A stretch of 63,847 nucleotides of DNA, counting the filler. It is 5 parts of 5 records of this genome, joined end to end, with 100 filler letters (N's around TTAATTAATTAA, not from the genome) between each part and the next. Parts side by side here need not be neighbours in the genome. Positions count along the whole stretch, not along the records: positions 44,875 to 58,217 come from SRR22947725_6411; 4 more parts are not named here. The stretch is one strand, 5' to 3'. The notes below the pieces were generated by a model. The model worked only from the letters and a program-made list of their open reading frames with translations. It was not told where the DNA came from and ran no database searches. Positions within the stretch are counted from its first letter, which is position 1. Every line of letters starts with the position of its first letter. Both the position numbers and the translations under genes were made by a program. Positions 1-63,847 of this stretch are shown in pieces.

Positions 1-2567
1 TCTGCAAAGCGTTGGAGCACACCACCAGCCTCGTAAATCGAAAGCTCTTCCGCGGTATCCAATCGGCAGGTGACGGGCATGCTCAGTGTCTCGCCATTCT
101 TTCGGGTCATGACCACGGTCAATGGTGCACCCGGGTCTGGCGTGCCCTCAACCGTAAAGGTTTCGGAGCCGTCGATGGCGTAGGTTTCTCGATGGGTGCC
201 AGCTTTGAATTCGAGTGGCAACACGCCCATGCCAATGAGATTGGTGCGATGAATACGTTCAAAGCCCTCGGCGACAATGACTTCAACGCCCGCGAGGCGA
301 ACGCCCTTAGCCGCCCAGTCTCGCGAGGAACCCTGTCCATAGTCTGCGCCGGCGATGATGATCAATGGTTGCGCGCGGGCCATGTAGGTTTCAATGGCTT
401 CCCACATGCGCGTCACGGTGCCTTCAGGCTCAATGCGCGTGAGCGAGCCTTGTTGAACAGCGCCATCAACGGTTGCCATTTCATTGACGAGTTTAGGATT
501 GGCAAAGGTTGCGCGCTGGGCTGTTAAGTGATCGCCGCGATGGGTCGCATAGGAATTAAAGTCTTCCTCTGGCAAACCCATTTTATCAAGGTATTCACCG
601 GCCGCGCTGTCCAACATGATCGCGTTGGAGGGCGACAGGTGATCGGTTGTGATGTTGTCCCCCAGCACGGCAAGTGGGCGAAGGTCTGTCAGCGTCCGGG
701 GTCGGGCGAGCGCGCCCTCCCAATACGGCGGCCGTCTGATATAGGTGCTGTCGGGTCGCCAATCATAAAGTGGTGGCGTCACGTCGGTTACGTCTTTGAC
801 CTTGATAAACATTGGGTCATAGACCTGGGTGAAATGTTCGGGCTTGACGCTGGTTGCAACAATGGCATCAATTTCTTCATCGCTCGGCCAGATGTCTTTC
901 AATGTGATTGGGTTGCCGGAGGGATCATGGCCGAGGACGTCTTGCTCGATATCAAAGCGAATCGTGCCCGCAATCGCGTAAGCCACAACCAAAGGCGGTG
1001 AGGCAAGAAAAGCTTGTTTTGCGTAAGGATGAATTCGGCCATCAAAGTTGCGGTTGCCTGACAAGACTGCCGTTGCGTACAGATCGCGATCGATCACTTC
1101 TTTTTGGATGACAGGATCCAGTGCGCCGCTCATGCCGTTACAGGTCGTGCAGGCAAAGCCAACAATACCAAAGCCCAGGCGCTCTAACTCGGTCAACAGG
1201 TTGGCATCTTCAAGATAAAGTTGGACGGCCTTAGAACCTGGGGCGAGGGACGTTTTCACCCAAGGCTTGCGCGTTAACCCCAAAGCGTTTGCTTTTTTAG
1301 CAAGCAGCGCGGCACTAATGACATTCCTTGGATTGGACGTATTGGTGCACGATGTAATGGCCGCGATGATGACCGCGCCATCGGGCATCAGGCTTGGGTC
1401 ATGCTCGGTTGGGCCGGTAATGCCGGCATCTGCAAGCTCGTTGGTTGCGACCCGACGATGCGGATTCGACGGACCCGCCATGTTACGGCCGACGGTTGAC
1501 AGATCAAATGTTAAAACCCGCTCATAGTCGGCCTCAACCAGTTCGCTCGCCCACAAGCCGGTTTGGCGAGCATAGGTCTCAACCAACTGAACCTGCTCGG
1601 GTGCCCTTGCTGTGAGGGTTAGGTAATCAATGGTTTTTTCATCGATGTAAAACATAGCCGCGGTCGCCCCAAACTCTGGCGTCATATTCGAAATCGTTGC
1701 TCTGTCGCCCAAGGTTAGTGCGGCAGCGCCTGCCCCGAAAAACTCTAGGTAGGACGAAACGACGCGTTCTGCCCGCAGGAACTCGGTCAGGGCCAGGACA
1801 ATGTCGGTGGCTGTAATGCCGGGTTGACGCGTTCCGGTGAGCTCAACGCCGATGATGTCGGGTAGGCGCATGTAGGACGCGCGGCCGAGCATGACGCTTT
1901 CTGCTTCTAGCCCGCCGACGCCAATGGCGATGACGCCGAGCGCATCAACATGAGGGGTATGGCTGTCGGTTCCAACGAGGGTATCAGGAAAGGCAATGCC
2001 GTCTTGGTTGTGGATGACCGGTGACATTCGCTCCAAATTAATTTGATGCATAATGCCGTTCCCCGGCGGAATGACATCAACATTCTCAAAAGCGGTTTTG
2101 GTCCAGTCAATAAAGTGAAAGCGGTCATCGTTGCGTCGATCTTCGATAGCGCGGTTTTTTTCAAAGGCATCGGGGTCGAAGCCAGCATGTTCAACGGCCA
2201 GGGAGTGATCAACGATTAATTGCGTTGGTACAACCGGGTTCACTTGCGCCGGATCCCCACCCCTTGCGGCGATGGCATCTCGTAGCCCAGCAAGGTCAAC
2301 CAAGGCGGTTTGGCCCAGGATGTCATGACAGACCACGCGCGCCGGATACCAGGGGAAATCAAGATCGCGCTTGCGTTCGATCAGCTGCATGAGCGCGGCG
2401 TCAAGCAGGCTTGGGTCACATCGTCTGACGAGGTTCTCAGCGAGTACTTTCGAGGTGTAAGGCAGCTTGCGATAGCTGCCCGGGGCTAAGGCCTCAATCG
2501 CTTCTTCTGTATCGAAGTAGTCTAAGGTGGTTCCGGGTAACGGCTTTCTATATTGGCTATTGATCAT
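1..2567 (-). CDS. acnD: Fe/S-dependent 2-methylisocitrate dehydratase AcnD (3' end runs off window)
   Basis: Not in the ORF track because there is no stop in the window. Manual translation from ATG 2567 gives MINSQYRKPLPGTTLDYFDTEEAIEALAPGSYRKLPYTSKVLAENLVRRCDP; the window start reads RLDTAEELSIYEAGGVLQRFA. Both match the termini of AcnD; ~855 codons. Confidence 0.93.
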   Translation of the reverse strand, partial: MINSQYRKPLPGTTLDYFDTEEAIEALAPGSYRKLPYTSKVLAENLVRRCDPSLLDAALMQLIERKRDLDFPWYPARVVCHDILGQTALVDLAGLRDAIAARGGDPAQVNPVVPTQLIVDHSLAVEHAGFDPDAFEKNRAIEDRRNDDRFHFIDWTKTAFENVDVIPPGNGIMHQINLERMSPVIHNQDGIAFPDTLVGTDSHTPHVDALGVIAIGVGGLEAESVMLGRASYMRLPDIIGVELTGTRQPGITATDIVLALTEFLRAERVVSSYLEFFGAGAAALTLGDRATISNMTPEFGATAAMFYIDEKTIDYLTLTARAPEQVQLVETYARQTGLWASELVEADYERVLTFDLSTVGRNMAGPSNPHRRVATNELADAGITGPTEHDPSLMPDGAVIIAAITSCTNTSNPRNVISAALLAKKANALGLTRKPWVKTSLAPGSKAVQLYLEDANLLTELERLGFGIVGFACTTCNGMSGALDPVIQKEVIDRDLYATAVLSGNRNFDGRIHPYAKQAFLASPPLVVAYAIAGTIRFDIEQDVLGHDPSGNPITLKDIWPSDEEIDAIVATSVKPEHFTQVYDPMFIKVKDVTDVTPPLYDWRPDSTYIRRPPYWEGALARPRTLTDLRPLAVLGDNITTDHLSPSNAIMLDSAAGEYLDKMGLPEEDFNSYATHRGDHLTAQRATFANPKLVNEMATVDGAVQQGSLTRIEPEGTVTRMWEAIETYMARAQPLIIIAGADYGQGSSRDWAAKGVRLAGVEVIVAEGFERIHRTNLIGMGVLPLEFKAGTHRETYAIDGSETFTVEGTPDPGAPLTVVMTRKNGETLSMPVTCRLDTAEELSIYEAGGVLQRFA

Positions 2568-2855
2568 CGTGCTTTATCCGTTGCAATTAGACCAGGTCAC
2601 GGTTGCTGAGCTGGCGGCTTGAGTTTAGAGATAGGGTGCGGGTTGTTATAGGCCTTGGCGGTTTGACCGCTTGCAAGCTCCCTGTTGCGCGCGCTCATGA
2701 TACCTTAACTTCATTCGTTCGTCCTGTGCAGCGTGCGCCATCTGGCGCGCGGTGAGCGGCAAAGGATTCGAATGCCAAGCTGTTTTTATTAATGATACAG
2801 TGAGGTCTAGTCACTTGGTAAACCTGTAACTGGGCCTAAAAATCCATTGGAGAAG

Positions 2856-4037
2856 ATGATGAATACCGTGTCCCGGTCACATGAGGCCGAACTCATTAAC
2901 GCGGCGAGCGTCTTGCAAGAGCAGCTTGGTCGCCGCCGTCGAGAAATCGATGAAGCCCGTCAACTCCCCCAGGATCTTGCGGATCAATTGGCGGATCACG
3001 GCTTTTATCGGTTGGTTGTGCCAGAGGATTTGGGCGGGCTTGGGGTGTCGCCAGAAACCTTCTGTCGAATTTGCGAAGTGTTAGCCGAAGCCAATGGTTC
3101 AACCGCATGGTGCGTGTTTATTGGTGCGACGTCACAATACTTATTTGGGGCGCTGCCTCAGGCGCAGCTTGAGGAGATGTTAAAAGATCCCAATGTCATT
3201 ACCAGTGGGGTCTTTGCCGATAGTGGCACGGTCTGTTTTGAAAGCCGCAACGGTGCCCCGGGTTATCGAGTCAATGGCCATTGGCGCTGGGGCTCAGGGT
3301 GTCGTAATGCGGCCTGGATCTCGGGCGGTGTTCATGAGGTGAATTCGGATGGAGAACGAATCAAAAGCGACGCGCCTTTAACCCGCGTCTTTTTCAAGCC
3401 CGATGAAGTTGAGATTCAAGATAACTGGCACGTGTCCGGCTTGCGGGGTTCCGGGTCGAGCGATTACATCGCTCAAAATGTTTGGGTGCCGGCGGCCCGA
3501 TTGTCTGGCAATGTTGAAGACACGCCGCATGCCTCAAGGCCGATCTATCGGTTCCCCAAATTTGCGCTGCTTGGCTGCCCCATCGGCGCGATTTGTTTGG
3601 GGATGGCCATAGCCTGTTTGCAGGAAGTTATAAAAGTGTCCAAGCAAAAGACGCCCCAGGGCAGCCGCCGGCCCTTATCACTGCGCCCGTCTTTGCACAT
3701 TGAACTCGCGGCATCAGAGACGGCCCTGAGCGCTGCAAAGAGTTTATTTTATCAGCGCATTGCGCAAGCCTGGGATCACGCGCAACTGGGGCCTGCAAGT
3801 CTGGACGATCGGCGCGGCCTTCGAACCGCAACCGTTCACCTGGTGAATACCTCGATCAACGTGATCGACAAGATGTATTCCGTGATGGGCGGAACCTCGG
3901 TGTATGAAGACTCCTGCCTGCAGCAACATTTTCGAGATGTGCACGTTGCCTCCCAGCATATGATGGTGGGTGAGCCTGTTATGGAGCTGGCGGGTCGGGT
4001 GATGTTGGACTTAGATAACCAGGCCTTGGGCCTCTGA
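2856..4037 (+). CDS. Acyl-CoA dehydrogenase-fold flavin-dependent monooxygenase (HsaA/IacA-like oxygenase component)
   Basis: GSTAWC, GHWRWGSGC, DNWHVSGLRGSGS, QHFRDVH..QH motifs; GGAG SD upstream of ATGATG at 2856/2859. Confidence 0.8.
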   Translation: MMNTVSRSHEAELINAASVLQEQLGRRRREIDEARQLPQDLADQLADHGFYRLVVPEDLGGLGVSPETFCRICEVLAEANGSTAWCVFIGATSQYLFGALPQAQLEEMLKDPNVITSGVFADSGTVCFESRNGAPGYRVNGHWRWGSGCRNAAWISGGVHEVNSDGERIKSDAPLTRVFFKPDEVEIQDNWHVSGLRGSGSSDYIAQNVWVPAARLSGNVEDTPHASRPIYRFPKFALLGCPIGAICLGMAIACLQEVIKVSKQKTPQGSRRPLSLRPSLHIELAASETALSAAKSLFYQRIAQAWDHAQLGPASLDDRRGLRTATVHLVNTSINVIDKMYSVMGGTSVYEDSCLQQHFRDVHVASQHMMVGEPVMELAGRVMLDLDNQALGL

Positions 4038-4074
4038 TGCGACGCGCTATAACGTTCTGGCAAGGTAATGCGAT

Positions 4075-5010
4075 ATGGATTTGAAATTTGGACTGGCAAC
4101 GCCCAGTCAATTGTGGTCGCTGCAATGGGCTGATCGGCAGGCGTTGCTGAACGAGATCGATGACGGTGGCTTTACGCATGTATTCTTAGCCGATCATGTC
4201 TCTTTTCGAAATGGTGCAGGGGCTGATGGGTTTGTTGAGGCCGCAGCGCTTGCTCAACTGCACCCCAGTTTGGGTGTCATGATCAGCATTTATTTATTGC
4301 CTTTACGACATCCGCTGCCCGTGGCCCGGCAGTTGGCGTCGATGGCGAGAGTTGCGCCCGGACGGTTTACGTTTGGGGTTGGTATTGGCGGTGAAGATCC
4401 TCACGAGCTTGCTGTGTGCGGGGTTAACCCTCGGCAGCGTGGTGTTCGCGCCAACGAATCCTTGACGATCATTCAAGGGCTGCTTCGAGGTGAGACGGTG
4501 TCTTTCTCGGGGAAAGCCTTTGAAATCGATAGTGCGGTCATTCGGCCGACGCCTGCAATTGCGATTCCAACGCTGGTGGGCGGTCGGTCTGATGCGGCGC
4601 TTAAGCGCACTGCGCGGTTTGGCGATGGCTGGATTGGGGTGTGGTGCTCGGTCAAACGCTATGCGCAAGCGGTTGCAATGATCGAAGCGGAAGCCATCGC
4701 TCTCGGCCGAAACAACGTGGATTGGTGTCACGGTTACCAGCCTTGGGTTGGGGTGGATTGGAGCAGTACCGAGACGGCCAAGGCCGCGGTCAAATCCGGC
4801 ATGGAAGCGTTTTATAAAATCCCCTTTGAACAGTTTGAGCGCTATACGCCGGCTGGGACGCCTTTAGAGGTTGCGGCGCAATTAGCGCCCTATGCCCGGG
4901 CTGGTTGCAAAATGTTCAACCTGAAAGTCTGTGCCGAGCATCCCGAGGAAGAAGTTGCCCTCGGTGCGGCAGTGATAGAACATTTGACGCAGCTACTGGC
5001 AGCGGATTAA
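4075..5010 (+). CDS. LLM-class (luciferase-like) flavin-dependent oxidoreductase
   Basis: FLADHV, LLPLRHPLPVARQLAS, GRFTFGVGIGG, GGRSDAALKRTARFGDGWI. Confidence 0.85.
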   Translation: MDLKFGLATPSQLWSLQWADRQALLNEIDDGGFTHVFLADHVSFRNGAGADGFVEAAALAQLHPSLGVMISIYLLPLRHPLPVARQLASMARVAPGRFTFGVGIGGEDPHELAVCGVNPRQRGVRANESLTIIQGLLRGETVSFSGKAFEIDSAVIRPTPAIAIPTLVGGRSDAALKRTARFGDGWIGVWCSVKRYAQAVAMIEAEAIALGRNNVDWCHGYQPWVGVDWSSTETAKAAVKSGMEAFYKIPFEQFERYTPAGTPLEVAAQLAPYARAGCKMFNLKVCAEHPEEEVALGAAVIEHLTQLLAAD

Positions 5011-5285
5011 TGCATGGCGTTTGCGCGAGGACTTCGTCGAGTACTTTGCGGAGAAAACCCCAGGGTCGCCCCTTATACTAGGCAGGGAATCAATAGGACT
5101 AAGGTAAGTCAAGCCAAGCGGCGTCACTTGGGGGCAGGGGGTTTTGCAGAGCCTGGTGAGCGGCCGTCAGGCGCCAGCGGCTTCTGTCAGTTCAGTGTGG
5201 CAGAGGTGATTGGTTAGCCACTGTATCGCAACCGTTTGCGAGGGTGACGCTGGGCATGGATCCAAAGAAGAACCAAGGAGAGACG

Positions 5286-6923
5286 ATGATCGAGGTTTAT
5301 GTCGCTAAAAATATCGTCACGATGAATCCTTCGTTGCCAGAGGCGACGGCGATTGCGATTCGTGATGGCGAGATCCTTGAAGTGGGGAGTCTTGAGAGCC
5401 TTTCACCATGGCTCATCCGCGACGATTATCAAATCATTGAGACCTTTCAGGACTGCGTGATCGTGCCAGGGTTCATTGACCCGCATCTGCACCCTGCAAT
5501 GGCGGCGGTGATACTCCCGATGCACTTTATAACGGCAATGCCTTGGACGCTGCCCTGGTGTGAGGTCCCAGCATCACTCACGCCGCACGCCTTTGACCAA
5601 GAAATGCACCGCATCAGTGCAACGGTTACCGACGAGATTCTGATCTTCTGGGGTCATCATGATCTCTGGCATGGAACGATGCACCGAGATCGCTTGGACG
5701 CAATTGATGCCGATCGGCCGATCGTTGCGTGGAACCGGTCTTTCCATGAGTTGCATATGAATACCGCGTGCATGGCGCAGCTTGGCATCACCGAGGCGTC
5801 GATTTCAGGTCGCGCGCAGATCGATTTTGAGGCGGGTCGTTTTTTCGAAAATGGCTTGGCGTTTGCGATCCAAAAGTTAAACCCTTATATCCTTTCAGAC
5901 ACGCGATTCACGCTCGGTCTTGAACGATTAAAGCAAGTCGTGCACGCCGGTGGTCACACAACCATTGGCGACCTGGCCGTAGGTTTGTTCGACTTTGAGC
6001 GAGAGTTGGCCACAACGGTTAAAATTTTCGAACGCGACGACACACCCTTTCGAATCGAGCAAGTCCCGCATGGTGCCGTGATTACCCATAATCGCAGTTT
6101 TGAAGAAACCCAGGCGTTGCTGTCGGACTTGTCCGCGAACAGCAGTCATCGACTGAATTTTCGAGCCCGGGTGAAATTGTTTTCCGATGGGGCGTTTTTT
6201 TCCCAGCTCGCACAGTTATTGTCGCCAGGTTATCTGAACGGGCATGTGGGTGAGTGGCTCACCGCGCCCGAGGTGCTGCACGAGCATATTCTGAATTTTT
6301 GGCGGGCGGGTTACCAGATCCATGTTCATGTGACCGGTGATATGGGGGTTGAAGTTGCCCTAGACGGCCTGGCAAAGGCCCAGGCCGAGCATCCAAGGCT
6401 GTTGCATGGCTTTACGCTGGAGCACATGGGGTATGCAACGCCAGAGCAAATCGAGCGCGCGAAAGGGCTGGGCGCATCGGTTTCGGCGAATATTTATTAT
6501 CTGCATGAATTGTCAGGACGTTATGCGGAACTGTCCGTGGGGTATGAGCGGGCCTCGACAATGGGGCGCTTAAAGACCTGTTTCGACGCCGGCATTACCA
6601 CGGCCCTGCATTCAGATTTTACGATGGCGCCGGCCCAGCCCTTGCTCAATATGTGGGTCGCGGTGAACCGCATCAATGCCCAAGGTGAGCAGATGGGGCC
6701 GGCAGAGTGCCTGACGCCGAATCAAGCGCTGGCGGCGGTCACGCTCAATGCGGCCAAAATTCTCGGCATTGAGACCTTCACGGGGAGCCTTCGAGCGGGT
6801 AAACGCGCTGATCTAACCGTCTTGTCCGACAGTCCCTTAACGGTTGATCCAATGCGGATCAAAGATATTCGGGTTGTCGCAACCGTGTTTGAAGGAAGCG
6901 TGGCGCCCATTGAAACCGCTTAA
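5286..6923 (+). CDS. Metal-dependent amidohydrolase (Amidohydro_3/YtcJ-like)
   Basis: PGFIDPHLH, VKLFSDG, IHVHVTGD, LEH, HSD, GSLRAGKRADL; AAGGAG SD before ATG 5286. Confidence 0.85.
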   Translation: MIEVYVAKNIVTMNPSLPEATAIAIRDGEILEVGSLESLSPWLIRDDYQIIETFQDCVIVPGFIDPHLHPAMAAVILPMHFITAMPWTLPWCEVPASLTPHAFDQEMHRISATVTDEILIFWGHHDLWHGTMHRDRLDAIDADRPIVAWNRSFHELHMNTACMAQLGITEASISGRAQIDFEAGRFFENGLAFAIQKLNPYILSDTRFTLGLERLKQVVHAGGHTTIGDLAVGLFDFERELATTVKIFERDDTPFRIEQVPHGAVITHNRSFEETQALLSDLSANSSHRLNFRARVKLFSDGAFFSQLAQLLSPGYLNGHVGEWLTAPEVLHEHILNFWRAGYQIHVHVTGDMGVEVALDGLAKAQAEHPRLLHGFTLEHMGYATPEQIERAKGLGASVSANIYYLHELSGRYAELSVGYERASTMGRLKTCFDAGITTALHSDFTMAPAQPLLNMWVAVNRINAQGEQMGPAECLTPNQALAAVTLNAAKILGIETFTGSLRAGKRADLTVLSDSPLTVDPMRIKDIRVVATVFEGSVAPIETA

Positions 6924-7803
6924 ATCAACCAATGGTCGGCATAACGACCGTCCGCTAACTGTGATTGCCGGTTATCTTGGGGCGGGAAAAACGACCTTGA
7001 TCAATCGGATGCTTGCCGAGGCAGTGCAACCGTTTGCGGTCATCGTGAATGATTTGGGTGCGCTCGCGGTGGACGAGGCCTTGATTGCTGGCCAGCAAGG
7101 CACAACCCTTTCTCTAACCAACGGTTGTGCCTGTTGCCAGATCAGCGCGGACCTTGCCGCCCAGTTGGCCCGATTGCGGCAGGACGATTTTAGCGCGTTG
7201 GTGTTCGAGGCCAGTGGGGTTGCTAAAGCCAGCCGTCTTGCGACTTTGACCAGTCAGGCAGAAGGCTACGCACTGGCGAAAGTGGTCACGTTGGTGGATG
7301 GATTCGATGCGCCTCGATTGCTCGCGGATGCTTATTTATCGCCCTTGATTAAAGAGCAGATTGCGACGGCAGACTGGGTTCTGCAAACCAAACGATCCGA
7401 GGGGGTGCATCCATCGCTGGCTCGGTTAGCAAAGGATATTGATCAATTGCCGTCATCGGGTCCGCTACCTGCGGCCCTGGCGCCCGGGTATTGCTTTGAT
7501 CAAAGAGGACGTCTTGAGGCTGGCATCAAGGCGCCGTTATTTCAACATCGCGTTATTTTTCCAAAACCAGACCTTGCCCCGGACGCGCTTCAAAAATTCA
7601 TTGCAGATCACCCCGAAATTGAACGGGTTAAGGGTTGGCTGGTAGGGCCGACAGACGCGGTCTTAGTGCAGGCGACGCGCGCGCATTTTCAGGCGCGAGC
7701 AGTCGCCCGCGCCCAGGGCCAGGGTGTGCAGTTTATTTGGCGGGGTGACATTGAGCTTGATTTTTCAGCGCTTACTGATTGTTTCGATGTGCTCATCAAG
7801 TAA
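6910..7803 (+). CDS. COG0523/CobW-family G3E GTPase (putative metallochaperone)
   Basis: GYLGAGKTT Walker A, VIVNDLG, LTNGCACC (CxCC), FEASG, RVKG in the C-terminal domain; start uncertain (TTG 6910 chosen, track gives 6844). Confidence 0.8.
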   Translation: MKPLKSTNGRHNDRPLTVIAGYLGAGKTTLINRMLAEAVQPFAVIVNDLGALAVDEALIAGQQGTTLSLTNGCACCQISADLAAQLARLRQDDFSALVFEASGVAKASRLATLTSQAEGYALAKVVTLVDGFDAPRLLADAYLSPLIKEQIATADWVLQTKRSEGVHPSLARLAKDIDQLPSSGPLPAALAPGYCFDQRGRLEAGIKAPLFQHRVIFPKPDLAPDALQKFIADHPEIERVKGWLVGPTDAVLVQATRAHFQARAVARAQGQGVQFIWRGDIELDFSALTDCFDVLIK

Positions 7804-8151
7804 AGGGGCGTGAATGTCTAGGCATCTAAGGGACCCTTAAGCCAGCAACTCACTAAGGTGAGGGCTCATGGATCCAACGAGGCGCGGGCCTGAGTGAAAT
7901 CGGATTGCATCGATTAATCGGCCGCCCGTATAGGGCAAATAGAGCAGCCTTGGCGGCGCCAACGAACGGCTCGACTTTGAGGCGATGATGGATTGCGCGC
8001 CTTGAGGGATCGATCGATAAATGCTCGAATAAGAAAAGCCGTTTTAATCAGGGTTTGACTCAAAAAAGTCCGGGGTAATTCTAGATTGGGTAACGACAGT
8101 AGAATCAATTGAGCCTTGTTTAAAGCAAGACTCAGACTCGAGGAGGTCGAT

Positions 8152-8697
8152 ATGTTCTATATGGGTTTATGCTTATTTTTTGGTCCTCACGGTTTGATGT
8201 TGATTCAACCCGTCCGGCTGCGCATCCAGACCTTTATACCGACAGCGCACTATCTGGGGTTGTTCAGTTTGATGAGCCTATTCGGACTTGGCTTGATCAG
8301 TGCGGGTTACGACCCGAAATTTGCAATCGAGGCGCCGGTTTTGCCTTGGGTGGGCATACTGAGTCCTTGGCTCATGTTTGCGGCCTTTTTCTTTTTAATT
8401 GCAGCAAATGTCCCAGGATGGACGCGGTATCGCGTTCAACATCCGATGACCCTTGGGATCAGTCTTTGGGCGCTGACGCATTTGGCGGTTAACCCGGACC
8501 TGCATGCTTGGCTGATGTTTGGTTGCTTTTTTGTTTTGGTGGTCGCCTCGGCTCTGACCGCTTCCGGGAGACAAAAAAACAACCCCAAACCCGCGCCCCG
8601 TTGGATCTTTGATGGTCTGACCCTGGGATTAGCCAGTGGATTAACCTTTTGTGTTTACACATTTCATGGTGCGTTGTTTGGGGTTGAATTGTCTTGA
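8152..8697 (+). CDS. NnrU-family membrane protein
   Basis: Hydrophobic helices, LFFGPH, RVQHPMTLGISLWALTHL, terminal FHGALFGV; GGAGG SD before ATG 8152. Confidence 0.75.
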   Translation: MFYMGLCLFFGPHGLMLIQPVRLRIQTFIPTAHYLGLFSLMSLFGLGLISAGYDPKFAIEAPVLPWVGILSPWLMFAAFFFLIAANVPGWTRYRVQHPMTLGISLWALTHLAVNPDLHAWLMFGCFFVLVVASALTASGRQKNNPKPAPRWIFDGLTLGLASGLTFCVYTFHGALFGVELS

Positions 8698-9209
8698 TCA
8701 AAACAGTTGATAACGACGCGGGAACGGCGCCGATCAGCGACTTAGATCGAGATGAAGGCTACATGATGCTCGCGCTGGAGCAGGCCGCCTTGGCTGAAGG
8801 CCTGGGAGAAGTGCCAGTGGGCGCGGTGGTGGTCTCCGATGGGATCGTCATTGGCCGCGGCCATAACCGAATGATCGCGGATCAAGACCCAACGGCCCAT
8901 GCTGAGATCGTGGCGCTTCGGCAGGCGGCACAAGTGCTGAAAAACTATCGGGTTGTGGCGGCGACGCTTTATGTCACCTTGGAACCCTGCGCAATGTGCG
9001 CGGGCGCGATGGTTCATGCGCGGCTTCAAACCCTGGTGTTTGGCGCCAGTGAACCGAGGGCCGGGGCGGTTTGCTCGCAACAGCGTTTTTTCGAGTCAAC
9101 CTACTTGAATCATCAGGTCGTCGCGCGAGGCGGCATTCTGGCAGCGGCGAGTTCGGCGCGGCTTAAGGCCTTTTTTAAGGCTAAACGACAGGGCCCGCCG
9201 GGGACCTAA
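8694..9209 (+). CDS. tadA: tRNA adenosine(34) deaminase
   Basis: GEVPVGAVVV, DPTAHAE, LYVTLEPCAMCAGAM, NH, LKAFFK. Confidence 0.92.
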   Translation: MIKTVDNDAGTAPISDLDRDEGYMMLALEQAALAEGLGEVPVGAVVVSDGIVIGRGHNRMIADQDPTAHAEIVALRQAAQVLKNYRVVAATLYVTLEPCAMCAGAMVHARLQTLVFGASEPRAGAVCSQQRFFESTYLNHQVVARGGILAAASSARLKAFFKAKRQGPPGT

Positions 9210-9688
9210 AACTTGGTCGATAAGATGCGACTGAGATCCTCCAGTGCGACTCGATCAATGTCGCTAAAATTTTTGGGCTGAATGCTGTCAATATCCAGCA
9301 CACCGACGACTCGATTCTGCTTAATGATTGGCACCACGATCTCCGACTTCGAGGCGGCTGAGCAAGCGATATGCCCAGGAAAGTCATCAACATCGTCGAC
9401 AATGATGGTTTTGCGTTGTGCCCAACTCTGCCCGCAAACGCCGTCACCCAGTTTGATTCGAGTGCAGGCAATGGGGCCTTGAAACGGGCCCAGCACCATC
9501 CCACCGTGTTTAACCAGATAGAAACCGGCCCAAAGCACGTTTAAGCCTTGAAAAAGACCCGCGGCGGTATTGGCAAGGCTTGCTATCAGATCGTCCTCAT
9601 CTTGAAGCAGGGCTTGTATTTGAGGAATAAGCGCGTGATAGCGCGTGGCCCGATCCGATGTTTCAGGGAGGACGAGGGTCTCGGTCAT
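9206..9688 (-). CDS. msrC: GAF-domain free methionine-(R)-sulfoxide reductase
   Basis: WAGFY, LGPFQGPIACTRI, GVCG, FPGHIACS..SKSEIVVP, GVLDIDS. Confidence 0.85.
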   Translation of the reverse strand: MTETLVLPETSDRATRYHALIPQIQALLQDEDDLIASLANTAAGLFQGLNVLWAGFYLVKHGGMVLGPFQGPIACTRIKLGDGVCGQSWAQRKTIIVDDVDDFPGHIACSAASKSEIVVPIIKQNRVVGVLDIDSIQPKNFSDIDRVALEDLSRILSTKF

Positions 9689-9782
9689 AATTTATCCCCT
9701 TTTTGAAGCCAGCAACGCAGCAAGTCATGGGACCGCAAGCAAAGCAAGGCTATAATAAGCGTTTGTTCTCAATGGCGATAGC

Positions 9783-12700
9783 ATGCTTTACATCCCTGGT
9801 CAGAAGGCGCTTTCCGCATTTCGAATCGAAAAGCTCCAAACAAAAATCCAAGCGGCCGGATTATCCTGCGTCCTCGAGGAGACCCAGTATGAATACTTTT
9901 TGGAAACCTCAAGCGATCTGACGAGTGAGATGCAGGCGCAACTTAAGGTTCTGCTGAATGCCGGAGCTGAGCCAAACCCGCGCTTAACCCGATTTGAGTT
10001 ATTTGTTGTGCCTCGGCTTGGAACCCTGTCGCCCTGGCGATCAAAAGCGACTGAAATTGCGGACATTTGTGGGCTCACAGGGGTCCAGCACTTAGAGCGC
10101 GGGATCCGTTATGCGTTCTCGATCGAGGGCGATGCCCCGGTCTCAAGGGCAGATCAAGAAACCCTTGCAGCACTGCTCTTTGATCCCATGACCGAGTCCG
10201 TCTTAACCGAACGTTCCGCAGCCCAGCCGTTATTTGAGCGAATTCCGCCGCAGCCGGGTAAGGCGATTGCCCTGTTAGAAACCGGTGTTGGCGCCATTGA
10301 GCGCGCCAATGTGGACTTAGGTCTGGCGCTGGCTGAGGATGAGATCGACTACCTAAAAGCCGCCTTTGAAAACCTGGCTCGGAATCCAACCGACGTTGAA
10401 TTGATGATGTTTGCCCAGGCAAATTCAGAACACTGCCGCCATAAAATCTTTAAAGCCGATTGGACGGTAGAGGGTGTGGCGCGCGCGCACAGTCTGATGG
10501 ATATGATCCAGAATACCTATGATAAAAGTGCGGGCCGGGGTGTCTTAAGCGCTTACAGTGACAATGCTTCGGTGATTGAGGGGTCGGTTTCCGACCGATT
10601 TTATCCGGATCCGGAAACCGGCATTTTTGGGTATTGCACTGAACAAACACCGATTTTGATGAAGGTTGAAACCCACAATCATCCAACGGCGATTGCGCCG
10701 TTCCCCGGTGCCGCGACCGGGGCGGGTGGGGAAATTCGGGACGAAGGGGCTGTGGGCCGTGGTTCAAAACCCAAGGCGGGTTTGATTGGCTTTACGGTCT
10801 CTAATTTAAGAATCCCCAATGCCCCTGCGCCTTGGGAGACAGACTTTGGCCTGCCTGCGCGAATCGCGTCGCCCTTGTCGATTATGCTGGAGGGCCCAAT
10901 CGGGGGCGCGGCGTTTAATAACGAGTTTGGACGCCCGAATCTGGCGGGCTATTTTCGATCCTTTGAAATGACCTTGGCGGGCGAGCGGTGGGGCTACCAT
11001 AAGCCGATTATGATCGCGGGCGGAATGGGTAATATTCGACCGGATCACGTCGATAAGGGTGCCATTGTGCCGGGAGACGCATTGGTGGTTTTGGGTGGCC
11101 CGGCGATGTTAATTGGTTTGGGTGGTGGCGCGGCCTCCTCGATTGCAACCGGTACGGGTGATGCGGATCTGGATTTTGCGAGTGTTCAGCGGGGTAATCC
11201 TGAAATCGAGCACCGGTGTCAGGAGGTGATTGACCGCTGCTGGCAGCTCGGGCCTAACAATCCGATTCGATTTATTCATGACGTGGGTGCGGGTGGTTTA
11301 TCGAACGCGCTGCCCGAGCTGGTTAAAGATGGCGGGTGTGGCGGCGCGTTCGATTTGCGCGCGATTCCGAGTGCTGAGTCGAAGTTGTCGCCGCTAGAGC
11401 TCTGGTGTAACGAAGCGCAGGAGCGATATGTCCTGGCGATCGGCCCCGAGCAGCTCGAACAGTTCCTGTTTTTGTGCGAGCGGGAACGCTGTCCGGTTGC
11501 GGTTGTCGGGCGGGCGATCAAGGCGCCGCATTTGACCGTTAAGGATCCCTTGTTTGAGGATCAACCGGTTGATTTGCCCATGTCGGTGTTGTTTGGCAAG
11601 CCGCCAAAGTTGCATAAACAGGCAACAAAAATAAAGCGCGAGGCCCCAAGGCAGCCGCTCACCGCGACGCTCGACGACGCCGTTCAGCGGGTATTGACCC
11701 ACCCGAGTGTCGGCAATAAAAGTTTTTTAATCACCATTGGGGATCGCAGTGTTGGCGGTTTGGTCGCTCGGGATCAGATGGTGGGGCCGTGGCAAATACC
11801 GGTTTCGGATGTGGCGGTCACGGCGGCGGGCTTTAAGGATTGTGTGGGTGAAGCGATGGCGATCGGTGAGCGAACGCCGCTGGCTGTCTTCAATGGTCCC
11901 GCATCGGGTCGGATGGCCGTGGCCGAGGCGTTAACCAATTTGTCATCGGCAAATATCGGCGCTTTGAGTCAAGTGAAGTTGTCGGCTAACTGGATGGCCG
12001 CCAGTGGTCATGCCGGCGAGGATGCCAGTCTTTATGAGACCGTTGAGGCGGTGGGAATGCAAATGTGTCCTGCGCTTGGGATCTGCATTCCCGTGGGTAA
12101 AGACTCAATGTCGATGCAAACCAAATGGCGTCAAAACGACGAGGACAAACAGGTCACCTCGCCCGTGTCTTTGATTATTTCCGCGTTTGCACCGGTCATA
12201 GACATTGCTCACACCTTTACGCCTGAGCTCTCAAAGCGGCCTAGCCGTTTAATCCTTTTAGAATTACCAGGCGGACACCGGCGGCTTGGCGGCGCGATTA
12301 TCCAGCAATGTTTTTCACAGATGGATGCCGATGTGCCGGATGCAACCGACTTCTCAAGTCTCAAGGCTTTGTGGGCGGTGCTTCAAGATCCAGCCCTGCG
12401 TGCCACGATCCTTGCGATGCACGATCGCTCCGATGGTGGGCTATTCACTACATTGGTTGAGATGGCCTTTGCAGGACATTGTGGTTTAACCCTTGATATA
12501 CCGAAGAACGAGCCCTTACTCCCGTTTCTGTTCAATGAAGAGGTCGGTGTTGTGCTTCAAATTGAATCTGAGAGCCTTAATTTTTGGTCTGAAAACATGC
12601 TTGCTCGAGGCCTGTGCATGCTCGACCTGGGGGCGCCGCAACCGGACCAGCAGGTCCAGATTTTCCAAGATTCGCAACCAGTCGCGTGCTATGCGCGGGG

Positions 12701-13649
12701 CGCGCTCGCTCAGCGGTGGTCGACGGTCAGCTATCAGCTGCAGAGCCTTCGGGATCACCCCGAGTGTGTTGAGGAGGCGTTCTCTGTGCTTGCGGATGAC
12801 GCAGACCCCGGACTGAGTATGACGGTGCCAGCTAGCGTGACGGCCGCGTTGTTAGCGCCGATGGTTAACGTGGGCGTAAAACCCAAGGTTGCTATATTGC
12901 GCGAGCAGGGCGTTAACAGTCAGGTGGAAATGGCGGCCGCGTTCACGGCAGCAGGCTTTGAAGCTGTTGATGTTCATATGAGTGATCTGATTAGCGCGCG
13001 CCGATCTTTGGATGGCTTTCAGGCGCTCGCCGCGTGCGGCGGATTCTCCTATGGCGATGTTTTAGGGGCTGGGTCTGGTTGGGCCAAAAGTATCTTGATG
13101 AATGCAGGCATCGCGGATCAGTTCGAGGCTTTTTTTCATCGTCCGGATACGTTGGCACTGGGCGTCTGTAATGGGTGTCAAATGCTGTCTCAACTGACGG
13201 ATCTGATTCCTGGCGCTGAACATTGGCCTCGGTTTGTCAGAAATCGCTCAGAGCAGTTTGAAGCCCGGTTTTCGATGGTTGAAGTGATGCCCAGTCACAG
13301 CGTGTTGCTAAAAGCGTTAGAAGGCGCTTATTTACCGATTGTGGTCTCACACGGGGAAGGGCGGGCGGCCCTGTCGGACGCAGCGGCGCAACAGCTCGCT
13401 GTCAATCAACAAATTGCGATGCGATTTGTTGGTAATGATGGCGCGCCGACGCAGCGTTATCCGGCGAATCCGAATGGTTCGCCCGGCGGCTTAACGGCGG
13501 TTGCGTCCTTGGATGGCCGAGTTACGGCCATGATGCCGCATCCAGAGCGATCCTTCCGCGGCGCTCAATGGTCTTGGCAACCGCAAGGCTTGGGTGATTT
13601 GAGTCCTTGGGCGATGATGTTTAAATCAGCTGTGGCCTGGTTGCGCTAA
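9783..13649 (+). CDS. purL: Phosphoribosylformylglycinamidine synthase (large fused type)
   Basis: 1288 aa; [40 protein letters not shown]. Confidence 0.98.
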
Positions 13650-14191
13650 GCCGTGTTTGGCCGTGGGTCGATGGTGGCTTCTCGAGTGATGAAAACGCCT
13701 TGACGTTGATCTGAAAAGAAATGCTCAAGGGTTTGCGTGATGGCCGCAAATGAGAGTTCAGACCAGGGGATATCGGCTTCTGCGAAGAGTTTTGTCTCAA
13801 GACTTTCGATGCCGGAGAAAAAATCAAGATCCAGGAGCCTTGCTTTATAAAACACATACACCTGAGAAATGTGCGGCAGGCTGAAAATCGTATAAAGCGT
13901 ATCGATCTCAACGCGGGCGTTGGCCTCTTCCAGGGTTTCTCGCAGGGCGCCCTGTGAGATAGACTCTCCGTTTTCAAGAAACCCGGCGGGTAGCGTCCAT
14001 TTCCCATAGCGCGGTTCGATCGCGCGTCTGCACAACAGGACCTGATCTTTATACACCGGAATGCATCCCGCGATGATTCTAGGATTTTGATAATGGATAA
14101 CATCACAATGCCCGCAGACAAAGCGTTGCCGCGTATCGCCGTCGGGAATTCTCAGAGCGACAGTGCCGCCGCATTGGCTACAATATTTCAT
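13646..14191 (-). CDS. NUDIX hydrolase with N-terminal Zn ribbon
   Basis: Start MKYCSQCG at 14191; CxxC pairs, [26 protein letters not shown] Nudix box. Confidence 0.85.
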
Positions 14192-14244
14192 GGGGCAATG
14201 ATAAAGGTTTGTGCTCGGGCTGCACAGCGATCCGGAGCACTTTG

Positions 14245-14814
14245 ATGAAGGTGTTGCGATCAAGGCTTGCCGCGCTGCGCCTTAGCCCGCGCCCAGACGC
14301 GTATCTTGCCCGAGCGGACGCGGCCGTTATGGTCCTGATTCGGTTGGGTTTGACGCCCACGCTCGTGCTCACAGTTCGAGCAAGCGCCCTGTCCTCGCAC
14401 GCCGGTGAAGTGGCCCTTCCAGGTGGTAAACGGGACTTAAACGATGCGGACCTTGCTGCGACGGCCCGACGAGAAACGGTGGAAGAGTTGGGCGTTGCGA
14501 TGGATCAGATTGAGTTGATTGGCGAATTGCCTGGACTCATCTCGAAACATGGTCTTTGGGTGACCCCCTTTGTTGGGATGATGCCTGAAACGGTTGTTTT
14601 GAAGCCGAATCTAGATGAAGTCAGCGACGTTTTTGAGGTGCCTTTATCCTGGCTGGAAAAAGACGTAAGAGTAGCCACCGAGCGTTTGGCGCGACAAGGT
14701 GTGATTCAAATGGCACCGATCTATGAGTTTGATGGTTACCGAATTTGGGGCTTAACGGCGCTGATCTTGTTGGATTTTCTAACCCTTGCATTAAGGCCGG
14801 TGGATGGCGCGTAA
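14245..14814 (+). CDS. CoA pyrophosphatase (NudL-type Nudix hydrolase)
   Basis: LTVRAS.LSSHAGEVALPGG (NuCoA motif), ATARRETVEELG, IWGLTA. Confidence 0.85.
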   Translation: MKVLRSRLAALRLSPRPDAYLARADAAVMVLIRLGLTPTLVLTVRASALSSHAGEVALPGGKRDLNDADLAATARRETVEELGVAMDQIELIGELPGLISKHGLWVTPFVGMMPETVVLKPNLDEVSDVFEVPLSWLEKDVRVATERLARQGVIQMAPIYEFDGYRIWGLTALILLDFLTLALRPVDGA

Positions 14815-14850
14815 TGTGTGATGACCCCATCGATTATTAAAGGAGTACTG

Positions 14851-15369
14851 ATGATTTATAAATTGGATGATTTGAGTCCCGACGTTCATGCTGACACTTG
14901 GGTTGCTGAAAGTGCCGCTGTGATTGGACAGGTTGTTTTGGCCGCTGGGGTGAGCGTTTGGTTTAACGCGGTTTTAAGGGCAGAAAATGCGGCCATTCAT
15001 ATTGGTGAAGACTCGAATATACAAGATGGCTCGGTCTTGCATGTGGACCCAGGGATGCCCTTAACGATCGGCAAACGGGTGACCATTGGCCATAAGGTGA
15101 TGCTCCACGGCTGTACCATTGGCGATGAGTCGCTGATTGGGATTAACGCGGTGGTTTTGAACGGTGCCAAAATTGGTAAAAATTGTCTGATTGGTGCGAA
15201 TACGTTGATTCCGGAGGGCAAAGAAATCCCCGATGGCTCGCTGGTCATGGGCTCGCCCGGTAAAATCGTTCGGTCCTTAACGCCGGAGCAGATGCAGGGA
15301 TTAAAGCTCAGCGCTCAGCATTACGTGGATAATTCTCGGCGGTATAAGCTGGGTTTGATCGCCGTGTAA
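14851..15369 (+). CDS. Gamma carbonic anhydrase family protein (YrdA/CaiE-like)
   Basis: Hexapeptide repeats, [26 protein letters not shown] before ATG 14851. Confidence 0.9.
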
Positions 15370-15453
15370 AATGGCGCTAAGGGTTGGCATCATGCTCGCT
15401 CGGGGTTATATTGCTGTTTTAGATTGTCTGTCTTCATAGGTTTACTTGGCACA

Positions 15454-15549
15454 ATGATGCAAAAGCTCGCCATCAACAAAAACCTGCTGCGCGGTCCTGC
15501 GCCCCTTCTGCTGTGCGGTTTACTGGGTCTGCTACGACTGCCGTTGTAG
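15454..15549 (+). CDS. Leucine-rich leader peptide upstream of leuA
   Basis: Manual translation MMQKLAINKNLLRGPAPLLLCGLLGLLRLPL* (12 Leu of 31 aa, including CTA/TTA/TTG codons), stop 82 nt before the leuA ATG. Confidence 0.8.
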   Translation: MMQKLAINKNLLRGPAPLLLCGLLGLLRLPL

Positions 15550-15617
15550 GCGGCCAGTACCAATTCCTACATCGTTTGAAATCTATCGGCTGCATCAGCC
15601 GACCAATACCAATAGAT
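15521..15617 (+). promoter_or_regulatory. Putative leu attenuator: alternative RNA pairings
   Basis: TACTGG/CCAGTA and CTACGAC/GTTGTAG stems compete with TGTAGG/CCTACA; downstream hairpin TCGGCTG-CAT-CAGCCGA with alternative outer ATCTAT/ATAGAT pairing; no U-tract. Confidence 0.55.
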
Positions 15618-15631
15618 CGAGATCAAACACT

Positions 15632-16951
15632 ATGAGTTCTAATACCAATCAATTTCCAAAATTGGCGGACCAGAAGGTCATGCCATATCAAAAATACAAA
15701 CCGTTTAAGGCCATTGGGCTGAAGGACCGCACCTGGCCTGATCAGGTTATCGAGCGTGCCCCGAGATGGTGTAGTGTGGATCTGCGGGATGGCAATCAAG
15801 CCCTGATTGAGCCGATGACGCCGACCGAAAAGCAAGCGATGTACGACCTGCTTTTGGGCATCGGCTTTAAGGAGATTGAAGTTGGCTTTCCGGCGGCGTC
15901 TCAAACCGATTTCGATTTTGTTCGCAAAATCATTGATGAGGGTTTGATTCCTGATGATGTGACCATTCAGGTTTTGTGTCAGGCGAGAGAAGACTTGATC
16001 ACGCGCACCATCGAGGCGGTGTCCGGCGCCCGGCGCGTTATCTTTCACTTATACAATTCAACCTCTACGCTCCAAAGACGGGTTGTCTTTGGTATGAGTC
16101 AACCTGAAATTATTGGTCTTGCGACGCGTGCGACCGAGCTCGTTAAACGGTACACGCAGCCCCTAGTAGATGCGGGAACCGATGTGGTGCTCGAATATTC
16201 TCCTGAAAGTTATACCGCGACCGAAATGGATTTTGCGGTTGAGATTTGTGCGGCGGTCATGGCGGCTTGGGGCCCAACGCCGGATAAAAAGATAATTTTG
16301 AATCTGCCAGCGACCGTTGAGATGGCGACGCCTAATATCTACGCGGATCAGCTCGAGTATTTTATGCGCGCCCTGCCCAATCGTGATGCCGCCGTGATTA
16401 GCTTACATACCCATAATGATCGGGGAACTGGTGTTGCGGCCTCTGAGCTCGGGTTAATGGCTGGGGCCGACCGAATCGAGGGAACCTTGTTTGGTAATGG
16501 TGAGCGGACCGGCAATTGCGACCTTATCACGATGGCTATGAATCTTTTTTCACAGGGGGTTGATCCGGAGTTGTATTTGACTGACATGGCGCGGATCGTC
16601 GCGGTCTCTGAAGCCTGTACCAAGATTCCGGTTCATGTTCGCCAACCCTACGCCGGTGAATTAGTGTTTACGGCGTTTTCGGGCTCGCATCAAGATGCGA
16701 TCCGAAAGGGGATGAACCATGTTGAGTCGGGCTCAGATGAAGCCTGGGAAGTCCCTTATTTGCCGATTGACCCAGCTGATGTTGGTGGCTCTTATCGTGA
16801 AACGGTTCGGGTCAATAGTCAGTCAGGAAAGGGCGGTGTTGCCTTTATTTTGGAGAATTACTTCGATGTGCACCTGCCGCGGGAGCTATTGCTTGAGCTC
16901 AGTCCGCTGGTTCAGAAGGAGTCTGAGGCCGATGGCGGTGAACTCAAGCCT
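15632..16951 (+). CDS. leuA: 2-isopropylmalate synthase (yeast/actinobacterial-type LeuA), truncated by contig end
   Basis: RTWPD, WCSVDLRDGNQAL, LNLPATVE, SLHTHNDRG, GNGERTGN, FSGSHQDAI, VNSQSGKGG. Confidence 0.96.
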
Positions 16952-17051
16952 NNNNNNNNNNNNNNNNNNNNNNNNNNNNNNNNNNNNNNNNNNNNTTAAT
17001 TAATTAANNNNNNNNNNNNNNNNNNNNNNNNNNNNNNNNNNNNNNNNNNNN
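16952..17051. other. Artificial contig linker
   Basis: 44 N + TTAATTAATTAA (stops in all six frames) + 44 N. Confidence 0.98.
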
Positions 17052-17130
17052 TGAATCGATCAGCCAGTGCGTAAGCAAGCGCTGACTTACCCGAGGCAGT
17101 CGGCCCAGTGATCACTAGGGCTTGGGTCAA
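17052..17130 (-). CDS. miaA: tRNA dimethylallyltransferase, N-terminal fragment cut by contig end
   Basis: TTG 17130 gives MTQALVITGPTASGKSALAYALADRF (GPTASGK P-loop), immediately after mutL as in the canonical operon. Confidence 0.85.
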
Positions 17131-17132
17131 GC

Positions 17133-18947
17133 TTATTGACCTCTCATAAATAAGCTGTCCAGCTCAGAAAGCGTCAGCTGAAACCAAGTCGGGCGGCCAT
17201 GATTGCACTGCCCACTACGCTCGGTCTCTTCCATATCCCGCAACAACGCATTCATCTCTGGGAGAGACAGTTTCCGATTGGCGCGCACAGAGCCATGACA
17301 AGCCATCGTCGACAATATTTCGTCCCGGCCATCATTAATTCGATTGCTGGAACCAAATTCGAGGAAATCCGATAACACATCGCGCACCAACTGCTCTGGA
17401 TTGTCTCGGCTCAGCATGGACGGAACCCCACGAATGATCACGCTCTCCTCAGAGACAACCTCAAGCTGGAGCCCAATTTCAGTCAGTTCATTAGAACGAT
17501 CCGTGATCAATGCCACTTCGCGGGCACTCAGTGCGAGGCTAACCGGGACGAGTAGGGGCTGGGTTTTAAGGCCATCTGCATCCATCGCCCGCTTTAAACG
17601 CTCATAGGTAATCCGTTCATGAGCCGCATGCATGTCAACTGCAACCAAGCCGTTAACATTTTGAGCGAGGATATACACCCCGTGTAATTGGCCGAGGGCA
17701 TAGCCCAAAGGCGGAATCAACGCGCCATCGTCTTGACCCGCATCCAACCCAACGGTTGATCCGGTCCAGTTGCTCGGCATCTGACTGGGCGACTGGGACA
17801 AGCCAAAGAATCCCGTGGACTGATTCTGACGATTGGTGAAGGCCATATTGCGCTGCACATAACTCGGATCAAACGATCCGAGCAGAGGTTGCTCGCCGTC
17901 AAAGCCGGCCTCCAGCACTTGATTGGGTCCGCTCTGGCCTTCTGGCCGCACGGAGGCCAAGACCTGGTGAATCGTCCGATAAATCAAATCGTGAACGCCA
18001 CGGCTCTCGCGAAAGCGAACTTCATGCTTGGTTGGGTGGACATTCACATCGACCAAATTCGGATCCAGATTCAAAAATATGGCATACACTGGATGCCTGC
18101 CATGAAAGAGCACGTCCTTATATCCCTGCCGCACCGCGTGACTGCAGACCTTGTCACGAATGCAGCGATCATTCACAAAAAAATACTGCTGGTCGGCTTG
18201 GCTTCGGGAATACGTAGGGAGCGAAATCCAGCCCTTTAGCTGCATCGACCCAATCTGCTCTTCAAAATACAGCGCTTGATCTAAAAAACTCTGCCCAAAA
18301 ACCGCTTTAATACGATGGTGTTGATCCTCGATGGCTCTTGCGGCCTGAAATTGACGATAAACCTTTCCATTGTGCGTCACCATGATCGCAACTGCCGGAT
18401 GGCTTAACGTCATTTTTCGAATCACATCGTCAATTCGACCGAGTTCGGTTTTTTCCGCTCTCAGAAACTTTCTCCGGGCAGGCGTGTTGAAAAATAAATC
18501 CCTAACTTCAACCGTCGTCCCTTGGGAATGCGGCGCGGGGATGACCTCAGAGGTCATATCTTCGCCGTGAACTTGCACTGAATACCCTGACTTTTCAGCG
18601 GTTGCATTCGAGGTCATTACCAACTTAGAAACCGAGGCGATTGAGGCCAATGCTTCCCCCCGGAAACCCAGCGAGCGAATGCCCTCTAAATCAGACTCTG
18701 TAAAAATCTTAGAGGTTGCATGGCGCGACAGGGCAAGCGCCAAATCGTCCCGCGGAATGCCGCGACCATTATCCCGAACCCGAATGAGCTGGCTGCCACC
18801 GGCTTCAAGCACTAAATCGATTCTTGAGGCGCCGGCATCAATCGCATTTTCAACAAGCTCTTTGACGACCGATGCTGGCCGCTCTACCACTTCCCCGGCG
18901 GCAATCTGATTGGCTAATCGACTGGATAATAGTTGGATTCGATTCAC
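17133..18947 (-). CDS. mutL: DNA mismatch repair endonuclease MutL
   Basis: NQIAAGEVVERP, GFRGEAL, DMHAAHER, ACH, CNHGRP. Confidence 0.98.
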   Translation of the reverse strand: MNRIQLLSSRLANQIAAGEVVERPASVVKELVENAIDAGASRIDLVLEAGGSQLIRVRDNGRGIPRDDLALALSRHATSKIFTESDLEGIRSLGFRGEALASIASVSKLVMTSNATAEKSGYSVQVHGEDMTSEVIPAPHSQGTTVEVRDLFFNTPARRKFLRAEKTELGRIDDVIRKMTLSHPAVAIMVTHNGKVYRQFQAARAIEDQHHRIKAVFGQSFLDQALYFEEQIGSMQLKGWISLPTYSRSQADQQYFFVNDRCIRDKVCSHAVRQGYKDVLFHGRHPVYAIFLNLDPNLVDVNVHPTKHEVRFRESRGVHDLIYRTIHQVLASVRPEGQSGPNQVLEAGFDGEQPLLGSFDPSYVQRNMAFTNRQNQSTGFFGLSQSPSQMPSNWTGSTVGLDAGQDDGALIPPLGYALGQLHGVYILAQNVNGLVAVDMHAAHERITYERLKRAMDADGLKTQPLLVPVSLALSAREVALITDRSNELTEIGLQLEVVSEESVIIRGVPSMLSRDNPEQLVRDVLSDFLEFGSSNRINDGRDEILSTMACHGSVRANRKLSLPEMNALLRDMEETERSGQCNHGRPTWFQLTLSELDSLFMRGQ

Positions 18948-20320
18948 GAGCGCTCCGGAATTTTTAAAACCTGTCCAACCCTAAGACGGTCGGATTTCAG
19001 AGCATTCAAAGACTTCAAAGCGCCTTGAGACACACGATATCGCTGCGCAATCTCAGACAAGGTATCGCCGGATTTTATTTTATAGGCAACCACCCGCTTT
19101 GCTTGCGAGACCTTCTGGGCCAACAGCGTGCCCTCCGGCGGGGTTTTATAAAAATAGGTCGAAACACCCTTGAATATTGCACCAGCCATTCTCTTCTGAT
19201 GGGCCACGGTCCGTAATTTTTTAGCCTCGCCTGGGTTTGAGATAAACCCAGTTTCAACCAGGATAGACGGGATGTCAGGTGACTTCAGAACGATGAAGGA
19301 CGCTTGCTCAACGTTCGCTTTGTGCAACTTGTTAATCGGCGCGATCGATTTGACGACCTCTGCACCCATTTCTAAACTCGCACTCAAACTCGCCGTCATC
19401 GAGAGATCCAGCAGCACGCCTGCCAGAACATCATCCTTATCGTCCAGACTCACGCTGCCCACGCCGCCAATCAAATCCGCTCGGTTTTCCTTCTCGGCAA
19501 TCCAGCGGGCAGTTTCACTGGTCGCGCCCCGCTGAGAAATCGCAAAGACGGATGCCCCGCTGGCTGAAGCCGTTTTCCAGGCATCCGCATGGATCGAAAT
19601 GAAGACATCGGCTTGATTGTCTCGCGCCAGCTGAGTTCGGGCTCGATGCGCAACATAGTAGTCTCCGCCGCGGGTTAAAACCGCTTTGAAACCCGGTTCC
19701 GCATTGAACCGATCAGCAAGCCGTTTCGCGATTGCCAAAACCACCGTTTTTTCATAAGTGTTACCGGGTCCAATGGCGCCCGGATCATCACCACCGTGAC
19801 CCGGATCAATCGCAACAATAATATCTCTCAGTGGTTGCTCAATTTTTGGTTCGGTCGCGGGGATCGATTGGTCGGTAAGCGCTGGAAACAAATCGATCAC
19901 CAACCGATCATCATATTGGGCAATGGGTTTGAGTAAAAAGCTTCTCGGTTTAACCGACTCAGATAGATCTAAAACAACTCGTAAATCCGCTTGCTTGTCC
20001 GATGAAAACCGGATGTCCGTGACCGCCGTGCCTTTGTAGTCCTTTGATCCAAGCGGTTGCCGGCGTGCTGTTTTGGCTAAAGTCGTCTCTGGCAGATCAA
20101 TCACTAAGCGCAGCGGGTTTTCGAGGACAAACAGCGTGTGGTCTAAGGGTTCGCTAACATCGAACACCAATCGAGTCTTTTCTGGTGAGGCGTGGAGTCT
20201 GATGCTGTTGATCGTCGGGCTCGCCAATGCTGCAGAAGCCAAAAACCACGCCACCATTAAGCCGCAGAATCTTCGAAGGCCCCAGGACCCAAAAGCGCTC
20301 AGGCGTAACTTTACGGTCAT
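18944..20320 (-). CDS. amiB: N-acetylmuramoyl-L-alanine amidase (AMIN + Amidase_3 + LysM)
   Basis: IDPGHGG, FISIHAD, SILVETGFISN, C-terminal YKIKSGDTLSEIA LysM; between tsaE and mutL. Confidence 0.92.
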   Translation of the reverse strand: MTVKLRLSAFGSWGLRRFCGLMVAWFLASAALASPTINSIRLHASPEKTRLVFDVSEPLDHTLFVLENPLRLVIDLPETTLAKTARRQPLGSKDYKGTAVTDIRFSSDKQADLRVVLDLSESVKPRSFLLKPIAQYDDRLVIDLFPALTDQSIPATEPKIEQPLRDIIVAIDPGHGGDDPGAIGPGNTYEKTVVLAIAKRLADRFNAEPGFKAVLTRGGDYYVAHRARTQLARDNQADVFISIHADAWKTASASGASVFAISQRGATSETARWIAEKENRADLIGGVGSVSLDDKDDVLAGVLLDLSMTASLSASLEMGAEVVKSIAPINKLHKANVEQASFIVLKSPDIPSILVETGFISNPGEAKKLRTVAHQKRMAGAIFKGVSTYFYKTPPEGTLLAQKVSQAKRVVAYKIKSGDTLSEIAQRYRVSQGALKSLNALKSDRLRVGQVLKIPERS

Positions 20321-20772
20321 GCCGGCAACCTTGTGAGCGCACGCACTCCTTTATCTGTGCCTGGCTGCACAAACAAGCGGCGGCTGGTATCTCCAACGAC
20401 CCGCATTTCAATCTCCAGATCCGGCTTAGGTAATAGCCCGAGTCCTTTCTCTGGCCATTCAATTAAACACAGCGCTTGGCTTGTAAAATATTCATCAACG
20501 CCCAGATAGTTTAACTCGTCTGGATCACTGAGTCTGTAAAGGTCGAAGTGATAGACCAGGTGCACTGGCAACTCGTAAGGCTCGACCAGCGTAAAGGTCG
20601 GGCTTTTCACCGCCCCGGTATAACCCAGGGCCCGCAACACACCTCGGCAGAGGGTGGTCTTTCCCGCGCCCAGGTCACCCTTTAGAAAAACAATTCCGGA
20701 TCCTTCGAGCACGTCTACCAAGCGCCCACCGAATTGCTCGGTCGCCTTGTCTGAGTTGAGCAGCCAGCTCAT
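20317..20772 (-). CDS. tsaE: t6A biosynthesis ATPase TsaE
   Basis: GDLGAGKT, VKSPTFTLVEPY, HFDLYRL, IEW. Confidence 0.96.
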   Translation of the reverse strand: MSWLLNSDKATEQFGGRLVDVLEGSGIVFLKGDLGAGKTTLCRGVLRALGYTGAVKSPTFTLVEPYELPVHLVYHFDLYRLSDPDELNYLGVDEYFTSQALCLIEWPEKGLGLLPKPDLEIEMRVVGDTSRRLFVQPGTDKGVRALTRLPA

Positions 20773-22232
20773 AACGTCATTCCCGAAAGCGAGCGGCCGA
20801 CGTGCCGCGCCACATCTCGTGCGAGCAACCCCACTTCGCCCTGTTGAGCGGTCGCCATCTGGGCGGCTCGGCCATGATGCGCAACCCCCAATTCAGCGGC
20901 GCGACTCAGCGGTTGCCCCTGAGCAAGCAAAGCCCCCAAAAGCCCTGATAGGACATCGCCCATCCCAGCCGTTGCCATTGCCGGCCCGCCCAATACATTA
21001 ATCGCGATACCCGTATCCGATGCGACAAGCGTTGCAGCCCCTTTGAGCACCACCACGGCACCGTACTCAGACTGCAGTTGGCACGCGACGGCTAATCGGT
21101 CCGGGTCAACCTGATCACGACGGAGTAACCTTGCGGCCTCCAAGGGATGTGGCGTAATGATGCAATCCACTAAGGCGGCGGGCGCCTGAGCCAGCAGGTT
21201 TAGGCCGTCGGCATCAAGGACAAGGGGTTTACCCGCGGCAATGACTTGTCGAAACAGGTTCTGAGCCCACGCGTCTTGGCCTAGACCAGGTCCCAGCACC
21301 ACGGCCTGGACGCGACCCAATAGGTCCGTTATGTCATCGGTTTCATTAACGCCCCGAAACATCACCTCAGGACATCGCGCTAAAAACCCAGATCGATGCC
21401 CCTCGCGGCTCACAACGGACACCAGGCCCGCGCCACTACGCAGAGCCGCCTCGCTGGCTAGAAGGCCCGCGCCCCCGAAGCCGGTGTTGCCACCCACCAC
21501 CAGCAGATGTCCAAAATGGCCCTTATGTGCTTTGTTTTGACGCGCCGGTAACCTTGGCGCCTCCAGAATCCGCAACGCCTTGTCAGCGTGCTTGGCCAGC
21601 AAGATGTCTGGCAGGCCTAGATCAGCCAAGATGATCTCGCCGGCATAATCTGGACCATCCTGACTGAACAACCCTATTTTCAGTGCCAGGAAGGTCACCG
21701 TGATCGCGGCCCGAACGCAGACCGCCCCCACCTCACCCGAGTCGGGCTGTAAACCAGACGGCAGATCAACTGCGACGACAGCGCTGCTGCTCGCATTGAT
21801 TGCGGTGATGGTCGAGCGATACGCTGACCGAATCTGGCCGTGAACGCCAAGCCCTAATAGAGCGTCAACCAATATGGCCCGGTCCAGAACAGCCCCCTCA
21901 AACGCCTCAACGATTGCTTGGCTGTTTTGACAAACTGCCAGCGCGTCGCGCGAGGCTTCGGTTAACTTTTCCGGGTCACCGACAAGCGCAACTTGAACCA
22001 ACCAGCCCCGATCTGCCAACCCCGCTGCGACCAAAAAGCCGTCGCCTGCATTATTTCCCGACCCACAAAACACCTGCGCCCTTTTGGTATCGCCATAGCG
22101 GGTTAAGATCACCTCGACAACGCGCCGCGCGGCCAATTTCATCAACTGAAAACTGGATATGTCATAATCCTGCGAGTATTGCCGATCAATTTCTTTAATG
22201 ACCGAGGCCGGGTAAAGCTTTGACGCTGTCAT
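20769..22232 (-). CDS. nnr: Bifunctional NAD(P)HX epimerase/dehydratase
   Basis: GSGNNAGDG, DALLGLG, VDLPSG, AHKGHFG, LDADGL, TPHPLEAARL, ATAGMGD; start set at MTASKLY (22232). Confidence 0.93.
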   Translation of the reverse strand: MTASKLYPASVIKEIDRQYSQDYDISSFQLMKLAARRVVEVILTRYGDTKRAQVFCGSGNNAGDGFLVAAGLADRGWLVQVALVGDPEKLTEASRDALAVCQNSQAIVEAFEGAVLDRAILVDALLGLGVHGQIRSAYRSTITAINASSSAVVAVDLPSGLQPDSGEVGAVCVRAAITVTFLALKIGLFSQDGPDYAGEIILADLGLPDILLAKHADKALRILEAPRLPARQNKAHKGHFGHLLVVGGNTGFGGAGLLASEAALRSGAGLVSVVSREGHRSGFLARCPEVMFRGVNETDDITDLLGRVQAVVLGPGLGQDAWAQNLFRQVIAAGKPLVLDADGLNLLAQAPAALVDCIITPHPLEAARLLRRDQVDPDRLAVACQLQSEYGAVVVLKGAATLVASDTGIAINVLGGPAMATAGMGDVLSGLLGALLAQGQPLSRAAELGVAHHGRAAQMATAQQGEVGLLARDVARHVGRSLSGMTL

Positions 22233-22298
22233 AATGACCCTCGTGCCCTGAAGAGCATTATTATAGCCAAACCTACGGGCACCACTGGGAAAATATTG

Positions 22299-23399
22299 AT
22301 GTCGTTGCAAGACCTTAAAAATCAGATTCCCCAATGGGCCGAGGCGCTAGGCTTTTCAGCTACCGGGTTTGTCAAGCTCGACCGCAGTGATCATGAGGCG
22401 CACCTATTAAGATGGCTGAGCCGCGATCACCACGGCAGCATGGATTACATGGCGCGCAATGTCGATCTGCGGGTCGACCCCGCTGGGTTATTACCCGGGT
22501 CTCTCAGCGCAATTACCGTCCGAATGGACTATTTGCCGGTCTCAGAGATGGCAAAAATTGAAGGCACCCTCGCCGCACCGAGCCAAGCCTACGTTGCCCG
22601 CTATGCCCTCGGCCGGGATTACCATAAAGTCATTCGCCGTCGCCTGACCCAGCTTGCAACCCAAATCAATGACGCAGCACTGGCCCTGGGTATAACCGAT
22701 TGTGTGACCCGGGCCTGCACGGATTCGGCGCCTATTCTTGAAAAACGCTTTGCTGAGCAATCTGGCTTAGGTTGGATCGGAAAAAATACCCTGCTGCTCA
22801 ACCAAAACCGCGGATCCTGGTTTTTTATTGGCGAACTGCTCACCAACCTACCCTTTAGCGCCCCAACCGAGACCTCAGCCAACCATTGCGGCAGCTGCAC
22901 TCGATGCCTGGATGTCTGTCCAACCAAGGCGTTTGTTGGGCCCTTTGAGTTAGATGCCAAGCGGTGTATTTCTTATTTAACGATTGAATCCAAAGCGGCG
23001 ATCCCAGAACCGCTCAGAGTCGCGATGGGCAATCGGATCTTTGGCTGTGACGACTGCCAGATGGTCTGTCCTTGGAACAAGTTTGCGGCAGCGTCAGTGG
23101 ATCCTGTTTTCGAACCAAGACCAGATTTTGAGCAGGCAGCATTAACAACCCTCTTCGCCTGGAGCGAAGCCACCTTTTTAGAAAAAACCCAAGGCTCCGC
23201 GATCCGGAGAACAGGTTACTCCGGCTGGTTGCGAAATATCAGCGTGGCGCTCGGCAATGCAGACTATGATCCAGAAATTCTGGCAAGCCTTCAGGCTAAA
23301 CGCCCGTCGACCAACCTCATGGTGCAAGAGCACATTGATTGGGCTATTCAGCAACAAGTTTTAAAGCGTGACGCAGGCGGCCCGCGGTCTACATCTTGA
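22299..23399 (+). CDS. queG: Epoxyqueuosine reductase
   Basis: [43 protein letters not shown]; divergent from nnr. Confidence 0.96.
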
Positions 23400-23934
23400 A
23401 TACGTGCTCTCGATAGACCTTCAGCTCATCAATGGATTCGCGAATGTCATCCAAAGCACGGTGCTTGCCTTGCTTGATGACTAAATCCATAACTTCCGGC
23501 TTCCAGCGCATCACCAGCACCTTAATCGCACTGACATCCAGGTTTCGATAGTGAAAAAACCGCCCGAGCTCAGGCATGTGACGATCAATAAACCGCCGAT
23601 CTTGACCAATACTATTCCCGCACAGGGGCGAATCTCGCGGGCCGACATAATCCTGTAAGAACGCAAGCGTTTCAGCTTCCGCCTCGGCCTCGGTCACGGA
23701 CGACGCAATCACCCTTGCGGTCAACCCGGATGCACCGTGATGCTCAGTATTCCACTCATCCATCATATTCATCCGGGCTTCGGTTTGATGAATCGTTAAA
23801 CAAGGGCCCTCGGCCACAATATTGAGCTGGGAATCGGTAATGATGGTTGCCATTTCCAAGACCAGATCTGTGTCTGGATCCAAACCAGTCATTTCCATAT
23901 CGATCCATACCAAGTTGTTCGAATCTACCGTCAT
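23389..23934 (-). CDS. orn: Oligoribonuclease
   Basis: [42 protein letters not shown]. Confidence 0.97.
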
Positions 23935-24210
23935 AAGAATCTCCTCTTTGAACCAAGCGACGAGCTGCGACTCATGATTCCTATTTAACCCGAGTCAACC
24001 GTAAAATACGAGACTGCGGGACAAACCCACCGGCGCTGATCGATTACCCATCACAACCAGGCACCAACCGTTTCAGCGCCTGAGCCTGAGCAAACCAAAC
24101 GCCAAGGATCCATGAGACCCATAGATTGCGTTAGACTGCACCGTGAGCAATGCCTCATCGCAAACTGTGAGCGGCATTCGGCAATCGACTTATTTACAAT
24201 TGGCCAATTT

Positions 24211-25017
24211 ATGACCCGACTCTTTATTCTGTTTCAGTATCTGATTCCTCAGCACGTCTTGTCACGCTGCATTGGCTATGTCGCTCGATCTGAGATCCCT
24301 TGGTTTAAGAATTTTATCATTAAACAATTCGACGGCATTTATAACATTGACTGGTCCGTCGCCGTACGCAAAGAACCCGAACAATATGTTTCGTTTAATG
24401 ATTTTTTTACTCGGGCGTTAACCGATGATGCTCGTCCGCTCACTGGCAGACTGGTATCGCCCGCCGACGGTCTGGTTTCAGTTACAGGGGACATCAAACA
24501 CCAACGCGCAATTCAAGCCAAAGGCCACGATTATTCAATCCCTCAATTGCTGGGTGAGGCCTTACCAGAGTCGTTTAATAATGGCAGTTTTCTCACCGTT
24601 TACTTGGCGCCGAGTGACTATCACCGAGTGCATTTCCCGCAACAAGGGGCACTACAGAATGCTCGATATATTCCGGGTGCCCTTTTTTCCGTTAACCAGA
24701 AAACCGCCGCCCACGTCCCGGGGCTATTCACTCGAAACGAGCGCTTGGTGCTGCGTATTACCTCAAACGAGGGGGATTATTATCTGGTTCTGATCGGCGC
24801 AATGATTGTTGCCGGCATTCAACCGTTTTGGCAGCCTGAACCCTTCAAAGCGCAACAACCAATCGATCAACCAATGCAGGCGCTGGCCGTTGATCAAGGC
24901 CAAGAGGCGGGTCGATTTTTATTGGGCTCGACCGCGATCTTAATTACACAGGCGAACCAAAACTGGTGCGTCACACCAGGCGCCACCATCAAGATGGGTC
25001 AAACCCTCGTTAACTAA
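24211..25017 (+). CDS. psd: Phosphatidylserine decarboxylase proenzyme
   Basis: SFNDFFTR, SPADG, YLAPSDYHRVH, LFTRNER, LGST autocleavage site; start ATG 24211. Confidence 0.93.
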   Translation: MTRLFILFQYLIPQHVLSRCIGYVARSEIPWFKNFIIKQFDGIYNIDWSVAVRKEPEQYVSFNDFFTRALTDDARPLTGRLVSPADGLVSVTGDIKHQRAIQAKGHDYSIPQLLGEALPESFNNGSFLTVYLAPSDYHRVHFPQQGALQNARYIPGALFSVNQKTAAHVPGLFTRNERLVLRITSNEGDYYLVLIGAMIVAGIQPFWQPEPFKAQQPIDQPMQALAVDQGQEAGRFLLGSTAILITQANQNWCVTPGATIKMGQTLVN

Positions 25018-25991
25018 TGATTCGGCCAGGGAAATAGTTGCACCTCGGATAAGGCTTTAGCCTCTAGCCAAACCATCACCAATCGATCAATTCCGAGTGC
25101 AACGCCGCTACAGGGCGGCATCAAGGCACTCGCTTCGGCGAACGCGCTATCAAAAGCAATGCTCGGCAGGCCGCGATTGACTCGAGCAGCTGCCATCAAG
25201 GTATGCCGGCTCAAAATAGCCGCCGGATCCCGAAGCTCAAGATAACCATTGGCTAACTCAGTACCCTGCCAATACAACTCGAATCGCTGAGCAGCACCGG
25301 TGCCAGGATCAATTTCCGCGAGCGCTGCCTGACATTGTGGAAACTCGGTCAGAAAAAAAATGTCCCCGAGACTGGGTTGAAGAACCTCCAAAAACAAAAA
25401 GTCTAAACAATCTGACCGGAACTGATCATCGTCGTATGGCTCTAAGTGGGTAACCTGCGCACCCGTTTCTTGCACCCACTCCCAAAGGCTCGACAAGTCG
25501 GCCTCATTTGGATTAACCCCAAAGCGCGCCTCAAACACCGACCGGAACGAATAAACCGGCAAGTCGGCCCGACGCGTACGCCAAATCTCGGGGGGTTCGG
25601 GCAAGGTATTTAACAGGTCAACGACTTCGGCCATCAGACCCGTTAAGCCGAGGCCGGGACGATACCATTCGAGCATGGTGAATTCTGGATTATGCTGGCG
25701 CCCATGATCTCCGCGCCGAAACGCTGGGGTAATCTCGAAGATGGCCTCACCATAGAAGGCTAAGGCCCGTTTTAGCGCATATTCTGGGGAGGTTTGAAGA
25801 AATAATTTTCCGGCTTTGTCCGAAACTTCAAAGCTCGCCAACTGCACATCGACCGTACCGGATCGGCTCAGGGTCGGCGTTGAAACCTCCGTCACAGATC
25901 TTGCCTCGAAGAACTGCCGAATGGCGGCGAGCATCTTGCCGCGCGCCTTCAATACAGGCCATGTCGGCATCGATTGGCCAGCCTGGCTCAC
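25014..25991 (-). CDS. epmA: EF-P lysine aminoacylase EpmA (GenX/PoxA)
   Basis: [38 protein letters not shown]; directly downstream of efp. Confidence 0.93.
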
Positions 25992-26563
25992 GCGCTCTTA
26001 CTACGCCCCTGGTATTCACCCGTCCGGGTATCAACACGAATGGATTCACCAATATTAATAAATAGTGGGACTTTCACCATCGCGCCCGTCGACAAGGTTG
26101 CCGGCTTTGAGCCGCCCGTTGCCGTATCGCCCTTGAGCCCGGGATCCGTTTCAACGATGTCCAAATCAACAAAATTCGGTGCGACGACAAGAATCGGCAC
26201 ATCATTCCACAAGGTCACCGTACACCGGCTATTTTCCTTCAACCACTGTATCCCTTCGCTGACCGCATTTTTATCCGCTGCAATTTGCTCAAAACTGTCA
26301 TCGGTTTTCATGAAATGCCAATACTCGCCGTCTGAATACATGTATTCCATCTCGTATTCCATGACGTCAGCGCCTTCAAGGCTCTCCCCAGACTTAAAGG
26401 TTCTCTCCCAAACCCGACCTGTTTTCAAGTTCTTCAGTCGAACGCGATTGAACGCTTGCCCCTTACCCGGCTTCACAAACTCATTTTCCACAATGCTGCA
26501 GGGATCCCCCTCAAGCAAAACCTTCAAGCCAGATTTAAATTCGTTCGTGGAATAATTGGCCAT
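25988..26563 (-). CDS. efp: Elongation factor P (PGKG, Lys-modified type)
   Basis: [30 protein letters not shown]. Confidence 0.98.
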
Positions 26564-26645
26564 AACTACCCTCTACCTGCAATGTGCTTAATCTATCAAG
26601 ACGCTATCTTACCGAGATTGTACAGTCGATGGCGAGGCCATTGGA

Positions 26646-27854
26646 CTAGGAGACGCCAAGCTGGTCTCGATCGCTGATTCCCAACAAATAAAGAATACTA
26701 TCCAGTCCAAGGGTAGAAATTGCGTGCCGAGACCGCTCTCGCACCAAGTCCTTAGCGTGATACGCAATGCCCAGCCCGGCTGCGCCCAGCATTTCTAAAT
26801 CATTTGCGCCATCGCCCACGGCAATGGTTTGCGCCATCGAGATGCCTTCTTTCTCCGCCAGCGCTCTGAGGATTCGTGCTTTCGCTTCGGCATCCACGAC
26901 AGGGGCTAAAACGCGTCCGGTTAGGAAACCGGCAACAATTTCCAACCGATTCGCAAAGACATGATCAACACCCAATTGGGCCTGTAGGGCATGACCAAAA
27001 TAATCAAAACCACCAGACAAAATCGCCGTCTTGTAGCCCAATAACTTGAGCGTTTTGAACAACGACGCGACCCCTTCGGTCAGTGGCAATTGGGCGGCAA
27101 CCGTACTGAGGATTGTCTCGGGTAAGCCTTCAAGCAGCGCCACACGCCGGATCAAACTTTCCCGGAAATCAAGTTCTCCAGACATCGCTTGGTGGGTAAT
27201 TTTGGCAACCTCAGCCCCAACACCCTTGTGTTTTGCCAACTCGTCAATGACTTCGGTTTCAATAAGCGTAGAGTCCATATCAAAAGCAATGAGTCGTCGA
27301 TGCCGACGATAGATGCCGTCTTCCTGCACGGCAAGATCCAGCGTCAGTTCCGTCGCCAGCGCCATCAGTTTTTTCCTGAATAACGGGCTCGGGGTACCCC
27401 GAAGTGACCATTCAAGACACGCCCGCGTGGGCTTTTCGGACGGCTCAAGCGGGACGCGCCCAGAGAGCCGATTAATATGATCAATATTCAAGCCTTCATC
27501 GGTCACAATGCGCGCTAAGCGGGACAATTGTGCTGCCGTTATTTTTCGACCCAGAATGGTCAAGATGCTACGCGTCTGGCCCTGCCGCCTGACCCAGTCA
27601 GAATACTCAAGATCTGTCACAACTGCCGCTTCAACCGACAACCCCTCTGCCACACACATCGTTTTTAGTTGATCGATCGCGCTATTTTGCTCCTGTCCTG
27701 AACGCACCAAAATGCCCAGCGTTAAATAGTCATGAATAACCGACTGCCCCATATCCAGAACTTCCATTCCGGCCTCGGCGAGAATATTCGTCAATTTTGC
27801 CGTTAACCCACGACGGTCTTGACCCGTGACATTGATAAGAGAGACGTTCTGCAT
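26646..27854 (-). CDS. serB: Phosphoserine phosphatase with N-terminal ACT domains
   Basis: G.DR.G ACT domain, FDMDSTL, LSGGF, GDGAND; GAGG SD before ATG 27854. Confidence 0.95.
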   Translation of the reverse strand: MQNVSLINVTGQDRRGLTAKLTNILAEAGMEVLDMGQSVIHDYLTLGILVRSGQEQNSAIDQLKTMCVAEGLSVEAAVVTDLEYSDWVRRQGQTRSILTILGRKITAAQLSRLARIVTDEGLNIDHINRLSGRVPLEPSEKPTRACLEWSLRGTPSPLFRKKLMALATELTLDLAVQEDGIYRRHRRLIAFDMDSTLIETEVIDELAKHKGVGAEVAKITHQAMSGELDFRESLIRRVALLEGLPETILSTVAAQLPLTEGVASLFKTLKLLGYKTAILSGGFDYFGHALQAQLGVDHVFANRLEIVAGFLTGRVLAPVVDAEAKARILRALAEKEGISMAQTIAVGDGANDLEMLGAAGLGIAYHAKDLVRERSRHAISTLGLDSILYLLGISDRDQLGVS

Positions 27855-27951
27855 CGTTTTAATTCCTCGACGAGCGCGCATTATCCAACAATTGACGCAT
27901 CGGCGACAGCCGACAAGTTAGTACGATATACTGCGCGCCACGAATCCTTCG

Positions 27952-28297
27952 ATGTTTGTCATGCAAGATTTGCGCTTTCGCATATTAACGCTGTGTATCG
28001 TGCCTTTTCTAATTGGCAGTGGCCTCGTACTCCTGACCGCTGTCATCAGTCTTCAATCTCAAACAGACCAAGCTGAAAGGCAATTGGCTGAAACCTTACT
28101 GACGCATAAAACACCCGACGCCGCCCTGTATTTGGCCACAAAGGATTGGGTCGCGCTCGCCGTGATTCTGGATCAATTGGCGCAAGCGACTGGCATGGGT
28201 CGCGCCGAAGTCGTAAGCCCTGATAACCGTTTAGTGCTCGCCAGCGGCCAGGCCCCCGCAGCGCGCGCCGAGTACACGGCGGCCTTAGAGCATGAAG
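27952..28297 (+). CDS. Membrane protein, possibly AhpA/YtjB (Smp) family; truncated by contig end
   Basis: N-terminal TM helix then periplasmic segment; divergent from serB as ytjB is in other Gammaproteobacteria; a sensor-kinase N-terminus cannot be excluded. Confidence 0.45.
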
Positions 28298-28397
28298 NNN
28301 NNNNNNNNNNNNNNNNNNNNNNNNNNNNNNNNNNNNNNNNNTTAATTAATTAANNNNNNNNNNNNNNNNNNNNNNNNNNNNNNNNNNNNNNNNNNNN
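28298..28397. other. Artificial contig linker
   Basis: 44 N + TTAATTAATTAA + 44 N. Confidence 0.98.
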
Positions 28398-31117
28398 TTA
28401 TAGGAATTAGACCCCAACAAGGCAGATAGAAGATGAATTTCACCAGTGGCAAAGTCACGACTAATGGATCCATTAATCCTGGGAGTACCTGCGTTGAAAG
28501 AATCTGAACCAGTGTCGTAATATTTACCCCAACTGTTAGTTCGTAATTGAGCTTTATCTCCTCCTCTGGATATCACGGCCATATAATCATTACTTACGGC
28601 ATGTACTTTAGTGACCACGAAAATTTGCTTGGCGTTGAAATTAAGATTGTTTGCGACCATCCAATGATCGCTGACGCTGAGGGTGGAATAGCCGTTCCCG
28701 TCGTCGCTCAAATAAATTGGTTGGTTCTCGGTTACAGATTGGGACGCATTGAAGTCATTTCCTGACTTGTCCTTCCACAACGCCACCTTCGAGCCATTGG
28801 CTTCGGTGTTGGGTTGTCCATTCCCGTTTATGTCGTTGGCATCCAACCATAGTAGTTTCCCGCTCAGGGTGGAAGGAGATACGGGGGTGAAGTCAAAACT
28901 TGGTTCGCTCACCACACCCCTATCCAGCTTGATTCCACTGTCCCCGGTGGCGAGAAGCCAGTACCATGCGGACTTGAAGTCTTCATTGGTCAGTGGGAAA
29001 CGGTTGATGGTCAGGGCGGTGGAGTTGCTATTGTCGGCGGGGATTTTCACAAAGTGCAAATCAAGCAGGTCGCGATCGTCCTTGGCGAGTACCTCCACGG
29101 CGATCGAGCCGACGGTTCCATTCCAATCTGTTGCAAGATCCCAGGTTATTGATTTGGACTGATTCACATCGATATTAGCTCCAAGTTGACCGGCAGTATT
29201 ACCCACCAATGATTCGGGAATAATTACCGAACTCAGCGAGTCGGTACCGTTCTTAAATCCAAGTATCCCCGTGGTGACGGTAGGACTGTCTAAATCTGTG
29301 ACTTTATAGGAGACCTCCAAATTGGTGCTCCCGAAGGCCTGGGAAACATTGAGCAATGCGGGGTAGGGAATCCCATCATCCTGCCCAAGCGGGCCCCCAC
29401 GATAGGAGGACTGGTAGGTCTTGAACAAACGAATATTGGGAATCATCCAGGTGAAGGTACCGTTCTGGTTGATAGCTACTCGACCTGTGGTGGCGGTGTA
29501 ATGGGAGTTTTTGATTAATCGATTACCCGCGTTGTCCAAAACCCAAAAATCTGTCCAGCTGTCATTTCTCGCGGCGGTCACAATCAGTCCATCTTGACGA
29601 ATACCAACGGTTTGCGGACGTGCACCTTTTGAATCAGTACGGGTATTTCCACCTCTTTGCCGGAGATCAACCTTCATTACTAATGATCCGGTTGGTGTGT
29701 AGCGCTTAATGGAATAATTCGCCAAGTCCGCAACATAGAGATCGCCTTTCGGTCCGATTGCCAATCCGCAGGGGTTTTTCAATTGGTGATTCAGGCTGCC
29801 ATTTTCTCCCCATGAACCGGTGAGATTACCCGCAGGGTCGAAGACATGGATCTTGTGCTGGGAATAATCACTCACGAAGACGATGCCCTGGGAATTCACT
29901 GCGACTCCCCAAGGTTCGCTAAAAATACTAGTGCTCCCGAAAGAACGAATAAAAGTCCCGTTGTTTTCGAATACCTGTACTCGGTCGTTGCCACTGTCCG
30001 CCACATAAATTCGGTTGGCGGAGTCGAGAGCAATTCCCTTGGGGGAGGTGACCTTGCCAATGCCGGATCCTGAGCTCGCGATTGAACGAACATAGTTACC
30101 GGTGGCATCGAGCACAACGACTCGATGGTTCCCGGTATCGGATACATAGTGGTTCCCCTGAGAGTCGAGCACGAATGCAGAGGGACTGCTCAGGTTTGGG
30201 CTCTCCGCATACTCACCAAATTGGCGGATATAAGTGCCATTTCCATCAAATACCTGTATTCGGTGATTGGAACGATCTGTCACCCATAGGTTCCCGGAAG
30301 AATCGTAGTCCACGCTGCAGGGGTAGTTGAATTCTCCGTTTGCGGTGCCCAAATCACCAAATTCCTTGATAAAAGATCCATTGGTATCGTAAATCCGAAC
30401 CTTATGGACGGTGCTTGCATTTCCCACCGCGATTCGGCTCCCATGCACAGAAACTCCGCACGGTTCCCCTGTAATTCCTGAAATTGTACTTAATTTCGTC
30501 CCTGATTTGGTAAAAACATTAACCAAATCTGATTTATCCGCCACGTAGACCAAACCATCGGACCCAATCGCAATCTCTCGGGGATCACCATTGACCGTAG
30601 AAAATTTTCGTAAAAAAGTTCCGCTTTCAGAAAAAACCTGAATTAGGTCTCGGCCAGGATCGGAAACAAATATTTCAAGATTCGATCCATCATAATCCGC
30701 TGCAATTCCGTAGGGTCGGTCAAACTGTCCGTTACCACTACCGTAAGAGCCTACATTAAAAAGGAAAGTACCATTGATATCATATGCTTTGACATATCTT
30801 GAATCGTGTCCCGTCACATAGAGCTTACCACCGGCAAACACAGAATCTACAGGATTGTCGATACCGGTAACTGTCTTGAGGAGACTCCCGTTGGAATCCA
30901 GAATTTGAACCCTATCCTTACTTCCCTCGCAGATAAAAATCTTTCCGTCGGGGCCAAAGGATAATCCTCTAGGTGAGTTCATTCCCCCGATTGCACCGGC
31001 GGTGAATTCTCGTTCGAGGTACCAGTTGTCCTGCGGCATTGTCTGTGCCGGCAAGATGATTTGCCAGCCCAGGCAGAGGATTGAATATAAGGTGATTGGG
31101 ATGCTTTTATTCTTCAT
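28398..31117 (-). CDS. Large secreted NHL-repeat (beta-propeller) protein with C-terminal LamG/ConA-like domain; truncated by contig end
   Basis: Signal peptide; repeated F..P.GIA.D..G..YV.D..N.R.QVF units; LWLDANDI...WKDKSGN motif; runs into the linker. Confidence 0.85.
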
Positions 31118-31119
31118 GG

Positions 31120-31314
31120 TTACATTAGATGGGAAACAGATTCCGTAGAGTTTTCTGAGATGGATAAGTTGGTCGCATTGATATCGCTAGGCGGGGAGTT
31201 TCCAAAAGTAAAACTTGAGGGAACTAATAAAGCGATTAGAACGACGGAAAATGTAAAAAGATCAAACAATTGTTTCTTAACCAAAACCGGTGCCGAGATA
31301 TGAAAAAAGGACAT
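31120..31314 (-). pseudogene. Short ORF: signal peptide plus first strand of a cadherin-like domain, apparently truncated
   Basis: NSPPSDINATNLSISENST matches cadherin-like starts in the 32948-35908 protein (NSSPTDLNAS..IAENQT; NAAPTQL...LTIMENS), then stops 2 nt before the NHL gene. Confidence 0.5.
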
Positions 31315-31584
31315 TTTAATAAAGATTGGGTGGCCGAAAAAGTCTAAACGAAAAAAGTCCTGAACCTAATAGATGCAAGATAATAACTTTTTTAGCTAAT
31401 ATAATGTATGACATATCTTCGTAAGCACGGAAGATTGTGTTATTTAAATACTCTTTTTACTTAATTTTTAAGGATTGAGTCAATAGTTTATCTTATCATT
31501 GAATTTAGCAGGGTAATTTTTACAGAACCCAGGGTGTTCGTTGAAAGTAGATTTCAAAAGAGTGCGGATCAGCCGAACGGTGAT

Positions 31585-31632
31585 AGTGGATTGCCACGTC
31601 GGCACAACGGTGCCTTCTCGCAATGACAAGGG
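31585..31632. repeat. Palindromic REP-like repeat, copy 1
   Basis: AGTGGATTGCCACGTCGGCACAACGGTGCCTTCTCGCAATGACAAGGG; stems ATTGC/GCAAT and GGCAC/GTGCC. Confidence 0.85.
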
Positions 31633-31700
31633 GATTAAATTTTGATATGAGTACATTTAGGTTGTTGATTAGGTGCGTTTGCGCGAGTTTTGAGTTTCGG

Positions 31701-31952
31701 ATGAAAACGACTCAGTATTTTGAATTTACCAGAAAAAGACCGGACCGGTCGATGATTCTTGATGAATGGATACTTTCCGCGATTAATGATCCGGCAGACC
31801 AGGTGATTCAATCGGATGGAAGAATAAGAAGGTGGACTTGGGTGAATGAATTATCTAAATATTTAAGGGTGGTTCTGCTTGAAGACGGAATCACTGTTCA
31901 TAACGCATTTTTTGACCGAGATTATAAAAGGAGAAAGAAACATGAAAATTAA
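31701..31952 (+). CDS. Putative type II toxin (DUF4258/RelE-BrnT-like fold)
   Basis: 83 aa; Q.DGRIRRW, YLRVVLLEDG.TVHNAFFDR; overlaps the downstream DUF2283 gene. Confidence 0.65.
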   Translation: MKTTQYFEFTRKRPDRSMILDEWILSAINDPADQVIQSDGRIRRWTWVNELSKYLRVVLLEDGITVHNAFFDRDYKRRKKHEN

Positions 31953-32148
31953 TTACTTTGAGGATACAGATACTGCGTTGATTCATTTCACTGAAAAGAA
32001 AGTGGTGGAAACCCGCGAGATATCGGAAAATGTGTACCTTGACTTGGACGAGCAGGGAAATCTAGTTTCCATGACCCTGGAACATGCGGGAGAGAAGGCA
32101 AATATTGAGGATTTTTCATTCGAAAGATCGAAGAGTCTCGCCTCCTAA
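31942..32148 (+). CDS. DUF2283 family protein (putative antitoxin)
   Basis: MKINYFEDTDTALIHF...ETREISENVYLDLDEQGNLVSMTLEHA; AGGAG SD. Confidence 0.8.
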   Translation: MKINYFEDTDTALIHFTEKKVVETREISENVYLDLDEQGNLVSMTLEHAGEKANIEDFSFERSKSLAS

Positions 32149-32187
32149 ATTCTTGATGTTTCTATAAGGTCGTTTTTTTAGTTGGGC

Positions 32188-32236
32188 AGTGGATTGCCGG
32201 GTCGGTCGATTCGCTCCCTTCTCGCAATGACAAGGG
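32188..32236. repeat. Palindromic REP-like repeat, copy 2
   Basis: AGTGGATTGCCGGGTCGGTCGATTCGCTCCCTTCTCGCAATGACAAGGG; ends identical to copy 1, core diverged. Confidence 0.85.
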
Positions 32237-32299
32237 AGGGAGATCAATTAGCAAAAATTAATCGATTTTTTGGATAAATTAAGGTAATATACATCTATC

Positions 32300-32521
32300 G
32301 TGAAAAGCTATCGGGAGATTATATCCATTCAAAAAGGTAAAAGGGGGGGGAAGCCTTGTATTCGAAATCTTCGGATTACAGTCTATGATGTTTTGGGCTG
32401 GATGGCTTCGGGAATGAGTAAGGAATTGATTATTGAGGAGCACCCTGATCTTACCCAGGATGATCTAAGTGCCTGTCTTTCTTTTGTGGCAGATCGTGAG
32501 CGTGTGCTCGCGAGTGCATGA
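32300..32521 (+). CDS. DUF433 family antitoxin
   Basis: GKRGGKPCIRNLRITVYDVLG..ASGMS......PDLT..D..ACL.F. Confidence 0.88.
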   Translation: MKSYREIISIQKGKRGGKPCIRNLRITVYDVLGWMASGMSKELIIEEHPDLTQDDLSACLSFVADRERVLASA

Positions 32522-32850
32522 AACTGCTCTTCGATCATAATTTAAGTTTTAAACTACCCAAGCGCCTTTCTGCGATATTTCCGGGTTCAATCAGTGCAAG
32601 TGCGGCGGGCTTGAACACCGCAACAGATTTACAGGTTTGGGAATATGCGAAGGAAAATGATTTTGTTCTGGTGACTCAGGATGCGGATTTTATTGATTGG
32701 AATCGATTATTTGGAATACCGCCCAAAATCCTTTGGATTCGTTTCGGTAATCAGTCAGTTGACTTTGCTGAGCAAAGATTTCTGCTCCATGAAAATGCGA
32801 TTAAGTCTTTTGAGAAAGATGAGGAGATCGAGATTTTAGAAATAAATTAA
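32518..32850 (+). CDS. DUF5615 PIN-like toxin (COG4634)
   Basis: MKLLFDHNLS, ATD.QVWEYA, LVTQDADF, PPKILWIR.GN; ATGA overlap with DUF433. Confidence 0.88.
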   Translation: MKLLFDHNLSFKLPKRLSAIFPGSISASAAGLNTATDLQVWEYAKENDFVLVTQDADFIDWNRLFGIPPKILWIRFGNQSVDFAEQRFLLHENAIKSFEKDEEIEILEIN

Positions 32851-32896
32851 GGAGGATTTATTTCCGACTGGTTCCATGGGATGGTCGATTGAATAC

Positions 32897-32945
32897 AGTG
32901 GATTGCCGTATCGGCACCATGGGTGCCTTCTGGCAATTACAGGGG
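32897..32945. repeat. Palindromic REP-like repeat, copy 3
   Basis: AGTGGATTGCCGTATCGGCACCATGGGTGCCTTCTGGCAATTACAGGGG; stems ATTGCC/GGCAAT and GGCACC/GGTGCC. Confidence 0.8.
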
Positions 32946-32947
32946 TA

Positions 32948-35908
32948 CTACTTTACTGATTCGGTGGTGTAGTCGTAATAATGGGCTTTGCCATCCTGTT
33001 TTTTCAGGAAATAGATCCAGTTGGCAGTAGCATGATTGAAGAGGTGGGGAAATACACCGTTAGCGGTCCAGAGCCAGCCAAATTCCTGATTCCATAGCCA
33101 AAGGTCTCCGCTCTCTCCATGGGTGGCATGCATCCAGCCGAGTTCGGTATGATAGAGCCAGGAACTGGGGAAGGGGCGGAAGGAACCAAACCAATCAGAT
33201 GTACGCCATCCTTCGACGGTTTCTGGAAGGGGTGTCCACCAGTAGGTTTTGGTTTGGTTGGTATCGGGTTTGACCGGAGTAACGGGCTTGGGTTGTACCA
33301 CGATAGTCTGGTTATTTTCAGAAGTCGGGGTGGCGTTTTGATCCACGATGGGGGCGGTTGTAGAATTAGAATCGGTTTGGTTTTGATCGATAATGGGAGG
33401 GGTAGTCTGATTATGATCTGTTTGGTTTTGATCGATGACTGGTTCCGTAGTTTGATTCGATTCAATGGGGAGTTGTGGATCGTCACTTGGATCATTGAGA
33501 ACATACACAGGAAAGGAATGTTGAATCGATGCATTGAATTGATCGGATACACGGACGGTGATTGAATAGGTAGTCCGGTTGGATTCGTAATCAAATAGGA
33601 TTGCGGAAGTGAGTGTTCCGTTTGGATCGAGAGAAAATACTTGGCTCTGGGTGGATGAATTTCCTTCGATTAAAGAGTAGGTGAGGGTGGTCTTGGAGTC
33701 GATGTCCTGAGCAGAGAATGTACCGATGGTGGAACCAATTGGGCTGTTTTCCATGATAGTCAGGTTGGAATCTGCAATTAATTGAGTGGGAGCGGCATTG
33801 GCAGTCGAATTGGCGTCCAATGGGTTGGAGCCGTAGGCAAGTTCAGCGGTGTCGGAAAAGCCGTCGTTGTCATCATCGGGATCGTAGGCGTCCTCGATGC
33901 CGTCTCCATCGAAATCTTCCACGATATTGGAAATTTGGACGGTAAAAGTTTGTTTTATGGTTAGATTATATTGGTCGCGGACTTTGGCATTTATGGTGAA
34001 TGAAGAATTGGATTCGAAATCAAAAACGGCGGCCGTTTTGAGGGTGCCGTTAGAATCCATGGAAAATAGATGATTGTCCATCGCATCCGCTGGGCTTTGA
34101 CCACCTTGATTGACCAGTCCGAATGTGAGAGTTGAGTTCGCATCCGGATCGGTGGCGGTGAGTTGGCCAACAATAGATCCAATCGTTTGGTTTTCCGCAA
34201 TTTGTAGTGGAGTGCTTGCGTTTAAGTCGGTGGGGGAGGAATTGGCGGTGGAGTTTGCATCCAATGGGTTGGAACCGTAGGCAATTTCGGCGCTGTCGGA
34301 AAATCCGTCATTATCATCATCGGAATCGTAGGCGTCCTCGGTGCCGTCTCCGTCATTGTCCTCCACCACATTAGTCACCCGAATAGTCAGGCGTTTTTCG
34401 TCAAATCCACCATTCCCATCATTGGCACGGAACCAGATTTCGTAGGTGTTATTAGCATCTGCATCGGTGGGATTCTCAAAGTCTGGGGTGGAGGGGAGGG
34501 ATAGGATACCGGTGGTAGTGTTAAGGTCGAACATGTCACGATCAGCTCCGGCAGTTTTTTGAAAAGTGATGGTGTCGCCTTCAATCGGATCGGAAGCATT
34601 AATGTCTAAAGAGACCGAGGAGTTTTCGGGTACCTGAATTTCAGCGGTGAGTGCACTGGAAAGGGTTTGTCCGTTAATAGAGTAAATGGTCGGGTTGTCA
34701 TTCACTGAATTAACAGTCAGGTTGATAGTAATTGAATCGTTATTTCCCCCGTCACTTACCTGAACGGAAAAAGAATCCGAACCATTAAAGTTGGCATTGG
34801 GTTGGTAGGAGAAATTGGCTGGCGATGATCCGTTTCCGTCCACTATGGCTGTACCATGTGAGGGGGAAGTTACGAGTGACCACGCGAGGGAAGATGCATT
34901 AGTATCGGAATCGGTGGCATTCAATTCGCTGGCAGTCCAGGTGGCTGAGGTATCTTCGTTAAGGGCTTTGGAAATTGGACCGACACCTTGGCTAATCACG
35001 GGGGAAGATGCTATTGCACCTAATAAATTAATGATTACTGATCCATGGCCCGAGTTTGTCCTGATACTATTATTTTGGTCGGATCCTGAATTAAAAGAAT
35101 ATCCACCCTTACTCTGAGCTGCGGGATACGACCAAGTTAAGCCTGAGGCGTCTCCACCCTGATAGCCACCACCACCTCCTCCGGATGGAAAACTTAAGCT
35201 TCCCCCGCCACCGCCTCCAAATCCGCCATCATGATTCGTTCTTCCAGTAGCTCCGGTTCCGCCATTGGTAAAACTTTTTGCGATACCGCTTGAGCTACCA
35301 GCAGTTGAATTGCTCAGAAAACCCGCTCCACCAGAAGCGTTTGAAGTTGAACCGGCTGCCGTGGAAGTTGATAGCTCGGCTTTTCCATTACCACCAAGTC
35401 TGGAGCTTGCACCAGATTCAAAAGTGGCATTATAGGATCCGCCCCCACCGCCACCTGCAACGATAAGTGGAGTGGAGCCGAGAACGACAAAGGATCCTCC
35501 ACCACCGCCTCCGCCTACCCCATCTCCACCACCGAGGCCTTTTTGTCCGACCATGATTTTGAGTACTCCATTTTTGGAGAGATTAAAAACGCCTTTAATT
35601 TTGGCCCCTAATCCGCCTTCTACCAAAGGTATGTCTGTTCCACCACGTCCGCCCTGCGCTCCCAACACTTCGATAGAATAATTTCCGTCCTCAGGTATAG
35701 TCCATTCCTGAATGCCTTGAGTATTAATCGTTACTGCACTAGCTAAGTTAGTACCGGAATAGTTAGAATCGATTTGAGCCTGAGTTGGACCTTCCCGTCC
35801 AACTGCTCCAGCGTTGGTAAATGTGTAAGTGTTCGCGGATACCAAAGGGGATAATAGGGTTTCAAAAATTACCCCAAGGAAGCACAAGTGTAATATATTT
35901 TTCATCAT
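32948..35908 (-). CDS. Large secreted surface protein: ALK/LTK-like Gly-rich domain, Ig/cadherin-like domains, acidic Ca-binding repeats, sequon-rich linker, Trp-rich C-terminal domain
   Basis: Signal peptide; GPTQAQ...GIQEWTIP..G.YSIE..GAQGG; EDT..YQPNANFNGSDSF; A.D.D and FDFE/FDYE cadherin motifs; D.DGDG.EDAYD.DDDNDGFSD repeats; GWRTSDWFG..WLYH..LGW. Confidence 0.85.
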   Translation of the reverse strand: MMKNILHLCFLGVIFETLLSPLVSANTYTFTNAGAVGREGPTQAQIDSNYSGTNLASAVTINTQGIQEWTIPEDGNYSIEVLGAQGGRGGTDIPLVEGGLGAKIKGVFNLSKNGVLKIMVGQKGLGGGDGVGGGGGGGSFVVLGSTPLIVAGGGGGGSYNATFESGASSRLGGNGKAELSTSTAAGSTSNASGGAGFLSNSTAGSSSGIAKSFTNGGTGATGRTNHDGGFGGGGGGSLSFPSGGGGGGYQGGDASGLTWSYPAAQSKGGYSFNSGSDQNNSIRTNSGHGSVIINLLGAIASSPVISQGVGPISKALNEDTSATWTASELNATDSDTNASSLAWSLVTSPSHGTAIVDGNGSSPANFSYQPNANFNGSDSFSVQVSDGGNNDSITINLTVNSVNDNPTIYSINGQTLSSALTAEIQVPENSSVSLDINASDPIEGDTITFQKTAGADRDMFDLNTTTGILSLPSTPDFENPTDADANNTYEIWFRANDGNGGFDEKRLTIRVTNVVEDNDGDGTEDAYDSDDDNDGFSDSAEIAYGSNPLDANSTANSSPTDLNASTPLQIAENQTIGSIVGQLTATDPDANSTLTFGLVNQGGQSPADAMDNHLFSMDSNGTLKTAAVFDFESNSSFTINAKVRDQYNLTIKQTFTVQISNIVEDFDGDGIEDAYDPDDDNDGFSDTAELAYGSNPLDANSTANAAPTQLIADSNLTIMENSPIGSTIGTFSAQDIDSKTTLTYSLIEGNSSTQSQVFSLDPNGTLTSAILFDYESNRTTYSITVRVSDQFNASIQHSFPVYVLNDPSDDPQLPIESNQTTEPVIDQNQTDHNQTTPPIIDQNQTDSNSTTAPIVDQNATPTSENNQTIVVQPKPVTPVKPDTNQTKTYWWTPLPETVEGWRTSDWFGSFRPFPSSWLYHTELGWMHATHGESGDLWLWNQEFGWLWTANGVFPHLFNHATANWIYFLKKQDGKAHYYDYTTESVK
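33251..33463 (-). repeat. Intragenic tandem D/E-X-N-X-T repeat linker
   Basis: Encodes ESNQT, DQNQT, DHNQT, DQNQT, DSNST, DQNAT, ENNQT, DTNQT separated by P/T/I/V spacers; GTTTGGTTTTGATCGAT occurs twice in the DNA. Confidence 0.85.
33796..34374 (-). repeat. Intragenic duplication (~135 nt x2) of an acidic TSP3-like module
   Basis: ~33796-33930 and ~34241-34374 encode VED.DGDG.EDAYD.DDDNDGFSD.AE.AYGSNPLDANSTAN. Confidence 0.85.
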
Positions 35909-36057
35909 TGGTTTTTTTAAAATACCATCAATCGGACAAGATTGTTAACAATTTACTTTAGTGCCGGTAAAAGATCAAACTCAATAAAACATGAAACTTG
36001 GTTAAGTTTTGGGAGCTCTATCCTCCATTTGCTGATAGAGGCAGGGTCTGATTTAGC

Positions 36058-37275
36058 CTATTTTGCTAAATTAATGCAGTGCAAATCGCCTCTTGCATTT
36101 CGCAGATAGAGTAGTCCGTTTGAAAGTACTGGCATGGTCCAGCATTTACCACCCATTGCCTGATCTCGGTTAAGTTCGTCAAATTTAGAGGAGTTAATCT
36201 TGGCAAATACGAGTTCGCCCCGCTGGCCTAGGATGATCATTCTATTGCCTGCGACCAAAAGAGAACCCACCATCAATCCGCGGTCGGTTGTGCGCCATTT
36301 TTCTTTCCCTGATAGGAATTCCATACAGACGAAGTCTTTTTTTCCTGCCATGTGGACATTTCCATCAAACCCGTAGAGATGATCATCCTTGAGAATAGCG
36401 TGGTTCATATGGGTCGAAAGAACTTTATTTTCATAGAGTTTCTGTAATTGATCGTTTTTCCATTGAAAAAGAGCGCAGCCCCGGCCATATCCGGTGGAGA
36501 TGAATAACTTGTCTCCCTGTATGATAGGAGTGGAGGCATTGGTCCGGTAACTGGTTTCCCATTTCACAAAGCTAATGGTTTTTCCGGTTTTGGAATCGAG
36601 CAGAACCAAGCCGTCTGTTTTGAGAACAGCGATCATTGATTTTCCATTCGGTTGGAACAGGGTGGGCGTGCCATAAGCGGGGCGGTAGGTCTTACTTTTC
36701 CAAATAATCTTTCCGTCCTTTTTATTGAGTGAATAGGTGGCGCCCGCTTCGATAATGAGTTGATCACCCAAGACATAGGGAGATGCAGCAAAGCCCCATT
36801 CCGGGGGGCGTTTCATGCCCGCTTCTTTCATCATGTCTTTTTTCCAAATTACTTTTCCGTCCTTCGCTTGGTAGGCGTGGAGCAGACCGTGCTTGCTGAT
36901 GGTATAAACGATTGAACCGTCCACGGTGGGGGTAGAGCAGGGACCGCCTTCGTGAAGGTAGTCGACAAGGGGGGCAGGGTAGGATTGTTTCCAAATTGAT
37001 TTTCCGGTTCGGGCGTCGAGGCAGTAAACGGTTTCCTGCCCTGCGGATTTTTTGCCGTCATGCCCCATGGTGTAGAGTTTGCCATTGGCAACAGAAACCG
37101 CTGAGAAACCAACCCCGACCTTGGCTTTCCATATGGGGTCATTAATTTCGTTCTTCCAATCTGTTTCCAAGGATATTCCATCTCCATTAGGCCCTAGCCA
37201 GTGTGGCCAATCGGCGGCGATAGCAGAGATGCAGGAAATTAAGAAGATTTTAGTTATAACAAGAAGGTGATTCAT
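36058..37275 (-). CDS. Secreted PQQ-like beta-propeller repeat protein
   Basis: Signal peptide, ADWPHWLGP..DGIS, repeated LDA.TGK.IW / STP blades, WT.PVLSNG.LYLR; typical of PVC bacteria. Confidence 0.85.
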   Translation of the reverse strand: MNHLLVITKIFLISCISAIAADWPHWLGPNGDGISLETDWKNEINDPIWKAKVGVGFSAVSVANGKLYTMGHDGKKSAGQETVYCLDARTGKSIWKQSYPAPLVDYLHEGGPCSTPTVDGSIVYTISKHGLLHAYQAKDGKVIWKKDMMKEAGMKRPPEWGFAASPYVLGDQLIIEAGATYSLNKKDGKIIWKSKTYRPAYGTPTLFQPNGKSMIAVLKTDGLVLLDSKTGKTISFVKWETSYRTNASTPIIQGDKLFISTGYGRGCALFQWKNDQLQKLYENKVLSTHMNHAILKDDHLYGFDGNVHMAGKKDFVCMEFLSGKEKWRTTDRGLMVGSLLVAGNRMIILGQRGELVFAKINSSKFDELNRDQAMGGKCWTMPVLSNGLLYLRNARGDLHCINLAK

Positions 37276-37352
37276 TGAGTGGATTCTGTTTTATGATGAA
37301 AGAGAATATCTTTTCGAATTGGGGGATTCTAAGATTTTTGCACTGGTGGAGG

Positions 37353-38600
37353 CTATTCTGTTTCAGGTGGTTCGCGATTAATCGTGAGAGCCGTATTTTT
37401 TTGCAAGTGCTCAATTTCACCAATGACCGATTGAACGGAGTCTTGGTCATAATGGATTCCAAAGTTAAGAGTGAAGGAGCGGGTTTCACCGGGTTGAATC
37501 ATGGGGACGCGTCCATATTTCCGTTCGACCTTTCGATTGAATGGATAGCCGGTGGCAGGTTCGATTCCTGTAACATAGCCATCTTCTTGGGCCGCGGTAT
37601 TCTTCCATATGGTAAGGTAGGGAAGTTCAGATAGGTTCCAACGAACGGAGGTACCGAGCGTAAGGTCGGCATTAGCGAGAAGGGCGATGGTGTTCCCTTC
37701 GCCATCGGGTTGTGGTTCGAGTAAGTAGACTTCTTCGATAAAGCCGGGGGTGGGTCCTTGGTATGATTTCCAGTTGTCAATACCCTTGGCTGCGTGGCTG
37801 TTCATCGGGGTGACGCTCTTGGCAGGGGTGTAAATTTGGGCACCTTCCTCGAGGATAGAGGAACCGTAGTTGCCGTGGTAAATAAGCTGGAATTCCTGAG
37901 CAAAGGCTCCCTCGTTGGTCAGTTGATCAGAGATTTGAAAGGTATCAGAACCAGCTACAGTAGAAATTTCTGTTACGAGTTTGAGTTTGGGGCCGTAGAA
38001 GAACTTTTCATAAACGGTTCCTCGGACACGGATACGATGAGTGGGCTCGGGATCGATCACCACTTCATAGGAAGAGGCGGGTATATTTTGAATCTTCCCA
38101 TGAAGGGTCAGGTTGAGAGTTGAGGGATTACCGGTGTTATCAATAAATTCGTCCGTTCCTGGATGTCCGGCAAATTCGAGGCCACACCGAACCATCCATT
38201 CATTAAATCCTTCGAGCCAACCGAGACCGCCTCTGCTTTCGAGATTGATGTGGGAGGGATGGACGATTTCTTTAACTGGTGAATCCCAACCTAGTCGGAT
38301 GCCTGCCGAGCGGATATCAAAGATTCCCATTCCACGGGCGGGGATAATTGAAATCTGAAGTTTTCCATTGTCGAGGGTAAGTAGTTCGACTCCCTCCTGT
38401 TTGCCGCCCCGTAGAATTTTGCGAGTAACTGACCACTCAGAGTCAAAGGTCTTGCCGGGATGTGAGGCGGAACTTTCGAGGTATTCGATTTTACCCGACT
38501 GGTTAAGCTGCGTTTCCGGTTCGGGTAATGAAACCTGATTTTCGGAACAGGAAAGAAGCAGAAAAGAGAAGCAAAGAATGCCAAGGGTTGGATTTTTCAT
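37353..38600 (-). CDS. DUF4432 aldose 1-epimerase/mutarotase-like lipoprotein
   Basis: Lipobox LLSC; RGMGI, GLGWLEGF, RCG, LHG, YHGNYG, TIWKN, GIEP. Confidence 0.78.
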   Translation of the reverse strand: MKNPTLGILCFSFLLLSCSENQVSLPEPETQLNQSGKIEYLESSASHPGKTFDSEWSVTRKILRGGKQEGVELLTLDNGKLQISIIPARGMGIFDIRSAGIRLGWDSPVKEIVHPSHINLESRGGLGWLEGFNEWMVRCGLEFAGHPGTDEFIDNTGNPSTLNLTLHGKIQNIPASSYEVVIDPEPTHRIRVRGTVYEKFFYGPKLKLVTEISTVAGSDTFQISDQLTNEGAFAQEFQLIYHGNYGSSILEEGAQIYTPAKSVTPMNSHAAKGIDNWKSYQGPTPGFIEEVYLLEPQPDGEGNTIALLANADLTLGTSVRWNLSELPYLTIWKNTAAQEDGYVTGIEPATGYPFNRKVERKYGRVPMIQPGETRSFTLNFGIHYDQDSVQSVIGEIEHLQKNTALTINREPPETE

Positions 38601-38626
38601 GGACTAAGGGGGGATGGGTAAGAAAA

Positions 38627-39478
38627 TTATCCGAACACTTCCTCGAGTGCGGCCCGCATTACGGTGGGATCGGGATCCACGCCAGTCCAGTGTTTTACCC
38701 CGATCACTCCCTGACTGACGAGCATGGCGAGGCCGTCAATTACCTTGCATCCTTTGGCCCGGGCATCGAGGACGAGGTTGGTGGCGGGGGGGTTGGGAAT
38801 CACATCGGCCACGACCATATTGGAGGTGAGAGTATTGGGGGCAAAATCGAGCCGGGCATCGGTATCGGGAAACAGGCCAATCGAGGTGGCGTTAATTACG
38901 ATATCGGTTTCAGTGGGAATTGAATAAGTGGAGTCCCAGGAAGTGAAGTCGGCATAGCAGGGTAGTTTGTCCTGTAAAAGAGTGGTCAGTTCCTCTCCGC
39001 GTTGAGCGGAACGATTGACGATGGTAATATGATTGGCTCCGGCTAGAGCGACTTCCACGCTAATTGCACGTGCGGCACCACCGGCGCCAAAAATGACCAC
39101 CTTTTTATTTTTGGGATCGGTAATTTCATGAAGGGAAGAAAGAAAACCCTTCCCATCAGTATTTTCTCCAATCCACTGCCCGTCGCGACGAACGACACAG
39201 TTGACCGCCCCCATGAGCGAGGCGGATTCGCCCAGACCGTCGAGGTATTGGATGACATTAACTTTGTGCGGGATGGTGCAGTTGAAGCCCTGAAAGCCCA
39301 TCACCTTGGCACCTTGGACGGCAGCCTCTAAGTCGTTTGGACCCACTTCAATGGTAAGATATCGCCAGTCGAGATTATGGTGACGATAAGCGGCTTCGAC
39401 CATAACCTGTGTCGGGTTCTCGGAAATCGGCTGTCCGAACGCTGCTGTAAGTTCTTGCTTGAAATTTAGTTCATTCAT
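38627..39478 (-). CDS. Shikimate dehydrogenase-family oxidoreductase (atypical substrate motif)
   Basis: GFNCTIPHK, GAVN, GENTDG.GF, GAGGAARA, VNR, INATSIG, DGLAMLV.QG; HSxSP replaced by ENPT. Confidence 0.85.
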   Translation of the reverse strand: MNELNFKQELTAAFGQPISENPTQVMVEAAYRHHNLDWRYLTIEVGPNDLEAAVQGAKVMGFQGFNCTIPHKVNVIQYLDGLGESASLMGAVNCVVRRDGQWIGENTDGKGFLSSLHEITDPKNKKVVIFGAGGAARAISVEVALAGANHITIVNRSAQRGEELTTLLQDKLPCYADFTSWDSTYSIPTETDIVINATSIGLFPDTDARLDFAPNTLTSNMVVADVIPNPPATNLVLDARAKGCKVIDGLAMLVSQGVIGVKHWTGVDPDPTVMRAALEEVFG

Positions 39479-39552
39479 GTGTCTTGATAGCTCTTCCAAT
39501 TATGGGCAAGCTTCCAAATTTAGAAATTAACGAGAAAATGCAAGGATATATA

Positions 39553-40527
39553 ATGATTAAAAAAATGTACATATTTATAATTTCACTTTTCACTTTGGGG
39601 ATTATGGGATGCGGAGACACAGGTACTTCAAGCGTGGATCAAGGGAGTGAAAGTAAGGGGACAATTGGAGTTTCTGTGCTTACTTTAGGAAATCCATTTT
39701 TTAATGTGATTGCCGAGGGAGTGAAAGAGGAGGCGGCCAAGCATGGGTATGATGTGGTGGTGGTCGACGGAGACCGGGATGTACAAAAACAGGCGAACCA
39801 AATTGATGATTTTTTAACCAAGGGTGTGGTCGCGATCATATTAAACCCCTGTGACCGGCAGTCGATCGGCCCAGCGATAGAAAAAGCAAATCAAGAAGGG
39901 GTACCGGTTTTTACCTGTGATTTAAAATGTGTGGCCAAGGGGGCGGAAGTGGTCAGCCATGTGGGGAGCGATAATTTACAGGGCGGGAAATTGGCCGGAG
40001 AGGCAATGATTGAGGCTCTCGGTGAACAGGGCGGAGAGGTGTTGATTGTACATTTCCCTCAGGCGAATTCCTGCCAGTTGAGGGTGCAGGGATTTGAGGA
40101 GGTGATCGGGAAATACAACGCAGGATTGTCGGCCAACCGGATTGAGGTGGTGGCTCAGTTAGACGGAGGCGGTGTTCGTGATGAGGGATATAAGGTAACT
40201 GAGGACACATTACAGGCCCACCCTAATCTTCGTGGAATATTTGCGATTAATGACCCGTCCGGACTGGGGGCACGTGCGGCCCTTGAAAAAGCTGGTAAGC
40301 AAGATCAGGTAACTATTATTGCCTTTGACGGTCAACCCGAAGGGAAGCAGGCAATTAAGGACGGAAAGATATTTGCAGATCCCATTCAATTTCCCGATCT
40401 AATTGGTAAAAAGACGGTGCAATTAATGATGGACTACTTTGCAGGGAATGAAGTGGAGAAAGAAGTGCTCATTCCGACCCGATTATACAGGCAGGTGGAC
40501 GGGGAGAATGATCCTACCCTTCAATAA
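39553..40527 (+). CDS. Sugar ABC transporter substrate-binding lipoprotein (RbsB-like)
   Basis: Lipobox MGC; LGNPFF, VGSDN..GG, R..GF, FAIND, FDG. Confidence 0.9.
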   Translation: MIKKMYIFIISLFTLGIMGCGDTGTSSVDQGSESKGTIGVSVLTLGNPFFNVIAEGVKEEAAKHGYDVVVVDGDRDVQKQANQIDDFLTKGVVAIILNPCDRQSIGPAIEKANQEGVPVFTCDLKCVAKGAEVVSHVGSDNLQGGKLAGEAMIEALGEQGGEVLIVHFPQANSCQLRVQGFEEVIGKYNAGLSANRIEVVAQLDGGGVRDEGYKVTEDTLQAHPNLRGIFAINDPSGLGARAALEKAGKQDQVTIIAFDGQPEGKQAIKDGKIFADPIQFPDLIGKKTVQLMMDYFAGNEVEKEVLIPTRLYRQVDGENDPTLQ

Positions 40528-40552
40528 ATCTCGGTAATTCGAATTATTTTAC

Positions 40553-40575
40553 TATTCAAAATTACTATTTGAATA
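40553..40575. promoter_or_regulatory. Candidate operator upstream of the IclR gene
   Basis: Inverted repeat TATTCAAA-N7-TTTGAATA; adjacent perfect palindrome TAATTCGAATTA at 40535-40546. Confidence 0.35.
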
Positions 40576-40599
40576 TCTTTCCACAGAAAGAATTAAATT

Positions 40600-41379
40600 A
40601 TGGCAGAATCAATACTTATTAGGCACGAGGCATCGGCGAAGGGGACGGAACGAACTTTGGCGATTCTTGAATATTTAGGTCGTTTCCGTAAGGGTAAGTC
40701 GTCCAGCGAGATTGCCCGGGCACTTTCTCTCCCGGTAAACAGTGTAGGAAGAATTACCGAGACGATGCATAAACGTGGTTGGCTCTACCGACGGGAAGAT
40801 GACCGGAGGTATGTGTTAACCAACCGGGTTGCCGATTTAACCAGACCGCAAATAAATGATAAGAGCCTGGTTGTTTCCTCGTGGGATTCTTTGAAACAGT
40901 TACGTGATATAACCGGAGAGACGGCCCAGTTATTAGTAATGGTCGAGGGAAAGGCGATGGTTTTAGAACAGTGTGAATCCGATCAGGCGATCAAGGTTTC
41001 CGGACGGATAGGGCTGCGCGTGCCCTGTTATTCCTGTGCTCCCGGTAAATCGATTTTGGCTTCTCTGCCCCCGGACGAATTGGAAACTTATTTGAATGAT
41101 GTGACTTTAAAAAAGTTTACTTCAACCACCTTGGCCACCCGTTCTCAGTTGAGTGATGATCTGCAAAAAATTAGGAAGCGTGGATACGGACTGGACTTGG
41201 CGGAAGGAATGGAGGGAATCCATTGTGTATCCGCGGTGATCTTGGATGACTATCATTATCCAGTGGCGGCAATTACGGTGATTGCCCCTTCTTTTCGCCT
41301 GAAACGCGACCGGTTTGAAGAAATCGGAAAAGCGTGTATTCAAAGTGCCCAAAAAATCCGTGAGGAATTATTCAAATAA
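40600..41379 (+). CDS. IclR family transcriptional regulator
   Basis: N-terminal wHTH (RTLAILE..SEIARAL), G.RVP...A.GK..LA, IRKRGY....E...G..CVSA. Confidence 0.92.
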   Translation: MAESILIRHEASAKGTERTLAILEYLGRFRKGKSSSEIARALSLPVNSVGRITETMHKRGWLYRREDDRRYVLTNRVADLTRPQINDKSLVVSSWDSLKQLRDITGETAQLLVMVEGKAMVLEQCESDQAIKVSGRIGLRVPCYSCAPGKSILASLPPDELETYLNDVTLKKFTSTTLATRSQLSDDLQKIRKRGYGLDLAEGMEGIHCVSAVILDDYHYPVAAITVIAPSFRLKRDRFEEIGKACIQSAQKIREELFK

Positions 41380-41409
41380 GAACTCTGACCTGAGCGAAAG
41401 TGTAGCTTT

Positions 41410-42921
41410 TTGAGTGCGGGAAACCAGTACCTTCTTGAGTTAAAGGGAATTGAAAAACGCTTCCCCGGCGTGCATGCCTTACAGTCGGTGGACTTTGAAT
41501 TAAGGAGTGGTGAATGTGTGGCCTTACTGGGGGAGAATGGTGCGGGGAAAAGTACATTGATTAAGGTGATGGGGGGAGCCCATCAAGCGGACTCCGGTTT
41601 GGTATCTGTGCAGGGAGTTCTTCAGTCCTGGGAAAAGCCGACCGATTCTTTAGATGCGGGAGTCGCAATTATTTACCAGGAATTTAACCTGGTGCCTGGA
41701 TTAACTGCAGCGGAGAATGTCTTTCTTGGCATTGAACCGTCCGACTTTGGCTGGGTGCGAAAGAGCGAAGAAAAGGAAAAAGTCCGGGAAGTTTTCAACC
41801 GTATTGGAGCGGAAATTAATCCGGGTGCATTGTGTGATAGTTTAACCGTGGCGGAAAAACAATTGGTTGAGATTGCCAAAGCTCTGGTGCGGGATGCCCA
41901 AATTTTAGTGATGGATGAACCCAGTGCGGCCCTGACAAAAAAGGAAGTCGAACAACTTTACCTGTTAATTGATGAGCTCAAGCTCCGAGGGATAGGTGTT
42001 GTCTATGTGAGCCATCGATTGGAAGAGATTGAACGGGTGGCAGACCGGGCAATTGTAATGAGGGATGGTGCTCGGGTAGGGGAGTTAGGCAGGGAAGAAT
42101 TAGACCGGGCCAAAATTATCGAAATGATGGTGGGCCGGAAATTGGAAAATGAATTTCCCAAGGAAGTCAGAACCCCCGGTGCGGTTCGATTAAGGGCCAA
42201 AAATTTGAATCGTGGGCAAAAAGTTCGAAATGTTTCACTTGAGGTGAGAGCCGGTGAGATTCTTGCCCTGACTGGATTAGTGGGGGCGGGACGTACGGAA
42301 ACGGTGAGGCTCTTATTTGGTGCAGACCGAGCCGATACGGGGGAGGTTGAACTCGACGGGAGAACCCTCCAATTAGGCAGCCCGAGCGATGCGATTGAAG
42401 CGGGCATCTGTCTGCTGACTGAGGACAGGAAAGACCAGGGTCTTGTGTTGGCGCAGTCAATTAAGGAAAATTTCGGACTGCCCAACCTAAAAAAGTTTTC
42501 AAGAAAAGGCTGGGTGAACCGTTCTTTGGAGGGGCAATCCTTTGGCGAATATATTAAAAAATTACAGATTAAAGTGTCCGGGCAGAGTCAATTGGCCTCG
42601 CAATTATCCGGCGGGAATCAACAAAAAGTCGTCTTGGCCAAATGGTTGGAGAGGAATGCGGAAATCCTTATTTTTGACGAACCCACCCGGGGGATTGATG
42701 TGGGGGCAAAGTTTGAAATTTATCAATGGATGAATCAATTAGCCAAAGCGGGGAAGGGGATTATCATGATCAGTTCGGAATTACCCGAGGTGCTCGGTAT
42801 GAGCGACCGGATATTGGTAATGAAGGAGGGGCAATTAATGGGCGAGTTGGTCAATGGTCCTGAAGTTACGCAAGAAGTATTGATGAGTCTTGCGATTGGA
42901 GAGCATTCGGCCTGTTTGTAA
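41410..42921 (+). CDS. Sugar ABC transporter ATP-binding protein (RbsA-like, two ABC domains)
   Basis: GENGAGKST, MDEPSA, YVSHRL, LSGGNQQK, DEPTRGIDVGAK. Confidence 0.95.
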   Translation: MSAGNQYLLELKGIEKRFPGVHALQSVDFELRSGECVALLGENGAGKSTLIKVMGGAHQADSGLVSVQGVLQSWEKPTDSLDAGVAIIYQEFNLVPGLTAAENVFLGIEPSDFGWVRKSEEKEKVREVFNRIGAEINPGALCDSLTVAEKQLVEIAKALVRDAQILVMDEPSAALTKKEVEQLYLLIDELKLRGIGVVYVSHRLEEIERVADRAIVMRDGARVGELGREELDRAKIIEMMVGRKLENEFPKEVRTPGAVRLRAKNLNRGQKVRNVSLEVRAGEILALTGLVGAGRTETVRLLFGADRADTGEVELDGRTLQLGSPSDAIEAGICLLTEDRKDQGLVLAQSIKENFGLPNLKKFSRKGWVNRSLEGQSFGEYIKKLQIKVSGQSQLASQLSGGNQQKVVLAKWLERNAEILIFDEPTRGIDVGAKFEIYQWMNQLAKAGKGIIMISSELPEVLGMSDRILVMKEGQLMGELVNGPEVTQEVLMSLAIGEHSACL

Positions 42922-42933
42922 AATTTTAAAAAT

Positions 42934-44271
42934 ATGAAATGGATCAAAACAATATTTTCTTCTGATTATGGAATGTTAGGCGTGTTGGTAATACTATGCC
43001 TGTTTTTTAGCTGGATTACATTGGAAGAGCAGCAACCTGAGGGAGTGGACGCGGCCGAAGTATTGGCATTGTCCGTCGATCAAGCTTTTGAGTTACCGGG
43101 GCGGGTTTTGATTGCGGGTCGAAAAACGGACTCGGGGGAAGCGTTTACCAATCGGTTGGATGAATTATTACGCCAACGCGGATGGGAAGTCACTGGTATC
43201 GTACAGGGTGGCCCGCCAGAGCTGGGAAAGGGATTACGGTCTAGTTTTGATCTGAATGAAAGTCTGGATCTGCTTGCCTGCGAGAAAACATTTGTAAAGC
43301 TGGCAGTACTTCAAAATTTCCAAAAAGCGGAAGTGAAAATGGCAGAGGTCTTGGTAATGGCACCAGAATCTTCCTTCTGGCCCAATTTCCTCAAGGCTTC
43401 GAATTTATTAAATGTGGCCAATCAAATTGCGGTCATTGCGATTTTGGCGATTGGAATGACGCTCATCGTAATAACTGCCGGGATTGACCTGTCGGTGGGG
43501 AGTTTAATCGCGGTATCTGCAGTCTTGGCCACGTGGGTAATTCGGGAATGGTTTGGAGGCGATGAGGCGACTGTTGCAGGGATGATAGCCGGGTGTGGCT
43601 TTGCAATTTTGATCTGCTCTGCTTTGGGACTGTTTTCGGGCTCGATGGTCGCTTATTTTGGGGTGCCCCCCTTTGTGGCGACACTTGGGATGATGATGGT
43701 GGGAAGTGGTCTGGCCTACATGCTTTCGGGTGGACTTTCGATTTATCAATTACCCCAATCTTTTGATTGGCTTGGACGGGGAGATGATTTGGGAGGGATT
43801 CCCAATGCGGTGGTGCTAATGGTCGTACTTTATCTGTTGGCCCATACCCTAATGAGCCGAACCACCCTGGGAAGATATATTTATGCGGTCGGTGGAAACC
43901 CGGAAGCAGCCCGACTATCCGGAGTGCCGGTGAAGAAAATTTTGCTGGGGGTATATGCAAGTTGCGGGGCACTGGCTGGCTTGGGAGGGGTAATCATGGC
44001 TTCCCAATTTAAAAGTGGGGATCCGAAGTATGGTTTAATGTATGAATTATATGTGATTGCGGCTGTCGTAGTGGGGGGAACTTCACTTTCCGGGGGAAGG
44101 GGGAAAGTTTTTGGCACTTTGATTGGAGCCTTCATAATTGCGGTGATTCAGAATGGAATGAATTTAACCGGCGTGCAAAGTTACACTCAAAAAGTGGTAC
44201 TCGGAATGGTGCTCCTTGCTGCTGTTCTTCTTGATATGCTGAAGAAGAGAGGTTGGAAGTTAAGCCTTTAA
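42934..44271 (+). CDS. Sugar ABC transporter permease (RbsC-like) with extra soluble insert
   Basis: GIDLSVG, PPFVATLG, GRYIYAVGGN.EAARLSG, ELYVIAAVVVGGTSL.GG. Confidence 0.92.
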   Translation: MKWIKTIFSSDYGMLGVLVILCLFFSWITLEEQQPEGVDAAEVLALSVDQAFELPGRVLIAGRKTDSGEAFTNRLDELLRQRGWEVTGIVQGGPPELGKGLRSSFDLNESLDLLACEKTFVKLAVLQNFQKAEVKMAEVLVMAPESSFWPNFLKASNLLNVANQIAVIAILAIGMTLIVITAGIDLSVGSLIAVSAVLATWVIREWFGGDEATVAGMIAGCGFAILICSALGLFSGSMVAYFGVPPFVATLGMMMVGSGLAYMLSGGLSIYQLPQSFDWLGRGDDLGGIPNAVVLMVVLYLLAHTLMSRTTLGRYIYAVGGNPEAARLSGVPVKKILLGVYASCGALAGLGGVIMASQFKSGDPKYGLMYELYVIAAVVVGGTSLSGGRGKVFGTLIGAFIIAVIQNGMNLTGVQSYTQKVVLGMVLLAAVLLDMLKKRGWKLSL

Positions 44272-44293
44272 ATAATCAAGATTGGGTTACGAA

Positions 44294-44774
44294 CTATTCT
44301 TCCGCAGTTGAAACCAATTCCAATCTTGGTTTCATGGTTTGGTAGAGTTCGCGACTTATCCAGGCATCCGTGGCGGCATAGTTAATCTGGGCAGGAGAGA
44401 GTGGTCTTTTTTGCCAGTTGGAAAGCTGAGCCGATTTTGAAAGACGTTGGTTAAAGAAAATAGCAGTTAAATTCCGGAGTCCAGTTTGTTCAATTTTGAG
44501 AGACTGTGCAATTGAGGCAAGATCTTGGAAACCGTCCGGTTTAAAAGGTTCAATCTTTTGAAGATTGATCAGGTCGTCTTTAAGGGCAACTCCAGTTTTA
44601 ATGATGGAGGGGTCTTCGAGAATCTTTACCAACGGGCCCAGTTTCTTCATAACTGGGTGGAGTGTAAAAAGAAAGGCTTGATCTGCTGTTGCCAACTGAA
44701 TCAGTGCGGGCGGGTTGTTGGGACCTTTCTTGAAATTGGGCTTGCACTCGATGTCGAATCCAAGGACTTTTTCC
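44294..44774 (-). CDS. DEDDy 3'-5' exonuclease (WRN/RNase D-like), 5' truncated
   Basis: Frame stays open to the contig edge: GKVLGFDIECKP...ALIQLAT; KTGV...D, SNW....L...Q..YAATDA. Confidence 0.85.
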
Positions 44775-44874
44775 NNNNNNNNNNNNNNNNNNNNNNNNNN
44801 NNNNNNNNNNNNNNNNNNTTAATTAATTAANNNNNNNNNNNNNNNNNNNNNNNNNNNNNNNNNNNNNNNNNNNN
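44775..44874. other. Artificial contig linker
   Basis: 44 N + TTAATTAATTAA + 44 N. Confidence 0.98.
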
Positions 44875-45121
44875 ATTCATGGTGCATGATTTTCCTGCGC
44901 GATTGTGTTGCAAGCTTTAAATAAAACTCTTCAAACTGGTTACTATAATAAAGACCATGATCTTCACCAAAAGCTAATAAAAAATCTTTTTTAAGTGCTT
45001 CTCTTGTCTCTTTTGAACTTGCCATCATTCGGAAATATACAATTACAGACATCTCCAAAAGTGGTAGCTCATCCATCTGCCCAACTGGAGCACCGCCCCT
45101 AAATTCTTGATGTATAGTCAT
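44875..45121 (-). CDS. Hypothetical protein, truncated by contig end
   Basis: ATG with GGGGTGG SD-like sequence; RGGAPVG..ELP.LE motif recalls a conserved roseobacter hypothetical. Confidence 0.6.
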
Positions 45122-45165
45122 AATTCCACCCCATTAATAATAGTTTCGAGTTGACCAATCAATAC

Positions 45166-45182
45166 CTTACTAATTTAGTCAA
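45166..45182. promoter_or_regulatory. Candidate Iron-Rhodo-box
   Basis: Minus strand TTGACTAAATTAGTAAG vs recalled consensus CTGACTRAWTYAGTCAG; ~45 nt upstream of the 45121 start. Confidence 0.4.
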
Positions 45183-45433
45183 CTATTTATAAATCTACTA
45201 TTTATCTGAGCTTGTCAACACACTTGAACATTTCCAATAATAAAAAATACATTTAATTAAAAAAATAAATTTTTAATTCAAAACTTTGCCTGAAAGCAAA
45301 TCAACAAATTTTCGCAGCTTTAAAGGTAGAAACTGTTTATCCGAGTAAATAATGTTATTAAAACTTGGAAGCATGGGATAGCAAATTAAAGTGAAGTAAA
45401 ATTTGCAAGATTAATCCGCTAATATTTTAGTAA

Positions 45434-46141
45434 TCAACTAATTAACCAACCACCATCAACATCTACTGTCGTTCCAGTTACAAACTTATTTTTAACCACA
45501 AACATAATACCTTCTGCCACTTCATCTGCTGTTCCAGCTCTCGGTATTAGATTATCTTTTGTCATATTCTCGTATAATTTTTCTCTATCAGGCCCTTTAA
45601 GGGTAACCATTGGGGTATTTATTGTTCCAGGTGATACAATATTAATTCTTATCCTAGGAGAAACTTCTTTTGCCACTGCTCGGGCCATTGCCTCTACTGC
45701 GCCACCAACAGATGAAAGTGCTATTTGTCCAAATTTACAATTTCTTCCTGGTGAACCCGATACAAGAGTAATTGAACCCCCATCAGTTAAATGCTTTGAA
45801 CCATGGCGAACAACGTTTGCATATCCCCACAATTTATCAAAAGATCCTTTAAAACCATCCATATCCATTTCTAAAAATGGACCAATTGCTCGTTTTCCAC
45901 CAGTAGCTGAACTTATTAAAATATCAAAAGGAGCAAGCTTTTCTAAAAGTATCTCTACACCCACTTCATCTCTCACATCACAAGCTACAAATTTAACCCC
46001 ATTTGGTAATTCTGATTTTTTTTCAGATGATCGACCTATAGCAACAACCTCTGCTCCAGCTTTTTCCAACATCTTAACACTTGCTAGACCAATCCCAGAT
46101 GTGCCACCAAATACTATTGCTTTTTTATTCATAAAATCCAT
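45434..46141 (-). CDS. Short-chain dehydrogenase/reductase (atypical, no YxxxK seen)
   Basis: GGTSGIG, RINIVSPG.I.TP, TG.TVDVDGG. Confidence 0.85.
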   Translation of the reverse strand: MDFMNKKAIVFGGTSGIGLASVKMLEKAGAEVVAIGRSSEKKSELPNGVKFVACDVRDEVGVEILLEKLAPFDILISSATGGKRAIGPFLEMDMDGFKGSFDKLWGYANVVRHGSKHLTDGGSITLVSGSPGRNCKFGQIALSSVGGAVEAMARAVAKEVSPRIRINIVSPGTINTPMVTLKGPDREKLYENMTKDNLIPRAGTADEVAEGIMFVVKNKFVTGTTVDVDGGWLIS

Positions 46142-46174
46142 CTGAAGTATCCTTTTAAGTTACTATCAATTTTC

Positions 46175-46867
46175 TCACGTTCGAGCTTTCTCAAAATCAT
46201 TCCAAGCAGCTTCGAATGCATTGAAATCGAAACCTTTTTTACGTGCTGGATCCAATACCAATTTTTCTGTTTCCTGCATTTTCAAAATAGAAGCTTCTAA
46301 ACCGTCTATGACATCAATAGGAACTACAACTGCACCATGTCTATCAGCATGTACTAAATCACCCGATTTAATATTCAAACCAAAAACATTTATTGGCTGG
46401 TTAACAGTGCGAACATGCACAAACCCATGGCTTGGGCCTATACTTCCAGCAACAACAGGGAAGTCTTCTGCCATATCACCTAGATCTCTCATTACGCCAT
46501 TAGTAAGCGCACCTGACATACCGAAACCTTTATGGATAGTTGTATTTACTTCGCCCCAAAAGGCTCCAATGCAATTTGGATAATCCAGATCTTCAACAAC
46601 TGCAATTGACGGTTTAACACTTTCTGACATTGCTCTGTAATAGCTCATACGACGCTCTCTAATTACAGAAACTGCTTCTGTAGGTGGTTCAATTGCTGCT
46701 ATTTGAGCAGTAATAGCATAGCCAACAATGACACCTTTTTCATCAGAGGCAAGCATAGTACCCCTCGTGAAGTCATTAAAACCTCTCTTACCTTGGGCAA
46801 CCTCTATTGCATTACAAACTGTTGGAGTATCCACAGATTGTAATAAATTTAAAAGTGATATTTTCAT
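46175..46867 (-). CDS. RraA/HMG-aldolase family protein
   Basis: DTPTVCNA, VGYA.TA, GAFWGEV, TNG..RD, GDLVHADRHG; ATGA overlap with the upstream gene. Confidence 0.85.
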   Translation of the reverse strand: MKISLLNLLQSVDTPTVCNAIEVAQGKRGFNDFTRGTMLASDEKGVIVGYAITAQIAAIEPPTEAVSVIRERRMSYYRAMSESVKPSIAVVEDLDYPNCIGAFWGEVNTTIHKGFGMSGALTNGVMRDLGDMAEDFPVVAGSIGPSHGFVHVRTVNQPINVFGLNIKSGDLVHADRHGAVVVPIDVIDGLEASILKMQETEKLVLDPARKKGFDFNAFEAAWNDFEKART

Positions 46868-47559
46868 GTATCCTCCAGCCAACTAGCAAGCGCTATAGTT
46901 GTAATTTTAGGTTGTTCCAATGTTGGAAGATGGCCTGCATCTTCTATAATTTTTAATTTACTATTTTCTAAAAGAGTATGCATTAATTCATGACGCTCTA
47001 GTGGGCATAAAACATCATGCCTACCACAAAGTACTAAAGCTGGGCCTTTGTATGATCGTAATGTATTTTTTTGGTCAACCCGCTCTCGAAGCGCAATGGA
47101 TTGACGGATAAATACATCGGGGCCAATATCAAGCGCCATATCCATGCAAAGCTTTAATATCTCAGTTTTTCTAACTCCATCAAAAAGGTAATTAGGCTTC
47201 ATTTCATCACGAATAATTTCTTTGAGGTGCCCTTTTTTAATTGCATCTATTTGCGGCTGCCGCTGTTTTGCTACTTCAGGCAACTCAGCCAGTGGATTTG
47301 TGTCAAGCAATGCTAACCGCTCTACCCTTTCTGGGGCTTGAGATAAAATTTCCATTGCTACTATCCCACCCATTGAAAGGCCTGCTAATGCAAAAACTGG
47401 TGGTGTATTATTTAAAATAACAGAGGCCAATTCGGAAATTGATTCATAATCAGAAATTTGTGAAAAATGCACTTCTCTTTGCTTGGATAACTCTTTTATT
47501 TGAGGGGCAAAAAGGCGTTCATCACACATCATTCCGGGAAGAAAAACAAGCGGTGTCAT
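46864..47559 (-). CDS. Alpha/beta fold hydrolase
   Basis: FLPGMMCD, GLSMGG nucleophile elbow, GRHD, AGHLPTLE. Confidence 0.9.
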   Translation of the reverse strand: MTPLVFLPGMMCDERLFAPQIKELSKQREVHFSQISDYESISELASVILNNTPPVFALAGLSMGGIVAMEILSQAPERVERLALLDTNPLAELPEVAKQRQPQIDAIKKGHLKEIIRDEMKPNYLFDGVRKTEILKLCMDMALDIGPDVFIRQSIALRERVDQKNTLRSYKGPALVLCGRHDVLCPLERHELMHTLLENSKLKIIEDAGHLPTLEQPKITTIALASWLEDT

Positions 47560-48680
47560 GAGGCTAAGGCAGCACCTTCAGATAGAGATTTGAGCTTCGC
47601 ATAGGCAATTTGTGGGTCAACAGCTCCAAAACCAGCAAAAGTACCAAACCCACAGTCTGATCCTGCAATAACTCTGTCTTTTCCTACGATATCAGTAAAA
47701 CGATCAATTCGCTGCGCAACAAGTTCTGGATGTTCAATGAAATTAGTTGTCGTATCAACTACGCCAGGGACTAATATCTTATTATCAGGAATCTCAGACT
47801 TTCTATCTCTGAATACTGTCCATTCATGCGCATGTCTTGGGTTGGAGGTTTCAAATAATAAATATCCTGCATTTGCAGACATCAAAGTAGAAAACATTTT
47901 ATCCATAGGAATATCACAACAATGAGGGCCTTCATAATTCCCCCAACAAATATGAATTCTAACTTTTTCTTCTGGCACATCCTTTAAAGCATAATTTAAT
48001 GCTTCAACATGTGAAGCCGCAACTTTAAGAAATTCATCATCGCTTAAATCATTAAAAAGCATATGCCTTGAGAGAGCTAAATCGGGGCAATCTAATTGCA
48101 GATCCAAGCCAGATGCGACAATTGTTTCATATTCTGCTTTCATGGCCTCCGCTAAAGCAGATAAGTATTCTTCCCGTGTTTTATAAAAATCATTCTGTAA
48201 AAATAACGAGATTACTCCTGGAGAGGCTGCATTCATGAAACCTCTTGTTTTTCCATTAGCAGACATTGCAGCCTTTAAATTGCTAATATCTTTTTGTAAT
48301 TCCCCTTGTCCCTTTGAAGAAACTGGCCCTGTACACATTGGTCTAGCATATTGAGGCGTACCTCCGTCATTCGCAAGGCGTTCCAAAAAAGTAGGGAACA
48401 TCTTAAGGTCAGCAGGTGCATTTCGGGGGCTATCTCCAGAAAAACCTGTATAACGATCCTTTACATATGTTGCATAAGAAATTTTTGAAGTTTCACCATC
48501 ACTAACTATATCAATTCCAGACTCTGTTTGTTTTTTAACGGTCTCATTAACAGCATTTGTCATTGTTTTATCAAATAATGATTCATCGTAAGAAACACCA
48601 TTTTCGCGGGCAAATATAAAGTCAACAACCTCTTGAGATCTCGGAAGACTGCCAACGTGCGAAGTAAGAATTTTTGTCAT
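47556..48680 (-). CDS. Cobalamin-independent methionine synthase II family (single-barrel MetE-fold Zn enzyme)
   Basis: SHVGSLPR, SDGE, LQLDCP, IHICWGN, PGVVD, SDCGFG; 374 aa, no folate-binding N-terminal barrel. Confidence 0.85.
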   Translation of the reverse strand: MTKILTSHVGSLPRSQEVVDFIFARENGVSYDESLFDKTMTNAVNETVKKQTESGIDIVSDGETSKISYATYVKDRYTGFSGDSPRNAPADLKMFPTFLERLANDGGTPQYARPMCTGPVSSKGQGELQKDISNLKAAMSANGKTRGFMNAASPGVISLFLQNDFYKTREEYLSALAEAMKAEYETIVASGLDLQLDCPDLALSRHMLFNDLSDDEFLKVAASHVEALNYALKDVPEEKVRIHICWGNYEGPHCCDIPMDKMFSTLMSANAGYLLFETSNPRHAHEWTVFRDRKSEIPDNKILVPGVVDTTTNFIEHPELVAQRIDRFTDIVGKDRVIAGSDCGFGTFAGFGAVDPQIAYAKLKSLSEGAALAS

Positions 48681-48700
48681 AATTTTTCTCTCAAATAATG

Positions 48701-49669
48701 TTAAATATTAGTCCATGTAGGCCCTGCAGGGTCATCATTAGATATCACACGATACATGCTTGCCTCTCCAGCCATAGAAGGTTCAAGTATATGTGAGAAT
48801 CCTGCAGGTAAAATGCATGTATCACCTGGATTCAAAGTAACTGTTTCATTTTCCCACCTTAAAAACCAATGACCACGCATTGGCATTAAAACAATTGAAT
48901 GTTTAAATGTTAAGACTTCATTATGAAATGATCCTCGAGTAACAAAATCCACTTCAAAACCTGGCTTATCTGGCAAAACTGCATCTTCACCAATTACTTT
49001 TATTGGAGACTTACCTGCCAAACCCATCAAATCTAGGTAGCGTGCTACATGCCCTGGGATCACATTTATAGCGAGCGGTTCTGGCATCTTCTTTAATTTT
49101 TCGCCTGACAATACGGGCATAGGTGAAACATCTGTAGGCAGCTTTTGCCCTTTTTTGCTATCATAAAGTTTTCCATTGTCTCCCAAGATTAAACCATGAT
49201 CTGCGGCATCTTGAATAACTTGTGGAGCCCATGTGACACCACCTCCTGCATCATCACCACCTAAAACGGCCATAATCATTCCATAATCTATTCCAATATT
49301 TTCAAAGCCCCGAAATATCCCAGTAGGAATATTTATTATATCACCTTCTTCTAATACTACTTCACCTGCGTCGCCCCATCTTCCCCAAAAAAATCTCCAT
49401 CTGCCTTTAAGCACAAAAAAAACTTCAGCTGTGGTATGGCTATGCAAAGAGTTTCTACATCTTGGAGGTTGACCTGCTGCTCCTATATTAAATCCAGGGG
49501 TATCTTTTATATGTACATGCTGATCAGGGCTTTCAGAAACACCACCTCCAATTATCGTGAAGTTTTCTTTTTGATCACTGCCAGGAGTATGTGCGTCAAT
49601 AAAGGCAGTCTTACATGGGACTAAATCTCCATATCGAACGATACGCGCTTCTATTTCTAATGGTGTCAT
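48701..49669 (-). CDS. Cupin domain protein (bicupin-like)
   Basis: SLHSHTTAEVFFVLKG, GD.INIP.G.FR.F; second degenerate barrel LNPGDT..LPAG..H. Confidence 0.8.
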   Translation of the reverse strand: MTPLEIEARIVRYGDLVPCKTAFIDAHTPGSDQKENFTIIGGGVSESPDQHVHIKDTPGFNIGAAGQPPRCRNSLHSHTTAEVFFVLKGRWRFFWGRWGDAGEVVLEEGDIINIPTGIFRGFENIGIDYGMIMAVLGGDDAGGGVTWAPQVIQDAADHGLILGDNGKLYDSKKGQKLPTDVSPMPVLSGEKLKKMPEPLAINVIPGHVARYLDLMGLAGKSPIKVIGEDAVLPDKPGFEVDFVTRGSFHNEVLTFKHSIVLMPMRGHWFLRWENETVTLNPGDTCILPAGFSHILEPSMAGEASMYRVISNDDPAGPTWTNI

Positions 49670-49673
49670 TTTA

Positions 49674-50642
49674 CTATCCTGTCTTCATCGCGATTTGTTT
49701 CCAAATCGAGGTTTCATCATATAAAGTATATTCACGGCGAATTCCCCATGGGCCAAATTCAACATGACTTGCTCCCATAACATGAACTTCTGCCCCAGTG
49801 GGTTTGCCAAAAGCGCCCCAACCTTCATGCTTTCCAGTCAAGCTCCATCGAATTGCAGATCTTGGAGACATCATTGGATCTTCTCGACCAATTTGATGGT
49901 CAATTGAAAATACAGACGTTGGAAATGCTGCACGTAACTTAGTCCAGAAATTATCGACACCATCTGTAGAATATAGTTCAACCCCTCCAGGATAGAATCC
50001 TGTAACTGCACGATCATATTCAGAAGGGATAACACTCAAATCAGCATTCATAATTTTATTTAAAATATCTGCATATTTAGAGCCCCATTTATTATCATTT
50101 CCATGGCCAGTATATGGCCCAACTTTATCAATTGATGGATGAAATGGTTTAATGCATTTTTCTGGGCCGCCTTCTCGAGCAATAAGATCTAAAGCATATT
50201 CTTTTGGATCCCAACCTAATTGGCGCACAACAGCTCCCTGATCTCTAATTAACCATTCATCATTAATTTGATTATTTATGGCATGACAATCAGCTATAAC
50301 CCTATATCGCAGCTTTTTTCCTGTTGCTTTTCCATATACTCCATCACCAAGATGCGTTGCAGTTGTTAAGATACGATGAGAGGATAACATTCCTTCTTCA
50401 GGCGTACCTGACCAAATAACATCTTCGCCCAAAAGCCTGCGATCAGGGAATTCAGCAAGTGTTGACATAGTTGCGCCAATAACGCCTTCATTACCAAACA
50501 CAATTGATCCAGGTGATCTAACTGGAATATCTTTAGAATAATAATGATTAAGTGTAGCCAAACCTCTATCTTCCCAAATCTCTTTTGTAATTCCTAAAAT
50601 ATAATCAGGGAAATTTTTAAACTGGTCTGAGAAACCTTTCAT
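49674..50642 (-). CDS. Tandem SnoaL/ester-cyclase (NTF2-like) protein
   Basis: EIWEDR, LAEFPD, ATHLGDG.YG.ATGK, EWL.RD; second half LRAAFP, W...G.H.G...FG.PTG. Confidence 0.78.
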   Translation of the reverse strand: MKGFSDQFKNFPDYILGITKEIWEDRGLATLNHYYSKDIPVRSPGSIVFGNEGVIGATMSTLAEFPDRRLLGEDVIWSGTPEEGMLSSHRILTTATHLGDGVYGKATGKKLRYRVIADCHAINNQINDEWLIRDQGAVVRQLGWDPKEYALDLIAREGGPEKCIKPFHPSIDKVGPYTGHGNDNKWGSKYADILNKIMNADLSVIPSEYDRAVTGFYPGGVELYSTDGVDNFWTKLRAAFPTSVFSIDHQIGREDPMMSPRSAIRWSLTGKHEGWGAFGKPTGAEVHVMGASHVEFGPWGIRREYTLYDETSIWKQIAMKTG

Positions 50643-51658
50643 GAGGTCCATCCTTTCGGTACTTTTGCAGAACTGCGAATAATCAAAGGGCTTTCAACCT
50701 TTATATGTCTTGGCTCTAGTGATGGGTTAGTAATTTTATCCAACATAAGAGAAACTGTTTCTTCAACCATAATATTTGAACGTTGGCGCATTGTAGTAAG
50801 ATCATATGCAGCCAATGCAGCAGGCGGCACATCGTCGTAACCAATAACACTTACATCATCAGGAATTTTCAAGTTTAGTTCATTGCGCAATACATCCATT
50901 ACAGCAAATGCCATGGAATCTTGCACAACAAAAACAGCGTCAGGATAATTTGGTTTGTTAAACATTTCTCTGGCAACTTCTTTTGCACGCTCCACAGTAA
51001 AATCGCCTAATGCATGTGCAGCTAATTGTTGATTTTCTTCCTTCAATCCCTCACGAAAACCCGCCTCACGATCTCGATGTGTTGATGCACCTTCCCAACC
51101 ACCAATATAAGCAATTTTTTTGTGACCAGCAGCTAGTAGAAATTTGGATACAGTTTTACCACCCTCAAAATTGTCAGATGTAACTGCTGAATGCTCTTTT
51201 GACTCTTGCGCTCTGTTAAAGAGCACAACTGGAACTCCTGCAGCTTCACAGCGCGCTGTAAGATCACTGGATATACTAACACTAGCAGCAATTATTCCAT
51301 CTACCTGATAATCTAACAATCCATCAATAACGTGGTCAGTTGATTCACTATCATTTGATGCCATAAAAATCAAAACATGATAACCAAGAGCTTGCAAAGC
51401 ATTTGAAATTTTTTCTAATGCTACAGGATAAAAATAATTGTCCAAATAAGCTACAACAAGGCCAATAATTCTACTTTTTCCAGTAATCAATGAACGTGCT
51501 AATATATTTGGTCGATAGCCAAGTTCAATAGCGGCAGCGCGAACCTTCAGCATAGTCTTTGAACTAGCGGAGGCGCCAGGTGTAAACACCCTGCTTACAG
51601 CTGATTGGCTTACGCCAGCTAACTTAGCTACTTCAAGAGAGGTGACTCTATCTACCAT
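50639..51658 (-). CDS. LacI family transcriptional regulator
   Basis: VTSLEVAKLAGVSQSAVSRVF, LGYRPN..ARSL, SDNF.GG, IP.DVSVIGYDD; TGATG overlap at 51658. Confidence 0.95.
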   Translation of the reverse strand: MVDRVTSLEVAKLAGVSQSAVSRVFTPGASASSKTMLKVRAAAIELGYRPNILARSLITGKSRIIGLVVAYLDNYFYPVALEKISNALQALGYHVLIFMASNDSESTDHVIDGLLDYQVDGIIAASVSISSDLTARCEAAGVPVVLFNRAQESKEHSAVTSDNFEGGKTVSKFLLAAGHKKIAYIGGWEGASTHRDREAGFREGLKEENQQLAAHALGDFTVERAKEVAREMFNKPNYPDAVFVVQDSMAFAVMDVLRNELNLKIPDDVSVIGYDDVPPAALAAYDLTTMRQRSNIMVEETVSLMLDKITNPSLEPRHIKVESPLIIRSSAKVPKGWTS

Positions 51659-52416
51659 CAGCCTGCAGTCCAACCTCCATCAACAATCAAATGAGTTCCA
51701 GTAACCAATGATGATGCATCAGAAGCCAGATAAACAGCAGCACCCATTATATCTTCCACCTCACCTATGCGCCCAAGTTTGATTTTTTGCTTTATTAGAT
51801 TAGCTCTTTCCACATTATCAAAAGTTTCTTTTGTTAGGGGTGTTCGGATAAATGTTGGGCAAATAGTGTTAATACGGATATCAAATGGGCCCCATTCAAT
51901 TGACATGCTTTTAACCATACCTTCAATTGCATGCTTTGAGGCAGAATAAACCGTTCTATCAGTACCTCCAACATGACCCATTTGTGATGATATATGTATG
52001 ATTGAACCACTTATTCTAGCAGTCTTCATGGCTTTTGCCGCATACACTGATAAAAAATATGCTGATTTTAAATTTAAGTCGATTACAGCATCAAAATCTT
52101 CAGGCAATGTATCAAATGCTGGATTATGCCTTGCCATACCAGCAGAATTTATAACCACATCAAAAGGATCTAACATAAGCTTCTCTAAAGCATTCAAATT
52201 TGTTTGATCTAAAGCTAATGCCTCTGCATCAAAGCCTCTGGCATTTATTGATGAAACTGTTTTATTTAGAAGATCTATTCCACGTGATACACAAATTACT
52301 TTTGCTCCAGACTGTGCCATTGCAACTGCACAAGCTTGGCCAATTCCAGAAGATGCACCCGTAACCAATGCACGTTTTCCTTTTAATGAAAATGAGGGCA
52401 ATGAGGGTAAAATCAT
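51658..52416 (-). CDS. Classical SDR oxidoreductase
   Basis: TGASSGIG, NSAG, SSQ, YSASK, ICPTFI.T, VTG....VDGG. Confidence 0.92.
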   Translation of the reverse strand: MILPSLPSFSLKGKRALVTGASSGIGQACAVAMAQSGAKVICVSRGIDLLNKTVSSINARGFDAEALALDQTNLNALEKLMLDPFDVVINSAGMARHNPAFDTLPEDFDAVIDLNLKSAYFLSVYAAKAMKTARISGSIIHISSQMGHVGGTDRTVYSASKHAIEGMVKSMSIEWGPFDIRINTICPTFIRTPLTKETFDNVERANLIKQKIKLGRIGEVEDIMGAAVYLASDASSLVTGTHLIVDGGWTAG

Positions 52417-53465
52417 TTACTTGCTCCAATTGGGTAAGAAACATTTACTGGAACACGTGCCTTGTTAAATTCTCGCAAACGCGCAAACACGTCAACGCCT
52501 AATTGATAATAGACATCAAGCAAATCAACCAGCACCCAGTTTTCACGGATTAAGTCACCTTCCACCCTCCAAAAATCTAAACTTCTCATCGTAATTTCTT
52601 GACCTGATGGGGCAATACCCAGCCAACCATCTCCTGTAACAGTCATTTGCATATTGGGCCATCCAGTAGCTACAACATAAGGCCCGTCCCCAAAAAAATC
52701 ACATGTTAAATCACCAGTCGTGCCACCTTTGCGGTCAGGCAAAGCATTGAGAAATGGAATTTGATGCCAATTCCTAAAGCCTTCTAAACCTCGCATTGAA
52801 CCAATACCTGCAGGTCCATACCAATTGAAAGATGGATGCCAGTATTTCTCAGATTGCATTATTTCAGGGCCACCTTCAGAAGGGTGCCGAGATAAATTAG
52901 TTAACATTCCGATTACTACATCTAAACTATTTGCAGATTGATTGAGCGTTCGATTTACAGAAATTAACCCATCTTGGCTGGCAGGCCCAGGTATAAACAA
53001 TTCACGTCCCAAACTTGGTGACATTGGCCAAGCACCTGCTTGCATCATAAGTTCTGGGATATCCCATATTGATTGAACCTCCACAATTTTGTCATCAACA
53101 AAACAATAAAACTCATGGAAACGCATGTGAACTAAATGTCCTGTTGGCGGTATGTCCAAAAATGGTGAGACAAATGTGCCAACATACGAACCACAACAAC
53201 CTACCCAATATTTATTACCAGCTGTTTGTCCACTGACAAGGATTGTATCTCTGCGCTCAATATCTGGAATTGCCTCTACCAAAGGAGCATAACAATTGTT
53301 ATAAAATTCACTCTTTAAAACATCACCAAACGGATGACATATGTGAATTTTTACATCTATTGAAAATGTTTTTTCAATAAAAGATCGCACAGCCAATTCA
53401 TCAAAATCATACATTGCAGTTAAAAACGGCTTTATAATTTCCTGATTTTTCTGCGCGATATTCAT
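52413..53465 (-). CDS. Tandem SnoaL/ester-cyclase (NTF2-like) protein
   Basis: FLDIPPTG...MRFHEFY; WYGPAGIG, WLGIAPSG..ITMRSLDFWRVEG..I.ENWVLVD. Confidence 0.8.
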   Translation of the reverse strand: MNIAQKNQEIIKPFLTAMYDFDELAVRSFIEKTFSIDVKIHICHPFGDVLKSEFYNNCYAPLVEAIPDIERRDTILVSGQTAGNKYWVGCCGSYVGTFVSPFLDIPPTGHLVHMRFHEFYCFVDDKIVEVQSIWDIPELMMQAGAWPMSPSLGRELFIPGPASQDGLISVNRTLNQSANSLDVVIGMLTNLSRHPSEGGPEIMQSEKYWHPSFNWYGPAGIGSMRGLEGFRNWHQIPFLNALPDRKGGTTGDLTCDFFGDGPYVVATGWPNMQMTVTGDGWLGIAPSGQEITMRSLDFWRVEGDLIRENWVLVDLLDVYYQLGVDVFARLREFNKARVPVNVSYPIGASK

Positions 53466-54794
53466 TTATTTTTCTACTTCACGAAAAGCAGCACCTTCAC
53501 CATATGGAACGTTTATGCCTCCATACCTTCGCACTCGAATATTACATTGTTCCGCATGCCCTACAAATCCTTCTAACATGCACAATCTACTCCCATATTC
53601 ACCTACAAGTGTTGCAGCTTCATCAGTTAATATTTTTTGATATGAATGCGTTTTTAAAAACTTACCAACCCATAATCCACCAGTGTATCTGCCTGCTTTT
53701 TTTGTAGGTAAAGTATGATTTGTACCAATTACTTTATCACCATTTGAAACATTAGTTCGAGCCCCCAAGAACAATGCTCCATAACAAGTCATTTTTTCTA
53801 AAAACCAATCATCTCGGTCAGTCATAACCTGTACATGCTCTGAAGCTATTTCGTTGGCAACTATTAACATCTCTTCATAAGTGTCACACAAAATAACTTC
53901 ACCATAATCAGCCCAGCTTACAGAAGCAGTTTCTGCAGTTGGTAATATCTTAAGCAATCTATCAATTTCATTAAGTGTATCTTCAGCTAATTTGCGAGAA
54001 TTAGTTAACAAAACTGCTGGACTATTATACCCATGCTCAGCTTGACCCAATAAATCTGTCGCACATAATTCTCCATCAACAGTCTCATCAGCAATAACCA
54101 TAGTTTCTGTAGGCCCAGCGAATAGATCAATTCCTACACGACCAAAAAGTTGCCTTTTAGCTTCTGCTACAAATGCATTTCCAGGACCAACAAGCATATG
54201 GACAGGTTCTATACTTTCAGTGCCAATGGCCATTGCTCCAACTGCTTGAATTCCCCCCATTACATAAATTTCATGCGCACCACCTAGATGCATTGCAGCA
54301 ATGACCGCTGCATTAGGCTTACCTTCAAAAGGTGGAGTACAGGCAATAATTCTAGGAACTCCAGCAACTGTTGCAGTAGCAATCGACATATGGGCTGAAG
54401 CAACCATAGGGAACTTCCCCCCAGGCACATAACAGCCAACAGATTGTACAGGAATATTTTTATGTCCTAAAATAACACCAGGGATTGTTTCAATTTCAAT
54501 ATCAAGCATGCTATCTCTTTGTGCCTTGGCAAAATTTCGAACCTGTTCTTGGGCAAACTTAATATCTGAAAGTTCACGATCTGATAAGGAAGCTATCAAA
54601 TCAGATATTTCTTTTTCTGTAAGCTTAAAGTTTTCAGGCGAGTAGTTATCAAACTTTGCAGAAAGTTCACGTACTGCAGTGTCACCATCAATTTCAATAT
54701 TTTTTAATATTTCTTCAACAATAACTTTTGTTTTAGCATCGTCCTCAGCTCTTTCTGCATCTGGCTTACCGCTTTTAAGATATTCTATAGTCAT
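53466..54794 (-). CDS. Histidinol dehydrogenase homologue (HpsN-like paralogue, substrate unknown)
   Basis: GCYVPGG, GGIQA, VGPGN.FV.EAK, ID..AGPTE, QAEH, SEH, GDK..GTNH.LPT, EG..GH. Confidence 0.88.
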
Positions 54795-55327
54795 TAATTA
54801 CTCCCAATTTCAGGTGGGGTTTTCGTACCATGATCAAAAGCCTCCCAGCCATGTCCGTTAAAAACATCAATGCCTAATTGTGCAAGGACGTGAGGAAAAT
54901 CAACCATTACCCAATTATCTGTAATTTTCCCATTTTCTACTTTCCAGAAATCCATATATCGGATTTGGATTTTTTTTCTTGTGGCTTCAACACCCATAAA
55001 AAGGCCTGAATGAATTGCTTCTTGGCGGCCAAATGCAGCAGCCCATTCACCCATATATAGTCGTGCTTCATCTATACAAACTTTTTCAGAAAATGCCGCT
55101 TGAAATGGTTTCTGCCAGTTTTCTTGAAATTCTTTTATTCCATTTTTCGTTCCACATCCGGCATTACCCATCCAGCTAAAGCCTTGGCTAAAAAATTCTC
55201 CAATATCAGCTATACGGTGATCATTTAGTCCATCCACCATATTTTCAATTACCACACGAGTTTCCTCAGTTTTGGACATATCTGTATTTTGAGTTAACTC
55301 TGCTTGTTTTGGTCGTAACCCACTCAT
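54794..55327 (-). CDS. SnoaL/ester-cyclase family protein
   Basis: FQAAF, H.G.FMG..AT.K....[21 protein letters not shown]. Confidence 0.82.
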
Positions 55328-56208
55328 CCTTTTACAGCTCCCGCAGTTAAGCCACTTACAATTTGGCGTTGAAAAAATAAAATTAAAATAAATAATGGAG
55401 CCGTCGCTGATACCACTGCAGCAACAGCAAACATTACATTACCCTCTGTTTGTGTTGTTCCTAAAAAACTTGCAATCTTTGGAACCATTGTTTGATTAGC
55501 TTGGCTTAATAATGTGGCTGTTACAGTAAAATCATTATAAGCTAGAAGAAACGAGAATAAGCCTGTTGTTACGACTCCGGGCCACATTACAGGAATAATT
55601 ACGTGGCGAAATGCCTGAAAGCGAGTACACCCATCTACCATAGCGCTTTCATCTAAGTCTTTTGGTATATTAAGAAAAAAACTATGTAACATCCATAATG
55701 TAAAAGGTTGATTTATTGCTACCATAACAATTATTGCAGTAGGAATATGCCCCCAAAGATTCCATTCAAAAAATGGAAGCAAATACCCTGAAACCAAAGT
55801 TATGTGAGGCATTGCTCTAAAGACTAATGCTAACATTAATAGATAAAATGCATATCTTTTTCCTGATCTCGCCAATGCATATCCACCTAAAGTACCAAGC
55901 GTAAGTGAAATAATAACTACAGAAAATACAATAATTCCTGTGTTAATTGCAGCTAACCAAAAACTTTTTGCAATCCACGCACCGAAATAACCACTCCCTG
56001 TGAAAGCACCACCAGTTTCGACTTGTGTTCGAACTCCAGTAATAGCGTTTGTCCAATCCGCTTTTGAGAAAAAGTCGCCTTGGACCTTAAAAGAACCCCA
56101 AAGCGTCCAGAAAAAAGGAAAGCTTGCTGCAATAATCCAAACTAAAACAAACCCCCATATTATCATATTTAAAACTGGCGAACGTCGCTGAGCTAAACTA
56201 GGCATCAC
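55324..56208 (-). CDS. Carbohydrate ABC transporter permease (CUT1, MalG-like)
   Basis: [41 protein letters not shown]. Confidence 0.93.
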   Translation of the reverse strand: MMPSLAQRRSPVLNMIIWGFVLVWIIAASFPFFWTLWGSFKVQGDFFSKADWTNAITGVRTQVETGGAFTGSGYFGAWIAKSFWLAAINTGIIVFSVVIISLTLGTLGGYALARSGKRYAFYLLMLALVFRAMPHITLVSGYLLPFFEWNLWGHIPTAIIVMVAINQPFTLWMLHSFFLNIPKDLDESAMVDGCTRFQAFRHVIIPVMWPGVVTTGLFSFLLAYNDFTVTATLLSQANQTMVPKIASFLGTTQTEGNVMFAVAAVVSATAPLFILILFFQRQIVSGLTAGAVKG

Positions 56209-57236
56209 ACAACCTTCCTATTAAATTCTCGCCATGTCCGAATTAGAACTGGTATTAATAACACACTTACACCAATAATAGTTAGAACTGATGTTGCTCC
56301 TGCGGATCCAAAAAACTGATCTTCGTTATTAGAAATATCATTATAAATAATCCATGAAAGTGAAGTTGCATTTGCTTGAGCAGAAAAGCCTACTATTGGC
56401 TCAAATACTCGAAAATTATCCATTAACTGGATTAATAAAATAAATATAGTCAGTGGCATTAAGTGAGGAAGAACTACATATTTTGTGCGCTCCCAGCGTG
56501 ATGCACCATCTATCATTGCTGCTTCAATAGTATCACTAGGAACAGTCTGTAGCCCTGCATAAAATACTATGAAAGCAAATGGAGATGAATGCCATACGCC
56601 ATAGACCATAAGCATTATCCAAGTAAGCAATGGTGATGCTTTTAAAGACAGATTTGGATCATCAAAAATTTCTTGCAGAATTGAACCAATAATTCCTTGT
56701 GCATCAATCATCCAAAATAAAATTAAAGAACCAATGAGTGGTGTAACAATCATTGGTAGTAATGAAATAAAAATAGTTGGACCTTTCATAACCTTAGGCA
56801 AACTATTTACACCTAGTGCAATTAAAAAACCAAAAAATAAGACAAAAGGTGTGACTATAAATGTATATGTTAGAGTAAAAGCTAAAGCTCGGTAGAATGG
56901 TAAATTTAGGCTCATTGATATAAAACTTATAAAGCCTTCACTTTCAATCCAAGCCTGTTGAATTTCTTTAAATGCTAAGTGGTTTCGGTTTGTGTATGTC
57001 CCAAATCCATTAAACTTTCCAAGCGGGTTTTCTAATTTTAGTTTTTTTGTTTCTTCGACATCTATAACTAATTCTTTCTTACAACCAAAAGGTCCACAGT
57101 TTTCAACTTCATTCAAAACTGCTTCATGCTCAATATGGAGTGATTGCACGACTACTGAAACAATAGGTAACGCAATAAATAACAACATTGTTATTAAAGA
57201 AGGTAATATAAACCAAAAAAAAGTACGGTTTTTCAT
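56205..57236 (-). CDS. Carbohydrate ABC transporter permease (CUT1, MalF-like)
   Basis: W...PF....YAGLQ.VP....EAA.IDGASRW, MD.FR.F. Confidence 0.93.
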   Translation of the reverse strand: MKNRTFFWFILPSLITMLLFIALPIVSVVVQSLHIEHEAVLNEVENCGPFGCKKELVIDVEETKKLKLENPLGKFNGFGTYTNRNHLAFKEIQQAWIESEGFISFISMSLNLPFYRALAFTLTYTFIVTPFVLFFGFLIALGVNSLPKVMKGPTIFISLLPMIVTPLIGSLILFWMIDAQGIIGSILQEIFDDPNLSLKASPLLTWIMLMVYGVWHSSPFAFIVFYAGLQTVPSDTIEAAMIDGASRWERTKYVVLPHLMPLTIFILLIQLMDNFRVFEPIVGFSAQANATSLSWIIYNDISNNEDQFFGSAGATSVLTIIGVSVLLIPVLIRTWREFNRKVV

Positions 57237-57257
57237 CTTGATCGCCAGAAATAATTT

Positions 57258-57287
57258 AAAATAGGAGGAAGCATTACACTTCCTCCT
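57258..57287 (-). terminator. Stem-loop after the binding-protein gene (partial terminator or mRNA-stabilising hairpin)
   Basis: Perfect 9-bp stem AGGAGGAAG/CTTCCTCCT with 7-nt loop, followed on the minus strand by ATTTT. Confidence 0.6.
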
Positions 57288-57293
57288 GTGAGT

Positions 57294-58217
57294 TTATTTT
57301 AAGAAACCTTTTTCTTTAGCAGCAGTAGTATAAGCAGCTTCAACATCTGCTAAAGCTTGCTCTGCACTCTCAGTACCTTGTAAGAAATCAGAAATTTCTC
57401 CACCTAGCGCACCATGTAAAGTTCCCATAAATGGCAACATTGGATAAGGTGCAGCACCATTAGCAGCAGTTTCAGAAACTCCAGCAGATGCAGGACTTGG
57501 CTTATAACCTTCAACTAACCATACAGCCGCATCATTATTTGCTTTAACCATGTCGGATGAAATTCCGTTCATTAAAGCAATAAATGTTGCCTCTGCATCT
57601 TCGTCAGATACATTTGTGGAAATACCTATGCCATCCCACCAAAGTGTAGATGCAGGTCTTGCACCATTGCCCCACAATGGAGCAGACGAAAGAACAGTAT
57701 TTGAAGATACACCATCTACTGAACCTTCTCCGTCAAGTACCGCGCTTCCTCTAGAGCCCCACATTGTTGCTAATGCTAAGTTTCCAGCTTCCCATTCTGC
57801 TTGAGTAGCGTTTGAATCATAAGTTAAAAAATCTGGATTTGAATAAGCAACAAGAGATTTAAGCATATTAAGAGTTGCAACACCATGATCATTATTTATG
57901 GATACTTCAGCGGTTCCAGATTTAAATAAATCTGCACCTGTTCCCATGTACATATTCACAAATTCTTCACCTAAATTCCAACCTGCTTTAGTGTTTAAAG
58001 CAACAGGATATTCTAACAGTCCAGCACTTCGGATTGCATCAGCTGCAGAAATAACTTCTTCATAGGTTCCAGGTATATTGCTTACACCAGCTTTTTCCAA
58101 CATATCAGTTCTAGTAAATAAATGTTGGGCATTAGCCATAAATGCAACAGCCATAACTTTGCCATTTACCGTAATTAATTGGCTTTTATTTAATCCAGAG
58201 CCATGCTTTGCTACCAA
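57294..58217 (-). CDS. Carbohydrate ABC transporter substrate-binding protein, 5' truncated
   Basis: Open from the contig edge; P.TYEE...AA, C-terminal S.EQAL.D helix; upstream of two CUT1 permeases. Confidence 0.85.
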   Translation of the reverse strand: MVAKHGSGLNKSQLITVNGKVMAVAFMANAQHLFTRTDMLEKAGVSNIPGTYEEVISAADAIRSAGLLEYPVALNTKAGWNLGEEFVNMYMGTGADLFKSGTAEVSINNDHGVATLNMLKSLVAYSNPDFLTYDSNATQAEWEAGNLALATMWGSRGSAVLDGEGSVDGVSSNTVLSSAPLWGNGARPASTLWWDGIGISTNVSDEDAEATFIALMNGISSDMVKANNDAAVWLVEGYKPSPASAGVSETAANGAAPYPMLPFMGTLHGALGGEISDFLQGTESAEQALADVEAAYTTAAKEKGFLK

Positions 58218-58317
58218 NNNNNNNNNNNNNNNNNNNNNNNNNNNNNNNNNNNNNNNNNNNNTTAATTAATTAANNNNNNNNNNNNNNNNNNNNNNNNNNN
58301 NNNNNNNNNNNNNNNNN
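58218..58317. other. Artificial contig linker
   Basis: 44 N + TTAATTAATTAA + 44 N. Confidence 0.98.
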
Positions 58318-58524
58318 TGGTGCCAAACAACTAGACCAAGTATCAATACCAATTTCTTCTTTTAACTCACGTATAAGCGCAATCTCTGGCGTTTCCATTG
58401 CTTCAACCTTACCACCTGGAAATTCCCACAAACCCTCCATAGATTTACCTTTGGGTCTTTTTGCTAATAACACTCGCCCATCGCGGTCAATAAGTGCAAC
58501 CGCTGATACTAATACCATTTTCAT
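58318..58524 (-). CDS. mutT: 8-oxo-dGTP diphosphatase, truncated by contig end
   Basis: [25 protein letters not shown] Nudix box; follows argJ as in Alphaproteobacteria. Confidence 0.88.
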
Positions 58525-59828
58525 GATCTATAATCTGCGTTTATTGCAACATATTGATGAGTCAGATCACACGTCCAAACTGTAGAACTTCCATTGCCAA
58601 CACCTAAATCTACTGTAATTTTTAAATCTTCATTTTTCATATAATTTTGCCCTAAACTCTCATTATAGCTTGGAGCAACCCAGCCATTTTCTGCAACTAA
58701 AATGTTACCAAACCAGATAGAAATTTTATCTCGATCTGCGGGTTCTCCTGATTTTCCGACTCCCATTACAACCCTTCCCCAATTAGGGTCTTCTCCCGCA
58801 AGTGCTGTTTTAATGAGTGGCGAGTTTGCAATGGCAAGGCCAACAGTTTTTGCTGATGAATCAGATACAGCGCCATTAATCAATATCTCTAAAAATTTTG
58901 ATGCTCCCTCTCCATCTCGAACCACCTGTTTTGATAAATTAGACATTATAGCATGTAACTCATCAGTAAATTTCAACGCTTCAGCGCTAAACTCATCTGT
59001 AATTTTTTTACAATCTGATTGCCCTGTTGCAACAATTATCAAGCTATCAGATGTTGATGTATCACTATCTACTGTAATAGAATTGAAAGTTTTTTCGTTA
59101 ATTTTGGTTAAAATATTTTGCAGTATATTTTTTTCAATTGATACGTCTGTAAAAATATAAACTAACATAGTAGCCATATCTGGTGAGATCATTCCTGAAC
59201 CTTTTGCAAAGCCAGCAATGTTTACAGGGCACCCACTTATTAAAAACGAACTACCTGCTCCCTTTGGAAAAGTATCTGTTGTCATTATTGCTCGAGCAGC
59301 AGATTCGGCAGAATTTTTATTTAAATTAAATTTTAATTCTTGAATTTTTTTTATAATCTTTTCATGAAGTAGTTTTTCACCAATGACACCCGTTGAGGAT
59401 GTAAATATAGAATTAGTTGGGATTTTTAATTCATTAGATATAGCTTCACAAATCTTTGATACGGATTTTTCACCATATGAACCTGTAAATGCATTAGAAT
59501 TACCTGAATTAACTAATATTGCTATTGGAGAGTTACTTGAATTAATTTTTAGTTTTTTTTGGCAATCTAATACACTTGCAGATCTTGTACTTGAACGTGT
59601 AAATACACCTCCAATAGAACTCCCCTGTATGCATTCTATTAGCATGACATCATCACGGTCTGAGTATTTAATATTTGCTGCTGTTGAAGCGTAGCGAACA
59701 CCTTTAATAACTGGTAGTTTTGGAAACCCATCCTTTGGTGCTAATGGGGAAATCTTTTTTATATGATACTTAGCTTTTAGGCCCTTAAGCTCTGCTTCTA
59801 ATTGATCAATTGTTTTATTATTTTTCAA
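58521..59828 (-). CDS. argJ: Glutamate N-acetyltransferase/amino-acid acetyltransferase
   Basis: ISPLAP, NSGNSNA, STGVIG, IMTTDT, KGSGMI.PDMATML, DTSTSD, RDGEGA, DPNWGR, YRS; AAGGA SD before TTG 59828. Confidence 0.96.
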
Positions 59829-60247
59829 AATTTAATCCTTAATTCAAAAATTCAATATAAAAAATTTCTTTAAAGTTAAATGGTGGTTTAAAGATATCTA
59901 TTTTATTTATTTTTTGAAATCTATTAATTTTTTTCCTTAATTTTGATTTCTACCAAATCATTATTTTATGGCGTTTATACAAAAATAATATTTTCTTGAT
60001 AAAAATCATAAAGTCTCTTCACTTATACTAATCTTTTATAGTGTAATCTTATACCTTTTGCTAAGGTGACGTTGACAGTACTGAAACACCTGCTTACATG
60101 TTTTTTCTGACGTTTTTGTAAGGAATCTATTTCTTTATGATCTTATTAAGTGGCTTTATATAGCCCTACAAGAGCAATGAAGAGAAAATGGTTTTAATAT
60201 CACATCAGTTTGTCATTAAATTTTGGCACCAGTAAGGAATGTAAGTA

Positions 60248-63091
60248 ATGCTCGGATTAACAAAAGTAGCTCAAAAAATATTTGGATCGAAAAATGATCG
60301 AAAAATTAAAGCCACTTTGCCATTAGTGTCTGCAATCAACTTACTTGAGGCTGATTATCAAGCATTATCTGATCAGCAAATTATGGAAAAAACCAGTGAA
60401 TTTAAAGAGCGCCTTTCAGGTGGTGAAACACTAGATCAATTGTTACCAGAAGCTTTTGCTAACGCAAGAGAGGCCGCTTTCAGGGCCCTAGGATTGCGCG
60501 CGTATGACACACAATTAATTGGTGGAATATTTTTACATCAAGGAAATATTTCAGAAATGAAAACTGGTGAAGGTAAAACTTTAGTTGGCGTTTTTCCTGT
60601 ATATTTAAATGCGTTAACAGGAAGAGGAGTTCACGTTGTTACAGTAAACGACTATCTTGCTTCTCGTGATGCAGATTGGATGGGTAAGGTATACAGCTTT
60701 CTAGGTATGACTACTGGTATTGTTGTTCCTGACATGGAAGAAGAAGCGAAATTAGCTGCATATGCAAGTGATATTACATACGCTACTAATAATGAATTAG
60801 GGTTTGATTATTTACGTGACAATATGAAGTCTGATTTAGCACAAATGGCCCAAAGGGATCATTATTTTGCTATTGTTGATGAGGTGGATAGTATTCTTAT
60901 TGATGAAGCTAGAACTCCATTAATAATTTCAGGACCAGCAGAAGACAGAACTGAGTTATATAAATCAATCGATGCCTTAATTCCTGAGTTACAACCTGAA
61001 CATTACGATCTAGATGAAAAGTCACGCTCATCATCTCTTACAGATGATGGAAATGAATTTGTTGAAAAACGTTTGCTTGAGTTAAAATTATTACCTGCTG
61101 AACAATCATTGTATGATCCTGAAAGTACGTCTTTAGTACATCACATAAATCAAGGTTTACGTGCACATACGCTATTTAAACGCGATAAAGATTATATTGT
61201 AAAAGACAATGAGGTAGTACTTATTGACGAATTTACAGGTAGGATGATGTCTGGGCGTAGAATGTCTGATGGATTGCACCAAGCAATTGAAGCAAAGGAA
61301 CGTGTAAATATAAAGGCTGAAAATGTAACTTTAGCATCTGTTACCTTCCAAAATTACTTTAGACTCTATGATAAATTAGCTGGAATGACAGGTACAGCTT
61401 TAACTGAAGCTGAAGAATTTTCTGAAATATATGGCTTGGGCGTAGTTGAAGTTCCTACAAACAGACCAATAGCTCGACTTGACGAACATGATGCAATTTA
61501 TCGTACAGCAAATGAAAAATTTACAGCAGTCGTAGAAGAAATTGGTAAAGCCCATTCAAATAAACAGCCAATTTTAGTTGGAACAACATCTATTGAAAAG
61601 TCAGAATACTTATCAAACCTTTTAAATGATAAAAAATTATTAAAAGATATTTCTGATAATTTGCTGTTGCAATCTAAAAAAGCAAAAAAGCAAAATGATA
61701 TTAATAGCTTAAAGACTTATTCAGATGCTTTTTCTGAATTTTCAAAAACAGGTATATCTCATAAAATACTTAATGCTCGTTTTCATGAACAAGAAGCTTC
61801 AATAATAGCAGATGCTGGTGTACCCCGCGCAGTCACCATCGCAACAAATATGGCAGGTAGAGGAACAGATATCCAGCTGGGTGGAAATCTTGAGATTCGG
61901 ATTACTTCAGCGTTAGAAAAAGCAGGAAAAAAATCTGACCCATTAAAAATCCGTAAAGATGTTACTGAGGAAATAGAAAAAGCAAAAAAAGTGGCCTTGG
62001 ATTCTGGTGGTTTATTTGTTCTTGCAACAGAACGACATGAAAGCCGGCGCATAGATAATCAATTACGTGGGCGTTCGGGACGTCAAGGAGACCCAGGTCG
62101 CTCAGCGTTTTTCTTATCTTTAGAAGATGATTTAATGCGTATCTTTGGCTCAGAAAAATTAGATTCTGTTCTTGGCAAACTAGGAATGGACGAAGGTGAG
62201 GCTATTATCCATCCTTGGGTTAATAAGTCTCTAGAACGCGCACAAGCAAAAGTGGAAGGTCAGAATTTTGATGTTAGAAAACAATTACTAAAATTTGATG
62301 ACGTAATGAACGATCAACGAAAAGCAATATTTGAGCAACGTTTGGAAATTATGAAATCAGATGACTTATCAATTACTGTCAAAGATATGCGAGATGAAGT
62401 GATTGAAGATTTAGTAGATGAAGCGATTCCTTCAAAGTCTTATGCTGATCAATGGAACATTGAAGGGCTTGAGCAATCAATTAAAGAAACACTAGGTTTA
62501 AGTTTACCTATATCTGATTGGGCCGCTGAAGAAGGTATTGATGACGAAGACATTATTAATCGCCTTCGCAAAGCGGGTGATGAAGAAATGGCAAATAAAA
62601 TTAAAGGAATTGGTTCAGATAATATACGCTCTGTAGAAAAACAATTGCTATTAGGCACAATAGACCAAAAATGGCGTGAACATTTAATTACTTTAGAGCA
62701 CCTAAGATCAGTTGTTGGAATGCGTGGATACGCAAATCGTGATCCATTAAACGAATATAAGAACGAATCTTTTGAACTTTTTGAATCAATGCTTGAAGGT
62801 TTAAGGTCTGATATTACAAAACAGATGGCTCGCTTACAGCCACAAACTCAAGAACAGCAAATGGCTGCTTTGCAACAGCAAATCCAAACAGCATTAAGTC
62901 AAGGAATGGAAATCAATGTAATTAAAGCTCGTGTAAAAGAAGCTTACGGAATTGATATTGAGTTAGAGGCACCAAAGCCACCTGAAATTGATAAAAATAA
63001 TCCAAAAACTTGGCCACCCTTAAGTCGAAACGATAAATGTTTATGTGAATCAGGCAAGAAGTTTAAACACTGTCATGGCGCATTAAAATAA
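60248..63091 (+). CDS. secA: Preprotein translocase ATPase SecA
   Basis: [58 protein letters not shown]-terminal SEC-C motif. Confidence 0.98.
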
Positions 63092-63093
63092 AT

Positions 63094-63847
63094 TTAATCC
63101 CAAGTAGGATAAAACTTATTTAATGGTGAGCTAGTAAAAATCTCATATCCAGTTGAAGTAACACCAATAGAGTGCTCAAATTGCGCTGACAAAGACTTAT
63201 CTTTAGTTACTGCAGTCCAATCATCTGCCAATATTTTTGTATGTGGCTTACCAAGGTTTACCATTGGCTCTATTGTAAAAAACATTCCTTCTTCTAAAAC
63301 TGCTCCTGTACCCCACCGCCCAAAATGTACAACATTAGGTGCTGAGTGAAACACTCTACCTAAACCATGGCCACAGAAATCACGAACGACAGAACACCGC
63401 TGTGCTTCCACGTATGACTGTATTGCCGCTCCAATATCTCCAAATGTATTTCCTGGCTTAACTTGATCAATACCAATCATTAAAGCGGTATGAGTTATAT
63501 CTATTAAGCGCTCAGCTTTTCTTGAAAGTTTCCCACATACGTACATACGAGATGTGTCTCCAAACCAGCCATCAAGTATGCAAGTAACATCAATATTAAG
63601 AATATCACCATCTTTTAGTTTTTTATCCGAAGGTATTCCATGGCAAACGACATGGTTTAACGAAATACAGCATGATTTTGTATACCCACGATATCCCAGT
63701 GTGGCTGGTATAGCACCTGCATTTATCATATAATCATGAATTAGCTTGTCTAATGCTTCAGTTGTTACGCCAGGAACAACATATTCAGTTATCATATCTA
63801 ATATTTTAGCAGCCAGTGCTCCAGATTTTCTCATACCCTCAAATTCA
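63094..63847 (-). CDS. map: Methionine aminopeptidase type I, 5' end probably beyond window
   Basis: CHGIP, IDVT...G..GDTS, CGHG, TIEPM, AQFEH; frame stays open upstream of the track's Met (EFEGMRK). Confidence 0.95.
   Translation of the reverse strand, partial: EFEGMRKSGALAAKILDMITEYVVPGVTTEALDKLIHDYMINAGAIPATLGYRGYTKSCCISLNHVVCHGIPSDKKLKDGDILNIDVTCILDGWFGDTSRMYVCGKLSRKAERLIDITHTALMIGIDQVKPGNTFGDIGAAIQSYVEAQRCSVVRDFCGHGLGRVFHSAPNVVHFGRWGTGAVLEEGMFFTIEPMVNLGKPHTKILADDWTAVTKDKSLSAQFEHSIGVTSTGYEIFTSSPLNKFYPTWD

Follow-up and report, generated by a model that had tools for sequence, protein, structure and literature searches.

A conserved catabolic operon, probably of an Amylibacter-type roseobacter, with an HpsN-like dehydrogenase of a separate clade

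The window, by which we mean the whole 63,847-nucleotide stretch of DNA that was analysed, consists of five contigs joined by linkers (∼45 N, TTAATTAATTAA, ∼45 N) at positions 16996, 28342, 44819 and 58262. One 13.3-kb contig (44876-58217) is occupied by a run of 14 open reading frames (ORFs), all on the minus strand between positions 45434 and 58217 as the first-pass annotation had described, and Pfam agrees with the earlier domain calls for all 14 genes. Listed from right to left, the features are as follows.

58218-58317, no strand: artificial contig joint, right-hand counterpart of the joint at 44775-44875 and right bound of the operon contig
57294-58217, minus: CUT1-type ABC substrate-binding protein, C-terminal 307 amino acids (aa) only (Pfam SBP_bac_1)
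57263-57287, minus: GC-rich stem-loop (terminator-like match, 11 pairs) in the 57-nt gap that separates the first permease gene from the binding-protein gene
56205-57236, minus: ABC permease 1, 343 aa (BPD_transp_1)
55324-56208, minus: ABC permease 2, 294 aa (BPD_transp_1), GTG start, 4-nt overlap with the previous stop
54794-55327, minus: single-domain SnoaL-fold protein, 177 aa (SnoaL and SnoaL_2)
53466-54794, minus: HisD-family, HpsN-like NAD/Zn dehydrogenase of the "GKFPM" clade, 442 aa (Histidinol_dh, E = 6e-132)
52413-53465, minus: double SnoaL-fold protein A, 350 aa (SnoaL, two stretches)
51658-52416, minus: SDR of sugar-acid type, 252 aa (adh_short_C2)
50639-51673, minus: LacI-family regulator (LacI and Peripla_BP_1/3/4), likely start ATG at 51658
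49674-50651, minus: double SnoaL-fold protein B, 325 aa (SnoaL, two stretches), likely start ATG at 50642
48701-49669, minus: bicupin, 322 aa (Cupin_2)
47556-48680, minus: single-domain MetE-like (Meth_synt_2) Zn enzyme, 374 aa (Meth_synt_2)
46864-47559, minus: alpha/beta hydrolase, 231 aa (Abhydrolase_1/6)
46175-46882, minus: RraA-like protein, putative class II aldolase or decarboxylase (RraA-like), likely start ATG at 46867
45434-46141, minus: second SDR, 235 aa (adh_short)
44775-44875, no strand: artificial contig joint (N run, TTAATTAATTAA, N run), left bound of the operon contig

Nine of the 13 gene junctions overlap or abut, in keeping with the initial description of most genes as joined by overlaps. 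Of these, six are 4-nt overlaps (ATGA/GTGA), two are 1-nt overlaps (TAATG/TGATG) and one reads TAAATG, and the other four junctions are gaps of 4, 20, 33 and 57 nt. For the LacI, double SnoaL B and RraA-like genes, the start was placed at the first in-frame ATG downstream of the longest-ORF start. Terminator-like matches in the region number seven, which is no excess over the shuffle mean of 9.2.

Because the window is made of contigs joined by linkers, position 58217 is a contig end, and it cuts off the 5′ part of the binding-protein gene. The SBP_bac_1 match begins at profile position 106, and the 307 aa present here compare with at most 466 aa for the full-length ORF in related locus L017, where a MalK-type ATPase gene precedes it; orthologues in related loci share 41-82% identity. 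The operon is incomplete on the contig, and relatives also have the MalK-type ATPase and a divergent pair encoding a double-SnoaL protein and an Amidohydro_2 enzyme. Sequence outside 44876-58217 is not genomic neighbourhood, and therefore the earlier remark that no his genes are nearby holds within the 13.3-kb contig only, since the adjoining window sequence belongs to other contigs. An argument from retention in a compact, AT-rich genome is not supported, its basis being a concatenated, probably mixed bin. Exact copies of the encoded proteins carry the name Amylibacter sp., and the contig is best explained as the larger part of a catabolic operon, conserved and under LacI control, in an Amylibacter-type roseobacter, a reading that we hold as a whole with modest confidence.

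A related-locus scan seeded with double SnoaL-fold protein A, which has 5322 homologues, gave more than 580 matches in the species-representative genome collection, at odds with the view of the operon as an orphan. Synteny was counted in 51 related loci with full flanks, presence being scored at 40% identity or above. The dehydrogenase adjoins a double-SnoaL gene in 41 of these, confirming that the gene set is conserved together, and 21 have the complete set of 13 genes, the last SDR not counted. Among the 41 loci, double SnoaL B is present in 40, LacI and the bicupin in 39 each, the single-domain SnoaL gene (same strand) in 37, the MetE-like gene in 36 (it is missing in a rhizobial variant), the RraA-like gene in 35 and the alpha/beta hydrolase in 32, the closest relatives L014, L017 and L024 being among those that lack it. 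Identity to the Sinorhizobium medicae copies is 59% for LacI, 63% for the RraA-like protein and 71% for the bicupin. The second SDR has no counterpart at this threshold in any of the 51 loci, and proteins identical to it carry the name Amylibacter sp. under accession numbers that continue the series of the operon genes. It is a lineage-specific addition outside the conserved set. As far as a full-text literature search goes, no description of the cluster was found, in line with its having been called undescribed.

The signature enzyme of the cluster is the HpsN-like dehydrogenase. It scores 425 bits against TIGR00069 (NCBIfam cutoff 244), and its nearest solved relative is HpsN (377 and 372 bits, the former for CpHpsN 8v35), versus 257 bits for the top HisD (4g07). 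The motifs QAEH, EH, GDK, NH and GH were all found as claimed, and the enzyme retains its catalytic and Zn residues. Two of its features, GDK (residues 352-354) and AGPTE, had been regarded as distinctive, which they are not: HpsN has GDK as well, and AGPT[ED] is found in representatives of both the HpsN and the HisD type. The alignment points instead to a loop as the true discriminator from HpsN, with G-K-F-P-M at residues 126-130 replacing the diagnostic G-R-Y-A/S-H. HisD differs from the enzyme in both respects, having a G-S-A-P-L loop and GDY where GDK stands here. G-K-F-P-M is found in 62 of 67 dehydrogenase copies of related loci and in 120 of 120 among the best matches listed, each with Met at the HpsN-defining His; G-R-[YF]-[SAC]-H is kept by 117 of 120 HpsN-type sequences among the matches listed. 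In a tree with HisD and HpsN anchors, the dehydrogenase falls in a clade of its own (support 100/98). The HpsN anchors lie in another clade (100/95), P0251 scoring 737 bits against 8v35 and P0266 556 bits against 8wwe, and 42 GDY-type sequences, including E. coli HisD, lie beyond a 97/91 branch. Tree and loop together uphold the proposal that the enzyme belongs to neither the HisD nor the validated HpsN clade.

Automatic names for the protein are "sulfopropanediol 3-dehydrogenase" (JGI) and "histidinol dehydrogenase" (NCBI pipeline). Database labels thus name an enzyme of histidine biosynthesis or of sulfonate degradation, groups to neither of which it belongs.

That this is a second histidinol dehydrogenase in an incidental operon context, as the NCBI name and the passing TIGR00069 score would have it, is extremely improbable. 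The enzyme lies outside the GDY group that holds E. coli HisD and lacks both GDY and the HisD loop, HisG is absent from 84 related loci and from the operon contig, and translational coupling to catabolic genes is kept in 41 loci.

In the accessible text of PMC11382572, the sulfonate is bound by the His of the HpsN loop and is likewise touched by the Lys of GDK in CpHpsN. We consider it unlikely that the operon encodes a variant pathway for DHPS or another C3-sulfonate, in which the enzyme would work as an HpsN that binds the sulfonate with a different loop, while DHPS or a DHPS conjugate would enter through the ABC system. Such a pathway would agree with HpsN as nearest solved relative, the retained Lys, the HpsO-like partner SDR (141 bits), the JGI name and a preprint reporting an Amylibacter MAG whose "hpsN" was highly expressed during a diatom bloom (10.1101/2024.12.10.627767), and the His-to-Met change could reflect another mode of sulfonate binding. 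However, that change is uniform among the matches listed, the clade is separate, and soil rhizobia have orthologues (77-81% identity) whose genomic contexts are not those of sulfonate use. The 14 genes also include no sulfolyase family by Pfam, no member of the SuyAB, Xsc or CuyA families, no HpsP-type MDR and no sulfite exporter. Retention of the GDK Lys together with replacement of the loop His argues for a substrate that is anionic yet not a sulfonate.

The 252-aa SDR is the constant partner of the dehydrogenase in SnoaL-linked loci (40 of 41), and Sulfitobacter and S. medicae have orthologues of 59-62% identity next to their dehydrogenase genes. By NCBIfam and PDB comparisons it is nearest to KduD, gluconate 5-dehydrogenase and HpsO; its top PDB matches include KduD (4hp8, 157 bits) and HpsO (8wwf, 141 bits, rank 4 of 92). 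KduI is a bicupin, as is a protein of this cluster, and GarL belongs to the HpcH-family aldolases, one of which adjoins the dehydrogenase in Sulfitobacter, Antarctobacter and Halomonas. These likenesses, the CUT1 ABC transporter, the LacI-type regulator and the lack of a kinase would suit uronate-derived sugar acids. A KduI-like bicupin and KduD-like SDR would yield 2-keto-3-deoxygluconate, the dehydrogenase would convert it to 5-keto-4-deoxyglucarate, and a GarL-like or RraA-like aldolase would release pyruvate and tartronate semialdehyde, no kinase being needed. We think this quite unlikely. The KduD score is under the curated cutoff (193 versus 339 bits), the bicupin has no sequence match in the PDB, KduI included, and by Pfam the cluster contains neither a polysaccharide lyase nor an unsaturated-uronyl hydrolase family. 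Moreover, the Zn-chelate geometry of HisD/HpsN substrates, as it can be derived from the accessible text of PMC11382572, fits better with a ligand group placed one carbon away from the carbinol, and ketodeoxygluconate has no such group.

Across 16 orthologues the bicupin has invariant H51, H53, H76, H78 and E82, with an H-x-H-x3-E motif in the N-terminal cupin. Its AlphaFold model (pLDDT 77.5) resembles bicupin dioxygenases and oxalate decarboxylase at a generic TM of only ∼0.4; the best fold matches are quercetinase YxaG, 3-hydroxyanthranilate dioxygenase and salicylate 1,2-dioxygenase, with oxalate decarboxylase and seed storage proteins equal in score. The MetE-like protein is far under the cutoff of each NCBIfam methionine-synthase model, and it keeps the Zn His/Cys/Glu/Cys and homocysteine-type G-S, Glu and Asp positions aligned with E. 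coli MetE in 45 of 45 sequences. NCBIfam matches are weak and under cutoff for the hydrolase (PcaD-type), and weak and far under cutoff for permease 1 (UgpA/MalF-type). The RraA-like protein is distant from validated aldolases: it scores 33.9 bits against the LigK model (cutoff 304.5), and its best PDB match is 29 bits.

RraA-like, PcaD-like hydrolase, Amidohydro_2 and bicupin families make up a lower gallate/protocatechuate 4,5-cleavage set, which this operon and its relatives resemble. It is therefore conceivable, if distinctly improbable, that a cyclic compound is degraded. Candidates would be methoxylated aromatic acids, reductones and lactones such as ascorbate, and C7 cyclitols, for example 4-deoxygadusol or a mycosporine-like amino acid. 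SnoaL enzymes and hydrolases would strip substituents or dehydrate the ring, the MetE-like enzyme would remove O-methyl groups, and the bicupin would cleave the ring with O2. The dehydrogenase would then convert a -C(OH)-CH2OH branch to -C(OH)-COOH, and the RraA-like aldolase would split a 4-carboxy-4-hydroxy-2-oxo acid. The ring-cleaving dioxygenases among the bicupin's top fold matches and the intact Zn site are consistent with such a route, and published mycosporine catabolic genes were not found in the literature searched (PMC12904256, accessible text). Against it, the low TM is shared with oxalate decarboxylase and seed storage proteins, all aromatic-pathway equivalog models are far under cutoff, and transporter, regulator and SDR all belong to types associated with sugars or sugar acids. 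In addition, minimal versions of the core in Sulfitobacter and Antarctobacter lack the bicupin, hydrolase, SnoaL and MetE-like genes, and therefore a ring origin of the dehydrogenase substrate is unnecessary.

The genomic contexts separate two sets of genes. Antarctobacter has LacI, TAXI-TRAP, dehydrogenase, SDR, RraA and HpcH aldolase genes together, and Sulfitobacter has the same set (LacI, TAXI-TRAP, dehydrogenase, SDR) with HpcH as its only lyase. In Roseibium, DctPQM, dehydrogenase, SDR, LacI, cupin, hydrolase and RraA genes adjoin an ABC-plus-SnoaL unit, and in Ruegeria conchae the ABC system and two double-SnoaL genes stand alone with a LysR regulator. The core (dehydrogenase, SDR, LacI, bicupin, RraA-like) also lies on plasmids of S. 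medicae, Rhizobium, Agrobacterium and Paracoccus, at times with TRAP transporters, so the distribution is not purely marine. TRAP systems typically carry carboxylates. An earlier contrast with hps clusters, which use TRAP/MFS transport, is blurred because this dehydrogenase clade also adjoins TRAP systems. Three of the eight plasmid contexts examined (pRL8, Ancylobacter, Marinovum) have no SDR beside the dehydrogenase; on pRL8 it occurs with pntAB and acs, which the scheme below leaves unexplained.

We consider it moderately probable that the locus encodes an undescribed pathway, divided into a core and a feeder module, in which a compound is imported, unmasked, oxidized by four electrons and cleaved by enolate-type chemistry. 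The core would comprise the "GKFPM" dehydrogenase, the KduD/HpsO-like SDR and the RraA-like lyase, usually with the bicupin and alpha/beta hydrolase, and would act on a small anionic hydroxy compound ending in -CH(OH)-CH2OH. Using two NAD+ in the HisD/HpsN manner, the dehydrogenase would turn the primary alcohol into a carboxylate, the adjacent alcohol would then be oxidized to give a 2-oxo acid, and this would be split by metal-stabilized enolate chemistry (retro-aldol or beta-decarboxylation) into pyruvate-type products. Dehydrogenase, SDR and a lyase of RraA or HpcH type recur as a trio, which fits the scheme of four-electron oxidation and cleavage put forward in the first-pass annotation. 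The feeder module, namely the CUT1 ABC importer, three SnoaL-fold proteins and MetE-like zinc alkyltransferase, to which relatives add an Amidohydro_2 enzyme and one more SnoaL protein, the fourth, may import and unmask conjugated or methylated forms of the core compound. The roles suggested for the SnoaL, bicupin and MetE-like proteins are guesses from fold families. What the sequences establish is the gene content and how it is conserved, the distinct clade and the changed substrate loop; each chemical step, like the substrate, is inferred. As to the core substrate, we would guess first at a C4 sugar acid that is a carboxylate isostere of DHPS, for example L-threonate, D-erythronate or 3,4-dihydroxybutanoate; the threonate and erythronate routes described in the accessible text of PMC12994016 and PMC12540250 run on other enzymes. 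The operon is tightly packed and widely conserved, and on this reading it would serve a marine roseobacter in degrading a small metabolite.

The first-pass annotation described a 14-gene operon at 45434-58217, and this observation is correct, because the interval holds 14 co-directional open reading frames (ORFs), every one on the minus strand, to which Pfam domains can be assigned, and because the junctions are tight. Of the 13 junctions, only four are gaps, of 4-57 nt; at the other nine, neighbouring genes overlap or abut.

Table. Genes of the operon in transcription order, with Pfam assignments.
Gene 1, minus strand: SBP_bac_1 binding protein
Genes 2 and 3, minus strand: two BPD_transp_1 permeases
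Gene 4, minus strand: single SnoaL protein
Gene 5, minus strand: Histidinol_dh protein, the dehydrogenase (E = 6e-132)
Gene 6, minus strand: double SnoaL protein
Gene 7, minus strand: SDR
Gene 8, minus strand: LacI regulator
Gene 9, minus strand: second double SnoaL protein
Gene 10, minus strand: bicupin
Gene 11, minus strand: Meth_synt_2 (MetE-like) protein
Gene 12, minus strand: alpha/beta hydrolase
Gene 13, minus strand: RraA-like protein
Gene 14, 45434-46141, minus strand: second (last) SDR

Four N-TTAATTAATTAA-N linkers, at 16996, 28342, 44819 and 58262, join the five contigs of the window (1-16950, 17050-28300, 28400-44774, 44876-58217 and 58318-63847, the edges of the first two linkers being approximate), and sequence beyond the operon contig 44876-58217 is no true neighbourhood of the operon. 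GC content runs from 0.51-0.58 in the first two contigs through 0.43-0.49 to 0.32-0.40, with the operon contig at about 0.38. Exact copies of the operon proteins, and of SecA and ArgJ from the next contig, carry the name Amylibacter sp. in NCBI records, whereas PurL, from the first contig (GC about 0.55), groups with proteins labelled Pseudomonadales; the bin is therefore probably mixed.

At its upstream end the operon is cut by the contig boundary, which truncates the binding-protein gene: the Pfam match of its product starts at profile position 106. An 11-bp GC-rich stem-loop (57263-57287) separates the binding-protein gene from the permease genes, at a place where ABC operons often have an attenuating hairpin; terminator-like matches overall are not enriched in the region. 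Downstream of the operon, an 82-residue ORF fragment (44876-45121, minus strand) runs into the contig end and has no Pfam or NCBIfam match and no counterpart among 80 related loci. On the next contig, ArgJ (435 aa; 58521-59828, minus strand) is joined by an ATGA overlap to the start of another ORF (58318-58524, minus strand), which is cut by the contig end, resembles MutT/NUDIX by eye in its opening residues and is unrelated to the operon.

The dehydrogenase scores 440.9 bits against PF00815 (curated cutoff 27) and 424.9 bits against TIGR00069 (curated cutoff 243.8); HpsN-type proteins clear these two models as well and go under either the HisD or the HpsN name at JGI and NCBI. In a PDB sequence search, solved HpsN, the 3-dehydrogenase of sulfopropanediol (DHPS), outscores solved HisD as a match to the window enzyme: 8v35 (HpsN of Cupriavidus pinatubonensis) reaches 377 bits and 8wwe ((R)-DHPS dehydrogenase) 372 bits, against 218-257 bits for HisD structures (best 4g07, 257; E. 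coli HisD 1k75, 218). The 407-residue chain 8wwe is presumably the enzyme from Ruegeria pomeroyi described in PMC11131964. When aligned with E. coli HisD, the window enzyme has all Zn-binding and catalytic residues (QAEH, E-H, the Asp of GD, NH and GH), and GDK and SEH are present, retaining the Lys that in HpsN forms a hydrogen bond to the sulfonate, along with the catalytic Glu-His and Asp.

The substrate loop sets the enzyme apart from both relatives. According to the CpHpsN structural paper (PMC11382572), the HpsN-specific motif is G-R-Y-A/S-H, its last His being a Zn ligand in free HpsN and a hydrogen-bond partner of the sulfonate in the complex, while HisD has G-S-A-P-L at this position and Lys353 of CpHpsN is a sulfonate contact too. 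Aligned with HpsN, the window enzyme reads G-K-F-P-M here, so that the sulfonate- and Zn-binding His is replaced by Met (Met130). Neither the HpsN motif nor the G-S-A-P-L loop and GDY of HisD is present in it, G-K-F-P-M and GDK standing instead. The same loop is found in 62 of 67 dehydrogenase copies from related and plasmid loci (the five exceptions being one GKYPM, one with a GDKT variant and three GGYPM from Halomonas) and in all 120 best database matches listed for the window enzyme; G-R-[YF]-[SAC]-H is found in 117 of the 120 best matches of an HpsN-type query. The name Amylibacter is absent from the latter 120 matches, which is no evidence that Amylibacter lacks HpsN. One 21-kb locus, from Halomonas urmiana (L074), has two GGYPM dehydrogenase copies (1891-3177 and 13669-14955), both with 67.6% identity to the window enzyme.

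The features by which the enzyme had at first been distinguished, GDK and AGPTE, had to be given up as marks of novelty: HpsN itself has GDK, and AGPT[ED] is shared by HpsN-type and HisD-type sequences.

A maximum-likelihood tree of 62 rows was built from 51 of 58 full-length representatives drawn from the best 150 of a whole-library search, nine locus orthologues, the window enzyme and E. coli HisD; representatives that were garbled or carried frameshifts, seven in all (P0261, P0273, P0275, P0291, P0295, P0346 and P0376), were left out, and representatives checked against the PDB served as HpsN anchors. In this comparison with HisD and HpsN, which the first-pass annotation had proposed, the window enzyme falls in a clade of its own with support 100/98, and not with HpsN. 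We call this group the GKFPM clade after its loop. The HpsN-type clade (100/95) contains the representatives P0251 (737 bits to 8v35) and P0266 (556 bits to 8wwe) and is joined to the GKFPM clade at just 90/61, and all 42 GDY-type rows, E. coli HisD among them, lie beyond a 97/91 branch from the window enzyme. A quick-search tree and this more careful one agree. Lying outside both the GDY group and the anchored HpsN clade, the window enzyme is therefore not a HisD, nor does it belong to the validated HpsN clade. Clustering with validated HpsN, which the first-pass annotation had named as a refuting outcome, is thus not what the tree shows.

That the dehydrogenase is simply a second HisD is effectively excluded. 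It passes the same Pfam and TIGR models as HisD (E. coli b2020; PDB 1k75, 4g07) and shares QAEH, EH, GD, NH and GH with it, but differs in GDK for GDY, in the substrate loop, in its place outside the HisD group of the tree and in its catabolic context. HisG has no match on the operon contig or in 84 related loci, a result to be read with the fact that his genes may also lie apart from one another. Closest to the GKFPM clade among the outgroups are P0245 and P0243, representatives of GDK/GDR lineages that likewise are without the His (loops GKYPM and GKYPL), so that the HisD family may contain several further specificities yet to be assigned. P0245 has E-N in place of the catalytic E-H of the family.

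The operon recurs widely. The double SnoaL protein has 5322 detectable homologues, and a scan of one genome per species gave at least 582 confirmed matches, of which the best 80 were kept. The matches listed are mostly Rhodobacterales (HTCC2150, Planktomarina, Planktotalea, Ruegeria, Phaeobacter italicus, Leisingera, Epibacterium, Pelagimonas), with Rhizobiaceae and Phyllobacteriaceae MAGs, Halomonas, Grimontia and one Oceanospirillaceae MAG. Related loci keep the gene order of the window, which among the matches listed extends across many roseobacter genera and some Gammaproteobacteria. Conservation of the neighbourhood, suggested at first pass as a check, is borne out by 51 loci with full 10-kb flanks (match: same strand, at least 40% identity): the dehydrogenase adjoins the double SnoaL gene in 41 and is missing from 10. 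Within the 41 dehydrogenase loci we found the SDR in 40, the second double SnoaL gene in 40, LacI in 39, the bicupin in 39, the single SnoaL gene in 37, the MetE-like gene in 36, the RraA-like gene in 35, the transporter genes in 35 each and the hydrolase in 32, with all 13 genes together in 21 loci; the last SDR (45434-46141) occurs in none of the 51. Relatives also have a divergent pair encoding a fourth double-SnoaL protein and an Amidohydro_2 enzyme. Exact copies of the dehydrogenase occur on 301 marine metagenome contigs, those of the MetE-like protein on 281 and those of the last SDR on 296. Given these hundreds of exact copies and the recurring gene order, the cluster probably handles a common metabolite.

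Plasmids and chromids carry dehydrogenase orthologues (77-86% identity) outside the gene order of the window, and eight of these were examined.

Table. Contexts of plasmid- and chromid-borne dehydrogenase orthologues (percentages in brackets are identities to the window protein).
Marinovum algicola pMaD9: full marine cluster without the SDR, generic names throughout
Sinorhizobium medicae pSMED01: ABC transporter, dehydrogenase, SDR (62%), LacI (59%), bicupin (71%), RraA-like (63%), amidase, hydrolase, SnoaL; without MetE-like
Roseibium algicola: SnoaL, ABC and LacI unit, then DctPQM, dehydrogenase, SDR, LacI, cupin, hydrolase, RraA
Antarctobacter heliothermus (Skeletonema culture): LacI, TAXI-TRAP, dehydrogenase, SDR, RraA, HpcH aldolase
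Sulfitobacter pontiacus: LacI, TAXI-TRAP, HpcH aldolase, dehydrogenase, SDR (59%)
Agrobacterium larrymoorei: only dehydrogenase and SDR
Rhizobium johnstonii 3841 pRL8 (L082): dehydrogenase, then pntAB and acs
Ancylobacter polymorphus pA (L090): dehydrogenase alone, near TetR-cyclase-SDR genes

In Halomonas smyrnensis the dehydrogenase, SDR, SnoaL proteins, bicupin, hydrolase and RraA are joined by TAXI-TRAP, DAO, Ldh_2, an HpcH aldolase and a 2-hydroxyacid dehydrogenase. A Sinorhizobium meliloti copy of the dehydrogenase was not found in the plasmid collection, the carriers being S. medicae and other rhizobia. We read these arrangements as two modules: a conserved core of dehydrogenase, SDR and enolate-type lyase, often also with bicupin and hydrolase, and a variable feeder of ABC importer and SnoaL-fold enzymes, to which marine Rhodobacterales add the MetE-like and Amidohydro_2 enzymes.

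Separately, Ruegeria conchae TW15 (L044) has at 4590-12068 a second stand-alone unit without the dehydrogenase, in the order LysR regulator, ATPase, binding protein, two permeases and two double-SnoaL genes. In the Rhizobium and Ancylobacter plasmids (L082 and L090), three genes close to the dehydrogenase encode TetR, 'cyclase family protein' and SDR, and molybdenum-cofactor or xanthine-dehydrogenase-family genes are nearby as well, a context that the scheme proposed below leaves unexplained.

For the CUT1-type importer, the SBP_bac_1 binding protein and both BPD_transp_1 permeases are on the contig; the MalK/UgpC-type ATPase gene, which in relatives (a related locus, L017, and Marinovum) lies just upstream of the binding-protein gene, is hidden here by the contig end. 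No NCBIfam equivalog model matches the importer proteins at its cutoff, and the full-length binding protein of L017 finds only assorted sugar-binding proteins in the PDB, none scoring above 43 bits. Closest to the SDR are KduD, gluconate 5-dehydrogenase and HpsO. The bicupin has an invariant H-x-H-x3-E and no PDB sequence match, and a fold search with its model gave generic bicupins only (TM about 0.4), a mixture in which dioxygenases stood side by side with oxalate decarboxylase and seed storage proteins. SnoaL proteins match only the fold-level Pfam domain: the single-domain protein scores 29.4 bits against the SnoaL subfamily model NF033407 (cutoff 200) and the double proteins do not match it, a double SnoaL profile finds only generic cyclases in the PDB (26 bits or less), ESM Atlas returned only 'ester cyclase' clusters, and PKS genes are absent from the cluster.

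The MetE-like protein shares the catalytic-domain fold and aligned Zn ligands of core or short MetE-like methyltransferases (single-domain Meth_synt_2). Unlike E. coli MetE (753 aa), it consists of one 374-aa domain, lacks the N-terminal domain and is encoded inside a catabolic operon; it thus has neither the two-domain architecture nor the equivalog score of MetE (best NCBIfam 91.3 bits, cutoff 406; every methionine-synthase model stays far short of its cutoff), and its PDB sequence matches reach at most 27 bits. Positions aligned with the Zn ligands, G-S, Glu and Asp of E. coli MetE, at the residue numbers that we assume for these, are kept in 45 of 45 sequences. The gene is absent from the rhizobial variant of the cluster.

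HpsN belongs to the same fold family as the window enzyme, is its closest solved relative, and shares its Zn and catalytic residues and the GDK lysine; as in hps, the dehydrogenase is paired with an HpsO-like SDR. By analogy, the window enzyme probably performs an HpsN-like two-step, four-electron oxidation of an alpha-hydroxy primary alcohol. It differs from HpsN in its loop and separate clade, however, and the cluster lacks HpsP and a sulfolyase. Pfam finds no MDR, Fe-S hydro-lyase, ThDP or PLP family among the 14 genes, and a SuyAB, Xsc or CuyA route is thus unseen there. Conversely, hps clusters, as PMC11382572 describes them, are without SnoaL-fold, bicupin, MetE-like and RraA-like proteins, all four of which are in the window cluster. 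A sulfonate pathway would fit the closeness of the dehydrogenase to HpsN, its automatic JGI name and the strongly expressed 'hpsN' of an Amylibacter MAG in a diatom bloom, reported in a preprint (10.1101/2024.12.10.627767), yet with the His missing, the clade separate and the sulfolyase absent we consider it quite unlikely. We regard the operon as an hps-like catabolic operon in which a HisD-family four-electron dehydrogenase and an SDR are combined with a different substrate loop and different partners. Neither the cluster nor the GKFPM clade is described in the literature searched, which comprised sources other than subscription journals and supplements.

A second comparison is with LigK/GalC, the HMG/CHA aldolases of RraA fold from protocatechuate 4,5-cleavage and gallate pathways, which have the RraA-like domain in common with the window protein. 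The context is similar too, in that the RraA-like gene stands at the end of its catabolic operon along with a PcaD-like hydrolase gene and, in relatives, one for an Amidohydro_2 enzyme. Unlike those pathways, the window cluster has no LigAB- or GalA-type dioxygenase. In Pfam the RraA-like protein matches just the broad RraA-like domain; its score with the LigK model TIGR02798 (cutoff 304.5) is 33.9 bits, and no solved aldolase exceeds 29 bits, the PDB hits up to that score being to an uncharacterised protein and a 'cellulase' entry. A pathway for ring compounds (mycosporine/gadusol, ascorbate-type reductones or methoxy-aromatics) would make elegant use of the bicupin, hydrolase, Amidohydro_2, MetE-like and RraA-like enzymes, but minimal core versions of the cluster do without them, and we regard such a pathway as highly doubtful.

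The following scheme is the one that we consider most likely, and we infer all its steps from these comparisons. By analogy with HisD and HpsN, the dehydrogenase would consume two NAD+ in turning a primary alcohol, adjacent to a Zn-bound hydroxyl (or amine), into the acid. Its substrate would be anionic and not a sulfonate, because the Lys is kept, the sulfonate-binding His is lost and pairing with TRAP systems is repeated; a carboxylate would be the simplest option, and TRAP systems typically prefer carboxylates. The SDR would then convert the neighbouring secondary alcohol to a 2-oxo acid, and the RraA-like or HpcH-type enzymes, whose families are known for enolate C-C cleavage chemistry, would cleave a C-C bond via a metal-bound pyruvate enolate (retro-aldol or beta-decarboxylation). 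The expected products would be pyruvate together with CO2 or a C1-C3 partner. Feeder enzymes would supply the core acid from larger or modified precursors; among them the MetE-like protein may pass an alkyl group on to a thiol, as would happen in a demethylation, because its MetE-aligned positions are kept throughout. A carboxylate isostere of DHPS would suit a six-membered Zn chelate, a geometry that we deduce from the binding mode of sulfolactate and histidine in PMC11382572. Candidate substrates are L-threonate and D-erythronate, both of which would yield tartrate, and 3,4-dihydroxybutanoate, which would yield malate. A uronate-derived sugar-acid route via ketodeoxygluconate is a further, unlikely alternative.

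In a joint, more far-reaching reading, the GKFPM clade would be a third HisD-family substrate class beside histidinol and DHPS, oxidising a carboxylate isostere of DHPS such as a C4 sugar acid (for example, L-threonate to tartrate). The full roseobacter operon would then represent a globally abundant route that has escaped recognition, with NTF2/SnoaL-fold enzymes as the first to act on phytoplankton-derived conjugates or ring compounds that yield this acid; these compounds could be ascorbate-derived or of mycosporine/gadusol type. We put this joint reading forward tentatively, as an unlikely one in its entirety.

The operon matters because it is abundant in bloom-associated roseobacters and because annotation pipelines merge its dehydrogenase clade with hisD or hpsN. 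JGI uses 'sulfopropanediol 3-dehydrogenase', and NCBI 'histidinol dehydrogenase', for the GKFPM clade and true HpsN-type proteins alike, and neither name separates the clades. With one pipeline name for both, orthology-based hpsN counts in ocean data may take in the GKFPM clade and so overstate DHPS turnover; the loop, G-K-F-P-M versus G-R-Y-A/S-H, is a simple filter to part them. Cultured carriers exist (Ruegeria, Phaeobacter italicus, Leisingera, Epibacterium, Marinovum algicola, Antarctobacter from a Skeletonema culture, and Sinorhizobium medicae), so the substrate question is open to direct study. If the joint reading of a third substrate class is true, part of the 'hpsN' signal in ocean meta-omic data, including the strongly expressed 'hpsN' reported for Amylibacter in one diatom bloom, would report this pathway and not DHPS use.
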